Origin: an uncultured Candidatus Saccharibacteria bacterium
Lineage (GTDB): Bacteria > Patescibacteriota > Doudnabacteria > UBA920
Direction of reading: 5' to 3'
Assembly (NCBI GenBank): GCA_964474825.1
Contig: CAYYWQ010000001.1
Span: 229,609-293,608 of the forward strand
DNA: 64,000 nucleotides
Part shown: piece after piece, positions 1 to 64,000 of the stretch
How positions within the stretch are numbered: the stretch's first letter is position 1
How the letters are laid out: each line of letters begins with the position of its first letter
Program-made: the position numbers and the translations under genes
The notes under the pieces: model-generated
Told to the model about the DNA's origin: nothing
Seen by the model: only the letters and a program-made list of their open reading frames with translations
Database searches by the model: none

Positions 1-795
1 GTTATTAACGAGCCGCCGCGAGGGATTGGGGACAAGTCTTACATGATTATCCGCGATTTTATTTTAGACAGGCGCATGGAAAAGCCTGACAAGGACGAAA
101 GCGTGGAAGTTCGCCTTGCGGATTTCCGTAAAGATTTAGCTGAAATCAAGCTCTCTCCTAAGCAATGGAAAAGCGCGCAGGATTTTTTTGCCTTGCTTGA
201 TTCACTGGGTACCACGCCGGAAAATACCGCCCTGCCCCAATTAATAAAGAAAATTACCAAAAATGCCGGTTACGAAACTTTTTTACGCGACGGCACGGAG
301 CTTGGGGAGACCCGCTGGGAAAACGTGGAGGAATTAATGACAGTGGCCGCCAAGTTCAGCCACTTGCCCTGGCGGGAAGCTGCAACCTCGCTTTTGGAGG
401 AAGTAGCCCTGCTTTCGGAAATTGATCAGAAGGACGAAACCCGGGATAGCGTAACTTTAATGACCCTTCATAGCGCCAAAGGCCTTGAGTTCGACAATGT
501 TTTTTTTGTGGGTTTGGAAGAGGGGATTTTGCCACACTCCCGTTCGCTTTTAGACCCTTCCGAGATGGCCGAAGAAATCCGGCTGGCTTATGTTGGCTTA
601 ACTCGCGCCCGCAAAAGGCTGTTTTTGGTTTATGCCGCGTCCCGTCGTCTTTATGGCGACTTCCGCGTTAGTCAGCCTTCGCGTATTTTAAAAGTTTTAC
701 CAAAAGCGGCCGTGCATGCCATTAATGTATCTAAGAGTTTTTTAGCTGAAGATCAAGTCGCAGGAGAACTAGTGGTAGAGGAACTGGATTTTTGA
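1..795 (+). CDS. UvrD/PcrA/Rep-family DNA helicase, C-terminal part (5' end outside window; frame open from base 1)
   Basis: C-terminal helicase motifs TLMTLHSAKGLEFDNVFFVGLEEGILPHSRS and AYVGLTRARKRLFLVY (motif VI region); no stop in frame 1 from position 1. Confidence 0.8.
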   Translation, partial: VINEPPRGIGDKSYMIIRDFILDRRMEKPDKDESVEVRLADFRKDLAEIKLSPKQWKSAQDFFALLDSLGTTPENTALPQLIKKITKNAGYETFLRDGTELGETRWENVEELMTVAAKFSHLPWREAATSLLEEVALLSEIDQKDETRDSVTLMTLHSAKGLEFDNVFFVGLEEGILPHSRSLLDPSEMAEEIRLAYVGLTRARKRLFLVYAASRRLYGDFRVSQPSRILKVLPKAAVHAINVSKSFLAEDQVAGELVVEELDF

Positions 796-877
796 TGTAT
801 TATGTATAATGTATTTTGTATATGGTATGGGGGGCAAAATACAAAATATTATATACTAAATACAAAGTGGAATAATT

Positions 878-1711
878 ATGAATACTGAACAACTTAAAAA
901 TTTACTCCGCAGTAACGGCCTTAAGCCTAATTTTACTTATGGGCAGAATTTTTTAGTGGACGATATTGCTTTGGAAGACATCGTGGACGCGGCCGATGTT
1001 AGCGCTGACGATTACGTTATGGAAATAGGTCCCGGTATAGGCAATCTGACACAGAGGTTAATAGAGCGGGCAAAATTTGTTTTAAGCATAGAAAAGGACC
1101 CAAAGTTCCAGCAGCTGCTCCATGGCCTTAAAAAAGACAATCGTGACAGGTTTCGTTTTGAAATCGCGGACGCTTTGGAATACGATTTTCAAAAGTTTTT
1201 TAAAGAGCAAGGCGCGCAAAGTTACAAAGTAGTTGCCAACATCCCGTATTTTATAACGGGCAAAATTTTGCAAATGTTTATGACCGCGGAATTTAAACCG
1301 ACGTCAATTGTAATACTGACCCAAAAAGAAGTGGCACAGAACGTTACAGCTAAAGTAGGGGACTTGAGCATCCTTGCAATTTCAGTTCAGCTTTATGGCG
1401 AGCCGGAATTAGTCCGGATTGTTCCAAGGGAAAGTTTTCATCCTGCCCCAAAAGTTAACAGCGCGGTTTTAAAAATAAAGTTATACGACAAACCTAAGTA
1501 TGACATTGGCGACGAAAAAAAGTTTTTTAAAATTGTTAAAGCCTGTTTTGCCGGGAAAAGAAAACAGCTTCACAATACACTTGTTAACAATTTAGGTTTG
1601 GAAAAAAACAGGGTAACGGAAATATTAAACGAACTAAAAATAAATCCCACGGTCAGGCCGCAGGAGTTGTCTATTGAACAGTGGGTGGAGTTGTCAAAAC
1701 TTATAGCATAG
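878..1711 (+). CDS. rsmA: 16S rRNA (adenine1518/1519-N6)-dimethyltransferase RsmA/KsgA
   Basis: GQNFLVD, SAM motif MEIGPGIGNLT, VANIPYFITGKIL; 277 aa typical length. Confidence 0.9.
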   Translation: MNTEQLKNLLRSNGLKPNFTYGQNFLVDDIALEDIVDAADVSADDYVMEIGPGIGNLTQRLIERAKFVLSIEKDPKFQQLLHGLKKDNRDRFRFEIADALEYDFQKFFKEQGAQSYKVVANIPYFITGKILQMFMTAEFKPTSIVILTQKEVAQNVTAKVGDLSILAISVQLYGEPELVRIVPRESFHPAPKVNSAVLKIKLYDKPKYDIGDEKKFFKIVKACFAGKRKQLHNTLVNNLGLEKNRVTEILNELKINPTVRPQELSIEQWVELSKLIA

Positions 1712-1761
1712 AACAAGTAACAGGTAATGGTTAACAAGTATCGGTTACTTGTTATAAATTA

Positions 1762-2256
1762 TTAATTACCTGTTTTTAAAATTACTTCGTCGCCAATGCG
1801 CACGGAGTTTTTTTCTGCCCAGCCGGCATTAACTTCCAAGACCTGGGCAACAGGTTGAGGTGGGTAGTAAAGAGGCAGTTTTTCTCCTGAAAATTTTGGA
1901 GCCGGGACTTTAGGGGTTATGGCAATAATTTTTTGGTCCGCTATCCAAATAAAATCCAAGTCAAACAGCATGTCCTTCATCCAAAATCCGGGCTTAATAT
2001 TTTTTACAAAATCAAAAAGCATTCCCTCATTGTCTTTTAGTGGTTCTCTGTTTGAAAGTCCCTGAGCCATGTCCGCTGTGGTTGTTGCAATTTGAACATC
2101 TAATTTTTTATTCCCGACCAGGAGGGTGGTATTGTAAGGTGATGTTGTCTTGGTAGTCGTTACCTTGGCCGCAGAAGGGGATTTGTAATTGCACCCCAAT
2201 GATAAAAGCATTGCGGCGGCCAAAACAAAATAAATTTTTGAATTTTTGTAAGGCAT
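1762..2256 (-). CDS. DUF192-family secreted lipoprotein
   Basis: N-terminal lipobox-like LSLGC after signal peptide; DUF192-like core MLFDF...FWMKDMLFDLDFIWI. Confidence 0.55.
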   Translation of the reverse strand: MPYKNSKIYFVLAAAMLLSLGCNYKSPSAAKVTTTKTTSPYNTTLLVGNKKLDVQIATTTADMAQGLSNREPLKDNEGMLFDFVKNIKPGFWMKDMLFDLDFIWIADQKIIAITPKVPAPKFSGEKLPLYYPPQPVAQVLEVNAGWAEKNSVRIGDEVILKTGN

Positions 2257-2431
2257 AATCTAAATACATAATACAACAGTCTTCTTCTATTGCAAAATTT
2301 TTCCAGATGTGCTATAATATAAGTACAAGTTAAGAAAAAAGCAGCAAGAAACCAAAACAAAATTTAATTGCAGAAAATTCATTTGAAATTGTCTGTTTCA
2401 CAACAGGCTAATTTAGTTATTTTAAAGTAAA

Positions 2432-3436
2432 ATGCCTTTAAAAATAAGAATAATTGGGCTTCATGGTTTAATAGCAATAACTGCTCTGTTTTTTGTTTTC
2501 GGGCTCACTGAAATCTTTCATGCTGCTGTTGCGGCGCAGGATTTTGGATACCAAGCGGTCAAGACAGCGGGGGATTCCACAGTTTATTTACTGTCGCCTT
2601 CGCTTTATAAAATGCCTGTGCCATCAATGTTAGCTTTAAAATCTTATGGCGTCACGGCTGACAAAATTCAGGTTGTGCCCCAAAATTTTTTAGATCTTTA
2701 TAGCAGTCCCCGCTACATGGCGCAGGTGGGAAGCGCAAATATTTATTTATTTGAAAACGGCCAGCGCCGTTATTTGAATGAGGGATTTAAAAAAGTAATA
2801 GGACCAAAAGGAATATTTTTAGTCAGCGCGGTACATTTAAAATCTGTTAGTTTGGGTAAGCCGGTTAATTTAGCGGAAGCCCAAATTTTAGCCAGGGAGC
2901 AAGTTGCCGCAGCGGTTAGTGATCCTTCAACTGTTCCGCAGTGCAATCCTGACCCCAGTGTTGGGGGAGAAGACGGCTGTATTATTTATGAGGCAATTAG
3001 AAATAAAAACCCTCAGGAATGTTACGCGGTAAAAGATCCAAAATGGCAGTTAACATGCTGGCTGTCATTTGAAGCCCCTCAGAACGATCCGCTTTTGTAC
3101 TGCAGAAATGTCCCGTCAAATTTTTTGGACAACTGTATTTCCAACGTCGCGGTTAAAATAAAAAATAATTCTTTGTGTAATCAAATTACAGCATCAATTT
3201 TAAAAACAGAATGTCAGGCTAATGTGGGAGTTGTAAACGGCGATCTTGCGGGTTGTAATAAATTACCGGCCTATAGCAGCAACCAAACTGTTGAAAGTAA
3301 AGACGCTTGCTTGTATGCCTATGCTTTGCTAAAAGGTAAGCCTGAAGCCTGCGCGCAAATTGACCAAAAATCACCTTATTATAATTCTTGCGGGGAACTT
3401 GCGGAGCAGTTAAATAAAATTTGGGAGAATAATTAA
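2432..3436 (+). CDS. hypothetical membrane-anchored secreted protein, Cys-rich C-terminal half
   Basis: N-terminal TM helix; >12 Cys in last 150 aa; no recognisable family. Confidence 0.5.
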   Translation: MPLKIRIIGLHGLIAITALFFVFGLTEIFHAAVAAQDFGYQAVKTAGDSTVYLLSPSLYKMPVPSMLALKSYGVTADKIQVVPQNFLDLYSSPRYMAQVGSANIYLFENGQRRYLNEGFKKVIGPKGIFLVSAVHLKSVSLGKPVNLAEAQILAREQVAAAVSDPSTVPQCNPDPSVGGEDGCIIYEAIRNKNPQECYAVKDPKWQLTCWLSFEAPQNDPLLYCRNVPSNFLDNCISNVAVKIKNNSLCNQITASILKTECQANVGVVNGDLAGCNKLPAYSSNQTVESKDACLYAYALLKGKPEACAQIDQKSPYYNSCGELAEQLNKIWENN

Positions 3437-3437
3437 T

Positions 3438-3812
3438 ATGCGGTCCATGCCGTTTGCCTTAAAATTATTATTTTTTGTTGGAGTCCTTGCCCAGATAATT
3501 GCCGGCTATTCTGTTTTTTCCAGCAAGCCGCAAATTGCGCGGGCCCAGTCAGGCATTCCCATTGGCGGATTTTTTGCACCTGGAGTTTTTGATATTTTTA
3601 ATGTTGTTCCTTTTTGCGGATTAACGGTTACTGTTGTTGGGCCCAATCCCGGAGTCTTTGTTTTTATGCCGGTCTTGGGAGTGTATAATTACTTTCCCGA
3701 AACATTTTCTCATGTTGCGGTAAATACAGTGGGTCTTGGAGAGCCGGCGTCCAGTTGCGGACTGCCAACAATGGTTATGCTTGGTTCCAGTTTACTTCCT
3801 GGCCCCCAATAA
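3438..3812 (+). CDS. hypothetical small secreted protein
   Basis: signal peptide MRSMPFALKLLFFVGVLAQIIAG; starts 2 nt after previous stop. Confidence 0.35.
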   Translation: MRSMPFALKLLFFVGVLAQIIAGYSVFSSKPQIARAQSGIPIGGFFAPGVFDIFNVVPFCGLTVTVVGPNPGVFVFMPVLGVYNYFPETFSHVAVNTVGLGEPASSCGLPTMVMLGSSLLPGPQ

Positions 3813-3833
3813 ACAAAAATTAAAATTGTATTT

Positions 3834-4673
3834 ATGGAAACACAAACAACAACACAAACTTCTGAGGGTCATTTACATTTTGGCCATTTTGGCTTAATTG
3901 CGCTTACGGCAATTTTTCTGGTTGGTGTTTCTTATATGAAAAACCCAGACATGTTTAATTTGCATCCGGCTAGTTTAGTAGTTGATCCTTCTTTAGTGCC
4001 TAGGTATTACGCTTACGTTACCCCTGAGGAATTCCAGCAGCCCTTAGTGGCCGGTGCAAGTACCGAGGGGCCCGGGGTAAGCATTATTAATGAAGACGGC
4101 AGCGTTACCCCGGTAGATACAGGCGAAGTTTTGGGCATGTCTACCCAGGACGTACAATTGTCCTTAGACCAAATTAGTGTAAATGAGATTTCTGACAGCG
4201 ATGCGGCAATAAAAGCCTATTTCGCTCAGGCCGAAACAGCAGAAAGTGGTTATATTAATAATGCCGATTTTCAAACAGCTTTAATTTCCGCCAACCAAAA
4301 TCAAATTAATAATCAGGCAGAAAAACTTGAGGCGATAATAACCAGCCTGCAAAAACTTTCAGTGCCCCAATCCTTGGTTCGCTTGCAAAAATTAAAGATT
4401 GCACAATACCAAGCGGGTATTGGGTTGCTGCATAATTTTACCCAGGCAGACAGCAACCCGCTTTTAGTGGGGCAGTACCTAGACCAGTTTTTAAAATCCC
4501 AACAGGATATGGACAACGAAATGTTGGCCGCTCAGCAAAAATATGGAATAGATTTAGGAATTAGCTTAGCGGGATCTAGCTTGAATACTTTGCCCCAAGA
4601 AGGCAATCAAACCGGAGCCGACGAAACTTATATGTTTGACCAAACTTTAACTGACTTAAATGCACAGCAATAA
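3834..4673 (+). CDS. hypothetical membrane-anchored protein
   Basis: single N-terminal TM (GLIALTAIFLVGVSY), Q/N-rich extracytoplasmic part. Confidence 0.45.
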   Translation: METQTTTQTSEGHLHFGHFGLIALTAIFLVGVSYMKNPDMFNLHPASLVVDPSLVPRYYAYVTPEEFQQPLVAGASTEGPGVSIINEDGSVTPVDTGEVLGMSTQDVQLSLDQISVNEISDSDAAIKAYFAQAETAESGYINNADFQTALISANQNQINNQAEKLEAIITSLQKLSVPQSLVRLQKLKIAQYQAGIGLLHNFTQADSNPLLVGQYLDQFLKSQQDMDNEMLAAQQKYGIDLGISLAGSSLNTLPQEGNQTGADETYMFDQTLTDLNAQQ

Positions 4674-6630
4674 ACTTCAAAAATTAGTCGCTTGTTCTTT
4701 ACTCGCCATACAACTTTTAATGTTGCCTGGTTTGGCTTTGGCCCAAATAGGGGACGTGCCTACGAGCAACAGCGCTTTGGGTCTTGGGGGTATTGGGGGT
4801 TACACCGCAAATAGCTTAGCGACAGGCATCCTGGAAGGCGCTAATAAATCCAACTCTGCTTGCCTGGTGCCGGAGAAAGCTTTTTTTGCCGGAGATAAAG
4901 GGGTTTCAATAGGCATGGGAGGACTGGCCCTTATTAGCGGAGGCGCGAGCGTTCAAGAACAGTTAATTGCAAAAATTACCAAAATAGAAGGGTTTAAAGG
5001 TTGCCATGGAGCGCAATTGGAAATAGTTAAAGCTGTTCTTGCGCCTAATACTTTTATTTCCAACAGGAAGCAATTGTTAATTGACGAAATTACCAAGCAA
5101 ATTATGAGCCTGGAGGCCCGGGAAGAACCGCTTCTAAATCAGCTTAAGGTTGCGCAGCAGGGTTTTTGGAAAACTTTGGTTTGGAATGTTTTAATAAAAA
5201 CCACCAAAACCATTTCCATTAACATGGTTAATAAAATGGTAAAAAATTATAAAATAAATAATTTTTCCAAATATGCGGACGCAGTTGCCACCCAGGTTTA
5301 TGACAGCGAATTTATTTTAGACAACTTTAGCGGCGCTAAAGCCGACCAAATGCTTGTCAGATCATTTTTGGCAAACCCAGCCCTTCAGGGACAAATGTCA
5401 CCCTCGGTACTTCGCTATACCAACAACGCTTTGGGTTTTGACCCTAAACAGCTTAATACAAATGACCCGAATTTTTACCAGAAAATGTATTCAGCAGGCA
5501 CCGGCGGAAGTAATCCTTTTGTCCAGCAAATTGCTTTTGCCAATTCCGCTCAAATGATCCATTCCAAGTCTTTAGTCACTGCCCAGGCGGAAATTGCCCA
5601 AAGCAGCGGTCTTAAGACTCCTCGCAACTGCCAAGGGGTAATGTCCCAACAAAAATCTTTGGACCAGTCATATAAATTGGTAGACAACCAATTGGCCAAC
5701 CGCCAGGCTTTGTTTGATGATTTAGTTAACGCTAAAAAAATGGGTTATCCGGTAACCGACAGCGACCTGTCCAAAGCGCAAACTGATTTGGCTAAAGCCC
5801 AGAACCAATGGGACGCTTTGCCTAATTCCGTGGAAAGCCCTATTGTAAAAATTTGTGAAGGCATTGTTTCTCCTCCAAGTTTAATTAACAAAGGCATTGA
5901 CCAGGCCTTTAACGCCCTTGGACAGAATGTAGGCACTTACAATAATAATAACTTACCATTCTTTATAACCTTTATTACTGACGTAGCCAATAAAATTACC
6001 AATGACATGATTTTTGGCGGCGGCGTTAGCGGTTCCAGTATTTTGCAGGAAAACATTGGCAACCTTTCCCGGGCAACCAGCTTGGTAACCAGTGGGGTTC
6101 AGGCCAATTTGGAAGTTACTCAAGGTAAAAATATTACAATAACATCAAGTTTGGACGATGTAAGCAGCGACGGCAAGTCCGCTACCTTTAGCCTGCAGTG
6201 GGATGCCAGCGGCGTTGGAAACGCTACAGCCATTTCTATTAGCGGACCCGGTGTCCCGGCAAATATCAACGGAGCCATGCAGCCAAAGTTAAGTGGGGCT
6301 GTGGCAATAACTGTCGCGGTGGGAGCACAGTATACTTATACTGTGACTGCCTACGGCAAAAGTAAAGCCGATGTTTTGGCAACTTTAACCAAGAAAGTGG
6401 ACGCTACCCGCACTGCCGTAACACCTCCACCTCCGGTGACAACTCCTCCTGCCGCCGCAACGGTTCAGTGTGAGGAAGAGTACGGCAGTCTAGATGCTTG
6501 CATAGAGCATCCCGGTAACGACCCAGCTTGGTGTGCTTCTATTTGCGGCAGCGTTAACGGCGCATTCATTTCCAAAGCGCCGTTAAGCACCCGAGGTCCT
6601 ATGTCAGAGCTCCATCCAAGAGGGGAGTAA
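4660..6630 (+). CDS. hypothetical large secreted protein (656 aa)
   Basis: clear signal peptide ...LLMLPGLALAQ; overlaps upstream gene by 14 nt; Pro-rich segment then Cys-containing C-terminal tail. Confidence 0.55.
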   Translation: MHSNKLQKLVACSLLAIQLLMLPGLALAQIGDVPTSNSALGLGGIGGYTANSLATGILEGANKSNSACLVPEKAFFAGDKGVSIGMGGLALISGGASVQEQLIAKITKIEGFKGCHGAQLEIVKAVLAPNTFISNRKQLLIDEITKQIMSLEAREEPLLNQLKVAQQGFWKTLVWNVLIKTTKTISINMVNKMVKNYKINNFSKYADAVATQVYDSEFILDNFSGAKADQMLVRSFLANPALQGQMSPSVLRYTNNALGFDPKQLNTNDPNFYQKMYSAGTGGSNPFVQQIAFANSAQMIHSKSLVTAQAEIAQSSGLKTPRNCQGVMSQQKSLDQSYKLVDNQLANRQALFDDLVNAKKMGYPVTDSDLSKAQTDLAKAQNQWDALPNSVESPIVKICEGIVSPPSLINKGIDQAFNALGQNVGTYNNNNLPFFITFITDVANKITNDMIFGGGVSGSSILQENIGNLSRATSLVTSGVQANLEVTQGKNITITSSLDDVSSDGKSATFSLQWDASGVGNATAISISGPGVPANINGAMQPKLSGAVAITVAVGAQYTYTVTAYGKSKADVLATLTKKVDATRTAVTPPPPVTTPPAAATVQCEEEYGSLDACIEHPGNDPAWCASICGSVNGAFISKAPLSTRGPMSELHPRGE

Positions 6631-6654
6631 AAATAAATATAAGAATAGTTAAAC

Positions 6655-6685
6655 AAAAATCGGCGTTGTCGCCGATTTTTGTTTT
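6655..6685 (+). terminator. rho-independent terminator after 656-aa gene
   Basis: aaaaatcggcg-ttgt-cgccgattttt hairpin followed by T-run. Confidence 0.6.
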
Positions 6686-6767
6686 ATGCAAATTTTCGTA
6701 TAAGAAAAGCTAGTTTAAAAAATTATAATAATTAGCAATGAACTTTAAAAATTTTTGTAACTATGCT

Positions 6768-6805
6768 ATCCTTACATAACTGACGGCCGTCAGTTATGTA
6801 AGGAT
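6768..6805. promoter_or_regulatory. 38-bp perfect palindrome (candidate operator) upstream of PaaX-like gene
   Basis: atccttacataactgacgg|ccgtcagttatgtaaggat is exactly self-complementary; shares 18-bp core aactgacggccgtcagtt with the palindrome at 7365-7388. Confidence 0.55.
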
Positions 6806-6825
6806 GTGAATTAACGTAAAAGTTT

Positions 6826-7350
6826 ATGTCAAAAAAATACGGAACCCTGTCGGGAGAATTTTTAAAAATTTTGGGTAAGGCGACCGGATTTTTTACCTGG
6901 CCCATTGAAGGGACTGAAGGTTGGCGCTACGAACAACTATATGGTTCCAGAAGGAATTTTTTGAACACAGTCTCGCATTTAAAAAAGCGAGGGATGGTTA
7001 AATCAGTCAGCCGTCAAGGTAAAAATTTTTTGGAATTAACTTCCAAAGGACAATTGGAACTTCTTTTGCAAAAAGCTGTTGTTAAAACAGTGGCTAAGTG
7101 GGACGGTAAATGGAGAATGGTTATTTTTGACATTCCCGAAGATGCCAGGGACAAAAGGGATACCTTAAGGAGACTTTTAAAAACCAATCAATTTGTAATG
7201 TTGCAGGCCAGCGTGTTTGTTAGTCCCTTTCCTCTTAACAGGGAAGCCGTGGATTATTTAAAGCAAACAGGGCTAATTGCTTTTATAAGATTTGGAAAAA
7301 TTGAAGAACTTGATGATGATCGTGATTTAAGGAAAAAATTCAAGTTGTAA
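6826..7350 (+). CDS. PaaX-like (PaaX_C-type) small transcriptional regulator
   Basis: WDGKWRMVIFDIPEDARDKRDTLRRLLKTNQFVMLQASVFVSPFP resembles PaaX family central/C-terminal region; 174 aa. Confidence 0.45.
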   Translation: MSKKYGTLSGEFLKILGKATGFFTWPIEGTEGWRYEQLYGSRRNFLNTVSHLKKRGMVKSVSRQGKNFLELTSKGQLELLLQKAVVKTVAKWDGKWRMVIFDIPEDARDKRDTLRRLLKTNQFVMLQASVFVSPFPLNREAVDYLKQTGLIAFIRFGKIEELDDDRDLRKKFKL

Positions 7351-7364
7351 ATATTAAGTCATAG

Positions 7365-7388
7365 CCAAACTGACGGCCGTCAGTTTGG
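7365..7388. promoter_or_regulatory. 24-bp perfect palindrome downstream of PaaX-like gene / upstream of VirB6-like operon
   Basis: ccaaactgacgg|ccgtcagtttgg; same 18-bp core as 6768-6805. Confidence 0.55.
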
Positions 7389-7500
7389 TGAGGATGATTG
7401 CGGATTTTAGAATTGTTGGCACTTGGGGAAAAGTGGTAAAATTGACTTTAATCAAAATAAAGCCTGTCAATCACAGGATTTTGTGTTTTATAAATATTTG

Positions 7501-7509
7501 TGGTATAAT
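7501..7509 (+). promoter_or_regulatory. extended -10 promoter element (TGgTATAAT) upstream of 7631 gene
   Basis: tggtataat about 120 nt upstream of the TTG start. Confidence 0.3.
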
Positions 7510-7630
7510 TTTAACATTAGTTGAGGGTAAAAGTACTGTATTTGCTGAAGTTTTAAAACAAGGATTAAGCACTGCAAATACCAAAGAAATTTGTAAAATA
7601 CCACTCTTTTCTTAAACAAATTCCACATTC

Positions 7631-10600
7631 TTGCGGAAATTAAAACAAAAATTTAAAACTTCTGTTTTTAGCCTGGTTTTGATTATCATCCTGCTTTCCG
7701 GTCTTGGTGGTTTTTTTGTTTATCCCAAAACTGCAAAAGCCGCAGGGAATGTTTATAATTTCAGCGATATTGTGCTTACAGAAACTGTTGAGGTTTCCAA
7801 TAACCAAAACGGACCTTGGAATAACGTAAATTTTGTACGGGTAGGAAAAGACTCTAATTTTTACGTGAAAGTTACAATTCAGGTGGCTTCTTTGAAGAAT
7901 ACAAACAATCAGGTTGTAACCAGCTTTGATACAAAAAATGACTCGGTGTTTAATCCCGGTTGGTACAACACCAATTTTTCGATTAGTGGAGTAGGGTCAA
8001 GTTTTGTGGCTAAGGTTACCCAGGAACAAGCCGCGGCAATTAAGCAAAAAATAGAAGCAGGAGCTGATCCTAAAACCGTTGGGGGAATCCCTTGTTTTAA
8101 AGAAAGTATGACCAGCGGTGGAGGGGCGGCTTTAAACGGTGTGGTAATTGTAGGGGCGAGTGCGGCGGTGGCCTTGACTGGTGGGGCGGCTTTAAGCGCC
8201 GGAGCCCTGGCTGTTGGAGGTAGTGCTGTTGGTACTGCTGCAGGTGCTGCTGTGCAGAATGTGGCACTTTTTATAGCTATAAACGGCAGTACAGTTGCTG
8301 GCGGCAGTACAGCAGCAACGCTTGCTACTTTTAGGCCTGCTGCGGCATCCGATTATATAAAGTGCGACGGCCCAATTGGAGGCAGTAATCAACCCGGACC
8401 TCAAAGTCCGGGTGCTGTTCCGGTCGGTGGCACTTTATTTTCTAGCACTGTTACCGTTCCCGCGACTGCGTATGCGAATTTGGGACTTTCACAGCAGGCG
8501 GACGCAACAAAAGAATCCAGCACTCAGCCGGTGAATGAATTTTTTGTGGTACCGAACGTTTATTTTTCATCCTGGTTGGGGGTGAGGAATGACTTTATGT
8601 CAACCATTGGAGCAGGGAAGAGTATTTACGTCCAGCTTTATGATACTCAGGAGAATGCGAATAAACACGCAAGCGAAGCAGTGCCGTCTTCGGTTCCAAA
8701 TAACGGGAGCAACACCGGAAGCGGTACTAATCTTGGCGATGGAGGAAGCGGACTTCTTGGTTTGATTAACAAAATTATTGGAATTATTGTTGGTATTCTT
8801 TCTGAGCTGGCCTACTTAATATTTTACACACTGCTGGCGCCAATGATCCAGGCCATGCTTTCCATTCATACATACTCCGACACTTTTGTCGGGGTAATTT
8901 ATCCTGCCTGGATTGTAGTGCGCAATGTTTGCAATATTATTTTTATTGTCGCCATTATTGCCATAGCCATGGGTACGCTTTTCCGCGTGGAAAGTTACCA
9001 GTATAAGCACCTGTTAGTGCAGTTAATTATTGCCGCCCTGCTTGTGAATTTTAGTTTGGTTATTGGCCAGGCGATTTTAGGGATTGCGGACACCGCGCAG
9101 AACCAGTTTTTACCCAACAATGTGGAAGTTGTTCGCTCCCTTGGAAAGAATTTAATGGTGCAGTATCGCCCCGACGTCTGGAATATGGATTTCGCCGGGC
9201 ACGGTTATTTTAGCGACACTGTAAAGCAGTTGTTCTTTTTAGCTATGTCCTTGGGAAGCTTGGCGGTGTTTGCGGCCATAGCGGTATTTTTGGTTATTAG
9301 GATTGTGGCCTTGTGGATATTCCTTATGATTTCCCCCATAGCTTACGTGGCAGGAGTATTGCCCACTACCGCCAAATATAGGTCTGAATGGTGGAGTAAT
9401 TTTATTAAGTATGCTTTTTTTACGCCCATTATGGCGTTCATGCTTAACATTGCAGCTTACATTGCCAATATGCAGACCAACAATGGCGTGCTTAATTATC
9501 TTAAGGTGGACCCGAGTACTTTAGGCGGTAGTAATTTTGCCTCTTTTGTGGTACAAATTTCCAGTAATGTAATTTTATTGGTCTTCCTCTTTGCCGCCAC
9601 AATGGTAGCGGAAAAAATGGGCATCTACGGCGGCGACATAGTCTCTAAAGTTGGCAAACAAGGTTTGCTTGCGCCTTTTGCTGGCGCCAAGTTTTTGACT
9701 AAAGACGTTGCTGGGGGATGGGTAAAGAAGCATTACGATAAAAAGACTGAAGGTCTCGCAAGCGGGAAAATATTACCAGGACTTTTTGGAGACAAAGGAG
9801 GTCAGTGGCTTTCCCGACAGCTTTTTAAAGTTGCTCACCCTATTACCACTGTTGGAAAAATAAGGGAAGAAAGCAAGGAAGAGAGAGAGTTATATAAAGC
9901 ACGCGTGGAGGCAGCGGCAGTAAAAGTTGCCAGAAAACAGTTTGGTTGGAGAAGAATGACAGAAGACCCGATGTATCTTTTTGATGAACATAAAGGAAAG
10001 GAACTTTATGAAAAAGAAGAAGGTCAATGGTCGCCTAATGAACAAGTCAATGTGGGTAAAATAAATAGGCTGGCCGAAGAATCTAAAAAAGGGGACTTAC
10101 GTGCTCGTGTAAAGCTTAAATTTGCCTTGGCAGAAGCTTTTAGAAACAGGAACCTGAACGAAGTTATGGGAGGGGAGAATGGATTAGCTGCTAGGAATCC
10201 AGAATTATTTGGAGGCCCTCTTAATTATAATGCAGACAATATAAGGTTTTTTTTCCAGCAAATGACCGAAGGCGGTTATTTAGACGAAGATTTTACAAGG
10301 GAATTTTTAAAAGACATCGGTAGAGATGCATATGAGAAAGGTGACTTCAATGGAGCCGAGCTCGTTTACAGCGACCCAAAAACAGGCCATCCTCATATGA
10401 TTCACATGGCTCCGCGGGACGAGGAGGGAAATTCTTTACCTGTCGGCTGGAATGATTATGTACAAAAAAGAGAAGAATTTATTAGAGATGCTGATGCGAT
10501 CGGTAAACGAAATGCTGTTACCGTAGGTAAAGCAAAAGCTGTCACAAAAGCCACTAAAAATCTTGGTCCTGGGGCAACTCCAGCCCAAATTGCCGCAGAA

Positions 10601-11260
10601 GCTGCAATTCTTGAAGCAGACGAAATAGAAAGAGCGACGGGTCCGGAAATAGCAAAAGCACTTAAGGCCTTGGAAGATCCGTACGCTGAAAGTAATCATG
10701 ATTATGCGAATTCAATGCATGCGGAACGTGGTAGGAATTATATGAAGATTAACCTGTCAAAGAAAAAAGGTGGTCAGCAAATGGATATGTTCCATGACTC
10801 TCTTATTAACGTTGGAGTAGAAGATGGAGAAGCTGTTTTAAGTGATGCGGGTACCCAAGCATTAGGTAAAATTGACGAGCAGTCAATCTACGCTTTGCTT
10901 AGGGACAACATGGCTCCCAAAACTAAAGATAAGTTTAAGCTTTATACCAAAGGGATTGCAGTCAATGAGGCAAAAACTATTGCAAAAATTCAAAATCAGT
11001 TAACTAAGGTGGTAAGAGATGAGAACCGCGAAAAAGGAGTATTTATGACAGACCCCGAGATTGCCAAGCAGGTGGAATCAAGAACAAATTTATGGCTTGC
11101 TGCTTCGGCAGGTTTGGCTTCTGGTGAGCAGGCTCAAACTGTCATGCGAGCATTTGAACTTAAAACAGATCCTAATACTAATATTACAGAAACTTTAGCA
11201 GAAAGGGATTTAAGAGTTAGGGCAGAGTTGATTAAAAAGATTAAAGACAGTCAAAAGTAA
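7631..11260 (+). CDS. VirB6/TrbL-like polytopic membrane protein with Gly/Ala-rich extracytoplasmic region and ~500-aa charged C-terminal domain
   Basis: TTG start; signal/TM; 6-7 TM helices between aa ~380-690; organisation resembles VirB6/TrbL giant variants. Confidence 0.5.
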   Translation: MRKLKQKFKTSVFSLVLIIILLSGLGGFFVYPKTAKAAGNVYNFSDIVLTETVEVSNNQNGPWNNVNFVRVGKDSNFYVKVTIQVASLKNTNNQVVTSFDTKNDSVFNPGWYNTNFSISGVGSSFVAKVTQEQAAAIKQKIEAGADPKTVGGIPCFKESMTSGGGAALNGVVIVGASAAVALTGGAALSAGALAVGGSAVGTAAGAAVQNVALFIAINGSTVAGGSTAATLATFRPAAASDYIKCDGPIGGSNQPGPQSPGAVPVGGTLFSSTVTVPATAYANLGLSQQADATKESSTQPVNEFFVVPNVYFSSWLGVRNDFMSTIGAGKSIYVQLYDTQENANKHASEAVPSSVPNNGSNTGSGTNLGDGGSGLLGLINKIIGIIVGILSELAYLIFYTLLAPMIQAMLSIHTYSDTFVGVIYPAWIVVRNVCNIIFIVAIIAIAMGTLFRVESYQYKHLLVQLIIAALLVNFSLVIGQAILGIADTAQNQFLPNNVEVVRSLGKNLMVQYRPDVWNMDFAGHGYFSDTVKQLFFLAMSLGSLAVFAAIAVFLVIRIVALWIFLMISPIAYVAGVLPTTAKYRSEWWSNFIKYAFFTPIMAFMLNIAAYIANMQTNNGVLNYLKVDPSTLGGSNFASFVVQISSNVILLVFLFAATMVAEKMGIYGGDIVSKVGKQGLLAPFAGAKFLTKDVAGGWVKKHYDKKTEGLASGKILPGLFGDKGGQWLSRQLFKVAHPITTVGKIREESKEERELYKARVEAAAVKVARKQFGWRRMTEDPMYLFDEHKGKELYEKEEGQWSPNEQVNVGKINRLAEESKKGDLRARVKLKFALAEAFRNRNLNEVMGGENGLAARNPELFGGPLNYNADNIRFFFQQMTEGGYLDEDFTREFLKDIGRDAYEKGDFNGAELVYSDPKTGHPHMIHMAPRDEEGNSLPVGWNDYVQKREEFIRDADAIGKRNAVTVGKAKAVTKATKNLGPGATPAQIAAEAAILEADEIERATGPEIAKALKALEDPYAESNHDYANSMHAERGRNYMKINLSKKKGGQQMDMFHDSLINVGVEDGEAVLSDAGTQALGKIDEQSIYALLRDNMAPKTKDKFKLYTKGIAVNEAKTIAKIQNQLTKVVRDENREKGVFMTDPEIAKQVESRTNLWLAASAGLASGEQAQTVMRAFELKTDPNTNITETLAERDLRVRAELIKKIKDSQK

Positions 11261-11289
11261 AAATAAAAAGTTTTTAAATTTTAGTTAAA

Positions 11290-12447
11290 ATGACCCTTGA
11301 AGAAGTAAAAGAAATAATAACCAATTCCAAATTTAATCCTGATTTAAAGCAGAGGATGGTTTTATTTTTGCCCAGGCTAGGTAAAAATTCTTTAGAGAGT
11401 TTAGGAAAGGAAGTGAGTAGGGGAGATTCGGTAATAATTGCGGAATATTTAACATCTTTATGGGAAAGCTTTGCGAATTTTTTGGACGGGCTTAAAAATA
11501 AAGACCAGAATGCGTTAAGAGACCTGTCGGAATTCTTTGCAAAAAGACTCTCAAGATTTAATGACGAAGATGAATTTTACACATTAGGCTTTGTGTTGGA
11601 CGTACGCGCTATTGGCCGAAGAGCTCAGACTCAGCTTAGCGCTGAGCAAAATAAGAAGTTGCTTGATTTTGAAATCAGAATGTTTTGGGATTTACCCAAA
11701 GAAGAGGTGCTTTATTTGCTGCGTAATAATATTTTGTATTTACTGGAAAAAATTAATCTTTTAGAGTATACCCGGGCAGCAATTTATAAAAATAATTGGG
11801 ATGAGGGTGATACGTTCAATCAACTATTCCTAGACGCATTGCTACAGAATAAAGAAATGCTAGGGAGCGGGGAATCCAAACCTGTTGGGGTATGGATTAA
11901 GGATTTTTTAAGTTTTTCTGTGCCCACACATTCTCAAGCCAGCACTTTTGGGGTTGCCGAGTTTTTGTTAAGAGGTCCTTCAATCAAAGAGCTTTCTAAA
12001 ATCGAAAAAGAAGGGTTGGCGGAAATTTTAAATTTATTTGTTTGGCTAACAGAGCCAATTATAGTTGTAGACGAAGTTCGCAAATTTATTGAAAAAACCA
12101 AAGAAGCACAGTCTGAGGAAGTGACGCCGAGTAGCTTTCAGAATACCCAAAGGTTTACTTTGCCACCCGAACTTTTAAATGCTAGTAAGCCTATTGTAAA
12201 ACCAGCAGCTCCTCCTTTAGTGCCCGCGCCGGGTAACCAGCCGGTGGCAAAAAAAGTGCAAATGGGGGAGATATCACAGCCGCAACAGATGGTCCAGCCT
12301 GAGAGGCCAACCAAAACAACAGTAAACTATATTACCCAGAAGCCCACGCAAAACCAGCAGCCAACTAAGGCTGAAAAGTATTTACAGCAGGAAATAGACA
12401 GGAAGCTACATAAACTAGAAGAAAAAACAAAGGGGAGTAAGAAGTAG
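11290..12447 (+). CDS. hypothetical protein (385 aa), P/Q-rich C-terminus
   Basis: ORF in tight operon spacing (29 nt gap); no TM; no recognisable family. Confidence 0.5.
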   Translation: MTLEEVKEIITNSKFNPDLKQRMVLFLPRLGKNSLESLGKEVSRGDSVIIAEYLTSLWESFANFLDGLKNKDQNALRDLSEFFAKRLSRFNDEDEFYTLGFVLDVRAIGRRAQTQLSAEQNKKLLDFEIRMFWDLPKEEVLYLLRNNILYLLEKINLLEYTRAAIYKNNWDEGDTFNQLFLDALLQNKEMLGSGESKPVGVWIKDFLSFSVPTHSQASTFGVAEFLLRGPSIKELSKIEKEGLAEILNLFVWLTEPIIVVDEVRKFIEKTKEAQSEEVTPSSFQNTQRFTLPPELLNASKPIVKPAAPPLVPAPGNQPVAKKVQMGEISQPQQMVQPERPTKTTVNYITQKPTQNQQPTKAEKYLQQEIDRKLHKLEEKTKGSKK

Positions 12448-12470
12448 ATAGTAGCTAGAATAAAGAGAAT

Positions 12471-13898
12471 ATGGAAAACGAACATCAACAAAAAATTCAA
12501 AATTTGGTTAAGGTCTCCTCTATATTAGTAGAGGCGGAAAAGAATGAGTGGTTGGAGTTAATGGATTTAATGAATGACCGCCAGCTTTTGGAATTGGAAA
12601 GAATTTTGCAGGATTCGGGCAACAACCAAAAAGCCGTGGTTGCAAAAGAAGGGGAAAAGCCCTCCCAGGTGCAATCTTTGAAAAGCAAGCCCATAGAAAC
12701 CCAACCAGTTAAAAATCCTGCCACCTCCCCTTTTAGCCATATTTTAAATTTCCCCAAAGCTCCGGGCGCGCAGCCTCTTCCTCCAATAAAGCCTTTGCCA
12801 ATAGTCCAGGCTAAGGTGGAGAGCAGGATTGTTGAGCCCAAAAAACAGTCGCCATTTTTGGCAAAACTAAAAAATATTTTTACGGAAAAAGAGTTGCCGG
12901 CTCCGCACCAGGGCGCTTTGTCAGACCATAGTGTGGTTAAGGATTTACCGGTTAAAGCTAAGCCTGTTCCGCCAAAGCCGCAGCCACATCATTTAAAACT
13001 GAAAGAACAGCTAAAGAAGCCGGTGGAGGAAGCTCCAAAGCCAAAATTGCCTGAGCCTGTCAAAAAGCCGGTAGAAGAACCTGTTTTGCCAAAAGCACCC
13101 CAGCAGCCCGAGCCAAAAAAACCGGAAAATGTAACCATAAATGTTTTTCTTAATGACCAAACAAAACAAGGGCAGGGTTTGGGCGTTGCCCAGGCCCAAA
13201 GCGCGCTAGAGCAAGTGTCTGCCGCCGGTCTGCCTACGGGCGGGAAGCCGGATGAGCTTAGCCAGCAAATTGCCGAGTCTATGTCCGCGGCGGTTCCACC
13301 CCAGGCAAAACAAAGTGTTCCTTCAAAGTCTACTCCGGCTCGTCCGTCCGATCCTGAGGTTGCCAATAATCACGCTAAAAGCGGTTGGGGACAAACAGAA
13401 GAAGGTCTAATAAATTCAAACCGCAATAAAGAAAATGTTAAAGCGGCTGTGGCTGCCGCTGTTAGCACAGTAGCTTATGGCTTAAATTTTCCTGAAGGTT
13501 CCAGTGCCGAAGCTTTAAAAAGCAGGTTAACAGGTACGAGTCAGCAATCTATTGGCGGCAAGGCTGCCCCGGCCCCTGCAGGGACAAAAATTGTGCTCCA
13601 AGAAAAGCCCGGAGACAATATAAAGCTTGAGACTTTGGCAGATATAGATGTTTTAAAGCCTGACGACCTCAAACAACACGCTACCGGCACAATGTTCCGC
13701 AAGCTCCAAAAGCTTGTGTCGGTGAACGGCCTGCACGAAGTGGTGCGCCATATGGAAATTAGTCCTTTGTACAAAGCCTATATAGAAACCGGGGTCGCGT
13801 TATTAAAAGAAGATGCCAACCGTAAGTCCGCGCCTCTTACCAGCAGCGATTTTGAACGCTTTGTAGACCTTCTTATTATGATGAGATCTAAATCTTAA
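12471..13898 (+). CDS. hypothetical protein with proline-rich KKPVEE(A/P)... repeats
   Basis: internal repeats KKPVEEAPKPKLPEP / KKPVEEPVLPKAP; 23 nt gap from upstream gene. Confidence 0.5.
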   Translation: MENEHQQKIQNLVKVSSILVEAEKNEWLELMDLMNDRQLLELERILQDSGNNQKAVVAKEGEKPSQVQSLKSKPIETQPVKNPATSPFSHILNFPKAPGAQPLPPIKPLPIVQAKVESRIVEPKKQSPFLAKLKNIFTEKELPAPHQGALSDHSVVKDLPVKAKPVPPKPQPHHLKLKEQLKKPVEEAPKPKLPEPVKKPVEEPVLPKAPQQPEPKKPENVTINVFLNDQTKQGQGLGVAQAQSALEQVSAAGLPTGGKPDELSQQIAESMSAAVPPQAKQSVPSKSTPARPSDPEVANNHAKSGWGQTEEGLINSNRNKENVKAAVAAAVSTVAYGLNFPEGSSAEALKSRLTGTSQQSIGGKAAPAPAGTKIVLQEKPGDNIKLETLADIDVLKPDDLKQHATGTMFRKLQKLVSVNGLHEVVRHMEISPLYKAYIETGVALLKEDANRKSAPLTSSDFERFVDLLIMMRSKS

Positions 13899-13926
13899 GG
13901 TTTCTATGGTATAATTAATCTATTAT

Positions 13927-14367
13927 ATGCAATTTTCCGTACCACAATTTACTGAGGTAGAAGATAAAATAATTGGCCCGCTGACTATTAAGCAGTTTGG
14001 TATTATTTTTGGCGGCGGAGTTTTCGTGTTTATTGCTTTCACTCTTACAAAGAGCATGGCAGTCTTAATTATTTCCGGTTTGTTTTTTGGCTTGCCTACC
14101 TTAGGCTTAGCTTTTGGCAAACTAAACGGCAGGCCGATTTATAACATGCTAGGTAATTTGTTGGCATTTATTACCAGTCCTAAGGTTTTAATTTTCCATA
14201 AACAGGGAGTGCTAGCATCAGACAATAAGCAGAAAGACGAGGCGCTGGGAGCAAAAACAGCTGCCGATGTTAACATGAGCACTGCCGCCACCTCGCGTCA
14301 AAGACTTACCGAAGTCAATAAACTATTAGAAAAACAGGCGGCTGAGGAGAGGGAATTATTGAAATGA
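13927..14367 (+). CDS. VirB3/PrgI-like small two-TM membrane protein
   Basis: 146 aa, two adjacent TM helices (GIIFGGGVFVFIAFTL / AVLIISGLFFGLPTLGLAF); position just upstream of VirB4. Confidence 0.4.
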   Translation: MQFSVPQFTEVEDKIIGPLTIKQFGIIFGGGVFVFIAFTLTKSMAVLIISGLFFGLPTLGLAFGKLNGRPIYNMLGNLLAFITSPKVLIFHKQGVLASDNKQKDEALGAKTAADVNMSTAATSRQRLTEVNKLLEKQAAEERELLK

Positions 14368-14452
14368 GCATTTAGTAGTTAGTATATAGCAGTTAGGTTT
14401 GTTAATCCCTACCTGCTAAATGCTATTTGCTACAAGCTAAGAGCTAATACCT

Positions 14453-15136
14453 ATGAAATTAGAAATGCAGGAAAAATCCACAACAACGGCAAAGTCCACA
14501 CAAAGCTTTTTGCCTATTAGTGAAATAAAAAATGACGTGGTCGTTTTAAACAACGGCACTTTGCGCGCGATTTTGGCGGTATCCAGCACTAATTTTGACT
14601 TAAAAAGTCAGGATGAACAAAATGCCATTATTTATAATTTCCAGCGTTTTTTGAATTCTTTGGAATTTTCAGTGCAAATTTTAATGCAAAGCCGGAAAAT
14701 GGAAATTGGCACTTATTTGGAAAAGCTAAAAGGGATTGCCGAAAAACAGACAAATGAGCTGCTTAGGGTCCAGACTTTGGAATATGTGGAATTTATTAGC
14801 CGGCTTATAGAAAACGCCAGTATTATGAACAAGAATTTTTACGTTATTGTCCCGTTAGACGAAAGTATAACGCCCCAGGCGGCCGGATTTTTTAGCCGGA
14901 TTTTTGGGGGAGGTAAAACCAAGGAATTAAAGCAAAAAGTTGAAAATTTTGAAAAACTTAAAGAGAAGCTCGATAACCGGATTTCTGCGGTTAGTTCCAA
15001 TCTTTCCAGTATTGGCCTGCAATCTTCGCCGCTTAAAACAGAGGCTATTATTCAGCTCTATTACAACTCCTACAATTTTGACGCCGCTCCAACACTAGAC
15101 CCGAATAAATTAAAAGAAATGAAAATAGCGCAGTAA
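14453..15136 (+). CDS. VirB4/TrbE N-terminal domain-like protein (possible detached N-terminal part of VirB4)
   Basis: LNNGTLRAILAVSSTNFDLKSQDEQNAIIYNFQRFLNSLEFSVQI matches the CagE/TrbE/VirB4 N-terminal pattern; in frame with the next ORF, separated only by TAA TAA TTT. Confidence 0.45.
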   Translation: MKLEMQEKSTTTAKSTQSFLPISEIKNDVVVLNNGTLRAILAVSSTNFDLKSQDEQNAIIYNFQRFLNSLEFSVQILMQSRKMEIGTYLEKLKGIAEKQTNELLRVQTLEYVEFISRLIENASIMNKNFYVIVPLDESITPQAAGFFSRIFGGGKTKELKQKVENFEKLKEKLDNRISAVSSNLSSIGLQSSPLKTEAIIQLYYNSYNFDAAPTLDPNKLKEMKIAQ

Positions 15137-15142
15137 TAATTT

Positions 15143-16987
15143 ATGTCAATTTTTAAAATAAAAACCGAAAAAGAACTGGAAGAAAAAAAATCCATGCTCC
15201 AGGAGGCGGAGCAGGAGCGTGATTTAAGCAAGAAAATTACCGATGTTGAAAAGACTTACCGTGAGGGTCTTACAACCTTGAAAGATTTAATTGCCCCGGC
15301 GAGTCTGAAGTTTGAAAGCTCTTATTTTGAATTAAACGGCAAGTTTGCACGAAGCTTCTTTGTTTTGGCATACCCCAGGTTCCTTTCCAGTAACTGGCTG
15401 TCTTTTATTATACAGGCCGAAGGCGCTCTGGATTTGTCCATGTATATTTATCCAATAGACTCCGAAACAATTTTAAAAAAGTTAAAATCTAAAGTCGGGG
15501 AGCTGGGCAGCCAAATGTCCATTAACCAGGAAAAAGGTGGCGTACGTGACCCAATGCTGGAAACGGCCTATAAAGACGTGGAAGGTTTACGGGACCAGCT
15601 TATGCAAGGTACTGAGCGTTATTTCCGTTTTGCCCTGTATTTTACTATTTACGCGGACGACTTAAAGGAATTAGACAAGAACTCTTCCACTTTGGAATCC
15701 GCTTTGGGCGCTAAACTTATTGTTACCAAGCGGGCAATAATGCAGACCCAGCAGGGTTTTAATTCCACTTTGCCTTTTGGTAAAGACGAGCTGGATGTTG
15801 GTAACAACATGAACACCAGTCCGCTGTCTACATGTTTTCCTTTTGTTTCCTCTGACTTAACGGGTAACGATGGTATTTTATATGGCATTAACCGCCACAA
15901 CAACAGTTTAATTCTGTTTGACAGGTTTGCCATGGAAAATGCCAACTCCGTAATTTTTGCCAAATCCGGCGCCGGGAAATCTTACGCGGTTAAACTGGAA
16001 GTACTGCGGCATTTAATGATAGGCACGGACGTGGTAATTATAGACCCGGAAAACGAATACAAACATTTGGCCGATGCCGTGGGTGGCACGTACTTGAGCG
16101 TTTCGTTAAATTCCAATTCCCGTATTAACCCGTTCGATTTGCCCGTTGCAATAGAAGGGGAAGACAATGCTGATGTTTTGCGCTCGTCGGTAGTTAACTT
16201 GCTTGGTTTGTTCAGTTTAATGCTCGGCAAGTTAAACCCAACGGAAGAAGCTTTAATGGACAAGGCCATTTGGCAGACTTATGCCAAAAAAGACATTACC
16301 GCGCAATCGGATTTTAAAACCGTAGAATATCCGACAATGAACGATTTAATAGAAATCCTGCATGGTATGGTGGGCGCGGAAAGTTTGGCTCAAAGGTTGA
16401 CTAAATATACCGAAGGAACTTTTGCCGGGTTATTTAACCAGCCAACCAATGTGGTTTTAAATAATCAGTTGGTGGTTTTTTCCATCCGAGATTTGGAAGA
16501 TGAATTGCGGCCCATTGCAATGTATATTATTTTAAACCATATTTGGAACATTGTGCGCAGTGAGCTAAAAAAACGCATTTTGGTGGTTGACGAAGCCTGG
16601 ATTATGATGCAGCACGAAGACAGCGCGCGGTTTTTATTTGGTATTGCCAAACGCGGGCGCAAGTATTATTTAGGTCTTACCACGGTAACCCAGGACGTTG
16701 CCGACTTTATGGCCAGTCCATACGGCAAGCCTATTGTAACCAACTCTTCCATCCAGCTGTTGTTAAAACAATCGCCGGCGGCTATAAATATTATTGCCGA
16801 CACCTTTTTCTTAACAGAAGGTGAAAAATATTTGCTTTTGGAAAGCGAAGTTGGGGAAGGTATTTTTTTTGCCGGGCTTAAGCACGCGGCAATTAAAATA
16901 TATGCATCTTATGTGGAAGACCAAATTATTACCACCGACCCAAAACAGCTTTTGGAAATTCAGGAAAGCCAGGAAAAATTAAGCTAA
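15143..16987 (+). CDS. VirB4/TrbE/CagE-family T4SS ATPase
   Basis: Walker A FAKSGAGKSYAV, Walker B ILVVDEAWIMM, conserved RKYYLGLTTVTQDVADF block. Confidence 0.85.
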   Translation: MSIFKIKTEKELEEKKSMLQEAEQERDLSKKITDVEKTYREGLTTLKDLIAPASLKFESSYFELNGKFARSFFVLAYPRFLSSNWLSFIIQAEGALDLSMYIYPIDSETILKKLKSKVGELGSQMSINQEKGGVRDPMLETAYKDVEGLRDQLMQGTERYFRFALYFTIYADDLKELDKNSSTLESALGAKLIVTKRAIMQTQQGFNSTLPFGKDELDVGNNMNTSPLSTCFPFVSSDLTGNDGILYGINRHNNSLILFDRFAMENANSVIFAKSGAGKSYAVKLEVLRHLMIGTDVVIIDPENEYKHLADAVGGTYLSVSLNSNSRINPFDLPVAIEGEDNADVLRSSVVNLLGLFSLMLGKLNPTEEALMDKAIWQTYAKKDITAQSDFKTVEYPTMNDLIEILHGMVGAESLAQRLTKYTEGTFAGLFNQPTNVVLNNQLVVFSIRDLEDELRPIAMYIILNHIWNIVRSELKKRILVVDEAWIMMQHEDSARFLFGIAKRGRKYYLGLTTVTQDVADFMASPYGKPIVTNSSIQLLLKQSPAAINIIADTFFLTEGEKYLLLESEVGEGIFFAGLKHAAIKIYASYVEDQIITTDPKQLLEIQESQEKLS

Positions 16988-17070
16988 CGATTAACGATTG
17001 ACAATTAACAATTAACTTCTGATTTTGGGGTTAAACGTTAATCGTGAATTGTTAATTGTTTTTTTATTTT
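16988..17070 (+). terminator. hairpin/heptad-repeat structure with T-run after VirB4
   Basis: AACGATT/AACAATT heptad repeats and inverted GTTAATC/GTTAATT copies followed by ttttttatttt. Confidence 0.4.
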
Positions 17071-19641
17071 ATGGCGGACGATAATAAAAATTCGACGGCA
17101 GCTTCCGCTGATCCCACGGCGAGTACGGGAAGCAGTAGTGATACCAGGCCGAGGGGTGTAACTAACGGCATAAATTTGCCCGCCAGGTTTGATGTTAGGG
17201 GCCGTAACGTATCCATAAATACAGCCCACATTAACCGTGTTTTTGTTAATGTAAGACAAAGCTCTCTTTCCATAAGAACCAATGACCAAGTTTCTTTTGA
17301 AGGAATTGGTTTGCGGCCTTATACACACATAGTTTTCGCAACAAAATCCGAAGGGCAGCCCCTTATTCCCCCTGTTCAAAAAAGCTCCGAGAGCAGCGAT
17401 GTTCAGCTGATTTTTGAAATTCCGAAAATAAATTACGATGGTCTAATAGAAATAGAAATTATCAGCAATTCTGATTCGGATTACGATAAGGCAATTAACA
17501 GCCCTTCTTTTGCTTATTTTAATAACGAGGAAGAGGATGAAAAAAATAAATCTAAAACTTCAAAGGAGACTGAAGAGGAAAGAATAAGAAGCGAAAATGA
17601 AAAGTCCCATCTTATTTCCGATTTGGTTAATGCGCCTTTGGGAGTTATTGGGGCGGCGTTTGGGGGCGCAAAAGGAACAGGCTCAAGCGCTCAGACGGGA
17701 AATAAAAAACCAGCGACTGCATCCGCTGTAACGCCCGTTAAACAGGAGGCTAATGAAGATTTTGATACGCAAGAAGAGTCCCAGGTACAAACATCCAGTG
17801 TTGTTTTAACGGAAAATGAACAACAGGCCGCGGAACTGGTTGGTGAATATATAGACAAAAATCCTGAAGTAATTAGTGACGTTAGAATTCGCAATGAAAT
17901 TTTAGGGACTTTGGGGAGCGGCCAGCAAGGCCAGGTGGATTTGTCACAACTTAGCGGAGAGGCGCGGCAAACTCTGCAGACAACAGTCGCGCAGTCTGTA
18001 AAATCTCAAACCGGCCAGGGAGCACAAAGGCTTCAGGAGGCTTATGGGCAACTGGAACAAAAAATCCAAGTTCAAGGCGGAGGCGGCGGAGGTTCTGTTA
18101 CTGCCAGCACGCAGGTGCAAGCGCAAGGCGGAGGCAGCGGGCAGGTAAGTGGAGAAGTCAAAGCTGAATCAAAGTCGGCCGCAGAAATAAAAGCTAAAAC
18201 ATCGACAGAGGCTAAAGTTTCTGGGCAAATGCAAGGACAGGCGCAAGCCTCTTTCGGTGGCGTTGCCCCTTCAGCTGCCACGGCTGAGGTTTCCGCCCAA
18301 GGGACGCAGCCGGCAAAAACCAGCCCTGTCCAGCGGCAAAATATGGAAGTGGTGGGGGAGTATTTAGACAAAAATCCAAATAAAATTTCAAGTGCAGATT
18401 CAGGGACAAGGAACAGGATTATACAGGCCTTGGCTTCGGGAAATACCGACAGCTTAAATAAAAACGACCAAGAAGTTTTAAAGAAAACTTTAAATGCGCT
18501 GGGCCAAGACAGTTTGGCTCCGGCTGCTGTTAGATTGGCCGCAGATAATTTATCTGAAGGCGAAAAGCAGCCCTCTACCGAGCCTGTAAAAACCGCTACG
18601 GGTTCACAGCAGGAAAATCTTGCCGGAGGCGCTGGTAAGCCTTTGGATTCTGCCGGTCCAAAAAATGAAGCGGAAGAAGTGGGGCGGCCCCCTAAGGAAG
18701 CTTTAGAAATATTAAACAGACTAAAAAAAGAAGAAAAACCTTTGCCTCCGGGCGTGGTTGCTCCTCCAAAGCGTGGGGCTTCCGCAATTTCCGACCGGGC
18801 AGGGTTGGGAGGGCCATTAAAAAATGGCAGTGATATTAATGGACAGACGGAAGGGGTGTCGCCAGCTAAAAATTTGCCTGCTGTTACGGAGCCTAGAACA
18901 GGAGCCGGGGAAGGCGGGGAGCCTACAAGCAATGTTAATTCCACTCAGCTGCCTAAGTCTACAGAGCAAAATCCACCAACCGAACGGCCTAATGAGGAGG
19001 CTCCGGAAGGCGGTGCGCCGGACTCAGGAATGCCTCCCGTAAACCCGAAGGCCAGCCCAACTGCGCCGGTTTCTGATCCCACCAAAACAGATGAGCCGGA
19101 ATCTGATTCTTCCACACCCGCGCTCCCTGCCGCGGCCGCAACCGGGGCTGCAAATACCGCATTAGGCAATAAAATCTATAAAGAGGTAGGTGAAGTTGCT
19201 TCCAGTCAAATTTGGTATTTTGGTTTTTCAAGCTCCTGTCTTACGCTTTTTTCCGGCTTTGATTTTATGCTTGGCGGCATTGTAATGGCGGCGTATTGGA
19301 TTTTTGGGCACAGGAAAAATAAAGAACTGTTTCCATTAAAACGGTGGCAAAAAGCCGTAACCATTTTAGCCTTTATTTTACCAATTGTGTATTTGGTTGT
19401 TACAATAGAATTAATTATTTACGTTGGCTGCAATAGCCCCGTAGAATATAATGCAATCAGTAAATACAAACTTACGTATATTGGTTCTGTGTATCCGGAT
19501 GTTTGCGAAAGTATGGGGGCGGCTACGAATACAGGGGTCGGCGCCGGTGGGGGTACTCCAACTTTAAATCCCTCGGCCCCTCCAGCCGCTGCTCCGGCTG
19601 TCCCTCCTGCAGCCCTACAACCGCGTGGCTCCAGCCAGTAA
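17071..19641 (+). CDS. hypothetical large Q/G/A-rich protein with C-terminal TM segments and Pro/Ala tail
   Basis: ATG at 17071 (ORF track uses TTG 17056); internal repeat VGEYIDKNPEVIS / VGEYLDKNPNKIS; two hydrophobic helices near C-terminus. Confidence 0.5.
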   Translation: MADDNKNSTAASADPTASTGSSSDTRPRGVTNGINLPARFDVRGRNVSINTAHINRVFVNVRQSSLSIRTNDQVSFEGIGLRPYTHIVFATKSEGQPLIPPVQKSSESSDVQLIFEIPKINYDGLIEIEIISNSDSDYDKAINSPSFAYFNNEEEDEKNKSKTSKETEEERIRSENEKSHLISDLVNAPLGVIGAAFGGAKGTGSSAQTGNKKPATASAVTPVKQEANEDFDTQEESQVQTSSVVLTENEQQAAELVGEYIDKNPEVISDVRIRNEILGTLGSGQQGQVDLSQLSGEARQTLQTTVAQSVKSQTGQGAQRLQEAYGQLEQKIQVQGGGGGGSVTASTQVQAQGGGSGQVSGEVKAESKSAAEIKAKTSTEAKVSGQMQGQAQASFGGVAPSAATAEVSAQGTQPAKTSPVQRQNMEVVGEYLDKNPNKISSADSGTRNRIIQALASGNTDSLNKNDQEVLKKTLNALGQDSLAPAAVRLAADNLSEGEKQPSTEPVKTATGSQQENLAGGAGKPLDSAGPKNEAEEVGRPPKEALEILNRLKKEEKPLPPGVVAPPKRGASAISDRAGLGGPLKNGSDINGQTEGVSPAKNLPAVTEPRTGAGEGGEPTSNVNSTQLPKSTEQNPPTERPNEEAPEGGAPDSGMPPVNPKASPTAPVSDPTKTDEPESDSSTPALPAAAATGAANTALGNKIYKEVGEVASSQIWYFGFSSSCLTLFSGFDFMLGGIVMAAYWIFGHRKNKELFPLKRWQKAVTILAFILPIVYLVVTIELIIYVGCNSPVEYNAISKYKLTYIGSVYPDVCESMGAATNTGVGAGGGTPTLNPSAPPAAAPAVPPAALQPRGSSQ

Positions 19642-19721
19642 GGCCTCAATTTTGAGCCCTGAAATTTTTATGCTATAATAAATCCATATAAAAAAGTTTA
19701 GGGAAACCAAAACAAATATTT

Positions 19722-20864
19722 ATGAATAAAAAAGCTATTGCTATTTTGGGCGCCATTTTTCTCTTAATTGTGGGGACACTGGGATTTTTAATATACTCCA
19801 AATATGGAACTAAAAAAACACCCGAAGTTGTTGTGAATGTACCAAACAACGGCGGTGGTGATCCAACGCCCTCTGTAACTCCTACTCCTGAGCCAACAGT
19901 TGCGGCTTCGGGGGCTAATAAATTATTAGACGGCCCAATAGTATCTCCGGCTTTGTTTTATAACGGTCAGGGAGTCACATATTTTGACGCAGCCGGCCAG
20001 CTCTACCAGGTTAATATTCAGCAGGGGAATGGACAACCCCAGGCGTCTTCACCGCAGCCTTTAGGTATTCAAACCAAAGCAAATATTACCAAGGTTATTT
20101 GGCCCCCCCTTGGAGATGATTTTATTACTGAGTCCGTTAGCGGTTCTCAGAAATCCTGGAGTTTTTATAACAGCAAGTCCAGAATTTACCAGGACATACC
20201 AAGCCAGGTTGTGGCTTTTGACTGGCTTCCTTCGGGACAGCAGGTTTATTATATTTGGGTGGAAAACGGCAAGGCGGCTTTAAATGTAGGTGATCCCAAC
20301 ACTCAAAATTGGAAATACATTGCTGATATGTGGGAGACAGACGATGTAATTAGTGTTTCCCCTGACGGGAAAAACATCCTTTATTATGAACAGAATACAG
20401 CTACCAGCACTAACCCAATTAACTGGTTAACTTCGGACGGGAAGCTCTGGAAAACTTTGGTTAGCACGGGAATAAATTATGGCGTACTATGGAGCCCGGA
20501 CAGCCAGAAGTTTTTGTTTGGTAAAAAAGATTCCACGGGGACCACTTACCAATTGTGGTTTTATAATTTACTGACCGGAGAAGTAGGGAATACAAAACTA
20601 AACGCGACCGTGGAGAAGGCGGTGTGGAGCAAGGACAGCCAGACAATTTATGCGGCAGTGCCAAATAGCGGCGATGCCGGAAACGGTGGCCTGACAGCTG
20701 ACATGTTTAATAAATTTAACATTGCCACCGGAGACAAAAAACAATATGACGCCGGTGCCCAGGTAATTGACGGTGAAAATTTGTTTTTAAGCAGTGATGA
20801 ATCCCTATTGTTGTTTAAAAATGCCCAGGATGGTGGTTTGTACTATTTGAACTTAAACCAGTAA
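19722..20864 (+). CDS. membrane-anchored TolB-like / PD40 beta-propeller protein
   Basis: N-terminal TM; repeated SPDGK / WSPDSQ / WSKDSQ beta-propeller motifs. Confidence 0.5.
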   Translation: MNKKAIAILGAIFLLIVGTLGFLIYSKYGTKKTPEVVVNVPNNGGGDPTPSVTPTPEPTVAASGANKLLDGPIVSPALFYNGQGVTYFDAAGQLYQVNIQQGNGQPQASSPQPLGIQTKANITKVIWPPLGDDFITESVSGSQKSWSFYNSKSRIYQDIPSQVVAFDWLPSGQQVYYIWVENGKAALNVGDPNTQNWKYIADMWETDDVISVSPDGKNILYYEQNTATSTNPINWLTSDGKLWKTLVSTGINYGVLWSPDSQKFLFGKKDSTGTTYQLWFYNLLTGEVGNTKLNATVEKAVWSKDSQTIYAAVPNSGDAGNGGLTADMFNKFNIATGDKKQYDAGAQVIDGENLFLSSDESLLLFKNAQDGGLYYLNLNQ

Positions 20865-20942
20865 AAGTATATAGTAGTTAGTAGATAGCCTATTGTGGTT
20901 AGATTTTCTAACTACTATTTGCTAAATACTAACTACTTTTTT

Positions 20943-22274
20943 ATGCCTAAATTATCTGTAATTTTTGTTTGTACTAATTGCGGGTACCGTACTCCCCGTT
21001 GGCAAGGTAAATGCCAGCAGTGCGGGCAATGGAACACTTTGGAAGAAAAGCAGGAAATTAGAAGCGGGAAACAAGGTGCCTTAAGGGCCGCTTCTGAACC
21101 TGTTAATTTACAGGGAGTGCAAATTTCTGACCGGCAGCGTTTTGTAACCGGCATAGGGGAGTTCGACGAGGTTATTGGCAGCGGTATAGTGCCGGGCAGT
21201 TTGATTCTTCTTGGTGGAGATCCTGGTATTGGTAAATCCACTTTAGCTCTTCAGCTAAGCATGAAAATGCCGGACGGAGACGTTCTTTATGTTAGCGGCG
21301 AGGAATCTGTCCACCAAATTAAACTCCGTGCCAGCCGTATAAACCAAAAACATGAGTTGGATGTTTTAGCGGAAACAGACTTAGAAACAGTTTTGTCTAC
21401 CGTGGAAAGCCAAACACCCAAATTGGTAATTATAGATTCCGTGCAGACAATGTACAGCGAATCAGCCAGCGGCGTAGCGGGCGGAGTTGCGCAGGTGACA
21501 AACGCTGTGCAGCGCATTATGCGCACGGCTAAACAAAACCACATATCGTTCATTTTAATAGGACATGTTACCAAAGAAGGCTACTTAGCTGGTCCAAAAA
21601 CTTTGGAACATATGGTAGACACGGTTTTGTATTTGGAAGGGGAGCGGTTTGCGAGTTTCCGCATTTTGCGATGCGTTAAAAACCGTTTTGGCACTACTAA
21701 CGAAGTCGGCGTGTTTGAAATGCAAGGGGAAGGTTTAGTAGAAGTTAAAAATCCGTCGCAATTATTTTTGGGCGAAGAAAGCATAAAAGCTTCGGGCAAC
21801 GTGGTTACTTCTATTTTAGAAGGCAGCCGCGCGTTACTTTTAGAAATTCAGGCGCTTACATCGGCCTCTAACTTTGGTTATCCTAAGCGCACTACCGCTG
21901 GATTTGATGCTAACCGTTTACAATTACTTACCGCAATTTTAAGCAAACGAGCGGGCCTTAATTTGTCCAACCAGGACATTTACATAAATGTTGTAGGCGG
22001 AATAAAAATAGACGAACCTGCCGCGGACTTGGCTGTTGCTATGGCCATAATTTCTTCTTTAAAAGATATTGTTATTGAAAAAACAGTTATTATTGGTGAA
22101 CTAGGACTCTCGGGTGAAGTCCGTTTTGTGCCGCAACTGGAAAAAAGGATTAAAGAAGCGCAAAAATTAGGTTTTGAAAAAATAATCTGCCCCAAAACAA
22201 AAATCGCCGGCAAATTCGGCGACGTAGAAATAATTGGTGTTAGGACACTTGGGGAAGCTATAAAAAGTTTGTAG
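20943..22274 (+). CDS. radA: DNA repair protein RadA/Sms
   Basis: N-terminal C4 zinc finger CTNCGY...CQQCGQW, Walker A GGDPGIGKSTLALQ, Lon-like C-terminal domain; ATG at 20943 preferred over upstream ORF start. Confidence 0.9.
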   Translation: MPKLSVIFVCTNCGYRTPRWQGKCQQCGQWNTLEEKQEIRSGKQGALRAASEPVNLQGVQISDRQRFVTGIGEFDEVIGSGIVPGSLILLGGDPGIGKSTLALQLSMKMPDGDVLYVSGEESVHQIKLRASRINQKHELDVLAETDLETVLSTVESQTPKLVIIDSVQTMYSESASGVAGGVAQVTNAVQRIMRTAKQNHISFILIGHVTKEGYLAGPKTLEHMVDTVLYLEGERFASFRILRCVKNRFGTTNEVGVFEMQGEGLVEVKNPSQLFLGEESIKASGNVVTSILEGSRALLLEIQALTSASNFGYPKRTTAGFDANRLQLLTAILSKRAGLNLSNQDIYINVVGGIKIDEPAADLAVAMAIISSLKDIVIEKTVIIGELGLSGEVRFVPQLEKRIKEAQKLGFEKIICPKTKIAGKFGDVEIIGVRTLGEAIKSL

Positions 22275-22464
22275 AAATGGATCAGGGGTCAATCTTGGCG
22301 CGTATCCACCTTGACTGACCCCTGTGCTTTGGATTTGGTGATCTCCCGAACACCGTGTCCTTAGCAATAGTGGGCTTCAAAGCGCCCAAGTAAGATTATA
22401 CGCTGACAAGACAATGTCAGGCCGGCGGGAGAACCGACAAACTTACTTTGACACATTGAGCTTT

Positions 22465-22842
22465 TTAAGCGAAGGCAGTCTGAGAGAAGTCCTGGTTTGT
22501 TGCCGCGTCGGCATTTTCTTGGCAGGGAGTACAATGCTTCGCCCAAGGAATTGCATTCAACCTCTTGGTGCTGATGTCCTTGCCACAGTGGACACAGACA
22601 CCAAAGCCTCCTACCTCCATGCGAGTTTTGGCCGCCCGTACCTCTCTTAGGGTTTTTGATGCCTCATTCAGGTTTCGGATTTCCAGATCTCGCTCAGTGC
22701 TTTCACGTGCTGTGTCTTCATCGGGAGGGTGTCTGCCGTCGTCAGGGACTGTAATTCCCTCCCTATTTCGGACTGCCCGAGTCAGCTCTTGTTCTTTTGC
22801 GTCAAGAGCTTTTGCAAAGTTCTTCAACTCCGTACTTGTCAC
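22465..22842 (-). CDS. DksA/TraR-family C4 zinc-finger protein (in higher-GC island)
   Basis: C-terminal CVHCGKDISTKRLNAIPWAKHCTPCQE (CxxC-N17-CxxC); AAAGGGA RBS upstream on minus strand. Confidence 0.6.
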   Translation of the reverse strand: MTSTELKNFAKALDAKEQELTRAVRNREGITVPDDGRHPPDEDTARESTERDLEIRNLNEASKTLREVRAAKTRMEVGGFGVCVHCGKDISTKRLNAIPWAKHCTPCQENADAATNQDFSQTAFA

Positions 22843-23012
22843 TTTTCAAATCCCTTTCTAGAGAATTTTTCTGGGAGAATCGCACAACGAAAGAGGGCTA
22901 TTGCTAGCTTAAGCCCTCCTTAAGATTGGCGTTATTATAGTGAAAAAAATGGTAAAAGTCAATTAAAAATAGCTTATGTGTCTAACCTAAGCTATTTTTA
23001 ATTTAATTAGAA

Positions 23013-25100
23013 TTATTCAAAATGTATGACCTTGTCTTTTATTTTTTCTTTTAAGAGCGGGTAGTTATTCAATTCCAAATCACCTTTTAATATTTTTAAA
23101 GCTTCTTTGCGGGCTGGCTCAATTAACGAAGTGTAGGCCGGGGAAAAATATTTAAAGTTCCAACCGGATTGGGAGGAGCCGTAAATTTCGCCAAAGCCTC
23201 TTTGTTTTAAATCTAGTTCTGCCAGTTCAAAGCCGTCTGTAGTTTTTGTAAAATTTTCCAGGCGGTTTAGGGTTTCTTTTTGGGCATCTGTAAGAGGCAT
23301 GGCAACCGCCGTAGGCTCACTTGGCGCGGTAGGAAACAGGAAACAATAGCTTTGGTGCTCAGCACGCCCAACGCGCCCGCGGAATTGGTGTAATTGGGCC
23401 AGGCCAAACCGCTCCGCGCCTTCTATTAGCATAACCGAAGCATTTGGCACGTCTACGCCGACTTCTACCACAGATGTAGAAACCAAAATTTGGATTTTAT
23501 TTTCCAAAAATTCTTTCATTACATCTTCTTTTTCTTTGCCTTTTAAGCGCCCATGCATTAGGCCAATTTTGAATTGCGGAAAAAGTTTTTGTAAAATTTC
23601 AACTTCAGTTTTGGCGGCCTTTATGCCTAACTTATCACTTTCTTCAATTAAGGGGGTAATTACAAATACCTGCCTGCCTAATAAAATTTGCTCCTTAATA
23701 AATTTGTAAGCCTTTGCCCTGTCCTCGGCTTTTACTAATTTGGTAATTATGGCCTTGCGCCCCAGAGGCTTACTTTTAATTTGGGAAATTTCCAGTTCGC
23801 CATAATATGCCAACTGCAAAGTGCGGGGGATTGGAGTCGCGCTTAAAGAAAGCAAATGGGGGACCTTCCCTTTTCGGTTCATTAGTTCAGCCCGTTGCTC
23901 CACGCCAAAGCGGTGCTGCTCGTCAATAATTACCAAGGCCAGATTTTTAAATTTTACTTTTTTTTGCAAAAGCGCGTGTGTACCAATATATAGCCCGGGC
24001 ATTCCGTCTTGAATTAAGGCCTGAAGTTTAGGTTTACTAATTTCCTCACTGTTTATTTTAGAATAGGAATTGGTAATCAGCCCGATTTTTAATTTAGCAT
24101 TGGCAGATTTTAAAAATTTTGAGGCAGTTTGGAAATGCTGGTTGGCTAAAATTTCAGTTGGGGCCAAAAGTGCCACTTGGTATTCGCTAGTAATTGCCTG
24201 CAGTGCCGCCATAAGGGCCACTAAAGTTTTGCCACTGCCAACATCGCCTTCCAGCAGCCTGTTCATTGGTTCCGGTTTTTCCAAGTCCTGTAAAATTTCC
24301 CAGGCGGCCTTTTTTTGCCAGGAAGTTAATTGAAACGGCAGGGAATCCACAAAAGTTTTTATAAGTTCCTGGTCAAATTTTACGGCAAAAGATTTTTTAG
24401 CCTTAAGCTTTAACTTGTATTGCTGGGCTAATAGCTGGTTATAAAATATTTCTTCAAAAGCCAGTCGTTTTTTTGCTTCTTCTACGTCATTATTACTTTT
24501 TGGGAAATGTGAAAATTCCGCGGTCTGCTCTAAATTTAAGATTTTTTGGTTTTTTATAATAGTTTCGGGTAAAGTATCTACCAGCTGTGTTAAAGCGGGT
24601 AAAGCCGAAGCCACTAAATTGCGGAAAGTTTTAGGGTAGATTTTTTGGGAAAGATGGTATAACGGCACCAACCGGGCGGTGTGGACAGGGAAGTCTGAAA
24701 CTTTTTCGTACAGCGGATTTGTCAGCTGTAAAGTGTTTTTGTAATAGTCAGGAGCGCCGGCAAGGAAAACCTCGTCGCTCACTTGTAAATTGTTGGCAAT
24801 ATAGGCCTGGTTAAACCAGGTTACTTTAAGCGAACCGGTTTCGTCAGACACCACGGCTTCCGCAAGCGACATTCTGCTCCTAAAAGAAAACCGGCTGGAA
24901 ATATTTTTTATAGTTACGTGTAAAGAAATATTTTCACCCGCAACAATGTCTTTTATTTCTACCACTTTGGAAAAATCCAGGTAGCGGTAGGGGAAATGTA
25001 AAAGCAAATCCCGGACCGTTTTGATTCCAAGGTTTTTTAAAGCCGCAATAAGCGGCTTTTGGGTTTTGGGTAAATTTTCTATCGGGTCTTGGAGCAGCAT
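23013..25100 (-). CDS. recG: ATP-dependent DNA helicase RecG
   Basis: Walker A GDVGSGKTLVA, DEQHRFG (DEQH box), wedge/OB N-terminal domain. Confidence 0.9.
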   Translation of the reverse strand: MLLQDPIENLPKTQKPLIAALKNLGIKTVRDLLLHFPYRYLDFSKVVEIKDIVAGENISLHVTIKNISSRFSFRSRMSLAEAVVSDETGSLKVTWFNQAYIANNLQVSDEVFLAGAPDYYKNTLQLTNPLYEKVSDFPVHTARLVPLYHLSQKIYPKTFRNLVASALPALTQLVDTLPETIIKNQKILNLEQTAEFSHFPKSNNDVEEAKKRLAFEEIFYNQLLAQQYKLKLKAKKSFAVKFDQELIKTFVDSLPFQLTSWQKKAAWEILQDLEKPEPMNRLLEGDVGSGKTLVALMAALQAITSEYQVALLAPTEILANQHFQTASKFLKSANAKLKIGLITNSYSKINSEEISKPKLQALIQDGMPGLYIGTHALLQKKVKFKNLALVIIDEQHRFGVEQRAELMNRKGKVPHLLSLSATPIPRTLQLAYYGELEISQIKSKPLGRKAIITKLVKAEDRAKAYKFIKEQILLGRQVFVITPLIEESDKLGIKAAKTEVEILQKLFPQFKIGLMHGRLKGKEKEDVMKEFLENKIQILVSTSVVEVGVDVPNASVMLIEGAERFGLAQLHQFRGRVGRAEHQSYCFLFPTAPSEPTAVAMPLTDAQKETLNRLENFTKTTDGFELAELDLKQRGFGEIYGSSQSGWNFKYFSPAYTSLIEPARKEALKILKGDLELNNYPLLKEKIKDKVIHFE

Positions 25101-25105
25101 ATGAA

Positions 25106-25182
25106 TGGTGCACCCGGCAGGGATCGAACCTGCGACCTTTCCCTTCGGAGGGGAACGCTCTTATCCACTGAGCTACGGATGC
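25106..25182 (-). tRNA. tRNA-Arg (anticodon CCG), CCA encoded
   Basis: minus-strand sequence GCATCCGTAGCTCAGTGGATAGAGCG-TTCCC-CTCCGAA-GGGAA-...GGTTCGATCC...GGGTGCACCA folds as cloverleaf, 7-bp acceptor stem. Confidence 0.85.
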
Positions 25183-25216
25183 CGGTAGGGTGGCAGGTGG
25201 TCAAGATAGGATATAT

Positions 25217-25690
25217 TTAAAATTTAAACCTGTGGGTAATCCTTTGTATTGGGGTTTCCCGGCTTTCCTCATGTTCAGGCAAGTGCTTTATTAAAAACAT
25301 CCGGACAACTTCGGGATCTTGGTCTTCTAGTTCCAGTATCATTATGTTGTTAAGTAAAGCGGTGGTGTGTAAATTTAAAGTCTTATGGTTTTCGTTATGG
25401 ACAACCCAGAAGTGCTTGATTTGTTTGTAAGGAAACCGCAGGTTTCCAAAATGAACGCCTCTATTATTTAGTTCAATAGGAACTATTTCCGGTGTTTGGC
25501 GGGCGAAGAAAAAAACAAATCCCGAAATTATGGCCAAACTAACAGCGGCAAAAAAATCCCGCTGAATAATGAAAAATACAACTACCATTAGGCTAATACA
25601 TGTTAGAGTAATGTACCAGCCCGGATTTTTAGGATAATGCCTAAATTCCGGAGCCTCCCATGAAATTGTTGTTTGGTTTTCTGAGTCCAT
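25217..25690 (-). CDS. hypothetical two-TM membrane protein (PH/YdbT-like?)
   Basis: start at MDSENQ (25690) because the longer ORF would overlap tRNA-Ser; two TM helices near N-terminus. Confidence 0.45.
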   Translation of the reverse strand: MDSENQTTISWEAPEFRHYPKNPGWYITLTCISLMVVVFFIIQRDFFAAVSLAIISGFVFFFARQTPEIVPIELNNRGVHFGNLRFPYKQIKHFWVVHNENHKTLNLHTTALLNNIMILELEDQDPEVVRMFLIKHLPEHEESRETPIQRITHRFKF

Positions 25691-25714
25691 AAGTTTGAAA
25701 GACCTTGATTTTTT

Positions 25715-25804
25715 TGGCGGAGGCGAGAGGATTCGAACCTCTGAAGGACGTGAGCCCTTAACGGTTTTCAAGACCGTCCCGATAGACCGCTCCGGCACGC
25801 CTCC
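25715..25804 (-). tRNA. tRNA-Ser (anticodon TGA), long variable arm, CCA encoded
   Basis: GGAGGCGTGCCGGAGCGGTCTATCGGGA-CGGTC-TTGAAAA-CCG...long extra arm...AGGTTCGAATCCTCTCGCCTCCGCCA. Confidence 0.85.
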
Positions 25805-25929
25805 AAAGTATCTTTAATTTATTATAACACTTTATGCATCGTGTGACAAAATTTTTTACCTATCCTCCTTCGCTAAGGCTTCGGAGGATTGCTCTCTATG
25901 TTTATTATTTAATGTGGGCAACAAAAACA

Positions 25930-25958
25930 GTCCACCTCTAGAATGGACTGTTTTATAT
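25930..25958 (-). terminator. rho-independent terminator downstream of sigma/anti-sigma pair (minus strand)
   Basis: aacagtcca-cctctagaa-tggactgtt hairpin followed by T-run on minus strand. Confidence 0.5.
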
Positions 25959-26045
25959 ATGGGTTTCAAAGCTTCCGTGGACTGTCATCCTGATTTAAAG
26001 AAATAAAGAGGGTCTTTATTTCTTTGGTCAAAATATCAGTAGTTG

Positions 26046-27251
26046 TTAGTTCCCGCAGGAGTTGTTAGGGCATTGAGGCGTGGGATCTTCTATAATTAGC
26101 CCGCCCACTGCGGCGTTAGGGTCTGGAAGTATTATTAAAGTCTGAGGGCTGCTGCTTTCTAAGGTTGAAGAGGCGGAAGGTTTTTTGTCTGTTGCTACAG
26201 TGGAGGTGGAGCTAACGGCCACAGAGGTTCCTTTGACTTCCCCGTCCAAATTCGTCTGGGCCGCTAAGCTGACTTGGCGAAGTAAAAAGCCGGTATCGGT
26301 CTTGTCTCCCAAAATAGTTACGTTTTGGTTAATTTTTAAGTCACGGGAATTTATTACAGCATCCTCGTCGTTTTTGATTAAAGTAGCCTTGGTAAATGTA
26401 TAAATTTGTCCGTTAACAGTAAGAGTGTTGTAAGTTAACTGGGTGATTTTACCTGAAATAACCACGGCCGAAGGGTTGGAATTTAAAGCCGCAAGCGCTT
26501 GGTCGTTGCTTGCCGCGCCTAAATACTCGTCTATAACAGCTAACTTGGTCGCATTTTCTTTAGCTGCTGAAAGCACGGTTTTGTCTACGCTTGAGTCTTT
26601 ATTGGTTTCTAGTTTTTTAAGCAATGCCTGTTGTTTGGAAGTAATGGTTTGCAGGGAAGCAATGAGCGGATGGTCTTGGTTTATAGCATGTGTTTCTGTT
26701 TCGTTGGCTTTGTTTAAGGCGTTAATGGTATTTTGGGTTTCCGCGCCGAGTTCATTTAAAGCCGCTACTTGTTTTTCTGGATCATTTTGGGAATTTTCCA
26801 AAGCCGCCTGCACGTCGTCAATGCGTTTTTGGGCAATGGCGATTTGTAGGTTTATTTTTTCCTGCGGACTGGATGCTAACTGTAGTTGAGCATGTTCCGC
26901 GGCCTTTTTAAGACTAAAAAAAGTATCACCCGGCCTGCTGGAAGATGCCGCGAAACCGGCGCTTACTCCGGCTATTATAAAAATAAAAACAGAAGCGCCC
27001 ACCACAGCCAAGCGGGAAAAACGTATCCAATGGAGGAAAAGCGATTTGGCCGGGGCAAAAACATATTTTCTTTGCATGGCCGGTTCCGGTACTGCTTTTT
27101 TTGGTAAAGTCTTAAGCAGGTTTGCTATTTGGAGCAGGGGACTGAGTTCTTTGGAATGCAGCGGCCACTTTGAAAGTATTTCGGCCTGGGATTTTCCCTG
27201 GTCGAGTTGCTCAACAGCTTTATTTAATATTTCGTCAAAATTTTCGTTCAT
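26046..27251 (-). CDS. putative anti-sigma factor (cytoplasmic N-domain, single TM, extracytoplasmic coiled-coil domain)
   Basis: overlaps and immediately follows ECF sigma gene; single TM AVVGASVFIFIIAGVSAGFAA. Confidence 0.4.
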   Translation of the reverse strand: MNENFDEILNKAVEQLDQGKSQAEILSKWPLHSKELSPLLQIANLLKTLPKKAVPEPAMQRKYVFAPAKSLFLHWIRFSRLAVVGASVFIFIIAGVSAGFAASSSRPGDTFFSLKKAAEHAQLQLASSPQEKINLQIAIAQKRIDDVQAALENSQNDPEKQVAALNELGAETQNTINALNKANETETHAINQDHPLIASLQTITSKQQALLKKLETNKDSSVDKTVLSAAKENATKLAVIDEYLGAASNDQALAALNSNPSAVVISGKITQLTYNTLTVNGQIYTFTKATLIKNDEDAVINSRDLKINQNVTILGDKTDTGFLLRQVSLAAQTNLDGEVKGTSVAVSSTSTVATDKKPSASSTLESSSPQTLIILPDPNAAVGGLIIEDPTPQCPNNSCGN

Positions 27252-27834
27252 TGTCTAAATGTTGTTTAACTAGTTCTTGCAGTTTAGTTATGGCGCGGTG
27301 TTGTATGACTCTTATTGCGCCTTCGGTTTTATGCAATAATTCTGAGATTGTTGCGTTTTCTAAATCTTCAATAAATTTTAATTTAACAACCATTTGCTGT
27401 TCGCTGGTTAGTTGTTTTAACAGCTTAAGCATTAATTGCTGGTCTTGTTTTAAATCCACCGACTCAACAATATTAGATTCGTATTCCAGGGTGTTTTCGA
27501 TTTCATCTAAAGCAACATCTACCTTTTTTTCACGGTAGTAATCTATAACCATGTTTCGCGCTATCTGGTAAAGCCAGCCTTCAAACGAATCGCCGCCTCT
27601 GGCAGAGCCAATTTTTCCAAAAACTTTTAAAAACACTTCTTCCGCCAAGTCTTCGGCCACTTGCTTGTGGCTTACGCGGAAGTAAATAAAACGGTAAATT
27701 TTTTGGAAATAAAGATTGTAAATTTGCCCAAAAGCCACTTGGTCGCCGCTCTTGGCCTTGTCAAAAACCTCATCAGAAACCCTTGAATTGGGTTCTTTTA
27801 AAGCGCTAAATATAAAGACGGAATTTAAGTCCAT
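27235..27834 (-). CDS. ECF-type RNA polymerase sigma factor (sigma-70 family)
   Basis: region 2 EEVFLKVFGKI...WLYQIARNMVIDYYR and region 4 helix-turn-helix ISELLHKTEGAIRVIQHRAITKL. Confidence 0.8.
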   Translation of the reverse strand: MDLNSVFIFSALKEPNSRVSDEVFDKAKSGDQVAFGQIYNLYFQKIYRFIYFRVSHKQVAEDLAEEVFLKVFGKIGSARGGDSFEGWLYQIARNMVIDYYREKKVDVALDEIENTLEYESNIVESVDLKQDQQLMLKLLKQLTSEQQMVVKLKFIEDLENATISELLHKTEGAIRVIQHRAITKLQELVKQHLDNERKF

Positions 27835-28090
27835 TTGTTACAAAGAAAAGGTTTATTAAACAATAAAACGGCAAATTGTCAAAATTGATTAAAATATCGC
27901 CGCAAAGACGGCGATATTATTCTAACATATTTTAAATAATTCTAAGTGATTTTTCTAAAGGTAAAGCTTTTAAACTATCTGCCCCTCGACTTCGCTCGGG
28001 ACACTCGACTCGCTTCAATTATAGGATGGTTGAGGCCTTTTAAGGGCCGAAACCACGAGCAAGCTTTGATGTTAGTCAAAGCGAGTCGAG

Positions 28091-28182
28091 TGGCGGAGAG
28101 GGGGGGATTCGAACCCCCGAAAGGTTTTGACACCTTTACCGGTTTAGCAAACCAGCGCACTAGGCCTCTATGCGACCTCTCC
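28091..28182 (-). tRNA. tRNA-Ser (anticodon GCT), long variable arm, CCA encoded
   Basis: GGAGAGGTCGCATAGAGGCCTAGTGCG-CTGGT-TTGCTAA-ACCGG...extra arm...GGGGGTTCGAATCCCCCCCTCTCCGCCA. Confidence 0.85.
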
Positions 28183-28381
28183 GGGTGAATGTAATATTTA
28201 AGAATTGCTTTGTCATTTTAACAAAGTTTGGAATTTCTGACAATGCTCCTTTGTTTGAAATAAATCACCCCGCGAAGCCTACACATGCTTTGTGTAAACT
28301 TCGCGGGGCTGTCGTTTTGCGTTAACGATAACGTTGCCTGCCTAGCCGGCAGGGAGTATGCGATTAACGTACGTCGGAGGA

Positions 28382-29623
28382 CTAGACCGAGTAGGTCCGG
28401 CCGCGGTGCTGTCCGAGAAGGATTTGCACCAGCCGGTGGGCGATCAGTTCGTGGAGCGTGAGCAGTTCACGGTTGGCCGCGGTAACGGCTTCGGCATCGT
28501 GCGGATCGGTAACGCCGGCGCCGCCGGCCTTCAGGGCGTCGGTGGCTTCCTTGATGATCGGGTCAGAGATGACTTCGCCTGCCATCTCCCATAGCGTGAT
28601 GAAGCGGTCCACGGCGCTCGGAAAGCTGACCTTGAAGACGCCGTAGTTGCTGGTGGTGCGTGGCGGTTTGAAATCGAGGTTGAACGGGCCGTTGTAGCCG
28701 TGGCTGCGCAGCAGCACCAGCACGTTCAGCCAGTCGAGCGGATTCACCAGCCCTACCGCGATATCCACATCGTGCTTCAGGCGGTAGCCGTCGTTGATGT
28801 CGAAGTGCCACAGCTTGCCGCACAGGAGTGCGCGAGCCAGCGATGCCCGGGGCGCGGCGCCCCACATCAACTCATGCAGGTACTCGGGGTTGAGCCCTAC
28901 CATCTCCGGATGCGTCAGCAGGCCTGAGGAAATGAAGGCCAGCATCGCGTCGCTGGTCGGAAGCAGGATCTCGGCCTGCGGTTCGAACGGCTTGGCCTCC
29001 ATACAGTGCTTCAGGGTGGGGTTGCCCTTTTCCTTTGCAATCTGGATATCGGCCTCGCAGGCGTGGTTCAGGGCGTCGGCGTACCAGCGAAGGGTCTGTG
29101 TCTCGTCGATCGCGCCCTGGACGTAGTAGCCGAGGGAACCGGGCCAGTAGACGGCGAACTGCGCGCCGAGCTCGTGCCCGATGTGAACCGTATTGGCCAG
29201 CCGGAACTTAGCGTACTCCCTTACATCTGGAGCTTCCGCCGCCGGACTGCCGGCGAACACCGCGTGATAGAACGTGTCCGTGGTGACCATCGAGCACTTG
29301 ACGTCGTGCTTCTTGAGGCATGTCTTGATGTGCTCAATCGCCATCCACTGCCACTCTTTTCCCAGGTGCTCGGTGGGGATAACGTCCGTGTCATGAGTGG
29401 TCCAGTAGCCGATTCCGATTTCGCCGAAATTGCGGATAGCCTCCTCAAATCCCACGGGTCCGCGGGTGGGGGCGTGGAATAGGGCGTCGCCTTCGTAAGC
29501 AGCGGCCCATTGGGGCCCGGAGATAAAGTATTTCCGGCGCGTTTCGGGGGAATAACCACCCCCGCACGCTTCCATGAGCCGATTAATCAGGGATTGCTGT
29601 TCGTTCACAGGGACTGGTTGCAT
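28382..29623 (-). CDS. xylA: xylose isomerase, class I (actinobacterial/Thermus type), in ~62% GC island
   Basis: long collinear similarity to class-I XylA: FHDTDVIP, AIEPKP-like EAKPFEPQ, ILLPT, GLNPE, HFDINDG, exact DFKPPRT; codon GC3 very high against AT-rich flanks. Confidence 0.85.
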   Translation of the reverse strand: MQPVPVNEQQSLINRLMEACGGGYSPETRRKYFISGPQWAAAYEGDALFHAPTRGPVGFEEAIRNFGEIGIGYWTTHDTDVIPTEHLGKEWQWMAIEHIKTCLKKHDVKCSMVTTDTFYHAVFAGSPAAEAPDVREYAKFRLANTVHIGHELGAQFAVYWPGSLGYYVQGAIDETQTLRWYADALNHACEADIQIAKEKGNPTLKHCMEAKPFEPQAEILLPTSDAMLAFISSGLLTHPEMVGLNPEYLHELMWGAAPRASLARALLCGKLWHFDINDGYRLKHDVDIAVGLVNPLDWLNVLVLLRSHGYNGPFNLDFKPPRTTSNYGVFKVSFPSAVDRFITLWEMAGEVISDPIIKEATDALKAGGAGVTDPHDAEAVTAANRELLTLHELIAHRLVQILLGQHRGRTYSV

Positions 29624-29815
29624 TTTCTTTTTCTTTCTCCTAAATGAAAAACCTCCTTTGAGCCTATATATCCGGCCTTCAAAAGAGGTTCGGCCAAGAA
29701 AACAATCTTGGCGGATTTATTAGTTTACAATTAAAAAAGCCTTTTGTCAAAGGCCAAAATTGGTTCAAATTAATAAAACTCATACTTAAATACTTGAGAA
29801 TGTAAGGATGAGTTT

Positions 29816-30580
29816 TTAATCCCTTGCAATGGTAAGGCACCAGACGCTTTTGGCACCGTTGCGCTTTAAGACTTTTGCGGCTTCCAGTAAAGTTGATCCT
29901 GTCGTGGTTACGTCGTCCACTAAAATAAGATTTTGATTATGGACATCAGCATCTTTTTTTAAAGAAAAGGCGTTAGCCACGTTTTTTATGCGTTGGTCTT
30001 TTTTTAAATCTTTTTGGGTTTTAGTAACCTTGTTTCTCGTAAGCGCATCAAGCATACCCAGATTCAATTCTTTGCTAAGTGTGTGGCATAGAATTTCCGC
30101 TTGGTTAAAACCGCGCCAGCGTTTGCGGCGGGGGTGGAGGGGGAGGGGAATTAATATAGGCTTCTGATTATTATCATGGTTGAATAAAAAAGAATAGTCA
30201 GCTTCAATTTTTTTGGCCAAAAGATTCCCCAAGACTTCAAAAGTTCCTGGAAGGAAATGGTACTTTCCCTTAATAACTATTTCCGCCACATTTTCATCGC
30301 GATAATTTAATACGGAAATTAAACCGTCCGCCGTATGCGGGGTTAGGCAACCCGGATGTGTAAAGCCGGAAATAGAAGGCTTTTGGCAAATAATGCAGTG
30401 TTGGTAATCCAGCCTTGCCAAAAGTGCTAAGCAATCGGTGCAAATAAAACTACCCTCCTTTTCGCACACAAGGCAGCGAATAGGAAAAATCGTGTCTAAA
30501 ACAAAAGTTTTAACATCTTTAGAAAAAGGTTTTATAAAAGTTTTATACATTAATTTAATTTTAACATAAAAACCCCGCAA
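29816..30580 (-). CDS. comF: ComF-family protein (competence protein F, PRTase fold)
   Basis: N-terminal Cys4 zinc finger (CLVCE...CTDC / CIICQ), PRTase motif LILVDDVTTTGSTL. Confidence 0.75.
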   Translation of the reverse strand: MRGFYVKIKLMYKTFIKPFSKDVKTFVLDTIFPIRCLVCEKEGSFICTDCLALLARLDYQHCIICQKPSISGFTHPGCLTPHTADGLISVLNYRDENVAEIVIKGKYHFLPGTFEVLGNLLAKKIEADYSFLFNHDNNQKPILIPLPLHPRRKRWRGFNQAEILCHTLSKELNLGMLDALTRNKVTKTQKDLKKDQRIKNVANAFSLKKDADVHNQNLILVDDVTTTGSTLLEAAKVLKRNGAKSVWCLTIARD

Positions 30581-30606
30581 GAGGCGGGGTTTAAATATTT
30601 ATAAGC

Positions 30607-33150
30607 TTAAGCCAGAACGGGGATGGGTTCTTGTTTTTGTATGGTAAAGACCACCTGGTCTTTTTTAACATCTGCGGTAATTTTGGCGCCTTCGCTGGTT
30701 TTGCCGGAAATTATTTTTTCTGCCAACGGGTCCTCCAGTAATTGCTGAATGTTCCTGCGGACAAAACGCGCGCCTTGGGCGGGGTCAAAACTTTTTTCGG
30801 AAATAAACTTTACAACGGCCGGGGAAATTTTAAGGCTGACGTTTTGCTCTAGCAGGCGGTTTTGCAAAAGCGCTATTTGCAATTGGGTAATTTTTTGTAG
30901 TTGGGTAAAGCCCAGGGGTTTGTATACAATAATTTTGTCTATGCGGTTTAAGAATTCTGGCCTGAACTGCTGTTTTAGGTTGTCTGTAACGCCGTCCTTA
31001 ATGCGTAAATAGTCAGCTTCCAGCTTTTCCTGTTTGGTTTGGGATTCGTTTTCACGTTCCGCAAAACCAATTTTAACCGCAGCAGTGGTCAGTTCCTGCA
31101 TGCCCAGGTTAGAAGTCATAATAATTACAGTATTGCGGAAGTTAACTTTTTTGCCTGCCGCGTCTGTAAGTTGACCGTCTTCTAAAATTTGCAGCAAAAT
31201 GTTAAACACGTCCGGGTTGGCTTTTTCTATTTCATCAAAAAGTACAACGCAATATGGCTTGCGGCGCACAGCTTCGGTTAAACGGCCGCCTTCTTCGTAT
31301 CCTACATAGCCGGCGGGAGCGCCAATTAAACGCGCTACATTGTGGCGTTCCATAAACTCGCTCATGTCCACGCGAATTAGCGCGTCCTCGTCTTCAAATA
31401 CTTCCGCGGCTAAGACTTTAGCAGTCTCGGTTTTGCCGACTCCTGTTGGTCCTAAAAATATGAATGATCCCAAAGGTCTGGCCGGGTCTGTAATCCCGGC
31501 GCGGCTCCTGCGTATGGATTTAGCAATTTCTGAAACAGCTTCGTCTTGTCCGACAATCCGACTTTTTAAGATTTTTTCCAAATTAGTTAAGCGCGACATT
31601 TCTGTCTTGGCTAAACGGGCCAAAGGAATTTTGGTCATCATAGAAACAGTGTGGGCAATGTCTTCCGCGCCAATAACATGCTTGGGTGTTTGCTGCTCCA
31701 GTGCCAGACTCCGGGACAGTTCAGTTTTTTGTCTTAGCAGTTTTTCTTCTTGCGCGCGCAAATGAAGGGCAGTTGTAAAATCCTGGGCCAAAACAGCTTT
31801 GGTTTTTTCTTCTTCCAACGCTGCTAAATCGCTCTCTATTTTTTTAGTGGCTCTTAGCAGCTTGCTGTTGCTGCTTATTGTTCTTAAAAACGCAGCGGTT
31901 TCGTCTATCAAGTCTACAGCTTTGTCAGGCAAAAATCGGTCTTGAATGTAACGGTCAGACAAATCTACCGCGGCTTTTACTGCTTCTTCTGTAATAGTAA
32001 CGTTATGATGTTTTTCGTAATTAGGACGCAGACCACGCAAAATCTCCACAGCTTCTTCTTTGCTGGGTTCTTCCACTAAAATTGGCTGAAAACGCCTTTC
32101 CAGTGCCGCGTCTTTTTCAATGTGCTGTTTGTATTCGGTTAAGGTGGTGGCGCCAATGGCCCGCAGTTCGCCGCGCGCCAGTGCCGGTTTTAAAATATTA
32201 GCAGCATCCAAAGAGCCTGTGGTAGCGCCGGCGCCAACCATGGTGTGCAGCTCGTCTATAAATAGAATAATGTTTTTGTTTTCTTTAACCTCGTCAATAA
32301 TCTGTTTTAAACGGTTTTCAAATTCACCGCGGAACATGGAGCCGGCTACAATTAAAGCCAAGTCTAAACTTAATATTTTCTTGTCGAGAAGGGAGTCGGG
32401 GACTTCGCGGTTGGCCATGGCTAAGGCCAAGCCTTCTACAATTGCGGTTTTACCTACACCGGCTTCGCCAATTAAAATTGGATTATTTTTTGTGCGACGG
32501 TTTAGAATAGAAACCAAGCGTTCAATTTCATTTTTGCGTCCGACAACTGGGTCTACCAAGCCGTCTTTAGCCTTTTTGGTTAGGTCGGTAGTAAAGTAGT
32601 CCAGCAAATTCTGTTTTTTGCTGTCTTTTTGTGGGCTGTGGTTGTGCATATCGGGTTGCTGCATTCCGGGTTCTCCGGCTGGAACTTCGGGGAATTTAGA
32701 AATATTTTCAAATACTGCCTGGAGGTTTTGCTCCAGTTCCGCAATATCTACACCTAACTTGTTTAAAATTACTTTGGCTTTGTTGCCCTGGACCGAAAGC
32801 ATGCCGGACAAAAAATGTTCGGTGCCAATAAACTGGTAGCCATATTGGCTGGCCACAATGGCAGATTTTTCTATAACCAGCTTTAAGTTTTCGGAAAGTA
32901 TGGGTTTCCAAACCGGGGAAGTGTTGTTGCTGTTAACTAAAATAAGTTCCTGTTTAATTATTTCGGGAGTTAATTTGGTCTTAGTTAAAATTTCCGCGGC
33001 AAACGAACTCTTTTCGGAAATTACTCCATATAAAAGATGCTCCGTGCCAATGTGGTCGTGTTTTAATTCCTCGGAAACCAGCTGCGCCATAATAAGGGCG
33101 TTTTTGGCTCTGGAGGAAAGTCTCTCTAGAATGTAAGTGAAATTTGTCAT
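30607..33150 (-). CDS. clpC: Clp ATPase ClpC-type (two Clp_N repeats, two AAA+ modules, short UVR-like linker)
   Basis: GEAGVGKTAIVEGLA (AAA1 Walker A), GPTGVGKTETAKVLA (AAA2), two N-terminal Clp_N repeats, 847 aa. Confidence 0.85.
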   Translation of the reverse strand: MTNFTYILERLSSRAKNALIMAQLVSEELKHDHIGTEHLLYGVISEKSSFAAEILTKTKLTPEIIKQELILVNSNNTSPVWKPILSENLKLVIEKSAIVASQYGYQFIGTEHFLSGMLSVQGNKAKVILNKLGVDIAELEQNLQAVFENISKFPEVPAGEPGMQQPDMHNHSPQKDSKKQNLLDYFTTDLTKKAKDGLVDPVVGRKNEIERLVSILNRRTKNNPILIGEAGVGKTAIVEGLALAMANREVPDSLLDKKILSLDLALIVAGSMFRGEFENRLKQIIDEVKENKNIILFIDELHTMVGAGATTGSLDAANILKPALARGELRAIGATTLTEYKQHIEKDAALERRFQPILVEEPSKEEAVEILRGLRPNYEKHHNVTITEEAVKAAVDLSDRYIQDRFLPDKAVDLIDETAAFLRTISSNSKLLRATKKIESDLAALEEEKTKAVLAQDFTTALHLRAQEEKLLRQKTELSRSLALEQQTPKHVIGAEDIAHTVSMMTKIPLARLAKTEMSRLTNLEKILKSRIVGQDEAVSEIAKSIRRSRAGITDPARPLGSFIFLGPTGVGKTETAKVLAAEVFEDEDALIRVDMSEFMERHNVARLIGAPAGYVGYEEGGRLTEAVRRKPYCVVLFDEIEKANPDVFNILLQILEDGQLTDAAGKKVNFRNTVIIMTSNLGMQELTTAAVKIGFAERENESQTKQEKLEADYLRIKDGVTDNLKQQFRPEFLNRIDKIIVYKPLGFTQLQKITQLQIALLQNRLLEQNVSLKISPAVVKFISEKSFDPAQGARFVRRNIQQLLEDPLAEKIISGKTSEGAKITADVKKDQVVFTIQKQEPIPVLA

Positions 33151-33258
33151 ATAGGTTTATACGATGTTTGGTGTCAAAAGGTTACAAAGAGTATAATTAA
33201 ATTATCTCATATATGTTGATTATATCAAAGTTATCACTCATGTCAAGGGAGTGATAAC

Positions 33259-33353
33259 TACAGAAGGCTACGGAAAAATGCACTACAGATGCCTACAGAA
33301 CCTGACATTTTTTCTGTAGGCATCTGTAGTGGGCCTTCTCTATAGTTCTGTAG
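33259..33353. promoter_or_regulatory. symmetric array of six CTACAG half-sites including 20-bp perfect inverted repeat (candidate operator) between clpC and recX
   Basis: cactacagatgcctacagaa (33281-33300) / ttctgtaggcatctgtagtg (33312-33331) perfect IR with 11-nt spacer; outer ctacagaa (33260) / ttctgtag (33346). Confidence 0.5.
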
Positions 33354-33357
33354 TTTT

Positions 33358-33876
33358 ATGTGGAAACCCCAAAGCAAAACCAAAGAACCTGACAATATAG
33401 AAAAAGCATACGAGTATGCCGTGTTTTTGCTGTCCCTGAAGCTACGAACCATTGGGGAAGTTTTAACTAAGATGAAAGGCAGGGGATACGGCGAGGCCGT
33501 TATTTCAGAAATTATTGAGAGATTAAAAAGCCAGCACTATTTGGACGACCAAAGATACGCGGAAATTTATTTGGAAAACTTAAAAATTTATAAAACCTTT
33601 GGCTATTACGGCATTAAGAAAATGTTTATGGAGAAAAAGTTGCCACAGGAGCTTATTGAAAATATTTTAACCGAAGGACTTAGTCTTTCTGAAGAAACAA
33701 AAATTGCCAAAAGATTTTTGCAAAAACAAGGGATTATGCCTAAAGAAAAATCAGATAGTGATGAAATGCAATATCGAACCTTTGATGAAGAAGCCTCAAA
33801 AGCCAAACAAAAACTCGCCCAAAAATTAAAGGCGAGAGGGTTTAGGGGAGACGTAATAAGTAAGTTATTGTTTTAG
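33358..33876 (+). CDS. recX: RecX-family regulatory protein
   Basis: AYEYAVFLLSLKLRTIGEVLTKMKG...LDDQRYAEIYLE three-helix repeat pattern of RecX. Confidence 0.65.
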   Translation: MWKPQSKTKEPDNIEKAYEYAVFLLSLKLRTIGEVLTKMKGRGYGEAVISEIIERLKSQHYLDDQRYAEIYLENLKIYKTFGYYGIKKMFMEKKLPQELIENILTEGLSLSEETKIAKRFLQKQGIMPKEKSDSDEMQYRTFDEEASKAKQKLAQKLKARGFRGDVISKLLF

Positions 33877-33913
33877 AATCTGCGTAATCAATACTTATCC
33901 GCGTATCAGCGGT

Positions 33914-34888
33914 CTATAAATTCATCTCTCGAAGTCTTTTAACCCTGTCCTGTATTGGCGGGTGGGTGTTAAACATTTTGGCAAACCAGCCTTGGCCGCT
34001 TTGCTTTTTTGAGTCAGCATTCATAACACTGTCCTCATGAAAGGGGTTGACTATATACAAATGCGCGGTGGCTTTGTTGGCGGCTTCTAAGGGTTCGCGG
34101 TCGGTGGAAATTTTTTCTAGGGCCCGTGCCAAGCCTTCTGGGTAGCGCGTTAACAGAGCGCCAGAAGCGTCTGCCAAATATTCTCGTTGGCGGGAAACCG
34201 CCAACTTTATTAAAGTTGCAATAATAGGGGAGAGAATAGCTAAAATAATTCCGGCAATGACTAAAATTGCTTGCAGTTGTCCGCCGCCTTCGCTGTTGCT
34301 TTTTTTGCGTCCGCCAAAAAAGCTGGCACGCAAAAACCAGTCGGCCAATAAAGTAATTGTTCCAACCAGGACTACCACTAAAGTCATAACGCGAATATCG
34401 TAATTTCCAATATGCGAAAGTTCGTGGGCAATAACGCCTTCCAGCTCGCTTTTTTCCAGTTTTTGCAATATGCCAGTGGTAACACAAACCACGGCGTGCT
34501 GTGGGTCGCGCCCTGTGGCAAAGGCGTTAGGTGCTGTGTCTTCTATAATATAGATTCTTGGAGTAGGCAGACCGGCGGCAATGCATAAATTTTCCACAAT
34601 TCTATAGAGTTCCTGGTTCGACTGCCTGTCTATTTGTTTTGCCTGGGAAAGCGCCAGCGTTATGGAGTCGGAAAAGTAATAAGAAATTAAAGATGAAAAA
34701 ACAGAAAAACCTACGGCAAAATATAAAATTTCGGGAGTGTTGTAGGCCTGCGAAAAAACAAAACCAAGCAGGGAAATAATGACCAAAAAGCTGAATATTA
34801 AAATCCAGCTTTCGCGTTTATTCTTGTTTATGAGATCGTAGGTTAGCATGGGAATAGTAAGTAGTAAGTAGCTGGTAGTATGTAGCAA
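33914..34888 (-). CDS. htpX: HtpX-like M48 zinc metalloprotease
   Basis: HELSHIGNYD (HExxH), four TM helices, C-terminal NPFHEDS... typical of HtpX. Confidence 0.85.
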   Translation of the reverse strand: MLHTTSYLLLTIPMLTYDLINKNKRESWILIFSFLVIISLLGFVFSQAYNTPEILYFAVGFSVFSSLISYYFSDSITLALSQAKQIDRQSNQELYRIVENLCIAAGLPTPRIYIIEDTAPNAFATGRDPQHAVVCVTTGILQKLEKSELEGVIAHELSHIGNYDIRVMTLVVVLVGTITLLADWFLRASFFGGRKKSNSEGGGQLQAILVIAGIILAILSPIIATLIKLAVSRQREYLADASGALLTRYPEGLARALEKISTDREPLEAANKATAHLYIVNPFHEDSVMNADSKKQSGQGWFAKMFNTHPPIQDRVKRLREMNL

Positions 34889-34931
34889 AACCTTTTGGCT
34901 ACTAACTACTCACTACTAGCTACACGCTAGA

Positions 34932-35477
34932 CTAGAACTGAACTTTGACCGCTTGTCCCTCTACGCCTTTTTCGTCTATATCAAAGAAGTCGCGTTTGGT
35001 AAAACCAAACATTGAGGCGAATAGGTTAGTGGGGAAGACTTGAAGTTTGGTGTTGTAGTCGCGGACATTGCCGTTGTAAAAGCGGCGTGCGGCCTGGATT
35101 TTGTCTTCCGTGTCCGTTAAGTCGCTTTGCATTTGCATAAAGTTTTGGTTGCTCTTTAAATCCGGGTAAGCTTCGGAGACCGCAAACAAACTTTTTAAAG
35201 CACCGGATAGCATGTTTTCGTCTTTCAGTTTTTCCTGCATTGTGCCCGCGCCCATTGCCGCGGTTCTGGCTTTGGTAACATTTTCCAAAACAGAAGATTC
35301 TTGTTTGGCGTAGCCTTTTACGGTTTCCACCAAATTGGGAATGAGGTCGTATCTTCTTTTTAGTTGTACCTCTATGTCCGACCAGGCTTCGTCTACCCGG
35401 TTTTTGGCGCTTACCAGGGAGTTATAGAGGAAGGCCAATATAATTACAATGGCCAGAATTATCCAAATTGCTATCAT
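34932..35477 (-). CDS. lemA: LemA-family protein
   Basis: N-terminal TM + LYNSLVSAKNRVDEAWSDIEVQLKRRYDLIPNLV LemA signature; LemA-HtpX pairing. Confidence 0.8.
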   Translation of the reverse strand: MIAIWIILAIVIILAFLYNSLVSAKNRVDEAWSDIEVQLKRRYDLIPNLVETVKGYAKQESSVLENVTKARTAAMGAGTMQEKLKDENMLSGALKSLFAVSEAYPDLKSNQNFMQMQSDLTDTEDKIQAARRFYNGNVRDYNTKLQVFPTNLFASMFGFTKRDFFDIDEKGVEGQAVKVQF

Positions 35478-35680
35478 TTTATTATTCCTTTTATTTCATC
35501 CCGGCTGCTTTTATGGCCTTTCGGGAATGATTAAGATTGTATATTTATTATAGCACTTTTTAGTCTAAGTGGGTCAATAGTAAAATTGGCTTGACATGAT
35601 TTTAAACATTTGTTAAACTACAAATACCGCTTTAGTTAACTAAAGCGGTCAAAGTAAAGTTATAGTGTTAGGAATTTTTT

Positions 35681-36007
35681 ATGGCAGTAACTTGGGACAA
35701 TAAAAAAACTGAAAATTTGCTGCAGGCAGTTTTGTTGCTTGAAAGCTTGGAAGAAGCCAAGCGTTTTTTTCGCGACCTTTTAACAGAAGCCGAGCTGGAA
35801 GAATTTGGTAACCGCTGGCTGGCCGCGCAAATGCTTACGGCCAAAGAGTCTTACACAATAATTCGGGGCAAAACAGGGCTTTCTACAACTACCATTGCGC
35901 GTATTTCTAAATGGCTGCAAAAAGGACGCGGCGGCTACAAGTTGATTTTAAAAAGATTAGGCCAGCATCATACCAACTCCATTCCTATTGGGAAAGGGTT
36001 GCGTTGA
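35681..36007 (+). CDS. TrpR-like / YerC-YecD family DNA-binding protein
   Basis: LTEAELEEFGNRWLAAQML...ESYTIIRGKTGLSTTTIARISKWL helix-turn-helix pattern of TrpR-related family. Confidence 0.5.
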   Translation: MAVTWDNKKTENLLQAVLLLESLEEAKRFFRDLLTEAELEEFGNRWLAAQMLTAKESYTIIRGKTGLSTTTIARISKWLQKGRGGYKLILKRLGQHHTNSIPIGKGLR

Positions 36008-36149
36008 TAATGTTATGGTCCTTATGCTTTAATGCACTAGTGCAGTAATGCAAAGGGCCGAATAAATTTATCCACTTTGCCCGTTCCCAAGAGGAATGGG
36101 TTTTTTGTTTTTCTTGGGACAAATCCAATTACAACTAGGAGAAGGGAAA

Positions 36150-37217
36150 ATGAAAGTTTTATGGCCCAACTTTAAAAAAGGCAATGGACTCATTGTTGCA
36201 ATAGCGCAAGATGCCCGGACTAAAGAAATTCTTATGCAGGGCTTTGCCAGCGAAGAGGCGTTTCGTCTGGCGTTGGCTACCGGCTTCGCGACTTATTTCA
36301 GCAGATCCCGGAATGAGCTTTGGATGAAAGGAGAAACAACCGGCAATAGGCTTAAGCTTGTTGGTCCGCCACTGATTGATTGCGACGGCGACTCAATCAT
36401 TTATTTGGTGGAGCCTCAAGGGCCTCCTTGCCACACGAACCAGAGAAGCTGTTTCTATCGCAATGTGCTTGAAACGGAAAAGGCTTCGTTCTCATCCCCG
36501 GATGAGACGTTGCCAATATTGGAATGTGAAGTCAGCCTGAAAAGGAGCATAGAAATGAGTAAAAGAAAGTTGCAGATTGGAGTAATGGGTAGCGCGTCAG
36601 ACTTGGAGTATAGCGAAGAAGTCGCGCGTTTAGCCGAAGAAGTGGGCAAAGAAGTCGCGCTGGCCGGATGTGTTCTGGTCTTTGGTGCCGAGAAGGACTA
36701 CGACTCTCTTTCGACTGCCGCGGGACGCGGAGCGAGGAGCGTTGGGGGTCTTACCGCGGGAGTGACTTATGGCAAAGGCATAGACGTTTTTGAACAAGCC
36801 GATGTCATTATTACCTGCGGTGCGGAACGCGGCGGACCAAGGGAATCGGCGCTTGTGCTTTCCTGCGATGCCATAATTTGCATTTCAGGCGGCAGCGGCA
36901 CGCTCACGGAAATGCTGGTGGCCTACCAAGCCAATATCCCAATTGTTGCCCTGGTGGGCACCGGCGGCTGGAGCGATAAAATGGCGGGTTCTTATTTTGA
37001 CAAACGCGAGCGCGTCAAAGTAGAGCCGGCAGCCACTGCGAAGGAAGCGGTGGATATTGCCCGGAGGTTGGTTCATCAAAACCAATGTAAACACGAAAAC
37101 GCAGAACAGGTAGAGTTCCTGCGCCGGAGTCAGGTTGGAATGCATCAATTGAGTGAAGTATGGGAAGTTCGCTGCCCTGATTGCGGCAAGCAATATCAGG
37201 ATGCCTTTATAGGGTAG
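36150..37217 (+). CDS. hisI: phosphoribosyl-AMP cyclohydrolase (HisI) domain fused in frame to LOG/TIGR00725-like Rossmann domain; higher-GC island
   Basis: HisI: LIVAIAQD...FSRSRNELWMKGETTGN...DCDGDSIIYLVEPQGPPCHT..SCF; LOG-like: IGVMGSAS...ISGGSGTLTEM; internal strong RBS aaaggag before MSKRKLQ but no stop between domains. Confidence 0.7.
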   Translation: MKVLWPNFKKGNGLIVAIAQDARTKEILMQGFASEEAFRLALATGFATYFSRSRNELWMKGETTGNRLKLVGPPLIDCDGDSIIYLVEPQGPPCHTNQRSCFYRNVLETEKASFSSPDETLPILECEVSLKRSIEMSKRKLQIGVMGSASDLEYSEEVARLAEEVGKEVALAGCVLVFGAEKDYDSLSTAAGRGARSVGGLTAGVTYGKGIDVFEQADVIITCGAERGGPRESALVLSCDAIICISGGSGTLTEMLVAYQANIPIVALVGTGGWSDKMAGSYFDKRERVKVEPAATAKEAVDIARRLVHQNQCKHENAEQVEFLRRSQVGMHQLSEVWEVRCPDCGKQYQDAFIG

Positions 37218-37224
37218 CGAGAGA

Positions 37225-37503
37225 ATGAGCAAAGCAAGGCTCGTGTGGAAAGGCGGGAAAAACGGCGGGCGCTGGATGCGCCCGCTGGGACCGCCGTTTT
37301 GGGACGGTGGCACATGTAAATTTGCCGGGGAAGTTTTGGGGTATACCAGCTTGCCCGGCACGGCAAAAGTTGAAGGAGGTCGGGTGCTTTTTAAAGGGCA
37401 CCTAGATGTTGGGTTTCAAATATTATGTCCATTTGACGAAGTAGCGGCAGTCTTTAATGAAGACGGCAGGCAAATTTATCACTTGGAGCCGGCGGACGAA
37501 TAG
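37225..37503 (+). CDS. hypothetical small protein within higher-GC island
   Basis: ORF only; Gly-rich; no family recognised. Confidence 0.2.
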   Translation: MSKARLVWKGGKNGGRWMRPLGPPFWDGGTCKFAGEVLGYTSLPGTAKVEGGRVLFKGHLDVGFQILCPFDEVAAVFNEDGRQIYHLEPADE

Positions 37504-37614
37504 TCTGCCGGTTTTTATTTTTGTCGAAATTGTGTTATAATTAATTGGTAAAAATATCGAACAGAAATAAAAATTTCATCTTTCGTTTAAAAGTCTGGCG
37601 AAGGAAATCTTGTT

Positions 37615-39972
37615 ATGGGATTTGTAGAAAAATTAAAAGACGGGGTCAATAGGTTTATTGACCAAATGGAAATTAACGATCTGGATTATAGGGTCCAGTT
37701 GGTTTTGCGCGAGCGCGAGGAGTTAAAAACCTGGACAGACCAGGAATTAAAATTATCCACACTCGCTTTTAAAGACGATTTAAAAAAAGGAAAACGTTTG
37801 GACAGTTTACTTGTGCAGGCTTTTGCGGTTGTTAACGAAGCGGCGCGGCGGGTGTACAAAAAATCTCCTTTTCCGGTGCAAATCTTAGCAGGGATGGTTA
37901 TTCATAAAGGAAGAGTGGTGGAAATGAAGGCCGGTGAAGGCAAGACTTTAATGGTCACTATGCCTGTGTATTTAAACGCACTTTTGGGAAAAGGCGTGCA
38001 TCTCGTAACCACGAACGATTATTTAGCCGAACGCGACGCCACACAAATGGGCAAGCTCTACAATTTTTTAGGGCTAACCGTCGCTCACGTAACTTCGGAA
38101 ATGAAGCCGGACGAACACCGGAAAGCTTATGCAGCGGATATAACTTATGTTTCTAACCAAGAAATCGGGTTTGATTATTTGAGAGATAATTTAGTTTTCC
38201 GTAAAGCCGACCGCGTTCTTAGGCAAGAGCATCCTTTATTTTTTGGAATTGTAGACGAAATTGACAGCATTTTAATAGACGAGTCGCGGACCCCTTTAAT
38301 TATTGCCGAGGCGGTAAAAGAGGAAAGGAATTTTTACGACCAGTTTACCGAAATTGTTACTAAGTTAGAGGAAGAAAAAGATTATGTGGTAGATTACGTC
38401 CATAAAACAGTGGCAATGACAGACGCGGGCTTAAACAATGTGGAGAATCTTTTGGGCAGCAAAGTTTTTGACCAAGACAACCCAATGTACGTGTTTTATT
38501 TGGACGTATGCTTGCGGGCCAAGGTTTTGTTTGAAAAAGACCGGGACTATATTATAACTTCCGAGGGAGTGGAAATTGTAGACGAATTTACCGGCCGCGT
38601 CCTGCCCGGCCGCAGGTTTACAGACGGCGTTCACCAGGCCATTGAGGCCAAGGAACAAATTAAAATAAAAGACTCCGACCGCACTTCCGCTGCCATTACT
38701 TTCCAGAATTTTTTTCCGCTTTATGAAAAGCTTTCAGGCATGAGCGGCACGGTCATGCGTTCGCGCGACGAGTTTAACCGGGTTTATAAACTGGACGTAA
38801 TCCGCGTGCCTACCAACCGTCCGGTTGTCCGCGTTGATCATAATAATTTGTTTTTCAAAACCCAAAAAGGTAAATTTTTGGGATTGGTAAAAAAAATAAA
38901 ACAAATCCATGGGCGGGGACAGCCTTTGCTAATTGGCGCTCGTAACGTGGAAACCGCTCATGTGGTGGCAAAAATTTTAGAAGCGGAAAATTTACCCTAC
39001 CAATTACTTACGGCAGCGGACCACAAGGCCGAAGCAGAAAAAGTTGAACGCGGCGGGCAGTCGGGGATGATCACCGTAGCCACAAATATGGCGGGGCGGG
39101 GGACAGACATTTTGCTTGGTCAGGGCGTGGAGCAAAGCGGAGGGCTTTTTGTGCTTGGAACTGAAAGGCATGAATCAAGAAGGATCGATGATCAGCTTAT
39201 TGGCCGCTCAGGCCGCCAGGGTGAACCCGGCGAGTCGCAGTTCTTAATTAGTATGGAAGACGAAATTATGCAGTTGTTCGGCAGCGAAAGCATTATTGAC
39301 GCCATGGAGCAGCTAGATATGGCCGAAGACGAATACATTTCGGGTAAAGGGCTGGACGAAGCTTTTGAACGGGCCCAAACTTTTGTGGATAGCCGTAATT
39401 TTGACTCGCGTATTTATTTATACAAATATGACAGCGTAACCAGTTTCCAGCGCAAGGCTATTTATAGTTTGCGGAATTCGCTTTTGGAAAATGCATCCGG
39501 CTTTGAGGATTTTTTGCAGACTGCCGTGGCTTCAGAAATTGAAAGGATTTTAGCTATTGGCAACGCAAAATTAATAACCGCGGAATTTTTAAAAATATTT
39601 TTTGTTGAAGTGGACGAACAAGAATTGGGAGGATTGCTTAAATCGCCAAATAAAAAAGGCGAGGGAATAGACCTTATAAAAAATCGCCTCGGCGGCTATT
39701 TGCTCGACAGGGCTAAAAAAATCCAGGCCCAAGGGCAGGATTTTATAACAGCCCAAAGCCTGGTCCTGCAAATAATAGACAACAACTGGAGCAATCAACT
39801 GGAATTAATGGACGTGCTAAAAGAGGAGGCGTCGCTTTTTTCCTACGCCTCGCAAGATCCGCTTATAGATTATATTTTGGAAGCCAATAAACTCTTTGAC
39901 CACATGCAGCAGGACATTAAGACCCAATTGGTTAAAGCAATTTTTATTTATTTGAACCAGCATGGGCTGTAA
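37615..39972 (+). CDS. secA: preprotein translocase ATPase SecA
   Basis: MKAGEGKTLMVTMPVYLNALLGKGVHLVTTNDYLAERDA (Walker A/DEAD motor), 785 aa. Confidence 0.9.
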   Translation: MGFVEKLKDGVNRFIDQMEINDLDYRVQLVLREREELKTWTDQELKLSTLAFKDDLKKGKRLDSLLVQAFAVVNEAARRVYKKSPFPVQILAGMVIHKGRVVEMKAGEGKTLMVTMPVYLNALLGKGVHLVTTNDYLAERDATQMGKLYNFLGLTVAHVTSEMKPDEHRKAYAADITYVSNQEIGFDYLRDNLVFRKADRVLRQEHPLFFGIVDEIDSILIDESRTPLIIAEAVKEERNFYDQFTEIVTKLEEEKDYVVDYVHKTVAMTDAGLNNVENLLGSKVFDQDNPMYVFYLDVCLRAKVLFEKDRDYIITSEGVEIVDEFTGRVLPGRRFTDGVHQAIEAKEQIKIKDSDRTSAAITFQNFFPLYEKLSGMSGTVMRSRDEFNRVYKLDVIRVPTNRPVVRVDHNNLFFKTQKGKFLGLVKKIKQIHGRGQPLLIGARNVETAHVVAKILEAENLPYQLLTAADHKAEAEKVERGGQSGMITVATNMAGRGTDILLGQGVEQSGGLFVLGTERHESRRIDDQLIGRSGRQGEPGESQFLISMEDEIMQLFGSESIIDAMEQLDMAEDEYISGKGLDEAFERAQTFVDSRNFDSRIYLYKYDSVTSFQRKAIYSLRNSLLENASGFEDFLQTAVASEIERILAIGNAKLITAEFLKIFFVEVDEQELGGLLKSPNKKGEGIDLIKNRLGGYLLDRAKKIQAQGQDFITAQSLVLQIIDNNWSNQLELMDVLKEEASLFSYASQDPLIDYILEANKLFDHMQQDIKTQLVKAIFIYLNQHGL

Positions 39973-40010
39973 CGCACGGAAGCGGGGGACTACACAAACC
40001 TATATAACTT

Positions 40011-40019
40011 TGGTATAAT
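40011..40019 (+). promoter_or_regulatory. extended -10 promoter (TGGTATAAT) placing TSS at or next to the gatC ATG (leaderless)
   Basis: tggtataat ends 6 nt before ATG 40026; no SD sequence possible. Confidence 0.35.
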
Positions 40020-40025
40020 TTGGTC

Positions 40026-40307
40026 ATGTTGACCACGGAAGAAGTCAAAAAAATCGCGCTTTTGGCGCGAATTGAATTAACAGAAGCCGAGGTGGAAAAG
40101 TTCCGTAAGGACCTTTCCACTGTTTTAGATTACGTAGACGAGTTAAAAAAAGTAAATGTAGAAGGCTTGGAAGAAGTGTCGCAAGTGACCGGATTGGTTA
40201 ACGTGCAAAGGGATGACAAGCCTGTAGTTGCAAGCAACCGCGAAGAAATATTTTCTCAAGCCCCAGAAATGAAAGATGGGTTTTATAAAGTGAAATCGAT
40301 TCTTTAG
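40026..40307 (+). CDS. gatC: Asp/Glu-tRNA amidotransferase subunit C
   Basis: MLTTEEVKKIALLARIELTEAEVEKF typical GatC N-terminus. Confidence 0.8.
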   Translation: MLTTEEVKKIALLARIELTEAEVEKFRKDLSTVLDYVDELKKVNVEGLEEVSQVTGLVNVQRDDKPVVASNREEIFSQAPEMKDGFYKVKSIL

Positions 40308-40313
40308 CTAAAT

Positions 40314-41795
40314 ATGGAATTCACACATTTATCTTTAACAGAATTAAGAAAACTCCTTGACGACAAAAAAGTTTCGTCTGTTGAATTGACGAAGTATTTT
40401 TTGTCGCGTATAAAACAGCACGACAAAGACCTTAATTCTTTTATTACAGTCTCAGAGGAAGAAGCTTTAAAGCAGGCTCAGGAAGCAGACAATTACATGG
40501 CGAGTGGCGGTGAGAACCCATTACTGTGCGGTATTCCATACGCGGCCAAAGACATGTTTTTAACTAAAGGAATCCGCACTACCGCAGGCAGCAAAATTTT
40601 GGACAATTATATTCCGCCTTACGACTCCACAATCATTTCCAAATTAAAAGACCAAAAAGCTGTCCTACTTGGCAAAACCAACCAAGACCAATTCGCCCAC
40701 GGCAGCAGCGGGGAAAGCTCAGCTTATGGTTTTACTTTTAACCCATGGGACAAAACTAGAATGCCTGCCGGGTCTTCTTCGGGCAGCGGCGCGGCAGCTG
40801 CAGCTGGGTTGGCTCCTTATGCATTAGGGACCGACACTGGCGGAAGCATTCGCGGGCCGGCCAGTATGTGCGGCATTACCGGATTCAAACCAACATATGG
40901 CCGTACCAGCCGGTACGGCGTAATTTCTATGGCATCCAGCATGGACACCCAGGGCTTTTTATGCGGCTCGGCTGAGGAAGCGGCGCAGTTGGCAGAAGTA
41001 ATTTCCGGTTATGACCCAAAAGATTCCTCCACCGGGAATGTTGAAGTGCCAAATTATTCTAAAAATTTAAACAAAGACCTTAAGGGTGTTAAAGTCGGAA
41101 TTCCAAAAGAATATTTTGTGAAAGGTATGGAGCCGGGAGTGGAAGCACGGGTGCGAGAGGCTATTAAGGAAATAGAAAAGTTAGGCGCGGAAATTGTGGA
41201 GGTAAGTTTACCACATACACATTACGGACAAATGGTTTACGCAATAATTTGTCCTTCAGAAGTTTCCTCTAACCTTGCCAAGTACGACGGTATTCGTTTT
41301 GGCCACTCAACCAAAAATGCAAAAGATTTAATGGAAGTTTATACCAAAAGTCGCGCCGAAGGTTTTGGCGACGAAGCCAAGCGTAGAATTATGACCGGGA
41401 CTTATGTTTTAAGCGCCGGCTATTACGATGCGTATTACAAACGGGCGCAAAAAATTAGGCGCCTAATTATAAATGACTTCGAGGAAGTTTTTAAAAAGGT
41501 AGATGTATTGCTTACGCCAACCCAGCCTAACGTGGCGCCTAAATCTGGCATTGCCCAGAATGACCCAATTTTTGCTTACATTGCCGACCAGCTTGTTGTA
41601 AACTGCAACTTAGCGGGCATCCCGGCTTTGTCTGTGCCATGCGGCTTTAGCAAAGCTACAGACGGAGACGTAGAACTGCCCGTGGGCTTACAAATAATTG
41701 GCCCGCAATGGGGTGAGCAAAAGATTTTTAATGTGGGTTATGCATATCAGCAGGCCACAGATTGGCACAAAAAACATCCTAATATTATTACTTAA
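40314..41795 (+). CDS. gatA: Asp/Glu-tRNA amidotransferase subunit A
   Basis: amidase signature AGSSSGSGAAAAAGLAPYALGTDTGGSIRGPAS. Confidence 0.9.
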   Translation: MEFTHLSLTELRKLLDDKKVSSVELTKYFLSRIKQHDKDLNSFITVSEEEALKQAQEADNYMASGGENPLLCGIPYAAKDMFLTKGIRTTAGSKILDNYIPPYDSTIISKLKDQKAVLLGKTNQDQFAHGSSGESSAYGFTFNPWDKTRMPAGSSSGSGAAAAAGLAPYALGTDTGGSIRGPASMCGITGFKPTYGRTSRYGVISMASSMDTQGFLCGSAEEAAQLAEVISGYDPKDSSTGNVEVPNYSKNLNKDLKGVKVGIPKEYFVKGMEPGVEARVREAIKEIEKLGAEIVEVSLPHTHYGQMVYAIICPSEVSSNLAKYDGIRFGHSTKNAKDLMEVYTKSRAEGFGDEAKRRIMTGTYVLSAGYYDAYYKRAQKIRRLIINDFEEVFKKVDVLLTPTQPNVAPKSGIAQNDPIFAYIADQLVVNCNLAGIPALSVPCGFSKATDGDVELPVGLQIIGPQWGEQKIFNVGYAYQQATDWHKKHPNIIT

Positions 41796-41798
41796 ACA

Positions 41799-42176
41799 AT
41801 GACTTATTTTACAAAATATTCTTATCTTTCAGCCCGACTTTATTCGACGTTTGAAGAATTATACAAATATAATCCCAATAGCGGCGGCGATTTTATTGGT
41901 TATTCTCAAGCAAGGGGAAAATTTATACTTTATTACGGATCCTTATTTATATTTATAATTCTTTTGCTCAGCAAAATTATTTGGGATAGCAGAATAAATC
42001 ACGGCTTGTTTATTGTGTTTTCAGTTTTAACTTTTGGAACTATAATAGGTTTTATTTCTGATTTAGTGAGAATCCGTATATTTAAAAAAAGGAGCCTCCG
42101 CGAAGGAAATTTAGTGTATGAGTCAGGTTTGTTAATTTTGGGAAATAAAAAGTATTCATTGGAACATTTAGAATAA
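41799..42176 (+). CDS. hypothetical small membrane protein inserted between gatA and gatB
   Basis: two TM helices; 125 aa. Confidence 0.45.
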   Translation: MTYFTKYSYLSARLYSTFEELYKYNPNSGGDFIGYSQARGKFILYYGSLFIFIILLLSKIIWDSRINHGLFIVFSVLTFGTIIGFISDLVRIRIFKKRSLREGNLVYESGLLILGNKKYSLEHLE

Positions 42177-42178
42177 AA

Positions 42179-43672
42179 ATGAAAGAATTTCCATCTTCAA
42201 CTGAATATCAGCCGGTAATTGGGTTTGAAATCCATATTCAGCTTGCTACTAAGAGCAAGATGTTTAGTGCTGCGCCAAATAATCCGGACCAGGCAGTTCC
42301 TAATACTAATATAGACGAGGTGGTAACTGCCCAGCCCGGAACTTTGCCAGTGGCTAATAAAGAGGCTATAAAATTAGCAGCAATGGTTGGCTTGGCTTTA
42401 AATTGCACTATAGACGAGTGGAGCAAGTTTGACCGTAAGCATTATTTTTATCCGGACTTGCCCAAGGGCTATCAAATTTCCCAGTATGATCAGCCAATTG
42501 CCAAGAATGGTTATTTGGACGTGGTAGTCGCCGGAAAAACTAGGCGCATAAATATTACGCGTGCTCATTTGGAGGAAGACGCAGGTAAAAACATTCATCC
42601 CGAAGGTTTGCCCTATTCTTTGGTGGACTATAACAGGGCCGGCTGTGCGCTCTTGGAAATTGTTTCTGAGCCCGACATAGAAAGTGGCGCCGAAGGCAGG
42701 GCATATTTGGAAGAAATTAGGAATATTGTGCGCTATTTGGGAGTGTCTTCGGCGGATATGGAAAAAGGTTTAATGCGCTGCGAGCCAAGTATTAGCGTAA
42801 GAAAACCCGGGGAGACAACTTTGCCAAAATATAAAGTGGAAGTTAAAAATATTAACAGCATTAGTTTTGCCGAGGCTGCTATAAATTACGAAATCGCCCG
42901 CCAAACAGAAATTTTAAAAGAAGGCGGCACGCCCAAACAGGTTACTATGGGTTGGAACGAAAAGCAGGGGATTACTGTAGAACAAAGAAGTAAAGAAGAG
43001 GCGAACGACTATCGCTACTTTCCGGAACCGGACTTACCTGTGTTACAATTTACTCAGGAATATTTAAACGACCTACGGGCGCATATGCCAGAACTTCCCG
43101 AGCAAAAAAGAAAGCGGTTTTTGGAAGAATATAATTTACCAGCCGCAGACGTAGCGAATTTAATAAACTGGAAAGACTTGGCCAACTATTTTGAAGATGT
43201 GGTAAGTGAAATAGATGCCTGGATGGAAGAAGAGAAAGGCCTAGACCGCAACGCTTTAATTAAACAAGCAACCAACTGGTGCTTGCAAGATTTTTCCGCT
43301 GCGTTAAATGCAAAGTTAATGAAGCCGCAAGACTCTACAGTAACGCCCGAAAATTTTGCGGAATTAATTAAATTAATGGCCCAAGGAAAAATTTCCGGCA
43401 GCGCGGCTAAAACTGTATTTAAAGTTATGTTTGAAAAAGGCGGCGACCCTTCTAATATAGTGGAAGATATGGGTCTTCACCAGGTAAGCGACGAATCTGC
43501 AATAGCCGAAGCCTTAGACAAAGTTATATCCGCCAACGCAAAAGCAGTAACAGACTACAAATCCGGCGAACAAAAAAGTTTTGGTTTTCTGGTTGGTCAA
43601 ACCATGAAAGAGTTAAAAGGCAAAGGAAACCCACAAGTTATAAACGAGTTATTGAAAAAGAAATTATTGTAG
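42179..43672 (+). CDS. gatB: Asp/Glu-tRNA amidotransferase subunit B
   Basis: YQPVIGFEIHIQL N-terminus, C-terminal GatB/YqeY domain GFLVGQTMKELKGKGNP. Confidence 0.9.
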   Translation: MKEFPSSTEYQPVIGFEIHIQLATKSKMFSAAPNNPDQAVPNTNIDEVVTAQPGTLPVANKEAIKLAAMVGLALNCTIDEWSKFDRKHYFYPDLPKGYQISQYDQPIAKNGYLDVVVAGKTRRINITRAHLEEDAGKNIHPEGLPYSLVDYNRAGCALLEIVSEPDIESGAEGRAYLEEIRNIVRYLGVSSADMEKGLMRCEPSISVRKPGETTLPKYKVEVKNINSISFAEAAINYEIARQTEILKEGGTPKQVTMGWNEKQGITVEQRSKEEANDYRYFPEPDLPVLQFTQEYLNDLRAHMPELPEQKRKRFLEEYNLPAADVANLINWKDLANYFEDVVSEIDAWMEEEKGLDRNALIKQATNWCLQDFSAALNAKLMKPQDSTVTPENFAELIKLMAQGKISGSAAKTVFKVMFEKGGDPSNIVEDMGLHQVSDESAIAEALDKVISANAKAVTDYKSGEQKSFGFLVGQTMKELKGKGNPQVINELLKKKLL

Positions 43673-43757
43673 TATTTTTATCAAATTTAAAGGCGGGGGG
43701 AACTTTGACATTCCGTACCCGCCTTTGAGCTTGTTGAGCATTTTTTTGCCGACTGCT

Positions 43758-43781
43758 AGCGCCTCTGTGGGCGCTTTTTTG
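43758..43781 (+). terminator. rho-independent terminator after gatB
   Basis: agcgcc-tctgtgg-gcgct hairpin followed by tttttt. Confidence 0.5.
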
Positions 43782-43788
43782 ACAGTGG

Positions 43789-44397
43789 TTACGCCTTACG
43801 CCGCCGCAGCCACAGCAAGCAGCTCGCCCCGCTGCCCATCAGAAGGAGCGAGGACGGCTCGGGCGTTAGCGTTGTTGCCCTTTGCTGGCCTATATAGGGC
43901 AACACATCACCGTTGACGTCGGTGATATTAAGGACGCTAAAAAAAAGCTCGTCCCCAACGTCGTGGTGGGAGGTGCCGGTCCAAAATAGAAAATCTCCCA
44001 AGTTCGGTACCCAGGGGGTAACGATCACCGGCCCAAAGGTTGGACCGTTAAAACCGCCTCCGGAGCTGGTAAGCTCCGCCCAGGGGCCCGGTATTGGAGA
44101 CGTCATTTCAAAATCTGTCTCATACCAGAGCCCGCCCGGCCTGACACCGAACGAACCCACGCCGTAGCCGGTTGGTGTCGGGCCCGTGCCGTCCCAGCCT
44201 TCTTCGATGTAGACCGATCCGAAGATCAGCCAGTCAATCGAAGCCCCGTCCGGCATGCCGTTATTGGTGAGTTTAAAGCTGTAAGAGAACAGTCCTCCGG
44301 CTTGGGGTGTTACGGAGTACTCCAAGGTTAGGGGTTCCGCCCCGGCAAACATCGCCATGGCGAAAATCAGAAAAGCAAGCGCGAGAATGCGCGACAT
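43789..44397 (-). CDS. PEP-CTERM sorting-domain secreted protein (high-GC island)
   Basis: signal peptide; C-terminal TPEP + hydrophobic SSLLLMGSGASCLLWL + RRRKA = PEP-CTERM tripartite motif. Confidence 0.6.
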   Translation of the reverse strand: MSRILALAFLIFAMAMFAGAEPLTLEYSVTPQAGGLFSYSFKLTNNGMPDGASIDWLIFGSVYIEEGWDGTGPTPTGYGVGSFGVRPGGLWYETDFEMTSPIPGPWAELTSSGGGFNGPTFGPVIVTPWVPNLGDFLFWTGTSHHDVGDELFFSVLNITDVNGDVLPYIGQQRATTLTPEPSSLLLMGSGASCLLWLRRRKA

Positions 44398-44549
44398 GAT
44401 TTAGGTCTCCTTGTGGTTTTCGATTGTTGATCAGAAGGTTTTTTGTACACTCGAGACGTACAAAAATTACTACTGCTGATCTCAGTAGATAACCGCATAG
44501 TATATCAAAAAACCCTTGAAATGTCAAGGGTTTTTGTAAATACAATAAG

Positions 44550-45461
44550 CTATTTTAAGTATTTTGAAACAACGTGTGCTGCTTTTTTAGGTTCTTTTAA
44601 CCAAATAATTTCTTTGTTCCTTTTCCACCAAGTCATTTGTCTTTTACTATAGTGTTTTATTGCGTATGAAAGTTGCACGAACATTTCATCTTCCGTAAGT
44701 TTTTTTTGTAAATACTGGGAGACAAATTTGTATTCCAAACCAAAAGATTCCAGTTTTTTCCAGGACAAACCAACTTTATGGAGTTTTTGAACTTCTTTAA
44801 TCATTCCGGCTTTGAGGCGCTGTTTTAACCGCACGTCTATTTTTTTGTATAAAGTTTTTTGGTCAACATTAATTCCCAGCCACAGAGCCTTGCCGTTAAA
44901 TGATTTTAAAATTGGAATCGGTTTTCCAGTTGCTAGAATAATTTCCAAAGCACGAATAAGACGGCGTTTGTTGTGGCGGTCAATGTTTTTGGCGCGGGTG
45001 GGGTCTAGTTTTTGAAGGCGCTTAAATAAAATATATGCGTTTTGTTTTTCCAGTTTTAGTCTAAGCCTAAGATTAGGTTTGATATTTGGAATTTCTTGAT
45101 TATAAACTACTGCGTCTATCCATTGTGCTGTTCCGCCGCACAAAATGGGAAGTTTACCGCGCTTGGTAACATCAGCAATAACTTTTTTGGCCTCTTTCTG
45201 AAACTCTGCAACTGAATATTGTTTTTTGGGATTTATAAAATCTATAAGGTGGTGGGGGATTTCTTTATAAAAATATTGTAATCCCTCGCGGCCACGATTT
45301 ATTACAATTTCCCACTTTCCTTCTACTTTGCCTGTTCCCAAATCCATTCCTTTATAAATTTGCCGGCTGTCAGCGGAAATTATTTCACCTTTAAAGCGCT
45401 TTGCGAGCTGGACTGCCAGTTCAGATTTTCCGGAGCTTGTCGACCCTACTATTGCAATCAT
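44550..45461 (-). CDS. miaA: tRNA dimethylallyltransferase MiaA
   Basis: P-loop IAIVGSTSSGKSELAVQLA, ISADSRQIYKGMDLGTGK; internal Met chosen as start. Confidence 0.85.
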   Translation of the reverse strand: MIAIVGSTSSGKSELAVQLAKRFKGEIISADSRQIYKGMDLGTGKVEGKWEIVINRGREGLQYFYKEIPHHLIDFINPKKQYSVAEFQKEAKKVIADVTKRGKLPILCGGTAQWIDAVVYNQEIPNIKPNLRLRLKLEKQNAYILFKRLQKLDPTRAKNIDRHNKRRLIRALEIILATGKPIPILKSFNGKALWLGINVDQKTLYKKIDVRLKQRLKAGMIKEVQKLHKVGLSWKKLESFGLEYKFVSQYLQKKLTEDEMFVQLSYAIKHYSKRQMTWWKRNKEIIWLKEPKKAAHVVSKYLK

Positions 45462-45503
45462 TTTGTTAAAAATGTATAATTTGTCCATTAAAGGGAGGAA
45501 TTA

Positions 45504-45803
45504 GTGTTAGAAGAAATGTTAAAAAGGAACGGTGGAGTCTTGGAGTTTGACTCCGCACGGTTTTCCTTCTCGGATTCGAAGAAGGACGACTCAGAGTTTT
45601 TTGCCCAGCTTGCTGAGTTAATTGAGCGGGGGAATGCAATTGCGGTAACACTCGTTCGCTACCAGGTCATGCTTCCGGCCTGTCAGATAATTTGTTTGGT
45701 TCTGCGTTCCCACGAACTGTTCGACCAGGTAATGGCGGAGTCCGAGGCTGGAAAGCTATGGTTTGACATACTGAGGAATCGCAAGGGCAGGCCCTGCGAA
45801 TAA
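45504..45803 (+). CDS. hypothetical small protein in ~50% GC patch with own terminator
   Basis: ORF followed by hairpin + T-run at ~45866-45897. Confidence 0.25.
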   Translation: MLEEMLKRNGGVLEFDSARFSFSDSKKDDSEFFAQLAELIERGNAIAVTLVRYQVMLPACQIICLVLRSHELFDQVMAESEAGKLWFDILRNRKGRPCE

Positions 45804-45990
45804 CTCAGCCCTTGACCAGCTTGCCGCCATTTCCTTTGCCACTGGCTCCACTTCGAAGCCCGGCCCCGTGCAGTTTCATGCGGGGTCGGTTTTTTACTTC
45901 CCGTTTTTTCCCCTTAGTTACGACTTCGTCAAAAATTTTCTTGCGCATAAGTTTATTGAGTAATATAATATTATTATAGCATTTTTATTT

Positions 45991-46521
45991 ATGGCTAACT
46001 CTAAACTTATGGGTAAAAAGATTTTAGCAATAGTTATTTTTTTGTTGGCTGTTTCGGGGGTGTTTTTCTTCCTATACCGCGGCTCGGTAAAACCTGCTGA
46101 GGCGCCTAACCAAGAAGAGGAAAGCGCCCTGCCGGGCAGTCAAAACATCCAAGCTCCTACGTCAAACCAAACGCCAACTCCGGTGCCGACTGAGGTGAAA
46201 ATAGATGTTAACGGTAAAGAGTTAAAAGGCACTTTTAGCGCCGGGGAAGATATGCCCGACGGGTCCAGTATTTCGGTGCTGCAAGTGGACTTTGACGGCA
46301 AGCAATTTACTCCGGCATCCATAGATATTAAAGTTAACGACTGGATATTCTTTAAAAATAACAGTGAGAGTGAATTACATCTGGTTTCCTCAGTTTTCCC
46401 GCAGGCCCAAACCATAGCCCCAACAAAGCAATATAAATTCCAGTTTACTAAGGCTGGTAAATTTACTTACGAAAATTCTTTGCAAAGTTTCATGCAGGGG
46501 GTAGTTAACGTTAGTCAATAA
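45991..46521 (+). CDS. hypothetical membrane-anchored secreted protein
   Basis: N-terminal TM; followed by terminator accctcgtttgagggtttttt at 46537-46558. Confidence 0.5.
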   Translation: MANSKLMGKKILAIVIFLLAVSGVFFFLYRGSVKPAEAPNQEEESALPGSQNIQAPTSNQTPTPVPTEVKIDVNGKELKGTFSAGEDMPDGSSISVLQVDFDGKQFTPASIDIKVNDWIFFKNNSESELHLVSSVFPQAQTIAPTKQYKFQFTKAGKFTYENSLQSFMQGVVNVSQ

Positions 46522-46592
46522 TCGGCAAAACCACCTAACCCTCGTTTGAGGGTTTTTTGCTGATTGGGAGGGAAAATGATATAATCTTTGAT

Positions 46593-47426
46593 ATGAACTG
46601 GAAGACTTTTGGGCATATTGATACAAAAAATATTCTGGAAAAACAATTGCAGTTAGGGCTTTTGCCTCATGCTTATTTGTTTTCCGGACCCTCTGGTATA
46701 GGAAAAAAAGCCCTGGCCCAAGAGTTAGCCCAAAAGATTTTATGCACAGAGAGGCTAGATAGTCATCCTGATTTTTTTATTTTAGACCAAAGCGAAGTAA
46801 TTAGCGTAGAACAAATTCGCGAGGTAATTTCACGTTTAAGTTTAAAGCCGTTGGCCGGGCCAAAAAAAGTGGCTATTATTAACAATGCTGAACTGTTAAA
46901 CCAGCAGAGCGGCAACGCTTTACTTAAAACTTTGGAAGAGCCTTCCGGCAGTACAATAATAATTTTAGTAGGCGACAGCCAAAGAATTTTGCCTACACTG
47001 CGTTCCCGCTGCTTGGTTTTAAATATGCAAATGTTTAGCCGCCAGCAATTAAAGGATTTTGCATTATCGGGTAACTTGGAAGTTAACGAAGAGCTTGTAG
47101 ATTTAAGCTTTGGTTCTCCTGCTGAATTTTTAAAGTTGTCGTCCGGTAAAACATTGGCAGAAGCAAGTAGGCAGGAACAACAGCGCTGGCAGGAGTTAAA
47201 AAAACTTCCTCTGGGCGAGAGAATTTTGGCAATTGCTGATTTGGCAGAAATGGAAAACGAACAATTGAGTAATTTATTAACTGCGTGGCTGCTCGGCCAA
47301 CGGCAGGATTTAGCCGGGAATCCAAAAAGTTTTGGCAGTTTGGGCGCTCTGCAGGAAGCGGTTGTGGCGCTAAGGAGTAATCAAAATAAAAAAAGTATTT
47401 TACAAAGCCTAATGTTAAAAGTATAA
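46593..47426 (+). CDS. holB: DNA polymerase III delta' subunit
   Basis: LPHAYLFSGPSGIGKKALAQELAQKILC (P-loop/zinc module), SRC motif LRSRC. Confidence 0.75.
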   Translation: MNWKTFGHIDTKNILEKQLQLGLLPHAYLFSGPSGIGKKALAQELAQKILCTERLDSHPDFFILDQSEVISVEQIREVISRLSLKPLAGPKKVAIINNAELLNQQSGNALLKTLEEPSGSTIIILVGDSQRILPTLRSRCLVLNMQMFSRQQLKDFALSGNLEVNEELVDLSFGSPAEFLKLSSGKTLAEASRQEQQRWQELKKLPLGERILAIADLAEMENEQLSNLLTAWLLGQRQDLAGNPKSFGSLGALQEAVVALRSNQNKKSILQSLMLKV

Positions 47427-47439
47427 ATCTTTTTCACAA

Positions 47440-48495
47440 ATGAAAAAAAACAAAATCATTGTGCTTGTGCTAGCTTTAAGTTTACTAGCCGTGGGTTGTG
47501 ACCCGTTCAGCTCTCCGGTGTCTGCCGGAGTTGTTAAAACAGTCAATGGCGGCTCGGACTGGCAATTTAGCAACCTCTTAAAAGGCGGTGGTGGAAATTT
47601 GAGCCAATCCAATATTACCAAACTGGCTTTTGACCCCCAAAACCGCGAAGTCGTGTATGCTGGAAGCAGTACAGACGGACTTTTTAAATCGGAAGACTCT
47701 GGCGCCAGCTGGACGAGGGTGCTTTCCAAAATTTCTGTTAATGATTTTGTGGTTAGTCCCACGGATTCCAAAACAATTTTTGTTGCCGGAATTTTTAGCG
47801 GCCAAGGCAAGGTTTTAAAAACAACGGACGGCGGTGCCAGCTGGCAGGAAGTTTACAACGAAGCAACGGCAAGCAACGCCGTGCGCGCCATAGACATTAA
47901 CCCTGCTTCCGTAACGCAGGTTATAATTGGCACGGCGTCTGGTAACTTAATTAAAAGCGCGGATGGCGGGCTAAGTTGGCAACTGGCGGTAAATTTTAAC
48001 GACCAAATTAACCAAATAATATGGCGTCCGAGCGGAATTTACATTTTACTTAACACCAAAGGCTTACAGCGGGGCACAAACGCCGCAACAGATTTTCAGG
48101 TACTTACGGCCAACGCGATAAAAGCCCCGGCAGAGTTTGTTTGGAATACCCCGCCGGCTACTTTTAACCAGGCTTATGTGGATTCCGTGTCTTCCAGCTT
48201 GTTCTATGTTACTACCAACCGCGGGCTTTATAAGAGCACGGACGGCGGTAAAACTTGGGTGGATTTGCCCCTGCCAATAAAACAAATTGACAGCAACCCC
48301 AGGCCCATAAGCGTTGCCCAAACTAGCAGTAATGTGGTATTTACCGCAGTTGGCGCGGTAATTTACAAGTCCACTAACGGCGGCAGTACCTGGCAAACCC
48401 AGACTGTTGCCACGACCGGCTTTATAGACTATATTTTAATAGACCCGCAGTTGCCGCAAATAGACTACGCGGGAACTTATATGCCGGCGCAATAG
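47440..48495 (+). CDS. BNR/Ycf48-like repeat lipoprotein
   Basis: lipobox LLAVGC; repeated S-x-D-G-G-x-S/T-W BNR motifs (TDGGASWQE, ADGGLSWQL, TDGGKTWVD, TNGGSTWQT). Confidence 0.65.
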   Translation: MKKNKIIVLVLALSLLAVGCDPFSSPVSAGVVKTVNGGSDWQFSNLLKGGGGNLSQSNITKLAFDPQNREVVYAGSSTDGLFKSEDSGASWTRVLSKISVNDFVVSPTDSKTIFVAGIFSGQGKVLKTTDGGASWQEVYNEATASNAVRAIDINPASVTQVIIGTASGNLIKSADGGLSWQLAVNFNDQINQIIWRPSGIYILLNTKGLQRGTNAATDFQVLTANAIKAPAEFVWNTPPATFNQAYVDSVSSSLFYVTTNRGLYKSTDGGKTWVDLPLPIKQIDSNPRPISVAQTSSNVVFTAVGAVIYKSTNGGSTWQTQTVATTGFIDYILIDPQLPQIDYAGTYMPAQ

Positions 48496-48572
48496 TAATT
48501 TTATCTACTAAATACGCTACAGTCATGCGATGTGGCGTACTGTCGGATGACAGGACAAAAGTAATTAAAAAT

Positions 48573-49130
48573 ATGATCGATCAAATCCTCAACATACACA
48601 AACCAAATTTTGAAAAGGCACTAGAACATTTTTTACACGAACTTTCCGGGGTGCGCACCGGCCGGGCCAACCCGGCGCTTTTAAATACCGTAACTGTGGA
48701 AAGTTACGGCAGTAAAATGCCAATTGAACATGTTGCCTCTGTTACTGTGAGCGATGCCAAAACTTTGGTAATTTCACCCTGGGACAAAAGCCAAATGCAG
48801 GCCATTGAAAAAGGCATCCAGGCCGCGAATTTGGGTTTTAACCCTTCAAGTGACGGGAATGTCATTCGCATTATTTTGCCTTCGCTCAACGAAGAGCGCA
48901 GAAAAGAAATGGTTAAGCTGGTTGGGCAAATAGCGGAGAACGGAAAAATCGGCATCCGCAACGCGCGGGAAACAACCCATAAAGAAATGAAGAAAGCAGA
49001 GGCCGATGGAAAAATAAGTAAAGATGATTTACAAGTCGGACAAAAAAAGCTCCAGGAAGTGGTAGATAAATACAACGAAGAAATTAAGAAGCATGCGGAA
49101 GCAAAAGAGAAAGAAGTGATGACAGTCTAG
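48573..49130 (+). CDS. frr: ribosome recycling factor
   Basis: LSGVRTGRANPALLNTVTVESYGS and full-length collinearity with RRF. Confidence 0.9.
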   Translation: MIDQILNIHKPNFEKALEHFLHELSGVRTGRANPALLNTVTVESYGSKMPIEHVASVTVSDAKTLVISPWDKSQMQAIEKGIQAANLGFNPSSDGNVIRIILPSLNEERRKEMVKLVGQIAENGKIGIRNARETTHKEMKKAEADGKISKDDLQVGQKKLQEVVDKYNEEIKKHAEAKEKEVMTV

Positions 49131-49139
49131 TAATTTACT

Positions 49140-49874
49140 ATGAGCATTCCTTTTGGAGAAAAATTATTCGGGAAATATGGCGAGCCGCCAGGACGGGAAA
49201 AGAGGATGTTTTTGAACGCAATTGCGTCGGAAAATTCAGATTCCGATGCTAAAGTTAACCTTATGGCCGCGTATTGGTATACAGTGGATTCGTTGAGGGC
49301 TTTTAACGAAGTTTTCTCCGACAATGACAAGGCTGCAAAATTTAAACAATTGGAAATTTTGGGCGCTGAATTGGAAAAAAAAGGATCTAAGCCTTTTTCA
49401 GAAAACGAAAGGGATGCGATCATTCTTTTGTTGGAAAAAATTGAAAGTGATTTTTTTAAGGTCTTCATGGGAATTAAGAACCTTGTAGAAGCATGGACAA
49501 AAAATCAAGACACTCAGCCCATATCTTTTCAAGAGTTTATTCAAAAAAACGACCAGATAAAAGAATTGGTCAATTCTTTAGCGGCGAAGTTAGCTAGAAT
49601 AGAGGGTTACGGAAAGTATTTAGATGCCATTCGCAATAACTTTGAGCTTTTAGACCAGGCTTTAAATACTGTCCCCCCAAATTACGATGAAATTTTAAAA
49701 CATAAAATTGTGATGAACAAGACTTCTCCCGGAGGAGAATCATATAACAGGCAGCAAAATAAGATAAAAGAAGCAGGGTCTGTTTATTTTAAAGGTATTC
49801 CGGAAGCAACTTTAAAACTGGCTGACAGTCTCGCAGAACTTCGTTTTGTACTACGAATTGGAGAAGAAAGGTAA
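49140..49874 (+). CDS. hypothetical cytoplasmic protein
   Basis: ORF with good coding periodicity, no motif recognised. Confidence 0.5.
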   Translation: MSIPFGEKLFGKYGEPPGREKRMFLNAIASENSDSDAKVNLMAAYWYTVDSLRAFNEVFSDNDKAAKFKQLEILGAELEKKGSKPFSENERDAIILLLEKIESDFFKVFMGIKNLVEAWTKNQDTQPISFQEFIQKNDQIKELVNSLAAKLARIEGYGKYLDAIRNNFELLDQALNTVPPNYDEILKHKIVMNKTSPGGESYNRQQNKIKEAGSVYFKGIPEATLKLADSLAELRFVLRIGEER

Positions 49875-49879
49875 AATAA

Positions 49880-51007
49880 ATGATACTAACAATAATAACT
49901 TTTTTAATAATTTTAGGCCTGCTTGTGTTCGTGCACGAGCTGGGGCATTTTGTTGTGGCTAAGAAAAGCGGAATGAAAGTGGACGAGTTTGGGTTTGGTT
50001 TTCCTCCCAGAATGTTTGGCTTGCAGAAAATAGAAGGGAAGTGGAAAATTGTTTGGGGTCATAAGCCACCGTTGGACACTGAAAAGACGGTTTATTCTAT
50101 AAACTGGATCCCTTTAGGCGGATTTGTAAAAATAGTCGGGGAAAATAACGAACAACAAGACGACCCGCGCTCATTCATCAATCGTCCATTTTGGGGCAGG
50201 TTTGCAACTTTGGTGGCCGGTGTTGTCATGAATTTTATTCTAGCCTGGGTGCTTTTATCTGCCGGTTTGGTGAGCGGTTTGCCCGTTGCCATAAATGAGC
50301 TAAGTGATTTGCCGGCGCACGCTCAGTTTAAAGATCCTCACGTTGCCATTTTGGAAGTTTTAGACGACCAGCCCGCGGCTAAAGCCGGGCTAATGCCCGG
50401 GGACACCATATTAACTATTGACGGCCAATTTTTTCCTATAAGCAGCCAGGCCAGTGATTACATTAAGGAGCATAAGGGCAGTAATTTTGTTTTCGAAGTT
50501 CAGCGGGGCGGTAAAAAACTTTCTGTAAGCGTGCAGTCCAACGCAAACCCTGGTCCCGACCAAGGACCCACGGGCATTGCGCTAGCCAGCGTAGGCAAGC
50601 TTTCTTACCCTTGGTACAGGGTCCCTTATGAAGGACTTAAGGCCACTTTTATTGAAGTCGAAAATATTGGCTCCGGCTTGGTTCAGTTATTTAGCGGACA
50701 CGTTAGCGTAAAAAATTTGGGCGGGCCTGTAAAAATTGCCCAGTTAACCGGCGAAGTCAGACAAATGGGGGTAATTTATTTACTCCAGTTTACCGCCTTT
50801 TTGAGCATAAATTTAGCAATACTAAATATTTTACCGTTCCCGGCCTTAGACGGCGGCCGCGTACTATTTTTAATAATAGAAAAAGTCCGCGGCAAGCGTA
50901 ACAACCAAAAAGTTGAACAGTGGTTTAACGCAATTGGCTTTGTGCTGTTAATTTTGTTAATGGTTTTTGTTACTGCTCACGACATATTTAATATTTTTCA
51001 TAAGTAA
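49880..51007 (+). CDS. rseP: RseP-type site-2 protease (M50 family)
   Basis: HELGHFVVAK (HExxH) in first TM, PDZ domain, C-terminal LDGG motif ALDGGRVLF. Confidence 0.85.
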   Translation: MILTIITFLIILGLLVFVHELGHFVVAKKSGMKVDEFGFGFPPRMFGLQKIEGKWKIVWGHKPPLDTEKTVYSINWIPLGGFVKIVGENNEQQDDPRSFINRPFWGRFATLVAGVVMNFILAWVLLSAGLVSGLPVAINELSDLPAHAQFKDPHVAILEVLDDQPAAKAGLMPGDTILTIDGQFFPISSQASDYIKEHKGSNFVFEVQRGGKKLSVSVQSNANPGPDQGPTGIALASVGKLSYPWYRVPYEGLKATFIEVENIGSGLVQLFSGHVSVKNLGGPVKIAQLTGEVRQMGVIYLLQFTAFLSINLAILNILPFPALDGGRVLFLIIEKVRGKRNNQKVEQWFNAIGFVLLILLMVFVTAHDIFNIFHK

Positions 51008-51017
51008 TAATAAAAAA

Positions 51018-51431
51018 ATGTTACGGGGACGCGAGTCGCGGTTTGAGGGTATTCCAGGAAACAGTATATATGGAGCGGCGAAGGAATTAAGACAAGCAGG
51101 AAAAAGTGTGGATTTGAATGTGGGGGCAAAGGACATGTACGAGGCAGCACAAATTTTGACACCCCTTTGTTCTTCGGTCCTATTTGACCGTAACGTCAGC
51201 GAAGAAATTTTATATGATTCTTTAGGAGTGACAGGGGCTTGGGATTTAAAGCCAGAAGAATTATTGGTAGTAATTGTTACTTTAACCAAGAGTGATGATA
51301 AGTGGAAAGTAAAAGTTGTCAGAACAAATAAGGAGACGAAGGATTTTGTTTCCTTGAAGTTTGTTGGTAAAATGAATTTGGAAAACGCAAAACCTTTTAT
51401 TGCCCCTGAAGATTTAAATGAAAAAATTTAA
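51018..51431 (+). CDS. hypothetical protein
   Basis: ATG at 51018 preferred because longer ORF overlaps rseP. Confidence 0.4.
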   Translation: MLRGRESRFEGIPGNSIYGAAKELRQAGKSVDLNVGAKDMYEAAQILTPLCSSVLFDRNVSEEILYDSLGVTGAWDLKPEELLVVIVTLTKSDDKWKVKVVRTNKETKDFVSLKFVGKMNLENAKPFIAPEDLNEKI

Positions 51432-51434
51432 TTT

Positions 51435-52667
51435 ATGAAACAATCGCAATATTTTTTAAAAACTTCCAAGTCCGCTCCGGCGGACGACATTTCGGTTAAT
51501 GCCAAATTTTTGGAACAGGGCGGGTTTGTTTATAAAAATTCCGCGGGAATTTATACTCACTTGCCTTTGGGCTGGCGGGTAATGCAAAAAATCGCGCAAA
51601 TTATCCGCGAAGAAATGAACGCCATTTCCGGGCAGGAAATGTTTATGCCTGCAATGCACGACAAGCATTACCTAAAAGCCAGTGGCCGCTGGGACGTAGA
51701 CGTGGTCTTTAAAGTTTTTGAAGGAGCGGGCAAAGATCCGCAGTTTAACATTAGCTGGACGCATGAGGAAATTATTGCGGAAATTGCTTCCAAGTCCGTT
51801 AACTCCTATAAAGATTTGCCTTTTGCAATTTATCAAATTCAGACCAAGTTCCGCAACGAACCAAGGGCAAAGTCGGGCTTACTCCGCGGCCGTGAATTTA
51901 TGATGAAAGATTTATACAGCTTCCATGCCAGCGAAGAAGATTTATGGAAGTATTACGCGCAGGTAGGGGAGGCATACACAAAAGTTTTTGAACGCTGCGG
52001 CCTTAAGGCATATTACACCCTGGCTCCGGGCGGCGAATTTACCGTAAGCAACACGCACGAGTTTCAGGTAGTATCAGACGTCGGTGAAGACACGATTTTG
52101 GTCTGTGAAAAATGCGGTTATGCTGAAAACACGGAAGTCTCTAAGTTAAAAGCAGGGGACAAGTGTCCAAAATGCGAAGGTGTTATTTCAGAAAAAAAAT
52201 CAATAGAAGTTGGCAATATTTTTCCGCTGGGAACCAAATATTCCGAAGCCTTTAACTTAAAATTCACTGACGACAAAGGCGAAAAGCATTTTGTGGTTAT
52301 GGGTTCTTACGGTATTGGGTTGGGTCGCGTTATGGGAACAGCCGTGGAAGTCTATCATGACGACAAAGGTATTATTTGGCCGGAATCCATAGCTCCCTTT
52401 AAAGTTCATTTACTTTCTTTAAAAGGCGGAGAAGAGAAAGCCGAGGAAATTTATAAACAATTGCTTGATAGCGGTGTTGAAGTGCTGTATGATGACAGAG
52501 AAGCAAGCGCAGGAGTAAAATTTGCAGACAGCGATTTAATAGGAATTCCCTGGAGAATTCTTGTCTCCTCAAAAACTTTGGCTCAGGACAGCGTGGAAGT
52601 AAAAAAACGATCAGAAACAGAAGCAAAATTAGTTAAAATTTCAGATTTAACTAGACATCTATCTTAA
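51435..52667 (+). CDS. proS: prolyl-tRNA synthetase, short form lacking INS editing domain, with Cys4 zinc-ribbon insert
   Basis: class II motifs; QIQTKFRNEPRAKSGLLRGREFMMKD (motif 2), CEKCGYAE...CPKCEG insert, C-terminal anticodon-binding domain. Confidence 0.8.
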   Translation: MKQSQYFLKTSKSAPADDISVNAKFLEQGGFVYKNSAGIYTHLPLGWRVMQKIAQIIREEMNAISGQEMFMPAMHDKHYLKASGRWDVDVVFKVFEGAGKDPQFNISWTHEEIIAEIASKSVNSYKDLPFAIYQIQTKFRNEPRAKSGLLRGREFMMKDLYSFHASEEDLWKYYAQVGEAYTKVFERCGLKAYYTLAPGGEFTVSNTHEFQVVSDVGEDTILVCEKCGYAENTEVSKLKAGDKCPKCEGVISEKKSIEVGNIFPLGTKYSEAFNLKFTDDKGEKHFVVMGSYGIGLGRVMGTAVEVYHDDKGIIWPESIAPFKVHLLSLKGGEEKAEEIYKQLLDSGVEVLYDDREASAGVKFADSDLIGIPWRILVSSKTLAQDSVEVKKRSETEAKLVKISDLTRHLS

Positions 52668-52712
52668 TTTTTGCCAGCTAAAATCAAAAGGGTTAAAACA
52701 AACAATATCCTA

Positions 52713-52784
52713 ATATCAATAAATATCACAATATCTTAAAATGATATTGATAGATGTTGAGATATTAGGATATTTTCTACAAAA
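52713..52784. repeat. 72-bp AT-rich imperfect palindrome upstream of mreB
   Basis: aatatcctaatatc (52713-52726) / gatattaggatatt (52771-52784) plus nested atcaata/tattgat and aatatca/tgatatt arms. Confidence 0.45.
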
Positions 52785-52799
52785 CAAATTAGTACTTTC

Positions 52800-53852
52800 A
52801 TGTTTAGAAAATTTTATCAAAAGTTCAGTAAAGACATCGGCATAGATTTAGGAACAGCCAACACCTTGGTGTATGTTAAAGGCAAAGGTATTGCCATTAA
52901 CGAACCGAGTGTGGTGGCTATTAACCAACGCACCAAACAAATTTTGGCAATTGGGAGTGAAGCCCGTAAAATGGTGGGGCGTACGCCGCCACATATTGTG
53001 GCAACAAGGCCTTTGGTGGACGGCGTTATTTCTGACTTTGAGGTCACTGAAGCAATGCTTCGGTATTTTATAGACAAAGTTCATGTGCAGACCATGGCGT
53101 TTTTGCGGCGTCCCCGCGTAGTTATTGGTATACCCTCCGGAGTTACGGAAGTGGAAAAACGCGCTGTTGTGGACGCGGCTTTAAACGCCGGGGCCAGCGA
53201 AGCTTATTTAATTGAGGAGCCTATGGCCGCTGCTATTGGCGCGAGATTGCCTGTGCAGGAAGCAGCGGGCAGTATGATAGTAGACATAGGGGGCGGTACC
53301 GCGGAAATAGCGGTTATTTCTTTGGGCGGTATTGTGATTTCCAAATCTTTGCGTGTTGCCGGCGATGAAATGAACCAGAATATTATGCAATACGCCCGCG
53401 ACAATTTTAATTTGCTGTTGGGTGAGCGCACTGCCGAAGAAGTAAAAATTAAAATCGGCAGCGCATACGAACTGGAGCAGCCTCTTTACGCCCAAATGCG
53501 GGGACGCGATTTAGTTACGGGGCTTCCAAAGGAAGTAACTATTTCCGACACCCAAGTGCGGGAAGCTCTAATGCAAAGCCTTCGGCTCATTGTAAACAAT
53601 ATAAAAAATGTTATAGAAGAAATTCCACCGGAATTAATTTCCGACATTTTAGACAAGGGGATAATTTTAGCGGGTGGGGGAGCGCTGCTGCGCGGTTTGG
53701 ACAAGCTGGTTAAAGAAGCTACCAAAATGCCCGTGCATGTGGCTGAAGACCCGTTAACCTGTGTGGTCCGCGGTACAGGTATTGTGGTGGAAGATTTGGA
53801 AATTTTGCGCGATGTTTTGGTGCCTACGGAGTTTGGGAGAATCCCAAAATAA
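52800..53852 (+). CDS. mreB: rod shape-determining protein MreB
   Basis: DIGIDLGTANTLVYV phosphate-1, actin-fold motifs throughout. Confidence 0.9.
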   Translation: MFRKFYQKFSKDIGIDLGTANTLVYVKGKGIAINEPSVVAINQRTKQILAIGSEARKMVGRTPPHIVATRPLVDGVISDFEVTEAMLRYFIDKVHVQTMAFLRRPRVVIGIPSGVTEVEKRAVVDAALNAGASEAYLIEEPMAAAIGARLPVQEAAGSMIVDIGGGTAEIAVISLGGIVISKSLRVAGDEMNQNIMQYARDNFNLLLGERTAEEVKIKIGSAYELEQPLYAQMRGRDLVTGLPKEVTISDTQVREALMQSLRLIVNNIKNVIEEIPPELISDILDKGIILAGGGALLRGLDKLVKEATKMPVHVAEDPLTCVVRGTGIVVEDLEILRDVLVPTEFGRIPK

Positions 53853-53892
53853 ACATCTGGTCAGCTTATAAGCTTATCAGCCGATCAGCTTT

Positions 53893-54693
53893 ATGAGATT
53901 TATTTATACAAAAACTTTTGCAGCCTTTGCGGCTAGTTTGACAATTATTGTCTTACTGGCTTTTATGCAATCTAAGGGCTGGCTTAACACGGTGGAACAG
54001 GGGTTTTTGCAGGCGCCCCGACCTGTCGCCGCTTTTAGTCGCGCCTTGGCTCGTCCTTTTAAGAATTTTTTTACAACGATTTATGATTTAAGAAAAATTT
54101 CCAAGGACAATAAAGCTTTAAACGACCGGCTTGTGGAGTTGTCGCAGCAAACAGCCGACTATGACCAGCTTAAACGGGAAAACCAGGCACTCCGTCAGGA
54201 GTTGGGTTTTATAGAAACAGTAAAATTTTCTTTAGTTCCGTGTACTGTATTGTCACAAAACCCTTTTGGTTTAACCGACACTTTGGTGCTTAATTGCGGC
54301 AAAAATCAGGGAATTAAAGAGGGGCAGGCGGTCTTGTCACAGGGGTACTTGGTGGCAAAAATTGTCTTTGTCGGCAAAGACAACAGCACTGCGCTTTTAG
54401 CCACTGATTCCAAATTTTCCGCCGACGCCCAGCTGAGTAAAACCGGGGCCACCGGTTTGGTTAACGGCTCTTTTGGTTCCGGGTTGGTCCTGGACAGGCT
54501 GTCTCAGAATGATCAGATCGACAAAGGCTGGCAGGTTATTACCGCCGGTATTAATGATTTGATCCCAAAAGGAATTTTAATCGGCCAAGTTGGGGATGTA
54601 ATTTCTTCGGGTAATGATTTATTTAAAAAAACCACACTTTTAACTCCCGTGGACTTTTCCGACATAAATTTTGTTTTCGTGGCAAAGCAGTAA
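53893..54693 (+). CDS. mreC: rod shape-determining protein MreC
   Basis: N-terminal TM, coiled coil (LNDRLVELSQQTADYDQLKRENQALRQEL), C-terminal beta domain. Confidence 0.75.
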   Translation: MRFIYTKTFAAFAASLTIIVLLAFMQSKGWLNTVEQGFLQAPRPVAAFSRALARPFKNFFTTIYDLRKISKDNKALNDRLVELSQQTADYDQLKRENQALRQELGFIETVKFSLVPCTVLSQNPFGLTDTLVLNCGKNQGIKEGQAVLSQGYLVAKIVFVGKDNSTALLATDSKFSADAQLSKTGATGLVNGSFGSGLVLDRLSQNDQIDKGWQVITAGINDLIPKGILIGQVGDVISSGNDLFKKTTLLTPVDFSDINFVFVAKQ

Positions 54694-54738
54694 TACATCT
54701 TTGACTTTTGACATGTGACAGTTGACGTTTGCAGTTCC

Positions 54739-54783
54739 GTCAATTGTTAAATGTCAATTGTTAAATGTCAATTGTTAAATGTC
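54739..54783. repeat. 3.2 tandem copies of 14-bp unit GTCAATTGTTAAAT between mreC and mreD
   Basis: perfect copies at 54739-54752, 54753-54766, 54767-54780; upstream TTGAC x3 in inverse orientation. Confidence 0.7.
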
Positions 54784-54788
54784 CTCAA

Positions 54789-55322
54789 ATGAAGTATTTA
54801 ATTTACCTTTTGCTTATTATTGTACTCTGCGGAGTGTCAGTTGGGCTTTCGCCGCTTATAAACATACGCGGCCAAGTTCCGCAGCTGCTTTTTTTACTGG
54901 CCTTTATTTGGTCTTTGGACCGAGCCGGCTGGGATTTTTTATTTGTGGCTTTTATATCGGGTTTATTTTTGGATTTTTATACAGGCAGTTTTGTTGGGAC
55001 GTTTTCCATGCCATTAATAACGGTCTGCTTGGTATTCCATTTTATAATTGAAAATTTTTTGGCTTTGGAATTAAGCCCTAAATTTTTGGCCGCGCTTTTA
55101 CTCCCGGCGCAAATTCTATTTGGTACGGTTTACTTTTTTTACTCCTGGTTGCTTTACAAAATGCATTTATGGCCCATCCTTCCGGACGCTAAAATTTTAG
55201 CGGAAGGCTTTATTATTTCTTTTTTTTATAACCTACTTTTCCTTTATCCTATTTTTTCTCTTACAGATTATGTTCGAATGCTGGTAAGGCGCTATTTTGA
55301 GCGTGAATTTAAAGTTCGCTAA
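54789..55322 (+). CDS. mreD: MreD-like polytopic membrane protein
   Basis: position after mreC, 5 TM helices, ~178 aa. Confidence 0.5.
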   Translation: MKYLIYLLLIIVLCGVSVGLSPLINIRGQVPQLLFLLAFIWSLDRAGWDFLFVAFISGLFLDFYTGSFVGTFSMPLITVCLVFHFIIENFLALELSPKFLAALLLPAQILFGTVYFFYSWLLYKMHLWPILPDAKILAEGFIISFFYNLLFLYPIFSLTDYVRMLVRRYFEREFKVR

Positions 55323-55328
55323 ACTTAT

Positions 55329-57281
55329 ATGATTAAGAGAGACCCATTTGAAGTTTATAATTCGTTGAGCGGTAGCGATAAAAGGCGTCCGCTGGATTGG
55401 GATGAGTCAGCCGCGGATTCGACTTCCGCGGTGGAGGATGTTTACGACAGCGACCGACGCCCCCCTTCCTTGGTTTGGTTGGCCACGGTATTGCTTGGTG
55501 TTTTTGTCGTGCTTGGGGCGCGCCTGTTTTATTTACAAATTATTCAGGGGCAGAGGTTTTATTCGCTGGCGGAGAACAATCGCATAAGGCGCCAAACCAT
55601 TTTAGCGCCACGGGGAAAAATTTTGGACAGCCACGGCAAGGTTTTGGCTGAAAACCGCGCCAATTTTAATTTAGTGGCCGTGCCTTTTGATTTACCCAAA
55701 CAAGGCCTGGAACCGGAAATTACGGAACTTAGTTCCCGGTTTGGGCTTGACGAAAACGCGCTGAGGAAAACTCTTGCGGCGGCGCCAAAGAATTCTCTTG
55801 AGCCAATAATTATAAAATCAAACATGAGCCAGGACGAAAGTTTGTTGTTTGAAACTTTGGCCCAGCAATTTGTTGGTTTTTCTACGCAAAAAATTCCTGT
55901 GCGCGACTACGCTAATGCCGCGGCTTTCTCCCATGTTTTAGGCTATACCGGGCTGGTCGCTACAGGGGATTTAGAAGATATAGATTCTTCTGTCTATGCC
56001 AGCGAGGATTTTATTGGCAAGTTGGGTATTGAGAAGCAATATGAAAAGTATTTGCACGGGGAAAATGGGGAAAATTTGGTGGAAGTTAACGCCTCCGGAA
56101 AAATTTTGGACATTTTAGGGGAAGATCCTTCCGGCCCCGGTAATATTTTGGTTTTAAATATAGACAAAGATTTGCAGGAAATCCTCTACAAGGGTTTGCA
56201 GGAAAACATTGGGTCCAAACGCGGAGCGGCAATTGCCATGGATCCCAGGAACGGAAAAATTTTAGCCTTGGTAAGCAGCCCGGGATTTGACACTAATTTA
56301 TTCGCGCCGGGTATTAGCCAGGCGGATTACCAGGCTTTGCTTTCCGACAAAAACCAACCGTTATTTAACCGCGCGGTTTCCGGCACCTATCCGCCCGGAT
56401 CTACTTCCAAATTAATTACAGCCACGGCCGGGCTTGAGGTGGGAATAATTAATGACAAAACCGTAATAGTGGACAATGGAGTTATTACAGTCCCAAACCA
56501 ATTTGGCGGTCCCAGCTACCAGTTTCGCGGCTGGAAATTAAGTGGCCTGGGACCCATGACTGTGCGCAGCGCAATTGCCCAGAGCAGCGACATATTTTTT
56601 TATGAGGTGGCCGGCGGTCCCCCTAATGGCGCTTGGCCCGGCCTTGGGCCCGACAGGTTGGCGGATTTTTTTAGGAAATTCGGTTTAGGGAAACCTTTGG
56701 GTATAGACGTAGGCGGAGAAAAACCGGGACTGGTCCCGGACCCGGCCTGGAAAATGGAATATTTCAAAAACGATCCTTTAGCCGGCAAATGGTATTTGGG
56801 AGACACTTACCATATTGGTATTGGCCAGGGGGACTTGTTGGTCACGCCGCTGCAGGTGGCACAATGGACTGCCGTGGTTGCCAACGGGGGAATTGGTTTT
56901 GTTCCTCAAATCGGCCAAAAGGTTATGGACCAAAATGGCAAAGTCTTGTGGGAAAGCCAGCCAAAAGTTTTGCTTAAAGACATAGCCTCGCCGGCCAACA
57001 TTAAAATTGTCCAGGAAGGCATGCGCCAAACAGTTTTAAGCGGAACCGCCAGGGCTTTGAACAAACTTAATATTTCTTCGGCAGGTAAAACCGGAACTTC
57101 ACAATTTGACGGCAGTAATCCGCTGCGCACCCACGCCTGGTTTACGGCCTATTCGCCGTACGAAGATCCGCAAATTGTCATTACTGTTCTTGTGGAAGCC
57201 GGCGGTGAAGGTAATGCCGCGGCTGAACCCATTGCCGAAAAAGCTTTAAAGTGGTGGGCGGAAAACAGGTATAACAAATAG
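55329..57281 (+). CDS. mrdA: penicillin-binding protein 2 (peptidoglycan D,D-transpeptidase)
   Basis: SxxK GSTSK, SxN SSD, KTG KTGTSQ; N-terminal TM + dimerisation domain. Confidence 0.85.
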   Translation: MIKRDPFEVYNSLSGSDKRRPLDWDESAADSTSAVEDVYDSDRRPPSLVWLATVLLGVFVVLGARLFYLQIIQGQRFYSLAENNRIRRQTILAPRGKILDSHGKVLAENRANFNLVAVPFDLPKQGLEPEITELSSRFGLDENALRKTLAAAPKNSLEPIIIKSNMSQDESLLFETLAQQFVGFSTQKIPVRDYANAAAFSHVLGYTGLVATGDLEDIDSSVYASEDFIGKLGIEKQYEKYLHGENGENLVEVNASGKILDILGEDPSGPGNILVLNIDKDLQEILYKGLQENIGSKRGAAIAMDPRNGKILALVSSPGFDTNLFAPGISQADYQALLSDKNQPLFNRAVSGTYPPGSTSKLITATAGLEVGIINDKTVIVDNGVITVPNQFGGPSYQFRGWKLSGLGPMTVRSAIAQSSDIFFYEVAGGPPNGAWPGLGPDRLADFFRKFGLGKPLGIDVGGEKPGLVPDPAWKMEYFKNDPLAGKWYLGDTYHIGIGQGDLLVTPLQVAQWTAVVANGGIGFVPQIGQKVMDQNGKVLWESQPKVLLKDIASPANIKIVQEGMRQTVLSGTARALNKLNISSAGKTGTSQFDGSNPLRTHAWFTAYSPYEDPQIVITVLVEAGGEGNAAAEPIAEKALKWWAENRYNK

Positions 57282-57353
57282 CAAAAATTTTTGTATTGTG
57301 TTCGTATTTGTGCGCACAATGCCAAATGCGTTATACTAAATACACAATACCCT

Positions 57354-58184
57354 ATGAATATTATTGACGGTAAGAAAATTGCCACCGAAGTTTTAAGCCA
57401 GTTAAAAACAGAAGTGAGCGCTCTTCCTTTCCAGCCGGTGTTTTGTGACGTACTAGTTGGCAATGACAAGGTTTCCGCCCAGTATGTGGCAATGAAGGCC
57501 AAGACCGCTGAAAAAATAGGGATAAAATTTAGGGCGGCCGTTTTTCCGGACAATGTCCCAAAACAGGAACTTATAGACGAAATAAAAAAAATCTGCCAAG
57601 AGCCGAATATGCGCGGACTTATTGTCCAGCTGCCTCTGCCTGCTAATTTGCCCAAACAGGAAATTTTAGACGCCATTAACCCTGACATAGACGTGGACTG
57701 CATGGGCAGCTTGAATTTGGATAATTTTTACAAAGGCCATATACGTTTTATTCCGCCGACAGCTGCGGCCATTATGGCAATTTTAGAAAATTTGAAAATA
57801 GATTTGCTCAGCAAGCAAATTTTAGTGGTGGGACAAGGGGAGCTCGTGGGCAGGCCGGTTACGTTTTTGCTAAAGCAAAAAGGCCTTTTGGTAAATATTG
57901 CGGACATAAATACAAAAAATACGGCTGAGCTTTTAAAACAGGCGGACGTAATAATTTCCGCTGCGGGCAAGGCTTATTTAATAACCGGAGAAAAAATTAA
58001 ACAGGGCGCAGTGGTGATAGACGCGGGAACTTCTGAATCCGGCGGAGGCATTGTGGGTGACGTAGATTTTAACTCTGTTTCCCAAGTGGCCTCGGCAATT
58101 TCGCCCGTGCCCGGCGGCGTTGGCCCAATGACAGTCGCAATGCTGTTAAATAACGTTGTTAAAGCGGCAAAAGAAAACAATTAA
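57354..58184 (+). CDS. folD: bifunctional methylenetetrahydrofolate dehydrogenase/cyclohydrolase
   Basis: MNIIDGKKIA start, Rossmann GxGxxVGRP (VVGQGELVGRPV), PVPGGVGPMTVAML. Confidence 0.9.
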   Translation: MNIIDGKKIATEVLSQLKTEVSALPFQPVFCDVLVGNDKVSAQYVAMKAKTAEKIGIKFRAAVFPDNVPKQELIDEIKKICQEPNMRGLIVQLPLPANLPKQEILDAINPDIDVDCMGSLNLDNFYKGHIRFIPPTAAAIMAILENLKIDLLSKQILVVGQGELVGRPVTFLLKQKGLLVNIADINTKNTAELLKQADVIISAAGKAYLITGEKIKQGAVVIDAGTSESGGGIVGDVDFNSVSQVASAISPVPGGVGPMTVAMLLNNVVKAAKENN

Positions 58185-58186
58185 AT

Positions 58187-59038
58187 ATGTCCAATTTTTT
58201 TATTTATTTAAACAACTTAGTTTACCGTTTGCTCAATGCCTGCGGATTGCGGCACCAAAACCGGCGCTGGGGAATTATTTATGACAGCGTAAACAAGCAG
58301 CCGCTTGACCCTGTTATTGTGAAATTAATAGACGCCCAAAGCGGCAAGGTCAGTCAAACTTGTGTTACTGACCTGGACGGACGTTATAATTTTTTGGCCT
58401 ACCCCGGGAAATTTAAAATTTTGGTAAAAAAAAGCAATTATGTTTTTCCTTCCATTATGTCAGCAGGGGAGAAGGACGAGATTTATAACAATCTTTATCA
58501 TGGAGAATTTTTTGAACTGCGCGGTAGCAGCGATGTTATTCCCTTCAATATTCCCATGGACCCGGAAGCAAAAGACTGGAACCAGGGAGCAAAAGAAAAA
58601 ATGGTGGACTTTCACCCTTATGCCGAAAACTTGCTCAATCGTTTTATTGCAGTATTATTTTGGTTTGTTTTAATTTTAGCCCTGCTTGCCTGGTATACCC
58701 AGCCTTCAACTTTAAGTTATGTGGTCTTGGGTTTTTATTTGTTTATATTTTTGTTGTTATTATTGCCGCGGCCGAGGTGGTGGGGGAGGGTAAGGTTTAA
58801 AAGCAGCGGGGCTCCGGCCAAAGGGTTGGTTTTAGAGTTGAGTTATTTTCAAATGCCCCAAGTTATTGTGGCCAGGGCAAATATTTATGAAGATGGTAAG
58901 TTTTTTTTACGAATAGATCCGGGTAAATATTTTATGCAAATAAAACGCTACTCAGAAACTAATGCTCCGGTTGTGGTGTACGAAAAAGCGGTCCGTGTTG
59001 GCTCTGAGCATGTTATTAACCGTAACTTTGCGATTTAA
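58187..59038 (+). CDS. hypothetical membrane protein with carboxypeptidase-regulatory-like beta domain
   Basis: VTDLDGRYNFLAYPGKFKILVKKSNY motif; central TM helices. Confidence 0.45.
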   Translation: MSNFFIYLNNLVYRLLNACGLRHQNRRWGIIYDSVNKQPLDPVIVKLIDAQSGKVSQTCVTDLDGRYNFLAYPGKFKILVKKSNYVFPSIMSAGEKDEIYNNLYHGEFFELRGSSDVIPFNIPMDPEAKDWNQGAKEKMVDFHPYAENLLNRFIAVLFWFVLILALLAWYTQPSTLSYVVLGFYLFIFLLLLLPRPRWWGRVRFKSSGAPAKGLVLELSYFQMPQVIVARANIYEDGKFFLRIDPGKYFMQIKRYSETNAPVVVYEKAVRVGSEHVINRNFAI

Positions 59039-59061
59039 AATTTTGTTGCTATAATCATTGC

Positions 59062-59454
59062 ATGACTGACAGAAAGAAAATTTTACTTGTTGAAGACGAC
59101 AAGTCTTTGCTAGACACCTTTAAGTCCAGCCTTTCCAGCCACTATCAAGTTTTTGAGGCTGAAGACGGGGAGCAGGCTGTGTCCCAATGCCTGGACCATA
59201 AGCCTGACTTAATTTTATTGGACTTACTGTTACCCAAGCTGGACGGTTTTAAAGTTTTGGAAAGAATCCGAAAGTATCCGGACGCTGTAATATCCCAAAC
59301 CCCGGTTATTATTTTAAGCAACCTTTTTAGTGAAAAAGATATTCTCCAGGCTAAGGGTTTAAAAATAGACGAGTATTTTGTTAAGGCCCACACCAAAACC
59401 GAAGAGGTTTTGTCCAGAATAAACAAGGTTTTTAGTGAGGCAAAACCTGCTTAA
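59062..59454 (+). CDS. stand-alone response-regulator receiver domain protein (CheY-like)
   Basis: ILLVEDD, phospho-acceptor LLDLLLPKLDG, conserved ...SNL...K. Confidence 0.75.
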   Translation: MTDRKKILLVEDDKSLLDTFKSSLSSHYQVFEAEDGEQAVSQCLDHKPDLILLDLLLPKLDGFKVLERIRKYPDAVISQTPVIILSNLFSEKDILQAKGLKIDEYFVKAHTKTEEVLSRINKVFSEAKPA

Positions 59455-59462
59455 ATGCTAAT

Positions 59463-59492
59463 TTGACAGTATTTTAATCGTTATGGTATAAT
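59463..59492 (+). promoter_or_regulatory. sigma70-type promoter (TTGACA-18-TGgTATAAT) upstream of secE
   Basis: ttgaca at 59463-59468, tataat at 59487-59492 with TG extension. Confidence 0.5.
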
Positions 59493-59536
59493 CTTAAACA
59501 CAAAGGCCTCCGGGCCTTTTAAAAAAGGGAAAAAAT

Positions 59537-59713
59537 ATGCTTCAATTTTTCGTAGAAGTAAAAAATGAATTAGCTAAAGTTGTCTGGCCTACCAGGTCGG
59601 AGACTGTGAAGTACACTGTGACAGTTATTGTGTTTAGTATTCTTATTGCGGGTATTTTAGGAGCTTTTGACTTCGGTCTCACCAAGTTAATAGGCGCAAT
59701 ACTGACTAAATAA
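59537..59713 (+). CDS. secE: preprotein translocase subunit SecE (58 aa, missed by ORF track)
   Basis: MLQFFVEVKNELAKVVWPTRSETVKYTVTVIVFSILIAGILGAFDFGL; KxELxKVxWP motif and single TM; AAGGGA RBS. Confidence 0.7.
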   Translation: MLQFFVEVKNELAKVVWPTRSETVKYTVTVIVFSILIAGILGAFDFGLTKLIGAILTK

Positions 59714-59715
59714 CA

Positions 59716-60264
59716 ATGCTGCCCACAGGACATGTTGCCGCGGGTTTTTTGACCGCCGAGGTACTTTTAAAAATTGCAAAACCGGATTTACCCACGGGCC
59801 AAATTCAGCAACTGCTTTGGTGGGGAGTATTTTTTGGCTTTGCCCCGGACTTAGATGTTTTCTACTTTTTTCTAAAGCATAAAACATTATTGGTTTCCCC
59901 CAGCAATGTAGGGGAAGACAATCACCGGAAATTTTGGAGCCACGCGCCATTTTACTGGTTAGTTGCCGGACTGTTAATTTTTCTTTTAAGTGGTTCTCTT
60001 TATTGGAAATATGTCGGCTTGCTTTTGTGGCTAGGTTCCTGGAGTCATTTCCTTCTGGACAGTATTGAATACGGTATTCCTTGGTTAAGCCCGTTTTCCC
60101 AAAAGCTATTTGCCTTAAAAAACCAGGGTATTAAACTCGTAATCTCGGAAAGCAATTTTTTCAGGCACTCCTTAGGTTTTTTAAAACTCTACAGCAAGCG
60201 CCTAAGTTTTTATTTAGAAGTATTAATAATTTTATCTGCAATTTTTGTCTTTTTAAAATACTAA
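59716..60264 (+). CDS. YdjM/DUF457-like membrane-bound metal-dependent hydrolase
   Basis: MLPTGHVAAG...PDLD...SHFLLD His/Asp pattern on 4-5 TM scaffold. Confidence 0.5.
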   Translation: MLPTGHVAAGFLTAEVLLKIAKPDLPTGQIQQLLWWGVFFGFAPDLDVFYFFLKHKTLLVSPSNVGEDNHRKFWSHAPFYWLVAGLLIFLLSGSLYWKYVGLLLWLGSWSHFLLDSIEYGIPWLSPFSQKLFALKNQGIKLVISESNFFRHSLGFLKLYSKRLSFYLEVLIILSAIFVFLKY

Positions 60265-60281
60265 TCACTACCAACTAATTT

Positions 60282-60827
60282 ATGGCCAGACAACAAGTTA
60301 CAGGCGAACGTCATTGGTACGTTTTGCACACATACAGCGGATACGAAGACAGCGTTGCGTTTAACTTAAAGCAAAGAATTGAGTCCATGAATATGCAGGA
60401 CACAATTTTTGACGCGCTCGTACCTAAAGAGAAAAAAATTAAGATTAAAGACGGCAAGAGAATTACGGTCGAAGAAAAAATCTTCCCAGGTTATGTTTTG
60501 GTAGATATGGTTGTAACAGATGACTCCTGGTATGTAGTGCGTAATACCCCTAATGTAACCGGTTTCGTCGGTAGTGGTACTATTCCTTCTCCGATTGATG
60601 AAGAAGAATTGGCCTACTTAAAAAAGCGCATGGGCGCTGACGAACCCAAGTTTAAAGTGGAATTTGCTATTGGTGATTTGGTTAAGATTAACGACGGTCC
60701 GTTTAAAGATTACGAAGGCAAAGTCGGTAATTTGGACGAGCAACACGGCAAAGTTAAAGTCATGGTTACCATTTTCGGCCGCGAAACCCCAGTTGAGTTA
60801 GATTTTTTGCAAGTAAAGAAAATTTAA
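60282..60827 (+). CDS. nusG: transcription termination/antitermination factor NusG
   Basis: NGN domain HWYVLHTYSGYE, KOW FAIGDLVKINDGPFKDYEGKV. Confidence 0.9.
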   Translation: MARQQVTGERHWYVLHTYSGYEDSVAFNLKQRIESMNMQDTIFDALVPKEKKIKIKDGKRITVEEKIFPGYVLVDMVVTDDSWYVVRNTPNVTGFVGSGTIPSPIDEEELAYLKKRMGADEPKFKVEFAIGDLVKINDGPFKDYEGKVGNLDEQHGKVKVMVTIFGRETPVELDFLQVKKI

Positions 60828-60828
60828 A

Positions 60829-61071
60829 ATGTTTAAAAAGATAGGGCTACTTTGTTTGGTATTAATAGGGGCCGTAATAGTCGCAGGTTTGGCAAGTAGT
60901 TCCGCTAAACCTTGTGAGCCCGGTCTAGGATCCTGGTGTAATAATAATCAGGCCAACGTGTGGTTAGTATTATATTTTGTGGTTACTGGAATATTATATG
61001 CCGTGTGGTTGTGGAGACAGAGAGTAAAGGGCTCGAATGGGAAAGATGAAAATCAAGATAAATTGAAATAA
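60829..61071 (+). CDS. hypothetical small two-TM membrane protein between nusG and rplK
   Basis: 80 aa, two hydrophobic helices, Cys pair. Confidence 0.4.
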   Translation: MFKKIGLLCLVLIGAVIVAGLASSSAKPCEPGLGSWCNNNQANVWLVLYFVVTGILYAVWLWRQRVKGSNGKDENQDKLK

Positions 61072-61161
61072 TTTTGTTCCTAATTCATACTTCGCGCTTC
61101 TCGAATTATGAGTTTAGAATGAAAACCTAATCACTAACAACTAATCACTACTTACTAATTT

Positions 61162-61587
61162 ATGGCTAAGAAAGTAAAAGTTCAGCTTAAGCTGCAGTTG
61201 CCGGCCGGTAAGGCCACTCCTGCGCCTCCCGTTGGAACCGCGCTCGGTCCCCACGGTATTAACCTTGGCGCGTTCGTTAAAGAATTTAACGACAAAACCG
61301 CCGCCATGGGCGACACCGTTGTCCCTATAGTAATGACCATCTTTGAAGACAGGTCATTTAGTTTTATTTTAAAAACTCCTCCTGCTTCAAACCTAATAAT
61401 GAAAGCCATTGGCTTGGCTAAAGGATCGGCGAATCCTCTTACGACAAAGGTCGGCAAGATTTCCGCCAAACAAATTAAGGAAATCGCGGAAAAGAAAATG
61501 GTGGACTTAAATGCTAACGATTTGGCCGCGGCGGAAAAAACAATCCGTGGTACGGCAAGAAGCATGGGTGTTGAAGTAATTGATTAA
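61162..61587 (+). CDS. rplK: 50S ribosomal protein L11
   Basis: [34 protein letters not shown] canonical L11. Confidence 0.95.
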
Positions 61588-61604
61588 TCCTTTAAATTAA
61601 ATTT

Positions 61605-62369
61605 ATGGATATCTTACTTTGGTTGGTTCTTATTGCTTTTATTTTTATAGTTCTACCTGGTTTTCGTGTAGTCCAGCAATACGAAAAAGGCGCGGTATTT
61701 TTCTTTGGGAAAATTACTGCCATTAAAGACCCTGGGTTGTGCTGGATAATCCCGTATTTTTCCTGGATGCGCAAAGTGGATTTGCGTACCATTACAATGC
61801 CAATCCCGCCGCAGAGGATTATTACTAAAGATAACGTCTCTGTTGATGTTTCCGCGGTAGCCTATTATAAAGTTGTGGACGTTACCAAAAGCATTGTTGC
61901 CATTGAAAACGTTATGTCAGCCATAAACCAGCTTTCGCAAACAACAATGCGTAACATTGTGGGCAAGTTCCAGCTAGACGAAATCCTTTCTGAGCGCGAC
62001 ACTATTAACGCTGAAATCCGCACAGTACTTGACCAGCGGACAGAAGAGTGGGGTGTAATTGTTTCCGCAGTTGAAATTAAAGACATTGAACTGCCGGAAA
62101 ATATGCAGCGCGCCATGGCTAAGCAGGCCGAGGCAGAACGCGAAAAGCGCGCCAAAATTATTGCGGCTGAAGGTGAATTCCTTTCCGCCCAAAAATTGGC
62201 CGACGCCGCCGACGTTATTGAGCAGCATCCAATTGCGCTTCAGCTCCGTAACTTACAGACAATGGCCGAAATTGCCGTTGAGAAAAATTCAACCATCATC
62301 TTCCCGGCGCAGTTTATGGGCACGTTAACTGACATTAAGAAATTTATTGCTGACGAGAAAGTTAAATAA
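61605..62369 (+). CDS. SPFH/band-7 (stomatin/prohibitin-like) membrane protein inserted between rplK and rplA
   Basis: N-terminal TM, SPFH core YFFGKITAIKDPGLCWIIPYF...RDTINAEIR, coiled-coil AEAEREKRAKIIAAEGE. Confidence 0.8.
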   Translation: MDILLWLVLIAFIFIVLPGFRVVQQYEKGAVFFFGKITAIKDPGLCWIIPYFSWMRKVDLRTITMPIPPQRIITKDNVSVDVSAVAYYKVVDVTKSIVAIENVMSAINQLSQTTMRNIVGKFQLDEILSERDTINAEIRTVLDQRTEEWGVIVSAVEIKDIELPENMQRAMAKQAEAEREKRAKIIAAEGEFLSAQKLADAADVIEQHPIALQLRNLQTMAEIAVEKNSTIIFPAQFMGTLTDIKKFIADEKVK

Positions 62370-62429
62370 TATTATTTATTAATTTGTGGGAGATCTAATA
62401 GATCGCTTACCACGAAAGGAACAAAGCAT

Positions 62430-63113
62430 ATGCCAAAAATGGCAAAGAGAGTTAAAGCCAACCATGAGTTGGTGGACGTAAACAAAGTTTACAGTCCGGA
62501 AGAAGCTATTGAGTTAGCTAAAAAGACCGCCAATACCAAATTTGTCGGCTCTATTGAAGTGCACATTAAAACCATGATAGACGCCAAAAAGACTGACCAG
62601 GCCGTCCGTGGTTTGGTTAGCTTGCCTCATGGTACCGGCAAAACCAAGAAGGTTGTGGCTTTCGTTAGCGAAGCTAAGGAAAAGGAAGCCAAGGAAGCCG
62701 GCGCTTTTATGGTTGGCGGCGAAGACTTAATTAAAAAGATTAAAGAGTCGGAAAAGACAGATTTTGACATTGCTGTTGCAGAACCCTCTCTAATGCCAAA
62801 ATTGGCCCAAATTGCGAAGATTATGGGTCCTAGGGGCCTTATGCCTAACCCTAAAACCGGAACTGTTTCCACGGATATTGGCAAGATTATCCGTGAAATA
62901 GCCGGCGGTAAGGTAGACTATAAGAATGACGACAGTGGTAACATTCACCAAATTATTGGCAAGAGCAATTTTGATTCCGCCAAGCTTTTGGAAAACTTTA
63001 AAGCTTTGGTCGACAGCATCCGCGCTGCCAAGCCCGCCGCAGTAAAAAGCCAATATTTGTCCACGGTGACCATTAACGCCACCATGGGACCCGGAATAAG
63101 AGTTAAGTTATAA
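62430..63113 (+). CDS. rplA: 50S ribosomal protein L1
   Basis: KFVGSIEVHIKTMIDAKKTDQAVRGLVSLPHGTGK canonical L1. Confidence 0.95.
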   Translation: MPKMAKRVKANHELVDVNKVYSPEEAIELAKKTANTKFVGSIEVHIKTMIDAKKTDQAVRGLVSLPHGTGKTKKVVAFVSEAKEKEAKEAGAFMVGGEDLIKKIKESEKTDFDIAVAEPSLMPKLAQIAKIMGPRGLMPNPKTGTVSTDIGKIIREIAGGKVDYKNDDSGNIHQIIGKSNFDSAKLLENFKALVDSIRAAKPAAVKSQYLSTVTINATMGPGIRVKL

Positions 63114-63148
63114 GGTTCTTAAAGTTTATAAAGTTATAAAGTAGACAG

Positions 63149-63176
63149 CCCCGATTTACCTCGGGGTTGTTTTTTG
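63149..63176 (+). terminator. rho-independent terminator after rplA
   Basis: ccccgatttacctcgggg hairpin + ttgttttttg. Confidence 0.55.
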
Positions 63177-63240
63177 ATATAGTTACAGAGACTACGGTTT
63201 ACTTTATAAACTTTATAACCTTCAACTTTACAACTTTTCC

Positions 63241-63666
63241 ATGTATGACGATTTAGGTAAAAAGATTTTGGTAATAGAAGACGATGTTGACTTTCGTAAA
63301 TCACTCTACGATCTGCTCGGCCACGAGTTTACTTTTATTGCGGCCGACGACGGCGAACAGGGGATAGAGCGCCTGCTAGTCCACCGTCCGGACTTAATAA
63401 TTTTAGATTTGCTCCTTCCTCGCATGGACGGTTTCGAGGTGCTAAAAAGAATTCGCGAGTATCCGGACGAAAAAATTAAAAATACCCCGGTAATTGTATT
63501 AAGCAACCTTTCTGACAACGAGGATTTTGTTAAAGCTCAAAACTGGAAAGTGGAAGCTTACTTTGTTAAGGCTCATACCACATTGGCTGACGTAAAAACC
63601 AAAGCAAAGGAAGTTATTTATAAAGGTAAGGGTGGTCCCAAAGTTGAAATTATGGATTTTAGGTAA
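63241..63666 (+). CDS. second stand-alone receiver-domain protein (paralog of 59062-59454)
   Basis: ILVIEDD, LLDLLLPRMDG, ~55-60% identity by eye to first receiver. Confidence 0.75.
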   Translation: MYDDLGKKILVIEDDVDFRKSLYDLLGHEFTFIAADDGEQGIERLLVHRPDLIILDLLLPRMDGFEVLKRIREYPDEKIKNTPVIVLSNLSDNEDFVKAQNWKVEAYFVKAHTTLADVKTKAKEVIYKGKGGPKVEIMDFR

Positions 63667-63696
63667 AGGGAAAGTTAGTTATAAAGTTATAAAGTA

Positions 63697-63769
63697 CAGC
63701 GGCCGCATAAGCGGCCGCTGTTTAAATTTAAAAGAGAAAAGCCGGCGTCGTTGGTTGCGACGCCGGCTG
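63697..63769. terminator. back-to-back terminators: + strand hairpin (63697-63720, cagcggccgc-ataa-gcggccgctg) and - strand hairpin (63741-63769) for convergent gene
   Basis: two GC-rich perfect hairpins each followed by T-run on their respective strand. Confidence 0.5.
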
Positions 63770-63795
63770 TAGAGTAACTGGCCCAAGAGGTTGCC

Positions 63796-64000
63796 TTAGG
63801 CAGTTTGTAGGAAAGTGCGCTCGCTGTTGCTCGCGTAACCGACTACCAGCCAGGTATTTTGATCATCTCGCTTTTGTTGAGTGAGGATCGTAACCCTGAC
63901 AAGGGCCTGGTCTTTGTTTTCGGGATCCATCACTGCGATGGTGTCGCCGTTGGAGAATAGTTCCGCTGACGAGGTCTGGATTACCCCATAGCCGGATGCC
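63796..64000 (-). CDS. 3' end of unidentified minus-strand gene (higher GC), continues beyond window
   Basis: open frame ...GVIQTSSAELFSNGDTIAVMDPENKDQALVRVTILTQQKRDDQNTWLVVGYASNSERTFLQTA* ending TAA at 63796-63798. Confidence 0.3.
   Translation of the reverse strand, partial: ASGYGVIQTSSAELFSNGDTIAVMDPENKDQALVRVTILTQQKRDDQNTWLVVGYASNSERTFLQTA

Follow-up and report, generated by a model that had tools for sequence, protein, structure and literature searches.

Results

The window, i.e. the whole 64-kb stretch of DNA analysed here, which comes from an ultra-small bacterium of the Patescibacteria, carries on its plus strand a gene for a 174-residue protein (6826–7350) that lies between two palindromes, neither of which is assigned to a strand. 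The upstream one, ATCCTTACATAACTGACGG|CCGTCAGTTATGTAAGGAT (6768–6805), is perfect over 38 bp and has no spacer, as found by reading the sequence, by a repeat finder and by a palindrome scan; 20 nt separate its end from the ATG at 6826. The downstream one, CCAAACTGACGG|CCGTCAGTTTGG (7365–7388), is perfect over 24 bp in the sequence and in the palindrome scan, and is set off by 14 nt from the end of the stop codon at 7350. Both have the 18-bp core AACTGACGGCCGTCAGTT, so the bracket pointed out in an earlier note on this DNA was recovered in full. The two are treated below as a putative operator in the gene's own promoter region and a putative second operator, respectively. The position of the upstream palindrome matches that of the upstream copies in homologous loci.

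When up to three mismatches were allowed, AACTGACGGCCGTCAGTT matched just two sites in the 64 kb, and these were the two palindromes. Shuffling gave an expectation of 0.02, and two matches were reached in none of 100 shuffles. Chance thus falls far short of accounting for the palindromes, which are real. Their 8-mer half-site, ACTGACGG, has no further occurrence in the window. The likeness of the copies extends past the 18-mer on the right side (TATGTAAGGATG compared with TTGGTGAGGATG), so that the second copy has the look of the longer element after decay. The genome had been called AT-rich, which holds only in moderation for the window (39–54% G+C, mostly 40–46%). Restriction avoidance of CGGCCG was not seen in the window, the motif having 24 matches there against 13 expected.

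The intergenic space of the module is bounded on the left by a terminator-like hairpin (6651–6684, no strand assigned) with 15-nt arms, a 4-nt loop and flanking A- and T-runs. It follows a gene for a 656-residue protein, was found by both the terminator and the palindrome scans, and has an equivalent at the empty site of locus L121. Weak promoter-like elements on the plus strand (6771–6800) straddle the centre of the upstream palindrome: CTTACA (6771–6776) and TATGTA (6795–6800), separated by an 18-nt spacer, with 7 of 12 consensus matches. Their register with homologous loci makes them a candidate promoter. Canonical promoters were found in the same register in L036, L040, L043, L055, L057, L078 and L094, and the order TTGACA, palindrome, TAnnnT was seen in L043, L055 and L122. 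Overall, a canonical promoter straddles the centre of 7 of 29 upstream copies compared with 1 of 28 downstream copies. Because the upstream copy sits between the –35 and –10 elements of the gene's own promoter in several homologs, autoregulation by a dimer is plausible.

A short hairpin followed by ATTTTGTGTTTT on the plus strand (7463–7477) appeared terminator-like in the terminator scan and RNA fold, and is likely to be the 3′ end of the module transcript. The terminator scan called neither palindrome, calling 6651–6684 and 7463–7477 instead. The palindromes are followed by GTGAATTAACG and TGAGGATGATTG; neither has a T-run directly after it, in agreement with the earlier description. The Rfam matches around the region were all sub-threshold hairpins; over the window as a whole, Rfam gave three tRNAs.

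The plus-strand promoter of the neighbouring T4SS-like operon (7478–7509) lies outside the module and consists of ATTTTGTGTTT followed by the extended –10 element TGGTATAAT. The latter (7501–7509) is 113 nt from the second palindrome, close to the 115 nt previously estimated. The first gene of the T4SS-like cluster (7631–11260, plus strand) encodes a VirB6/TrbL-like membrane protein with a weak Pfam TrbL match; TrbL_3 is recorded for its orthologs, and PrgI and VirB4-like genes lie downstream. In an alignment of four genomes the promoter block is invariant, including in L120 and L121, which have neither the PaaX-like gene nor any CGGCCG palindrome. The T4SS promoter is independent of the gene and the palindromes, and the module is most likely not a dedicated T4SS regulator. 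Of the earlier proposal that one dimeric regulator controls both its own promoter and the apparatus operon, the first half stays plausible and the second was not borne out.

Pfam assigned PaaX_M (PF20803) to the 174-residue protein with an E-value of 4.1e-21 (75.3 bits, cut-off 24). The AF2 model had a mean pLDDT of 75.4. Its residues 8–71 form a helix–helix–helix–β-hairpin arrangement with pLDDT of 42–80, in a part of the protein (the N-terminus) where Pfam gave no match. Together, Pfam, AF2 and Foldseek predict a winged helix at about residues 8–71, with the recognition helix at 42–54 and the wing at 58–71 in the AF2 model, and a Cas2-like PaaX_M domain at about residues 96–171. The best PDB matches in Foldseek were PaaX (8a39, 143 aligned columns) and Rv0674 (3kfw), followed by Cas2 chains; F-93 and MarR-type wHTH proteins were also matched. 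Structure prediction is thus in keeping with a DNA-binding fold, the lack of which would have counted against the proposal of the earlier note. The PaaX equivalog model TIGR02277 scored 38.6 bits against a cut-off of 264.55. The N-terminal PaaX domain of Pfam was not detected in the protein, and PaaX_C is absent: the chain ends at residue 174 and Pfam gives only PaaX_M and Cas2. No paa genes are found near the locus, where the neighbours are T4SS-like and unrelated genes.

The Cas2 matches were borderline and confined to about residues 96–146 (PF09827, 25 bits with a cut-off of 23.8; TIGR01573, 26.4 with 24.5), and PADLOC gave only weak Cas2 domain matches. The aspartate at the Cas2 catalytic position (D102, motif FDIPE) is invariant in the family alignment. 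No CRISPR array was found in the window; the neighbouring genes are not cas genes and include no cas1. The search for homologs returned 582 proteins, those with names being from Patescibacteria, and the family amounts to 3343 clusters at 50% identity (E ≤ 1e-10). In several sources members of the family go under the label "Cas2" or "PaaX"; the former is probably a misnomer. No paper found in the literature links PaaX-like proteins to Patescibacteria.

Comparison with homologous loci indicates that the palindrome bracket is a trait of the gene family and not a peculiarity of this locus. Both flanks were available for 75 homologous loci. An exact string occurring upstream as well as downstream of the gene measured 12 nt or more in 52 of them and 14 nt or more in 41; for 600 mismatched flank pairs the corresponding counts were 16 and 3. 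Positions –4 to –14 of the arms had an identity of 0.85 when copies of one locus were compared, and of 0.41 when different loci were. Perfect palindromes 18 bp or longer numbered 50 in the 27 kb beside family genes, against 7 in the remaining 277 kb, a 73-fold higher density than elsewhere in the same loci. Of the 50, 38 have the centre CGGCCG. Downstream neighbours in the family are unrelated housekeeping genes, among them those for tRNA synthetases, SecA, FtsZ, ComEC and UvrC.

The cores vary from locus to locus while the centre, CGGCCG or CGATCG, is kept. L035, L036 and L038 each have a core of their own on both sides of the gene, and two paralogs of one genome (GCA_023484515.1) have differing cores, AAATCACGGCCGTGATTT for P0005 and TGCGCGGCCGCGCA for P0012. 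This difference points to recognition by the product of each gene itself and not by one common host factor. Both copies also change in concert between syntenic, orthologous loci: TCACGG in L035 corresponds to TGACGG in L041 and L131 (LemA-X-SecA loci), and ACTGACGG in the window to AAATGCGG in L122 (loci with the order 656-residue protein gene, X, VirB6). Only the centre is common to the two palindromes of L061 and L060, and such loci are few.

In the family it is the downstream copies that are longer and perfect; they lie 0–44 nt past the stop codon or overlap it. The A/T-rich flanks are found in either polarity, some with the A-run first and others with the T-run first, which fits contacts with a protein but not terminators. 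Beyond about ±12, the outer arms show perfect symmetry. Differences between the copies of a locus were symmetric in 30 cases and confined to one arm in 4, a ratio biased by the choice of loci. Since a dimer that reads only the inner site does not explain this pattern, selection for a hairpin or cruciform, or templated symmetrization, is suggested. The mutual information of half-site positions with columns of the protein alignment gave no recognition-helix signal, phylogeny being a confounder of this test; it was dominated by the split between the CGGCCG and CGATCG subfamilies. Inspection of grouped alignments by eye likewise gave no useful pattern of covariation between protein and half-site.

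The exact 18-mer was also found in about 22 extended palindromes of other genomes. Where about 650 nt or more could be inspected on each side, no family gene was nearby; several of the palindromes lie between convergent genes. Other MAGs contain three or four identical solo palindromes in a single genome, often after the 3′ ends of genes. The proteins around 31 exact-core matches in the genome collection have no common family, and Pfam assigned ten proteins near such matches to ordinary, unrelated genes. In an HMM search near the 31 matches, a family gene adjoined the palindrome in L012, and a weak family match lay about 4 kb from the palindrome in L009. Exact-core sites are not all linked to the gene. 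Occurrence at many unrelated sites, which the earlier note had counted against its own proposal, is thus seen in other genomes but not within the 64-kb window. The existence of a large class of similar palindromes explains these matches better than chance at the locus does. The reading of the identical 18-mer, which is found in many phyla, as a conserved element was set aside: long palindromes centred on ACGGCCGT leave only about five free core positions, and exact matches within so large a class may be coincidental, by our own estimate as opposed to a computed null. A scan of viral contigs gave one match, at a contig end. The inner 12-mer and 14-mer of the core (TGACGGCCGTCA and CTGACGGCCGTCAG) were not found in published sequences.

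Discussion

The recurrence of the bracket throughout the family with locus-specific cores supports the view that palindromes and gene belong together. We give somewhat better than an even chance to a single explanation of the whole, in which the gene and its two operators form a self-contained, autoregulated repressor module. The winged helix would contact DNA and the Cas2-like domain would probably dimerize. A symmetric dimer could then bind a site of about 24 bp made up of the CGGCCG centre, a few specificity bases and A/T-rich flanks. Binding to the first site, in or beside the gene's own promoter, would result in negative autoregulation. The second site, past the stop codon, would most likely pair with the first to loop the gene of about 590 bp; alternatively, the protein bound there might close off the unit as a roadblock or insulator. 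As the core is particular to each family member, there need be no cross-talk between paralogs of one genome, and the unit is found at many different chromosomal places. What the analysis shows is the anatomy of the locus, its recurrence in the family, the concerted change of both copies, the fold as predicted and the independence of the T4SS promoter; DNA binding, repression and looping or roadblock action are inferred, the first with the covariation of sites and gene as indirect evidence.

PaaX, the phenylacetate repressor of E. coli, has phenylacetyl-CoA as its effector and represses promoters via partly palindromic operators. In 8a39 and in Rv0674 (3kfw), an N-terminal winged helix precedes a Cas2-like PaaX_M domain, as is predicted for the window protein. 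PaaX has 316 residues and includes PaaX_C, whereas the window protein, about half as long, lacks that domain, is encoded away from any paa genes and has a second putative operator after its stop codon. Among looping repressors, the λ cI gene lies between OL and OR, lacI-type systems use O1 and O2, and the deoR sites are about 600 bp apart. The resemblance is that of a gene between its own sites several hundred base pairs apart, the candidate sites here being separated by about 590 bp. However, single long perfect palindromes take the place of operator triplets, no outward promoter lies at the downstream site, and tetramerization and looping are hypothetical here. With Cas2 and VapD toxins the C-terminal domain has in common the ferredoxin-like fold of Cas2 and the aspartate of the FD(I/M)P motif; unlike Cas2, it is fused to a winged helix, in a window with neither cas1 nor a CRISPR array.

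That the upstream copy serves autoregulation and the downstream copy control of the T4SS-like operon, both through one dimeric regulator, is suggested by the position of the latter between the gene and the T4SS promoter, 93 nt ahead of its –35 element, by the PaaX-like gene at the same junction in a second genome (L122) and by the co-directional downstream neighbour in 44 of 64 loci. We consider it unlikely. The neighbours in the other 20 are convergent and the bracket is found whatever the neighbour; there is no half-site at the T4SS promoter; the distance from palindrome to promoter changes from about 93 nt in the window to about 170 nt in L122; and the promoter block is unchanged where gene and palindrome are missing. 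A purely structural role would make the downstream copy a terminator or 3′-stabilizing hairpin and the upstream copy a 5′ hairpin or cruciform, their similarity having arisen by duplication and gene conversion. The length, perfection and placement of the downstream copies at the stop codon favor such a role, as do the compensation of differences on both arms, the hairpin predicted by RNA fold at 7365–7388 and the solo copies after 3′ gene ends. Bidirectional intrinsic terminators, too, have a GC-rich palindrome between A/T-rich flanks right behind a stop codon, and L041, L050 and L122 have the matching order of A-run, GC hairpin and T-run. Nevertheless, the palindromes of the window have no U-tract and a separate terminator-like hairpin follows at 7463–7477; the opposite polarity in L046, L062 and L063 makes termination impossible; upstream copies between the –35 and –10 elements of clear promoters are not transcribed whole; and no Rfam family was matched. 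Structure alone also leaves the strict, 73-fold link to the gene family and the conserved CGGCCG centre unexplained, and we rate it as rather improbable. An assembly or sequencing artefact, or chance, is scarcely credible. All matches in the genome collection come from MAGs, and short-read contigs break within the 38-bp palindrome; even so, the same sequence is present in independent assemblies (a 1.21-Mb NCBI contig and two Logan runs), the architecture recurs with different cores in dozens of independent metagenomes, the inner core strings were not found in published sequences, and chance has an expectation of only 0.02.

The inserted cassette that the earlier note offered as an alternative fared unevenly: it fits the presence and absence of the gene at the junction, but identical proteins always occur in one context. 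The palindromes would then be the termini, or the sites of recombination, of a small cassette that is mobile or once was, and to which the Cas2-like domain might lend nuclease activity. Possible analogues are REP/RAYT systems, the end hairpins of IS200-type elements and Xer/pdif modules, the solo palindromes being products of dispersal or excision. Pointing this way are the direct repeats of 18–40 bp on either side of a gene of about 0.5 kb, the invariant D102, paralogs within one genome, heterogeneous contexts and the three to four identical solo palindromes per MAG. At the orthologous junction the gene is present in the window and L122, an MNT/HEPN toxin–antitoxin pair takes its place in L120, and L121 has nothing. 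Arms around a 6-bp centre also resemble the core sites of tyrosine recombinases. REP/RAYT and IS200/IS605 elements similarly have a small gene of about 150–180 codons bracketed by similar palindromes, and REP-like solo copies are intergenic and often follow 3′ gene ends. The window protein, however, is not an HUH/Y1 transposase: Pfam and NCBIfam searches gave no transposase, recombinase or HUH/Y1 domain, and the family alignment has no invariant HUH motif. No integrase or recombinase was found among the genes adjoining the module, the plasmid and phage collections gave no family matches, and the 64-kb window has no palindrome copies beyond the two. Cores that differ within one genome argue against a common host recombinase. 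Identical family genes also keep a stable chromosomal position. Identical proteins were sought in different contexts as a mark of recent transposition and none were found (P0118 is on 22 contigs and P0057 on 8, each in a single context), and LemA-X-SecA synteny is kept among members about 55–63% identical to the window protein. The cassette reading as a whole is doubtful; a mobile-cassette origin with no sign of recent movement is possible. A further reading would make these units semi-autonomous elements of Patescibacteria, in which the winged-helix/Cas2-like protein recognizes, and perhaps cuts or pairs, its own long, perfect palindromes, hairpin-templated repair keeps them symmetric and the solo palindromes are dispersed or excised footprints. 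We attach a low probability to it. If true, such elements would be a previously undescribed class, a non-HUH analogue of REP/RAYT with a Cas2-fold protein outside CRISPR.

For the locus itself, the consequence is that a tempting link between regulator and T4SS is removed as unsupported. More generally, Patescibacteria have tiny genomes in which gene regulation is almost unknown, and the PaaX-like family is large and uncharacterized. If the palindromes are cognate operators, each member carries its own binding site beside its gene. Specificity and regulons would then be readable from sequence and could be checked by simple binding assays, and the family would constitute a natural set of orthogonal repressor–operator pairs.

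A short PaaX-type protein between two palindromes

The ORF at 6826–7350 (174 aa) matched Pfam PaaX_M (E = 4e-21) and, at a borderline level, Cas2, while its score against the PaaX equivalog (38.6 bits) was far too low for the cut-off of 264.55. An AlphaFold2 model was built from 34 homologs (mean pLDDT 75.4, lower in the first 40 residues). In the model, residues 8–71 form a winged helix of three helices and a β-hairpin, with a putative recognition helix at 42–54 and the wing at 58–71, followed by a linker helix and a ferredoxin-like domain (residues 96–171). Foldseek against the PDB placed PaaX (8a39) at the top and Rv0674 (3kfw) second, above Cas2 chains, the VapD toxin and winged-helix proteins (SSV1 F-93, MarR-type regulators and IdeR); a profile search of PDB sequences gave the same picture. 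Taken together, the profile scores, the model and the fold matches point to a short PaaX-type protein with a predicted winged helix and no C-terminal PaaX domain. No CRISPR array was found in the window, and no cas1 gene nearby.

A word-indexed search returned 582 homologs, labelled "Cas2" or "PaaX" in several sources, and the named source organisms are Patescibacteria. An exhaustive profile search gave 3343 clusters at 50% identity (E ≤ 1e-10). A search of the available literature library yielded no paper linking PaaX-like proteins to Patescibacteria and none containing the inner part of the palindrome core.

The two perfect palindromes with a common 18-bp core described in the earlier note were confirmed. 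The upstream copy (arms ATCCTTACATAACTGACGG and CCGTCAGTTATGTAAGGAT; 6768–6805) is 38 bp long without a spacer, and 20 nt separate it from the ATG at 6826. The downstream copy (arms CCAAACTGACGG and CCGTCAGTTTGG; 7365–7388) is 24 bp long, begins 14 nt after the stop codon ends at 7350, and matches the family-wide ±12 unit. Nowhere else in the 64 kb does the common 18-mer recur, even with up to three mismatches (0.02 expected), and the 8-mer half-site ACTGACGG is absent from the window outside these two palindromes. The resemblance of the copies extends rightwards past the core (TATGTAAGGATG vs TTGGTGAGGATG), which makes the downstream one look like a decayed form of the 38-bp element. Only one further perfect palindrome without a spacer and with arms of 11 nt or more exists in the window, the unrelated ACCGCTTTAGTTAACTAAAGCGGT (24 bp, 35626–35649).

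Two independent Logan short-read contigs of the window locus (L033:1–22 and L034:1–22) stop inside the 38-bp palindrome. De Bruijn assemblies break at long perfect palindromes, which MAGs may under-represent. The genome had been called AT-rich; at 39–54% G+C, the window is not strongly so. A G+C peak of 0.54 at 28001–30000, against about 0.43 elsewhere, adjoins a tRNA-Ser gene, and Rfam detected no rRNA in it. Other repeats in the window are a perfect inverted repeat at 33281–33331 (20-nt arms, CACTACAGATGCCTACAGAA; 11-nt loop), lying 27 nt before the ORF at 33358–33876, and a perfect tandem repeat at 54739–54783 (14-bp unit GTCAATTGTTAAAT, 3.2 copies), overlapping the start of the ORF at 54765–55322.

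The bracket across the family

Bracketing of the gene by paired palindromes is a family trait. DNA around close homologs was fetched, and a metagenome scan added 80 loci. L035, whose protein is 63% identical, carries AAATCACGGCCGTGATTT about 135 nt before the ATG and, 1 nt past the stop, a perfect palindrome of 38 bp that has this core as well. In L036 and L038, (T/G)CGCGGCCGCG(T/C) abuts a TATAAT just before the ATG and recurs right after the stop.

In the 75 loci for which both flanks were available, the 220 nt upstream were compared with the region around or after the stop. The two regions had an exact string of 12 nt or more in common in 52 of the 75, compared with 16 of 600 mismatched locus pairs; for 14 nt or more the figures were 41 of 75 and 3 of 600. 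Over positions −4 to −14, counted from the centre, the arms had an identity of 0.85 within a locus vs 0.41 between loci. In the 27 kb beside family genes there were 50 perfect palindromes of 18 bp or more without a spacer, compared with 7 in the remaining 277 kb of these loci, so that their density was 73 times higher beside the genes. The 50 were centred mostly on CGGCCG (38) or on CGATCG (7), the latter marking a more distant subfamily. Half-sites generally consist of an A/T-rich tract, some three variable bases and, at the centre, (A/G/T)CGG. Distant-subfamily loci (L072–L119; E ~1e-30 to the profile) have CGATCG-centred palindromes such as TGCGATCGCA and ACGATCGT, or imperfect CGGTCG centres, often as clear direct repeats of 23–38 nt on either side of the gene.

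The exact 18-mer was found at 31 loci (L001–L031) among 185,579 species-representative genomes, all in MAGs labelled Patescibacteria, Gammaproteobacteria, Verrucomicrobia, Kiritimatiellia, Bacteroidia or Bdellovibrionales. At about 22 of the 31, a longer perfect palindrome (26–50 bp) with different arms is centred on it. One Moraniibacteriota MAG has an identical 34-bp palindrome on three contigs, and one gammaproteobacterial MAG four copies of a ~30–36-bp palindrome. By HMM search, L012 has a distant family gene 23 nt from its palindrome and L009 a weak family match at about 4 kb, with none detected in the remaining loci that have enough flank. The neighbours share no gene family; they are ordinary genes, often convergent, and many of the palindromes follow gene 3′ ends. 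Occurrence at many unrelated sites, which the earlier note had named as an objection to its own proposal, is seen in other genomes, mostly away from family genes. The class allows few distinct cores, since its centre is fixed and A/T arms are favoured; the exact matches may be coincidences within this large group, additional targets of related regulators, or relics.

Probable match between sites and gene product

The paralogs P0005 (L035) and P0012 (L038) of one genome (GCA_023484515.1) have different cores, which makes one common host factor for all sites unlikely. Both copies changed together in loci orthologous by synteny: LemA–X–(SIS)–SecA loci have TCACGG in L035 and TGACGG in L041 and L131, and 656-aa gene–X–VirB6 loci have ACTGACGG in the window and AAATGCGG in L122. 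The A/T runs beside the palindromes are found in either polarity (A-run then T-run, or the reverse), which is more in keeping with protein contacts than with terminators.

In homologous loci the upstream copy often lies inside the gene's own promoter. L043, L045, L054, L055 and L122 have TTGACA, a spacer containing the palindrome, then TAnnnT, and in L036 and L038 the TATAAT directly after the palindrome is 8 nt before the ATG. Of 29 upstream copies, 7 have a canonical promoter spanning the centre (9 or more of 12 matches, A2 and T6 included), vs 1 of 28 downstream copies. The window has a weak CTTACA, 18 nt and TATGTA in the same register, a putative promoter around its upstream palindrome.

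The downstream copy is usually the longer, perfect palindrome (36–46 bp) family-wide, lying 0–44 nt past the stop or overlapping it. Some members resemble bidirectional terminators; others have the wrong polarity. The earlier view that the window's palindromes are not simple terminators holds: the downstream copy has no T-run, and the terminator scan instead gave a separate short hairpin with a T-run at 7463–7477. Differences between the two long palindromes of a locus were symmetric in 30 cases and confined to one arm in 4, a count biased by the selection of long palindromes; in L061 the two are alike at the centre only. Something therefore keeps each copy symmetric beyond the needs of a shared protein site. 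Candidates are a hairpin or cruciform function, and templated correction of quasi-palindromes, a known mutational process. In the preferred reading, the downstream copy would be a second operator cooperating with the upstream one, whether through a ~590-bp loop or bound as a roadblock or insulator.

Relation to the T4SS-like operon and mobility

In the window, the 656-aa gene (4660–6630) and a terminator-like hairpin (6651–6684; terminator and palindrome scans) precede the module. Downstream are a promoter with the extended −10 TGGTATAAT (7501–7509), the VirB6/TrbL-like gene, with a weak Pfam TrbL match (7631–11260), a PrgI-like gene (13927–14367), a VirB4-like ATPase (15143–16987) and a RadA-like gene (20895–22274). 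Nested inverted repeats of ACGATTAAC/ACAATTAAC-like units (16987–17059) separate the VirB4-like gene from the next, 861-aa ORF.

Control of this operon by the regulator, as the earlier note proposed, is not supported. Same-strand downstream neighbours of family genes are unrelated (among them Cys-, Arg- and Met-tRNA synthetases, SecA, FtsZ, ComEC, UvrC, sugar nucleotidyltransferases), and at 20 of 64 family loci the downstream neighbour is convergent. Relatives keep the order RrnaAD, DUF192 ... 656-aa homolog, X, TrbL/VirB6, with X variable: in the window and L122 it is a PaaX-like gene flanked by palindromes of its own, in L120 (6502–7201) an MNT/HEPN (nucleotidyltransferase and HEPN) toxin–antitoxin pair, and in another contig an 83-aa ORF, while L121 has nothing there. 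The promoter block ATTTTGTGTTT ... TG.TATAATTT (window 7478–7509) does not vary among the four genomes for which DNA was available (window, L120, L121 and L122), beside 656-aa homologs 38–53% identical to the window's; the junctions of L120 and L121 contain no CGGCCG-type palindrome. The downstream palindrome lies ~93 nt from this promoter in the window vs ~170 nt in L122.

The toxin–antitoxin pair of L120 is inserted downstream of the conserved promoter and ahead of the VirB6-like gene; accessory modules thus collect in this intergenic space. The earlier alternative, that the palindromes are the ends of a small inserted cassette, is possible to that extent: the presence or absence of the PaaX-like gene at the junction and the heterogeneous contexts of the family suggest an accessory module. 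Active movement is nevertheless opposed by identical proteins always being in one context (P0118 on 22 contigs, P0057 on 8) and by synteny kept across divergent members. Moreover, Pfam and NCBIfam profiles detected no transposase or recombinase domain in the protein, and plasmid and phage collections contained no homolog.

The other part of the original proposal, a dimeric regulator with sites of its own, is plausible. The module is best described as a probable short PaaX-type autoregulator whose gene is bracketed by a conserved pair of candidate operators specific to each locus.

Follow-up and report, generated by a model that had tools for sequence, protein, structure and literature searches.

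A cluster of eight co-directional ORFs (O1 to O8) occupies the + strand between positions 7631 and 20864 of the 64-kb stretch of DNA analysed here ("the window"). The successive gaps between them measure 29, 23, 28, 85, 6, 68, and 80 nt. Recomputed coordinates and gaps agree with those of the preliminary description of this DNA, which had reported eight co-directional genes separated by 6-85 nt. Together with two upstream genes and two hairpins, the features are as follows.

4660..6630, + strand: u4, a secreted protein of 656 aa, included on synteny
6826..7350, + strand: PaaX-like regulator with a Cas2-like middle domain (PaaX_M), between u4 and the VirB6 gene
7631..11260, + strand: O1, "extended" VirB6-like polytopic protein, 1209 aa
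11290..12447, + strand: O2, cytoplasmic-looking protein of 385 aa, no family
12471..13898, + strand: O3, cytoplasmic-looking protein of 475 aa, no family
13927..14367, + strand: O4, PrgI/VirB3-like protein, 146 aa, two transmembrane (TM) helices (PF12666 PrgI)
14453..15136, + strand: O5, TrsD/TraD-like protein, 227 aa (TrsD/TraD match, N-terminal parts of VirB4 models)
15143..16987, + strand: O6, VirB4 ATPase, 614 aa (NCBIfam and Pfam matches, Walker motifs)
16986..17071, + strand: AT-rich hairpin then U-run, directly 3' of virB4 (folding)
17071..19641, + strand: O7, 861-aa ORF listed from TTG 17056, in the VirB1 (PrgK/TraG) position (position, family alignment)
19722..20864, + strand: O8, TolB-like PD40 β-propeller of 380 aa with an N-terminal membrane anchor (PD40, propeller_TolB)
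20866..20942, + strand: hairpin then U-run, between O8 and radA (folding)

The core of the cluster is formed by O6, O5, O4, and O1. O6 scores 369.7 bits against the NCBIfam VirB4 model conju_CD1110 (cutoff 325) and matches the Pfam families P-loop_TraG (2.8e-26), AAA_10, and CagE_TrbE_VirB. Its Walker A (AKSGAGKS) and Walker B (ILVVDEAW) motifs are readable in the sequence. Database homologues number at least 8000; the best 120 share 84-94% identity with O6, and the source-named entries among these 120 are labelled Patescibacteria or Doudnabacteria. By these matches O6 is an MPF-FATA (Firmicutes/Actinobacteria-type) VirB4 ATPase, the predicted motor of the system, and its nearest neighbours suggest a place inside the published Patescibacteria VirB4 clade. 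The gene of O5 ends 6 nt before virB4. O5 matches TrsD/TraD (E 1.5e-8) and covers positions 3-139 of conju_CD1110 and 95-233 of VirB4_plasma, O6 covering 172-728 and 287-893 of the same two models. As judged from this division, O5 is equivalent to the N-terminal portion of VirB4, split off as a separate protein. Its homologues bear the TraC-like PF26593, and the median identity in 80 relatives is 59%. Longer VirB4 forms in the databases were considered as TrsD-VirB4 fusions, an explanation rejected upon inspection of those forms. O4, found in 74 of 84 relatives, scores 36.6 bits against PrgI (gathering score 27), displays its two hydrophobic helices at ~aa 19-56, and should serve as the membrane anchor of VirB4.

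O1 possesses a signal peptide and a variable Gly/Ala-rich ectodomain extending to ~aa 390. Its helical membrane core (~aa 395-680) is conserved, and behind it comes a charged C-terminal tail of roughly 500 aa, which is presumably cytoplasmic. The Pfam search places it below threshold for TrbL (E 1e-3). In a medium-confidence model of the membrane core, VirB6 chains rank first by two methods, with a weak Foldseek E-value of ~1e-2, and the model points to an extended VirB6 channel protein. With TrwI/VirB6 from the stalk of the R388 T4SS (PDB 7o3v, 8rt9, 8rtd), O1 shares a sequence identity of 11-14%; it is, however, ~4 times longer, the large ectodomain and charged tail belonging to O1, and the VirB5 partner of the R388 stalk has no detectable equivalent here. 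The four core assignments of the preliminary description (VirB4/TrbE-family ATPase, two-TM VirB3-like protein, split VirB4 N-domain, VirB6/TrbL-like protein) thus hold, that of VirB6 on the strength of the model, as does its TolB-like β-propeller. Its statement that five proteins have no recognisable family was overstated, since among the five there is a TrsD-like protein, a PD40/TolB-like protein, and a protein from a family with SLT- or M15-bearing members. Among its "novel partners", the TrsD-like and VirB1-position proteins can now be placed.

The latter protein, O7, starts with a long Q/G/S/P-rich N-terminal region devoid of a signal peptide. An alignment of relatives reveals a conserved TM hairpin with two conserved cysteines (~aa 715-830, in the numbering of the ORF starting at 17056), and the tail is rich in Pro and Ala. 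No family of Pfam, NCBIfam, or PHROG matches O7, and SLT and M15 hydrolase domains are absent from it. Among the proteins occupying the same position in 79 relatives, 28 end with a cell-wall hydrolase domain (SLT_3 in 13, SLT in 12, Peptidase_M15 in 3) and 51 have none. Iterative searches seeded with the hydrolase domains of the relatives matched no ORF of the window. Position and alignment indicate that O7 occupies the VirB1 position as a membrane hairpin only, without the peptidoglycan hydrolase of many relatives. Furthermore, in 11-12 relatives the O7 gene is followed by a gene for a ~185-aa protein with weak matches to VirB8, NTF2_YvbJ, and TcpC (E 0.02-0.07). This gene has no counterpart in the window, where O7 and O8 are merely 80 nt apart. 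From the minimal set of monoderm T4SSs (VirB1, VirB3, VirB4, VirB6, VirB8, VirD4), both the VirB1-type hydrolase and the VirB8/NTF2-like protein are therefore missing in the window.

These absences might be the marks of a decaying, non-functional copy that has shed its hydrolase domain, VirB8-like gene, and pilins; no pilin was found in the window. The nearest relative (L005, 93% VirB4 identity) indeed retains an SLT_3 domain in its O7 counterpart. Decay is nonetheless very unlikely, as the eight ORFs are all intact and VirB4, with intact Walker motifs, is 93-94% identical to that of the nearest relatives. Hydrolase-less forms are a stable state, because they are also those of the 51 relatives mentioned above.

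The hairpin that follows virB4 (16986-17060) has a ΔG of -28.1 kcal/mol (z -6.9), and 0 of 200 shuffled sequences fold as well. Its arms are the inverted-repeat pairs I5 and I6. It resembles an intrinsic terminator, an attenuator, or an RNA-stability element; being AT-rich, it was missed by a GC-biased consensus terminator scan. The preliminary description had placed a terminator after VirB4 only. The hairpin is real, but an equally strong one follows the last gene (20866-20938; ΔG -31.7 kcal/mol, z -5.6; 31-nt arms, pair I1), and a weaker one lies at 14373-14431. The hairpin between O8 and radA seems to mark where the cluster ends on its 3' side. Because of the hairpins, the 861-aa ORF probably starts at ATG 17071; for radA, the probable start is the ATG near 20943.

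Several further proteins decorate this core. O8 matches PD40 (Pfam, 4.5e-6) and propeller_TolB (1.8e-5), and a profile of 41 homologues reaches E 1.9e-12 against TolB structures. It occurs in 75 of 84 relatives with a median identity of 44% over the full length, and its gene always comes after those of VirB4 and O7; the sole true orthologue found in a metagenome scan has the same neighbours. O8 is presumably located on the cell surface and is a lineage-specific companion of the core. In O2, a Pro/Gln-rich linker joins a helical N-terminal domain of ~270 aa to a short C-terminal helix that is conserved (IDxKLxELxKR). Its homologues, found in 13-19 of 84 relatives with 20-45% identity, always lie between the VirB6 gene and O3. 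In O3, a conserved N-terminal helical motif of ~46 aa and a C-terminal domain of ~90 aa, likewise conserved, flank a long, variable linker rich in Pro. O3 is found in 58-63 relatives with conservation limited to the two ends, and just 215 cluster representatives among 1.84 billion match it at E<=1e-3. Neither protein belongs to a family of Pfam, NCBIfam, or PHROGs, and their profiles matched no PDB sequence; both are lineage-specific.

The protein u4, encoded outside the preliminary coordinates, has a signal peptide, long helices, an Ig-like β-sandwich (~aa 493-581), and a Cys-rich tail. Its gene lies upstream of the VirB6 gene in 25 relatives, at a distance of ~200-250 nt in the individually checked loci L009, L017, and L029. 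A protein search returned 22 further homologues (33-58% identity), and no Pfam, NCBIfam, or PHROG family was matched. Confidence in the AF2 model is low (pLDDT 63.6, pTM 0.30), and Foldseek matched it to generic Ig-like domains only. Synteny makes u4 a candidate accessory component and probably another lineage-specific companion of the system.

The order u4-VirB6-O2-O3-PrgI-TrsD-VirB4-O7-PD40-radA-recG is found again in more than 50 species-level loci, as the synteny comparison proposed earlier reveals, and is therefore more than chance. The nearest relatives of the locus are all Patescibacteria, most of them labelled Candidatus Doudnabacteria, in line with the CPR/Patescibacteria type first proposed; the titles of 80 genome loci mostly read Patescibacteria, Doudnabacteria, or Saccharibacteria. 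Flanking core genes are identical across the more than 50 species loci, and the remainder of the window is housekeeping (secA, gatCAB, miaA, mreBC, PBP2, nusG, ribosomal proteins). Because gene order is kept in this many related species between housekeeping flanks, the T4SS locus is chromosomal and inherited, and not a mobile element.

Another reading takes the locus for the transfer module, intact or as a remnant, of an integrated conjugative element with relaxase and coupling protein encoded elsewhere. The VirB4, TrsD, and PrgI families do stem from Gram-positive conjugative elements; T4CP genes are often far from virB4, and VirD4 homologues occur in many Patescibacteria genomes (PMC12102498). 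We regard this origin as extremely improbable, since no integrase was found in the 64 kb, where families of relaxases, T4CPs (VirD4/TcpA), VirB11, and pilins matched no ORF scanned. Neither a MOB relaxase with its T4CP nor mobile-element boundaries, as in conjugative T4SSs and ICEs, were found within this length. The identical core-gene flanks and the GC content of the cluster (0.39-0.49, similar to its surroundings) also argue against it, as do the closest VirB4 relatives, which track taxonomy, and the rarity of relaxases, which occur in just 103 of the 3,035 Patescibacteria genomes surveyed (PMC12102498). The earlier view that this is not a classical conjugation module, and that VirD4, VirB11, relaxase, and pilin are absent, is thereby borne out within the window.

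T4SSs of Patescibacteria have been documented as essential for epibiotic growth (2023), in a survey of 3,035 genomes (2025), and in a review (2025) (PMC10633639, PMC12102498, PMC12857230). The epibiont gene cluster has no recognisable coupling protein or relaxase, and protein export or another role has been proposed (PMC10633639). In the survey, VirB4 homologues are found in 2,417 of 3,035 genomes, and most of the proteins (2,425, from 2,407 assemblies) fall into one monophyletic clade within MPF-FATA. TrsD, PrgI, and VirB6 adjoin virB4; VirB2-like pilins are often, though not always, encoded near virB4 (in 1,135 of 1,948 pilin-bearing assemblies). Neither PD40 nor TolB was found mentioned in the main text of the survey (PMC12102498). 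The locus described here shares with that clade the VirB4 type, the adjacent TrsD and PrgI, a VirB6-like polytopic protein, and a chromosomal setting without a nearby relaxase. The pilins near virB4 are lacking within the window: PF18895 and PF04956 gave no match at E<=1 among its small membrane ORFs or in the O7 hairpin.

The same core order is observed in 'Ca. Southlakia epibionticum' ML1 (SEML1_0006-0019; Saccharimonadia), namely VirB6 ... PrgI, TrsD-like, VirB4, a large uncharacterised protein, and (hydrolase), with a 1113-aa hypothetical gene then a lysozyme gene in the O7 position. A chromosomal locus with an MPF-FATA-type VirB4 and without relaxase or coupling protein is common to Southlakia, the Patescibacteria VirB4 clade (Quinonero-Coronel et al. 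2025), and the present window. In contrast to Southlakia, the window has no VirB2-like pilin array (PF18895/PF04956), lysozyme/peptidase, or NTF2/VirB8-like gene, and a single VirB6-like gene; it adds the PD40/TolB propeller, the two Pro-rich cytoplasmic proteins, and the radA/recG/comF neighbourhood. Without the pilins, wall hydrolase, and NTF2/VirB8-like protein of the essential Saccharibacteria system, the locus may therefore work differently or use genes elsewhere in the 1.2-Mb genome. A further likeness is found in the MPF-FATA subclass of pGO1/pSK41 Trs and pIP501 Tra (TrsC-TrsD-TrsE / TraC-TraD-TraE), which share, in this order, a small VirB3-like protein, a TrsD/TraD protein related to the N-terminus of VirB4, VirB4 itself, and the position of a membrane-anchored wall hydrolase (TrsG/TraG), a likeness backed by the NCBIfam TrsD/TraD and CD1110 VirB4 matches. 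The Trs/Tra systems of Gram-positive cocci are plasmid-borne and possess a relaxase, a T4CP (TrsK/TraJ), TraM/TraH as VirB8-like proteins, and a hydrolase that is active; the window contains none of these four components.

We therefore favour, with a probability of about 0.75, a chromosomally fixed and vertically inherited Patescibacteria T4SS, derived from monoderm MPF-FATA conjugation machinery and working at host contact. The system is not new: it is a trimmed Doudnabacteria-like version of the described Patescibacteria T4SS. What is added here is an O7 in the VirB1 position without hydrolase, the missing VirB8-like gene, and the lineage-specific O2, O3, and propeller. In such a machine, VirB3 and TrsD would couple hexamers of VirB4 to an oligomeric VirB6 in the single membrane, with assembly and substrate passage powered by ATP hydrolysis. 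The surface proteins would reach across the wall and the partner cell or hold on to them. Where it touches a host bacterium, the machine would move protein or other macromolecules, with no plasmid-style conjugation. T4SS-pilus-like tubes have been observed at a parasite-host interface (bioRxiv 10.64898/2026.06.21.733656). We infer a host-contact translocation function, DNA uptake being the weaker rival.

DNA uptake was the theme suggested earlier from the neighbouring genes, whose four identities are confirmed: radA (TIGR00416, 552 bits), recG, comF (29816-30580, - strand), and recX (33358-33876). A DNA-uptake or exchange machine similar to ComB, a T4SS of H. pylori, or to the Ced system of archaea would deliver environmental or host DNA to ComF, RadA, RecG, and RecX. 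It would agree with radA directly following the cluster in 67 of 84 relatives, with recG in 57, with comF and recX within 13 kb, and with the comF/recG/radA neighbourhood recorded for class ABY1, for which functional coordination was suggested (PMC12102498). ComB of Helicobacter pylori and Ced of Sulfolobales are also VirB4-powered and free of relaxase and T4CP, and may be analogous in function, in view of the recombination genes nearby. However, the theme derives only from which genes are close by. The strong terminator-like hairpin separates radA from the cluster, and recG is read from the other strand. The distances from the cluster to comF and recX are 9 and 12.5 kb, and the genes in between are unrelated: a sigma/anti-sigma pair, tRNAs, and a GC-rich gene of foreign appearance. 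As all four neighbours belong to the universal housekeeping set, stable synteny is enough to explain why they lie here. In the one genetically tractable relative, Southlakia, loss of comEC abolishes competence and leaves viability unaffected, while the T4SS is essential (PMC12857230). Moreover, ComB includes VirB2, 7, 8, 9, and 10 and crosses an outer membrane, and Ced is formed of CedA/CedB. Here, no ComB or Ced component was detected besides a CedB match of generic VirB4 homology (46.7 bits vs a cutoff of 700). Taken together, DNA uptake is a rather unlikely function.

A slightly fainter prospect is a distinct, stripped-down Doudnabacteria-type T4SS with a lineage-specific envelope part, importing host nucleic acid for processing by RadA, RecG, and ComF. 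The TolB-like propeller, the O7 hairpin with its huge disordered arm, and the secreted u4 would then replace pilin, VirB8, and hydrolase, and the Pro-rich O2 and O3 would act as cytoplasmic adaptors. If true, this would be a T4SS-based nucleic-acid acquisition device in a monoderm.

The PaaX-like protein (PaaX_M 4.1e-21; TIGR02277 PaaX 8.6e-10) is probably not a structural part. Its gene lies between u4 and the VirB6 gene in only 3 relatives (L021, L051, and L080), and the protein may regulate the locus. A perfect 12-nt palindrome (7365-7388) follows the gene.

The preliminary description had placed eight co-directional genes between positions 7631 and 20864, and all eight ORFs were recovered exactly there, on the forward strand, separated, in order, by gaps of 29, 23, 28, 85, 6, 68 and 80 nt:

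Genes of the T4SS-like cluster
7631-11260, + strand: O1, VirB6-like protein, 1209 aa
11290-12447, + strand: O2, Pro-rich, cytoplasmic-looking protein, 385 aa
12471-13898, + strand: O3, Pro-rich, cytoplasmic-looking protein, 475 aa
13927-14367, + strand: O4, PrgI/VirB3, 146 aa
14453-15136, + strand: O5, TrsD, 227 aa
15143-16987, + strand: O6, VirB4 ATPase, 614 aa
17056-19641, + strand: O7, VirB1-position protein, 861 aa
19722-20864, + strand: O8, PD40/TolB-like propeller, 380 aa

The VirB4 ATPase announced in the preliminary description is indeed O6. This 614-aa protein scores 369.7 bits against the NCBIfam model "VirB4-like conjugal transfer ATPase, CD1110 family" (cutoff 325), with further matches to P-loop_TraG (2.8e-26), AAA_10 and CagE_TrbE_VirB, and both Walker motifs, A (AKSGAGKS) and B (ILVVDEAW), can be read in its sequence. 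O5 and O6 cover complementary parts of the VirB4 models, namely positions 3-139 and 172-728 of CD1110, and 95-233 and 287-893 of the mycoplasma VirB4 model, respectively. Together with a TrsD/TraD family match of O5 (E 1.5e-8), this complementarity shows that the VirB4 N-domain had rightly been read as split, the separate piece being TrsD. Longer VirB4 forms found in databases (700-800 aa) were considered as TrsD-VirB4 fusions; their extensions are unrelated, and this candidate was rejected. O4 is a PrgI/VirB3 protein (36.6 bits, gathering score 27). Family searches returned no match for O2, O3 and O7.

The earlier reading had been made to depend on a VirB6-like fold of the 1209-aa O1. Family searches yield only a sub-threshold TrbL match (E 1e-3, aa 466-614), and a word-indexed protein search with the membrane core returned 13 proteins only. 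This core (aa 370-710) was modelled from a 14-sequence alignment, with a pLDDT of 71 and a pTM of 0.64. When the model is compared to the PDB with Foldseek, TrwI/VirB6 chains of the R388 T4SS stalk occupy ranks 1-7 and 10, with E-values of 9e-3 to 0.5, probabilities up to 1.0, and TM-scores reaching 0.45 (query-normalised) and 0.55 (target-normalised). Despite these modest individual scores, two methods point to one family, VirB6, and the fold was therefore accepted; all four core parts, VirB6, VirB3, TrsD and VirB4, are identified. Among 41 homologues of O1, conservation is limited to the membrane core, the ectodomain and the ~500-aa charged tail varying freely; on this pattern, O1 is an "extended VirB6" in the sense of PMC12857230. 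Profiles of O1, O2 and O3 matched PDB sequences only as low-complexity noise (TolA, stathmin, E2 linkers).

The terminator assigned to the end of virB4 is real, but it is not the only one. When folded, positions 16986-17060 give a long hairpin, rich in AT and with UUUUUUUAUUUU after it (dG -28.1 kcal/mol, z -6.9); a consensus terminator scan reported nothing after virB4, because the AT-rich hairpin lies outside its GC rule. A comparably strong hairpin with a U-run follows O8 (20866-20938, dG -31.7, z -5.6); a third, weaker hairpin is found in the O4-O5 gap (14373-14431). These positions place the probable start of O7 at the ATG at 17071 and that of radA at the ATG near 20943, and since a hairpin separates O8 from radA, the latter is probably not co-transcribed with the cluster. 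The long AT-rich intergenic hairpins, including the latter two and others at scattered sites, have the TAGTAGTTAG motif in common, with 12 matches in the window (one mismatch allowed) for 2.4 expected, a count reached in none of 100 shuffles. They may be terminators typical of the lineage, or an intergenic element of the REP type.

Database searches return at least 8000 VirB4 homologues; the best 120 are 84-94% identical, and their named sources are "Patescibacteria group" or "Candidatus Doudnabacteria". A scan restricted to one genome per species gave 332 relatives, the best 80 of which were inspected by title. Among these 80, titles naming a group below Patescibacteria read either Candidatus Doudnabacteria (~20 loci) or "uncultured Candidatus Saccharibacteria" (~50 loci, third-party TPA_asm assemblies), the latter being, we assume, a default label. 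These loci share a strongly conserved order, u4-VirB6-O2-O3-PrgI-TrsD-VirB4-O7-(small gene)-PD40-radA-recG(-)-157-aa membrane protein(-), in which u4 encodes a 656-aa secreted protein. Median identities in relatives reach 78% for VirB4, 59% for TrsD, 46% for PrgI, 44% for PD40 and 39% for VirB6 (core only); O3 (35%) and O7 (34%) are alignable over short pieces only, and O2 (28%) is recognisable in no more than 13-19 loci. Only VirB6, PrgI, TrsD and VirB4 are kept in L082, an outlier at 63% identity.

The remainder of the window harbors uvrD, ksgA, dksA, an ECF sigma pair, comF, clpB, recX, htpX, lemA, secA, gatCAB, miaA, holB, frr, rseP, an aminoacyl-tRNA synthetase gene, mreBC, PBP2, folD, nusG and ribosomal protein genes. 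The preliminary description had listed VirD4, VirB11, relaxase and pilin as absent; across the whole 64 kb, searches for families of coupling proteins, relaxases, VirB11, integrases and pilins found none, and neither the small membrane ORFs at 3438-3812, 25217-25798, 41799-42176 and 60829-61071 nor the O7 hairpin matched T4SS_pilin or TrbC. Given the conserved gene order, these ordinary chromosomal surroundings and the lack of conjugation and integrase genes in the window, the locus is a fixed chromosomal system and not a mobile element. In three close relatives (L001, L002 and L003), small PDDEXK_3 and 23S_rRNA_IVP (four-helix-bundle) genes lie between the T4SS genes (in L001 at 6090-6512 and 8731-9153). 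In an operon that is otherwise fixed, these genes have the look of small insertions, selfish or mobile; the window has none.

Both virB4 and the propeller gene could be located in 72 relatives. In 69 of them, the gene in between encodes a product of 137-1218 aa without N-terminal signal, and nearly all these proteins have their hydrophobic helices clustered C-terminally. Alignment of the O7-family C-termini reveals a conserved helix - Trp/Lys loop - helix hairpin, then two conserved cysteines. In many relatives, this hairpin is followed by an extra domain assigned by Pfam to SLT_3, SLT (lytic transglycosylase) or Peptidase_M15/VanY: among 79 loci with an O7 gene, 13 carry SLT_3, 12 SLT, 3 M15 and 51 none. 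The counterpart in the nearest relative (L005, VirB4 93% identity) possesses SLT_3. Window O7 ends with a Pro/Ala tail, as do its counterparts in L009, L013 and L051, and searches seeded with the relatives' hydrolase domains matched no window ORF. O7 is therefore a hydrolase-less form in the VirB1 (PrgK/TraG/TrsG) position.

The small gene downstream of O7 co-varies with the hydrolase type. The SLT type is accompanied by a ~185-aa N-anchored protein with weak VirB8, NTF2_YvbJ and TcpC matches (E 0.02-0.07), and the SLT_3 type by a ~150-aa protein. In four loci, a DsbA-like thioredoxin gene lies between the VirB1-position and propeller genes:

DsbA-like thioredoxin genes in relatives
L032, 14022-14798
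L035, 11836-12597
L036, 13862-14680
L078, 14605-15420

Such a thioredoxin fits the conserved extracellular cysteine pairs of the O7 hairpin and u4. The window has none of these companion genes; O7 and O8 are 80 nt apart there. A wall-hydrolase module that is swapped (SLT_3, SLT, M15) or dropped together with a small partner gene helps to tell the core from the accessory parts, and the census directs attention to lineage-specific surface partners.

Among the other products of the cluster, O3 has a conserved N-terminal motif of ~46 aa and a C-terminal domain of ~90 aa, with a variable, Pro-rich linker in between. An exhaustive HMMER search yielded no more than 215 relatives among 1.84 billion cluster representatives, hence O3 is lineage-restricted. 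In O2, a helical domain of ~270 aa is followed by a Pro/Gln linker and, at the end, a conserved helix. Both are devoid of a hydrophobic anchor and match nothing in Pfam, NCBIfam, PHROGs or PDB sequences; PHROGs gave no match for any partner protein. O2 and O3 do not come out as demonstrable paralogues (hhalign probability 3.4%, with faint similarity in the N-terminal motif only), and a protein search with concatenated u4, O2 and O3 retrieved u4 homologues only. O8 shows weak PD40 and TolB family matches, and its family profile (41 homologues) matches TolB crystal structures with an E-value of 1.9e-12; judged from this profile, the propeller fold is taken as established. A metagenome scan with the same profile, looking for a propeller-T4SS link beyond the lineage, yielded one true orthologue, with conserved synteny; the other matches are generic PD40 proteins without T4SS neighbours.

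The u4 gene (4660-6630, + strand), outside the range covered by the preliminary description, precedes the VirB6 gene in 25 relatives, directly adjacent at ~200-250 nt in individually checked loci. Its low-confidence model combines long helices and an Ig-like sandwich, and the fold search returned generic Ig-like domains only, with no VirB5-like or adhesin assignment. Roles for O2, O3, O8 and u4 are suggested by gene position only. In the window, u4 is separated from the VirB6 gene by an inserted gene (6826-7350) for a PaaX-like regulator with a Cas2-like middle domain, and a perfect palindrome of 12 nt lies downstream of this gene (7365-7388); among the relatives, only three (L021, L051, L080) have this position filled. 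The PaaX-like protein could regulate the T4SS genes locally. Upstream of u4, positions 2432-4673 harbor three more co-directional genes of secreted or membrane proteins without recognised family. The first protein has 334 aa and is Cys-rich, the second (124 aa) is rich in Gly, Pro and Val and has a signal peptide, and the third is helical and N-anchored, with 279 aa; its gene adjoins u4 in L009 too. All three genes may form one surface gene block with u4.

Patescibacteria, which are dependent on host cells, account for a large part of bacterial diversity. Apart from theirs, no T4SS is known to be essential to the bacterium carrying it. Wang et al. 2023 found the T4SS of "Ca. Southlakia epibionticum" essential for epibiotic growth (PMC10633639). 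It resembles Gram-positive conjugative T4SSs, its gene cluster has no recognisable coupling protein or relaxase, its pilins are essential, and its order is VirB6 - NTF2-like - VirB6-like - PrgI - (TrsD-like) - VirB4 - 1113-aa hypothetical - lysozyme (PMC10633639), a core order identical to that of the window locus. Quinonero-Coronel et al. 2025 detected VirB4 in 2,417 of 3,035 Patescibacteria genomes, mostly as a monophyletic clade nested in MPF-FATA, usually adjoined by TrsD, PrgI/VirB3 and VirB6, and with rare relaxases (PMC12102498). They reported VirB8 as nearly confined to class ABY1, where comF, recG and radA lie nearby; the main text does not mention a PD40/TolB partner (PMC12102498). 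The relatives of the window locus are labelled Doudnabacteria, listed apart from ABY1 in a 2026 taxonomy table (PMC13293708); by these labels, the window adds a second lineage with the radA/recG/comF neighbourhood. A 2025 FEMS review calls the Patescibacteria systems "newcomers" to the T4SS superfamily (PMC12857230), and a 2026 preprint describes T4SS-pilus-like tubes at the parasite-host interface (bioRxiv 10.64898/2026.06.21.733656).

The Patescibacteria T4SS being already published, the window locus is no new kind of system. It offers a clean natural "minimal" version: VirB6, VirB3, TrsD and VirB4 with a hairpin protein and a propeller, pilins, hydrolase and VirB8 being absent from the 64-kb window. 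What it adds is modest: the hydrolase of the VirB1-position protein is modular, often absent, and co-varies with a small partner gene; the propeller and the Pro-rich proteins are lineage-specific; and VirB6 gains support at the fold level.

By reference to R388 and Gram-positive T4SS biology as reviewed in PMC12857230, VirB4 hexamers would be tethered by PrgI/VirB3 and TrsD to a VirB6 oligomer in a single membrane, ATP hydrolysis would power assembly and substrate passage, and the extracellular part might be formed or decorated by the O7 hairpin, the propeller and u4. The preliminary description, whose observation is confirmed and whose interpretation gains support from the core parts, the chromosomal fixation and the lack of conjugation genes in the window, had likened the locus to CPR/Patescibacteria systems proposed for DNA uptake or host-cell interaction. 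A DNA-uptake machine is a possible reading that draws on the neighbouring radA, recG, comF and recX genes only; however, a hairpin precedes radA, recG is on the opposite strand, and unrelated genes intervene before comF and recX. In Southlakia, loss of comEC abolishes competence and leaves viability unaffected, whereas the T4SS is essential (PMC12857230); by this analogy, contact-dependent transport at the host-bacterium interface would most likely be the use of the window T4SS.

Other features of the window
22465-22842, - strand: DksA/TraR-type zinc-finger protein, between radA and recG
25106-25182: tRNA-Arg(ccg)
25217-25798, - strand: conserved two-TM membrane protein
25715-25804: tRNA-Ser(tga)
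26046-27834, - strand: ECF-type sigma factor and DUF5667/DUF5666 membrane protein
28091-28182: tRNA-Ser(gct)
28300-29650: ~1.3-kb island, GC 0.59-0.63 for ~0.42 around
28382-29623, - strand: 413-aa AP_endonuc_2/xylose-isomerase-like TIM-barrel protein, inside the island
43789-44397, - strand: 202-aa secreted protein with a C-terminal PEP-CTERM sorting motif (E 1.6e-5)

The two-TM membrane protein gene lies between tRNA-Arg(ccg) and tRNA-Ser(tga), and in 42-46 relatives it follows recG; its true start is further in, as the listed ORF overlaps tRNA-Ser(tga) and the homologues have ~157 aa. The DUF5667/DUF5666 protein is likely an anti-sigma factor. The GC-rich island, whose gene directly adjoins tRNA-Ser(gct), looks horizontally acquired. 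PEP-CTERM/exosortase systems are typical of diderms, which makes the PEP-CTERM motif unexpected in a presumed monoderm CPR genome.

Follow-up and report, generated by a model that had tools for sequence, protein, structure and literature searches.

A TrsD-like protein and a VirB4-family ATPase encoded by adjacent genes in a probable Patescibacteria T4SS locus

Two open reading frames with similarity to VirB4

A stretch of 64,000 nucleotides (the window, meaning the whole of the DNA analysed), whose closest relatives are Candidatus Doudnabacteria, carries on its forward strand two consecutive open reading frames that resemble different parts of VirB4, raising the question of whether one virB4 gene has been interrupted here or two genuine genes are present. 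ORF A (14453..15136) encodes a TrsD-like protein of 227 aa, assigned from NCBIfam, precomputed Pfam, homologue, hhalign and AF2 evidence, and ORF B (15143..16987) a VirB4-family ATPase of 614 aa with the second N-terminal subdomain (PF03135) and a RecA-like ATPase domain. ORF A ends with CAG TAA TAA, its stops occupying positions 15134-15136 and 15137-15139, and a 3-nt filler (TTT) precedes the ATG of ORF B at 15143; the whole junction, TAA TAA TTT ATG, lies at 15134..15145. An earlier note on this DNA had described a VirB4 apparently split in frame by tandem stops, and had proposed a genuine two-piece VirB4, a nonsense mutation or pseudogenisation, or a sequencing artefact. The coordinates, the junction and the common frame (both starts leave the same remainder modulo 3) were confirmed from the sequence, and the peptide LNNGTLRAILAVSSTNFDLKSQDEQNAIIYNFQRFLNSLEFSV quoted in that note was found in ORF A. 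Among its explanations, the genuine two-piece VirB4 stood, on the strength of profiles, natural fusions and a joined model, and the other two did not. Very probably, A and B are bona fide adjacent genes of a Patescibacteria chromosomal T4SS, in which the TrsD-like A is collinear with the N-terminus missing from B.

Membrane proteins are encoded on either side of the A-B pair. Directly upstream of ORF A there is a gene for a small PrgI-family (VirB3-like) membrane protein of 146 aa (13927..14367, forward strand), which matches PF12666 with 36.6 bits (E 6.7e-9, cutoff 27) and has one hydrophobic segment (residues 19-45). Directly downstream of ORF B, the ORF list and hydropathy scan revealed an 861-aa cluster protein with C-terminal hydrophobic segments (17056..19641, forward strand), for which no significant family match was obtained in Pfam or NCBIfam. 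A 1209-aa protein (7631..11260), whose gene lies on the strand of the cluster and is contiguous with it, has about eight hydrophobic segments in the hydropathy scan and no Pfam match, and we infer it to be a candidate polytopic VirB6-like channel component. ORF A has no hydrophobic segment by the same kind of scan, and is thus a soluble-type protein encoded between VirB3-like and VirB4-like genes, as expected for the TrsD/TraD family. A Shine-Dalgarno motif was found neither before ORF B nor before any other gene of the cluster.

Correspondence of ORF A and ORF B to VirB4

Judging from its sequence, ORF B is a predicted VirB4-family ATPase without the first ~200 residues of canonical VirB4. 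It scored 369.7 bits against the NCBIfam profile NF045971 (conju_CD1110), above the cutoff of 325, covering only positions 172-728 of 752, and it aligned to positions 287-893 of 894 in VirB4_plasma and began at profile position 208 in TIGR00929. Its Pfam domains are PF03135 (residues 45-211), corresponding to the VirB4 region downstream of the A-equivalent segment, and PF19044 (residues 263-567), with PF12846 and PF01935 also matched in the scan, and it matched the VirB4 C-terminal domain in PDB 4AG5 with E 2.7e-47. Its translation contains a Walker A motif, AKSGAGKSY (residues 273-281, 15959..15985), and a Walker B-type motif, ILVVDEAW (residues 479-486, 16577..16600), both on the forward strand.

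The full N-terminal domain (profile positions 1 to ~170) is absent from the B chain, and those positions are matched by ORF A, which aligned to positions 3-139 of 752 in conju_CD1110, 95-233 of 894 in VirB4_plasma and 1-65 of 789 in PRK13853. The earlier note had suggested profile alignment as a check on whether the first ORF supplies what the second lacks, and A and B proved to be complementary on the same full-length VirB4 profiles. The match of A to the CD1110 profile is remote, with 22.8 bits (E 2.4e-5), far below the cutoff of 325 bits. Similarly, A reached 34.7 bits (E 1.5e-8) against NF041427 (TrsD/TraD), missing the curated threshold of 200, and as a predicted protein it is a remote relative outside this narrow subfamily. 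A protein identical to ORF A is already present in NCBI, and the precomputed annotation of that protein and of all 120 top homologues lists PF26593 (TraC-like), whereas our local Pfam scan gave no family for ORF A, presumably because the local copy does not include the PF26593 model.

Homologues of ORF A numbered 1562, the best 120 of which are 69-100% identical to it and 216-286 aa long, all but one being within 216-239 aa. Among the best 150 representatives at 50% identity, 148 have 132-443 aa and no ATPase-sized C-terminal part, and the remaining two (P0268 and P0177) are natural fusions, in which a part resembling B, at 53% identity to it, comes after an A-like N-terminus. When P0268 was itself used as a query, 118 of its best 120 matches were fusions 775-807 aa long, with PF26593, PF19044 and mostly PF11130, and those that were named belong to Colwellbacteria/Parcubacteria. 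These predicted proteins show that a sister clade (Colwellbacteria) carries both parts in one chain of ~790 aa. The fused proteins have no equivalent of B residues 1-40, a stretch predicted in ORF B as a helical leader.

Structural models agree with the profile coordinates. The AF2 model of A alone had a pLDDT of 87, and its 14 top fold matches in the PDB were all TrwK/VirB4, although these Foldseek matches are marginal (E 5e-3 to 9e-2, TMq <=0.5) and the tool does not report the matched TrwK residues. VirB4 was found by fold comparison only, given that a PDB search with the single ORF A sequence returned only spurious PPR-repeat matches and a profile search with ORF A returned no relevant match. 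For the joined protein we used an artificial concatenation of A and B together with an alignment of natural fusions, and the resulting model (pLDDT 77.6) aligned to TrwK chains of 750-808 residues over about 850-915 columns with E 1e-25 and a TM of about 0.6. The predicted structure shows that joined A and B model as a full-length VirB4; coming from a concatenation and carrying no interface confidence (PAE), it cannot prove association in trans. Based on profiles, natural fusions and fold matches, ORF A is homologous to the N-terminal portion of VirB4.

The earlier note had also considered that the first ORF might be a paralogue of a region within the second, or might have its own unrelated family. 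As a duplicate of the N-terminal domain of B, ORF A was rejected, since neither BLASTP of A against B (E 0.21) nor hhalign of the two families (E 0.57) was significant. The second point held in part: there is indeed a separate family for A (TrsD/TraD, PF26593 TraC-like), yet this family is homologous to the VirB4 N-terminus. Many A homologues carry long low-complexity extensions at the N- or C-terminus. Those with N-terminal extensions of 100-140 aa were considered as VirB3-TrsD fusions and rejected, as no PrgI match was obtained; the added residues form low-complexity tails rich in Q, P and N, except in one case where they form an unrelated membrane segment. The TraC/TraD proteins of pELF (PMC13492992) were also considered and are unrelated.

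Related loci and alternative explanations

Following a further suggestion of the earlier note, we looked for the same split in related genomes. The two genes are separate in every one of the 49 related genomes whose junction could be read, even where the identity of A falls to 38%. The spacer between A and B varies from -4 (a 4-nt overlap) to about 525 nt, with overlaps that include ATGA and TAATG, and in about 14 of the 49 loci an unrelated small gene (TIGR02436 or TIGR04256) is inserted between them. Given that relative frames 0, 1 and 2 occur in 17, 14 and 18 of these loci, the single frame shared by A and B in the window is, on this sequence comparison, a coincidence at chance level, and the weight that the earlier note placed on tandem stops and an in-frame arrangement is not borne out. 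The start of B is marked across related loci by a conserved Met-Ser/Ala-Leu/Ile-Phe motif. From locus to locus, the identity of A to its counterpart in the window rises and falls with that of B (Spearman 0.87, n=49), and A diverges faster than B in all 49. As far as predicted genes can tell, the data show that the two genes co-diverge and that the two-gene state is conserved in some 50 genomes and in hundreds of protein clusters.

It is unlikely, albeit conceivable, that A works independently as an accessory or regulatory protein of the T4SS, sharing ancestry with the VirB4 N-terminus but having no in-trans domain role. The faster divergence of A, the low-complexity extensions of many homologues and the location of Gracilibacteria TrsD homologues mostly away from virB4 (PMC12102498) would all fit such a protein. 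Nevertheless, natural proteins that join the two parts covalently in this order are common, A and B take complementary coordinates on the profiles, their joined model corresponds to full-length TrwK, and the A and B genes are strictly adjacent and co-diverging.

It is highly improbable that a virB4 gene formerly continuous over ~841 aa was recently broken by a nonsense mutation or became a pseudogene. This explanation would account for the same frame, the 6 nt between the ORFs, a summed length equal to that of canonical VirB4 and the fused ~790-aa versions elsewhere in the phylum, but it requires two mutations for the two successive stops and does not explain why all readable loci have two ORFs, whose relative frames take all three values and whose spacers reach about 525 nt. 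Moreover, both ORFs are intact and conserved, B having its own N-terminal Met start motif, and nearly all A representatives (148 of 150) are too short to include the ATPase part, contrary to what a pseudogene would predict. Because nothing in the fused proteins corresponds to B residues 1-40, the junction in the window is not a point-mutated fusion junction.

We give equally little credit to programmed stop-codon readthrough or recoding, by which a fused A-B VirB4 would be made alongside the separate products. Only TAA TAA TTT lies between the two coding parts in the same frame, but no termination context is stronger than tandem TAA TAA, and two thirds of the relatives are out of frame, overlapping or interrupted by an inserted gene, so that this lineage has no need of a fused product. 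A sequencing or assembly artefact at 15130-15145, for which there is only the general possibility attached to any metagenome-derived genome, can be dismissed with near certainty, since two independent Logan assemblies (SRR14271372 and SRR14271365), used here as a proxy for read support, agree at 100% identity over 121 nt across the junction (15080-15200), and 49 further genomes, originating from many studies, have this two-gene architecture.

Comparison with known systems and a possible role for TrsD

The two-gene arrangement is normal, widely conserved and already published for Patescibacteria (Quinonero-Coronel et al. 2025, Microb Genom, PMC12102498). In that report TrsD is the most abundant T4SS component beside virB4 in Patescibacteria and has remote homology to the N-terminus of VirB4, no function being assigned to it; we cite this homology via PMC12102498, the name TrsD being absent from the searchable text of Guglielmini 2014. 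The pair described there, from the same phylum and adjoined by PrgI/VirB3, shows no substantive difference from that in the window. Likewise, the radA, recG and comF-like genes present in the window agree with the report that T4SS loci of class ABY1 lie near comF, recG and radA (PMC12102498). A and B should be annotated as the normal TrsD-like and VirB4 unit of a Patescibacteria T4SS, neither flagged as a pseudogene nor merged.

The same gene order occurs in the pSK41/pGO1 plasmids of Staphylococcus aureus (MPF-FATA, pGO1 subclass), where TrsC, TrsD and TrsE correspond to PrgI, A and B. TrsC (VirB3-like) occupies the position of the PrgI gene, TrsD of pSK41 has 227 aa, the same length as ORF A, and TrsE (672 aa) is a VirB4-like ATPase without the N-terminal segment, encoded after a short spacer of 14 nt. 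The A family aligned to pSK41 TrsD nearly end to end (hhalign, E 3.3e-5 over residues 14-209), and B to TrsE collinearly and end to end (BLASTP, E 6e-42), although with 19% (TrsD) and 24% (TrsE) identity the relationship is very distant. The pSK41/pGO1 system is also conjugative, with a relaxase and a coupling protein, whereas the Patescibacteria T4SS is chromosomal and usually without a relaxase (PMC12102498). Compared with canonical single-chain VirB4 (TrwK of R388, PDB 7O41/8RTD, and the Bacillota CD1110-family), whose whole length is covered jointly by A and B, the window differs in having the first ~200 residues as a separate polypeptide.

Taken together, the complementary profile coordinates, the natural fusions and the models point to TrsD as the N-terminal subdomain of VirB4, provided in trans. 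As PMC12102498 discusses neither the complementarity of A and B nor the fused Colwellbacteria forms, this concrete assignment for TrsD is our sole increment over the literature, and it is a modest refinement rather than a discovery. A and B would be translated separately, A terminating at the tandem TAA stops and B initiating at its conserved start 6 nt further on, perhaps through translational coupling. The two proteins would then associate non-covalently, A acting in trans as the first VirB4 N-terminal subdomain, probably on the face nearer the membrane, to which VirB3 binds in R388, and together they may form a hexameric motor, with a predicted activity in energising the secretion system. 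In the one Patescibacterium tested, epibiotic growth requires this secretion system, and a TrsD homologue is essential in Ca. Southlakia epibionticum, according to Wang et al. 2023 as cited in PMC12102498.

In a broader perspective, we lean towards regarding the first VirB4 N-terminal subdomain as a detachable module, repeatedly joined to the ATPase and separated from it during evolution, TrsD being that subdomain in trans. The split state may comprise pGO1/pSK41-type plasmids, some Bacillota plasmids, Doudnabacteria and many other Patescibacteria, and the fused state may comprise Colwellbacteria and canonical VirB4. If the subdomain is indeed detachable, a free subunit could permit a stoichiometry or an assembly order unlike that of canonical VirB4. 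As a separate observation, the secondary-structure pattern of A resembles that of B residues ~55-210; were the subdomain a module of this kind, such a repeated A/B pattern would hint at an ancient internal duplication in the VirB4 N-terminal domain.

Complementarity of the TrsD-like protein and the VirB4 ATPase

ORF A, the TrsD-like gene (14453-15136, 227 aa), ends in ...GCG CAG TAA TAA and is followed, after the three bases TTT, by the ATG at 15143 of ORF B (15143-16987, 614 aa), which shares its reading frame. The coordinates, the tandem TAA, the common frame and the peptide quoted from A are all as described in the earlier note, which had read the locus from sequence alone as a VirB4 apparently split by the stops. 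The feature is real and exists as observed, being an ordinary, conserved gene pair rather than a broken gene.

ORF B is a VirB4-family ATPase. It scores 369.7 bits against the CD1110-family VirB4 model of NCBIfam (NF045971), above the curated cutoff of 325, covering only profile positions 172-728 of 752, and aligns with positions 287-893 of 894 in VirB4_plasma and 208-724 of 792 in TIGR00929. Pfam places PF03135 at residues 45-211 and TraG/AAA_10/DUF87 P-loop domains at residues 263-567; Walker A (AKSGAGKSY, residues 273-281) and Walker B (ILVVDEAW, residues 479-486) motifs are present, and the crystallised VirB4 C-terminal domain 4AG5 is matched with an E-value of 2.7e-47. ORF A matches full-length VirB4 models only over their N-termini (CD1110 positions 3-139, VirB4_plasma 95-233 and PRK13853 1-65); a further match is to the stand-alone TrsD/TraD family NF041427 (E 1.5e-8, well under the model cutoff). 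Because A matches the N-termini and B the remaining positions, the two are complementary and not overlapping: the 227-aa piece covers VirB4 positions absent from the 614-aa piece, which is the point that the earlier note had proposed to check. That A might instead duplicate a region already in B found no support, either by BLASTP of A against B (E 0.21) or by profile-profile comparison of the two families (hhalign, no significant similarity, E 0.57), and since PF03135 does not mark the very N-terminal end of VirB4, its occurrence in B does not make A a duplicate.

Database proteins that carry both parts in one chain include P0268 (797 aa, A-like residues 5-208) and P0177 (898 aa, A-like residues 10-211), each continuing into a part 53% identical to B. 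Fused proteins of 775-807 aa account for 118 of the best 120 matches to P0268; these fusions contain PF26593 and PF19044, in most cases also PF11130, and belong, where named, to Colwellbacteria or Parcubacteria. PF26593 ("TraC-like") is likewise the precomputed Pfam label of the database protein identical to A and of all listed homologues.

When A was modelled by itself with AlphaFold2 (77-sequence alignment, pLDDT 87.1), the 14 top-ranking PDB folds were all of TrwK, the single-chain VirB4 of plasmid R388; Foldseek probabilities were 0.92-1.00, with marginal E-values and TMq of at most 0.5, in an output that does not give the matched TrwK residues. A model of A and B artificially concatenated, guided by an alignment of the natural fusions (pLDDT 77.6, pTM 0.67), aligned with TrwK chains of 750-808 residues over about 850-915 columns (E 1e-25, TM about 0.6). 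Profile coordinates, natural fusions and structure predictions thus all indicate that A and B together make up one VirB4, in support of the genuine two-piece VirB4 considered in the earlier note; that A assembles with B is what we infer. The main surviving rival, which we consider improbable, gives TrsD a separate accessory role and no more than a common ancestry with the VirB4 N-terminus.

Two side observations concern these proteins. Within the large Colwellbacteria/Parcubacteria clade having TrsD-like and VirB4 parts in a single protein of about 790 aa (P0268-P0388), P0289 and P0385 are only about 600 aa long and have no N-terminal part, a hint of further fission or of gene calls that are truncated; along 75% of the fused query their identity to it is 88% and 77%. 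In its AlphaFold2 model, A is ordered as three strands, helix, strand, two helices, strand, long helix, strand and helix, and the N-terminal domain of B repeats this order (residues ~55-210; A at 14453-15136 against 15143-15800), suggesting that an ancient tandem duplication may underlie the N-terminal region of VirB4, although profile comparison gives no significant similarity.

Conservation of the two-gene state

The split is conserved and not recent. Among 1562 database homologues of A (E <= 1e-3), the best 120 show 69-100% identity and span 216-286 aa, all but one being of 216-239 aa; the few named ones are Doudnabacteria or Patescibacteria. Searched exhaustively, the 50%-identity representatives gave 2245 relatives, and 148 of the best 150 are proteins of 132-443 aa without an ATPase-sized part, the other two being long. 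GTDB species representatives (Doudnabacteria, Paceibacterota, Adlerbacteria and others) supplied 55 loci with A identities of 38-81%; each of them encodes the A homologue as a separate ORF, and a B homologue comes next in every locus whose contig extends further.

At the 49 scorable junctions, relative frames 0, 1 and 2 occur 17, 14 and 18 times. Three of these junctions have spacers of 0 nt or less (overlaps of the ATGA or TAATG type); spacers measure 1-30 nt at 23 junctions, 31-200 nt at 9 and above 200 nt at the other 14. Since relatives use all three frames, the shared frame in the window is a one-in-three coincidence and not a sign of a split gene. The conserved two-ORF state, mixed frames and varied spacers exclude the recent nonsense mutation or pseudogenisation considered in the earlier note, and the frames and spacers also exclude any need for readthrough. 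The N-terminus of B is conserved (M-[SAG]-[LI]-F), and across loci A and B rise and fall together in their identity to the window proteins (Spearman 0.87, n=49), the faster-evolving partner always being A. The stops are not an assembly error, because two independent Logan assemblies from different sequencing runs (SRR14271372 and SRR14271365) agree at every base of the 121-nt junction, each calling a 227-aa gene with the next gene 6 nt later.

Long spacers hold an extra small gene of 119-139 aa on the same strand in about 14 of the 49 Doudnabacteria-type loci, encoding either a TIGR02436 four-helix-bundle protein (77-118 bits; L005, at 6685-7181, L012, L019, L021, L023, L027 and L041) or a TIGR04256 GxxExxY protein (38 bits; L002, L007, L008, L009, L017, L024 and L025), so that the intergenic site looks like an insertion hotspot for two unrelated families. 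C-terminal extensions make the VirB4 ORF much longer in some relatives (1108, 810, 690 and 709 aa in L029:6683-10009, L030:2212-4644, L031:4302-6374 and L040:7120-9249), and in one long-read MAG it looks frameshifted (L002:7286-7615).

Known systems and a possible assembly

The same architecture characterises the pGO1/pSK41 subclass of monoderm (MPF-FATA) conjugation systems. In pSK41 a small protein (TrsC position) precedes TrsD, which has the length of A (227 aa), and, after a 14-nt spacer, the DUF87/VirB4-like TrsE (672 aa). TrsD aligns nearly end to end with the A-family profile (hhalign E 3.3e-5, A-family residues 14-209 against TrsD residues 32-217) and TrsE end to end with B (E 6e-42); Bacillota plasmids of Halobacillus and Pontibacillus also carry split pairs. 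The pair has moreover been published for Patescibacteria (Quinonero-Coronel et al. 2025, PMC12102498), and is thus already known; that work reports the TrsD homologue of Ca. Southlakia epibionticum to be essential, and places the locus of class ABY1 close to comF, recG and radA. Exactly this context is seen in the window, with ksgA (878-1711), radA (20895-22274), recG (23013-25100, minus strand) and a comF-like gene (29816-30580, minus strand). As PMC12102498 mentions neither TrsD-VirB4 fusions nor complementarity of the two pieces, the suggestion that TrsD may be the VirB4 N-terminal subdomain supplied in trans is a small refinement.

Two conserved cistrons, complementary to and collinear with single-chain VirB4, adjoin the gene of a PrgI-family, VirB3-like membrane protein (Pfam; 13927-14367) just upstream of A. 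A and B would be translated separately, the 6-nt spacer being compatible with translational coupling. Their products could then associate non-covalently on the side of the ATPase nearest the membrane, the site of VirB3 binding in R388, and the complex would energise a secretion system on which epibiotic life depends. No recognisable Shine-Dalgarno motif lies within 25 nt upstream of the starts of any of the 12 genes between 2432 and 19722, and its lack before B is therefore uninformative.

The surrounding gene cluster

The PrgI/TrsD/VirB4 core is flanked by same-strand genes without family matches (2432-13898 and 17056-20864, +), some of them for proteins with a single N-terminal hydrophobic segment. 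As a whole, these genes probably encode the remaining, highly diverged secretion-system parts. The product of 3438-3812 (+; 124 aa) has two hydrophobic segments and a pilin-like size, and that of 7631-11260 (+; 1209 aa) has about eight such segments; the run further encodes an 861-aa protein (17056-19641, +) and a PD40 beta-propeller protein (19722-20864, +). The ORFs at 7631 and 17056 are listed with TTG as putative start, this being the first one available past the preceding stop codon. Just upstream of the secretion cluster, a 174-aa protein (6826-7350, +) has a PaaX central Cas2-like domain (PF20803, E 4e-21), with a weak match to PF09827 (Cas2).
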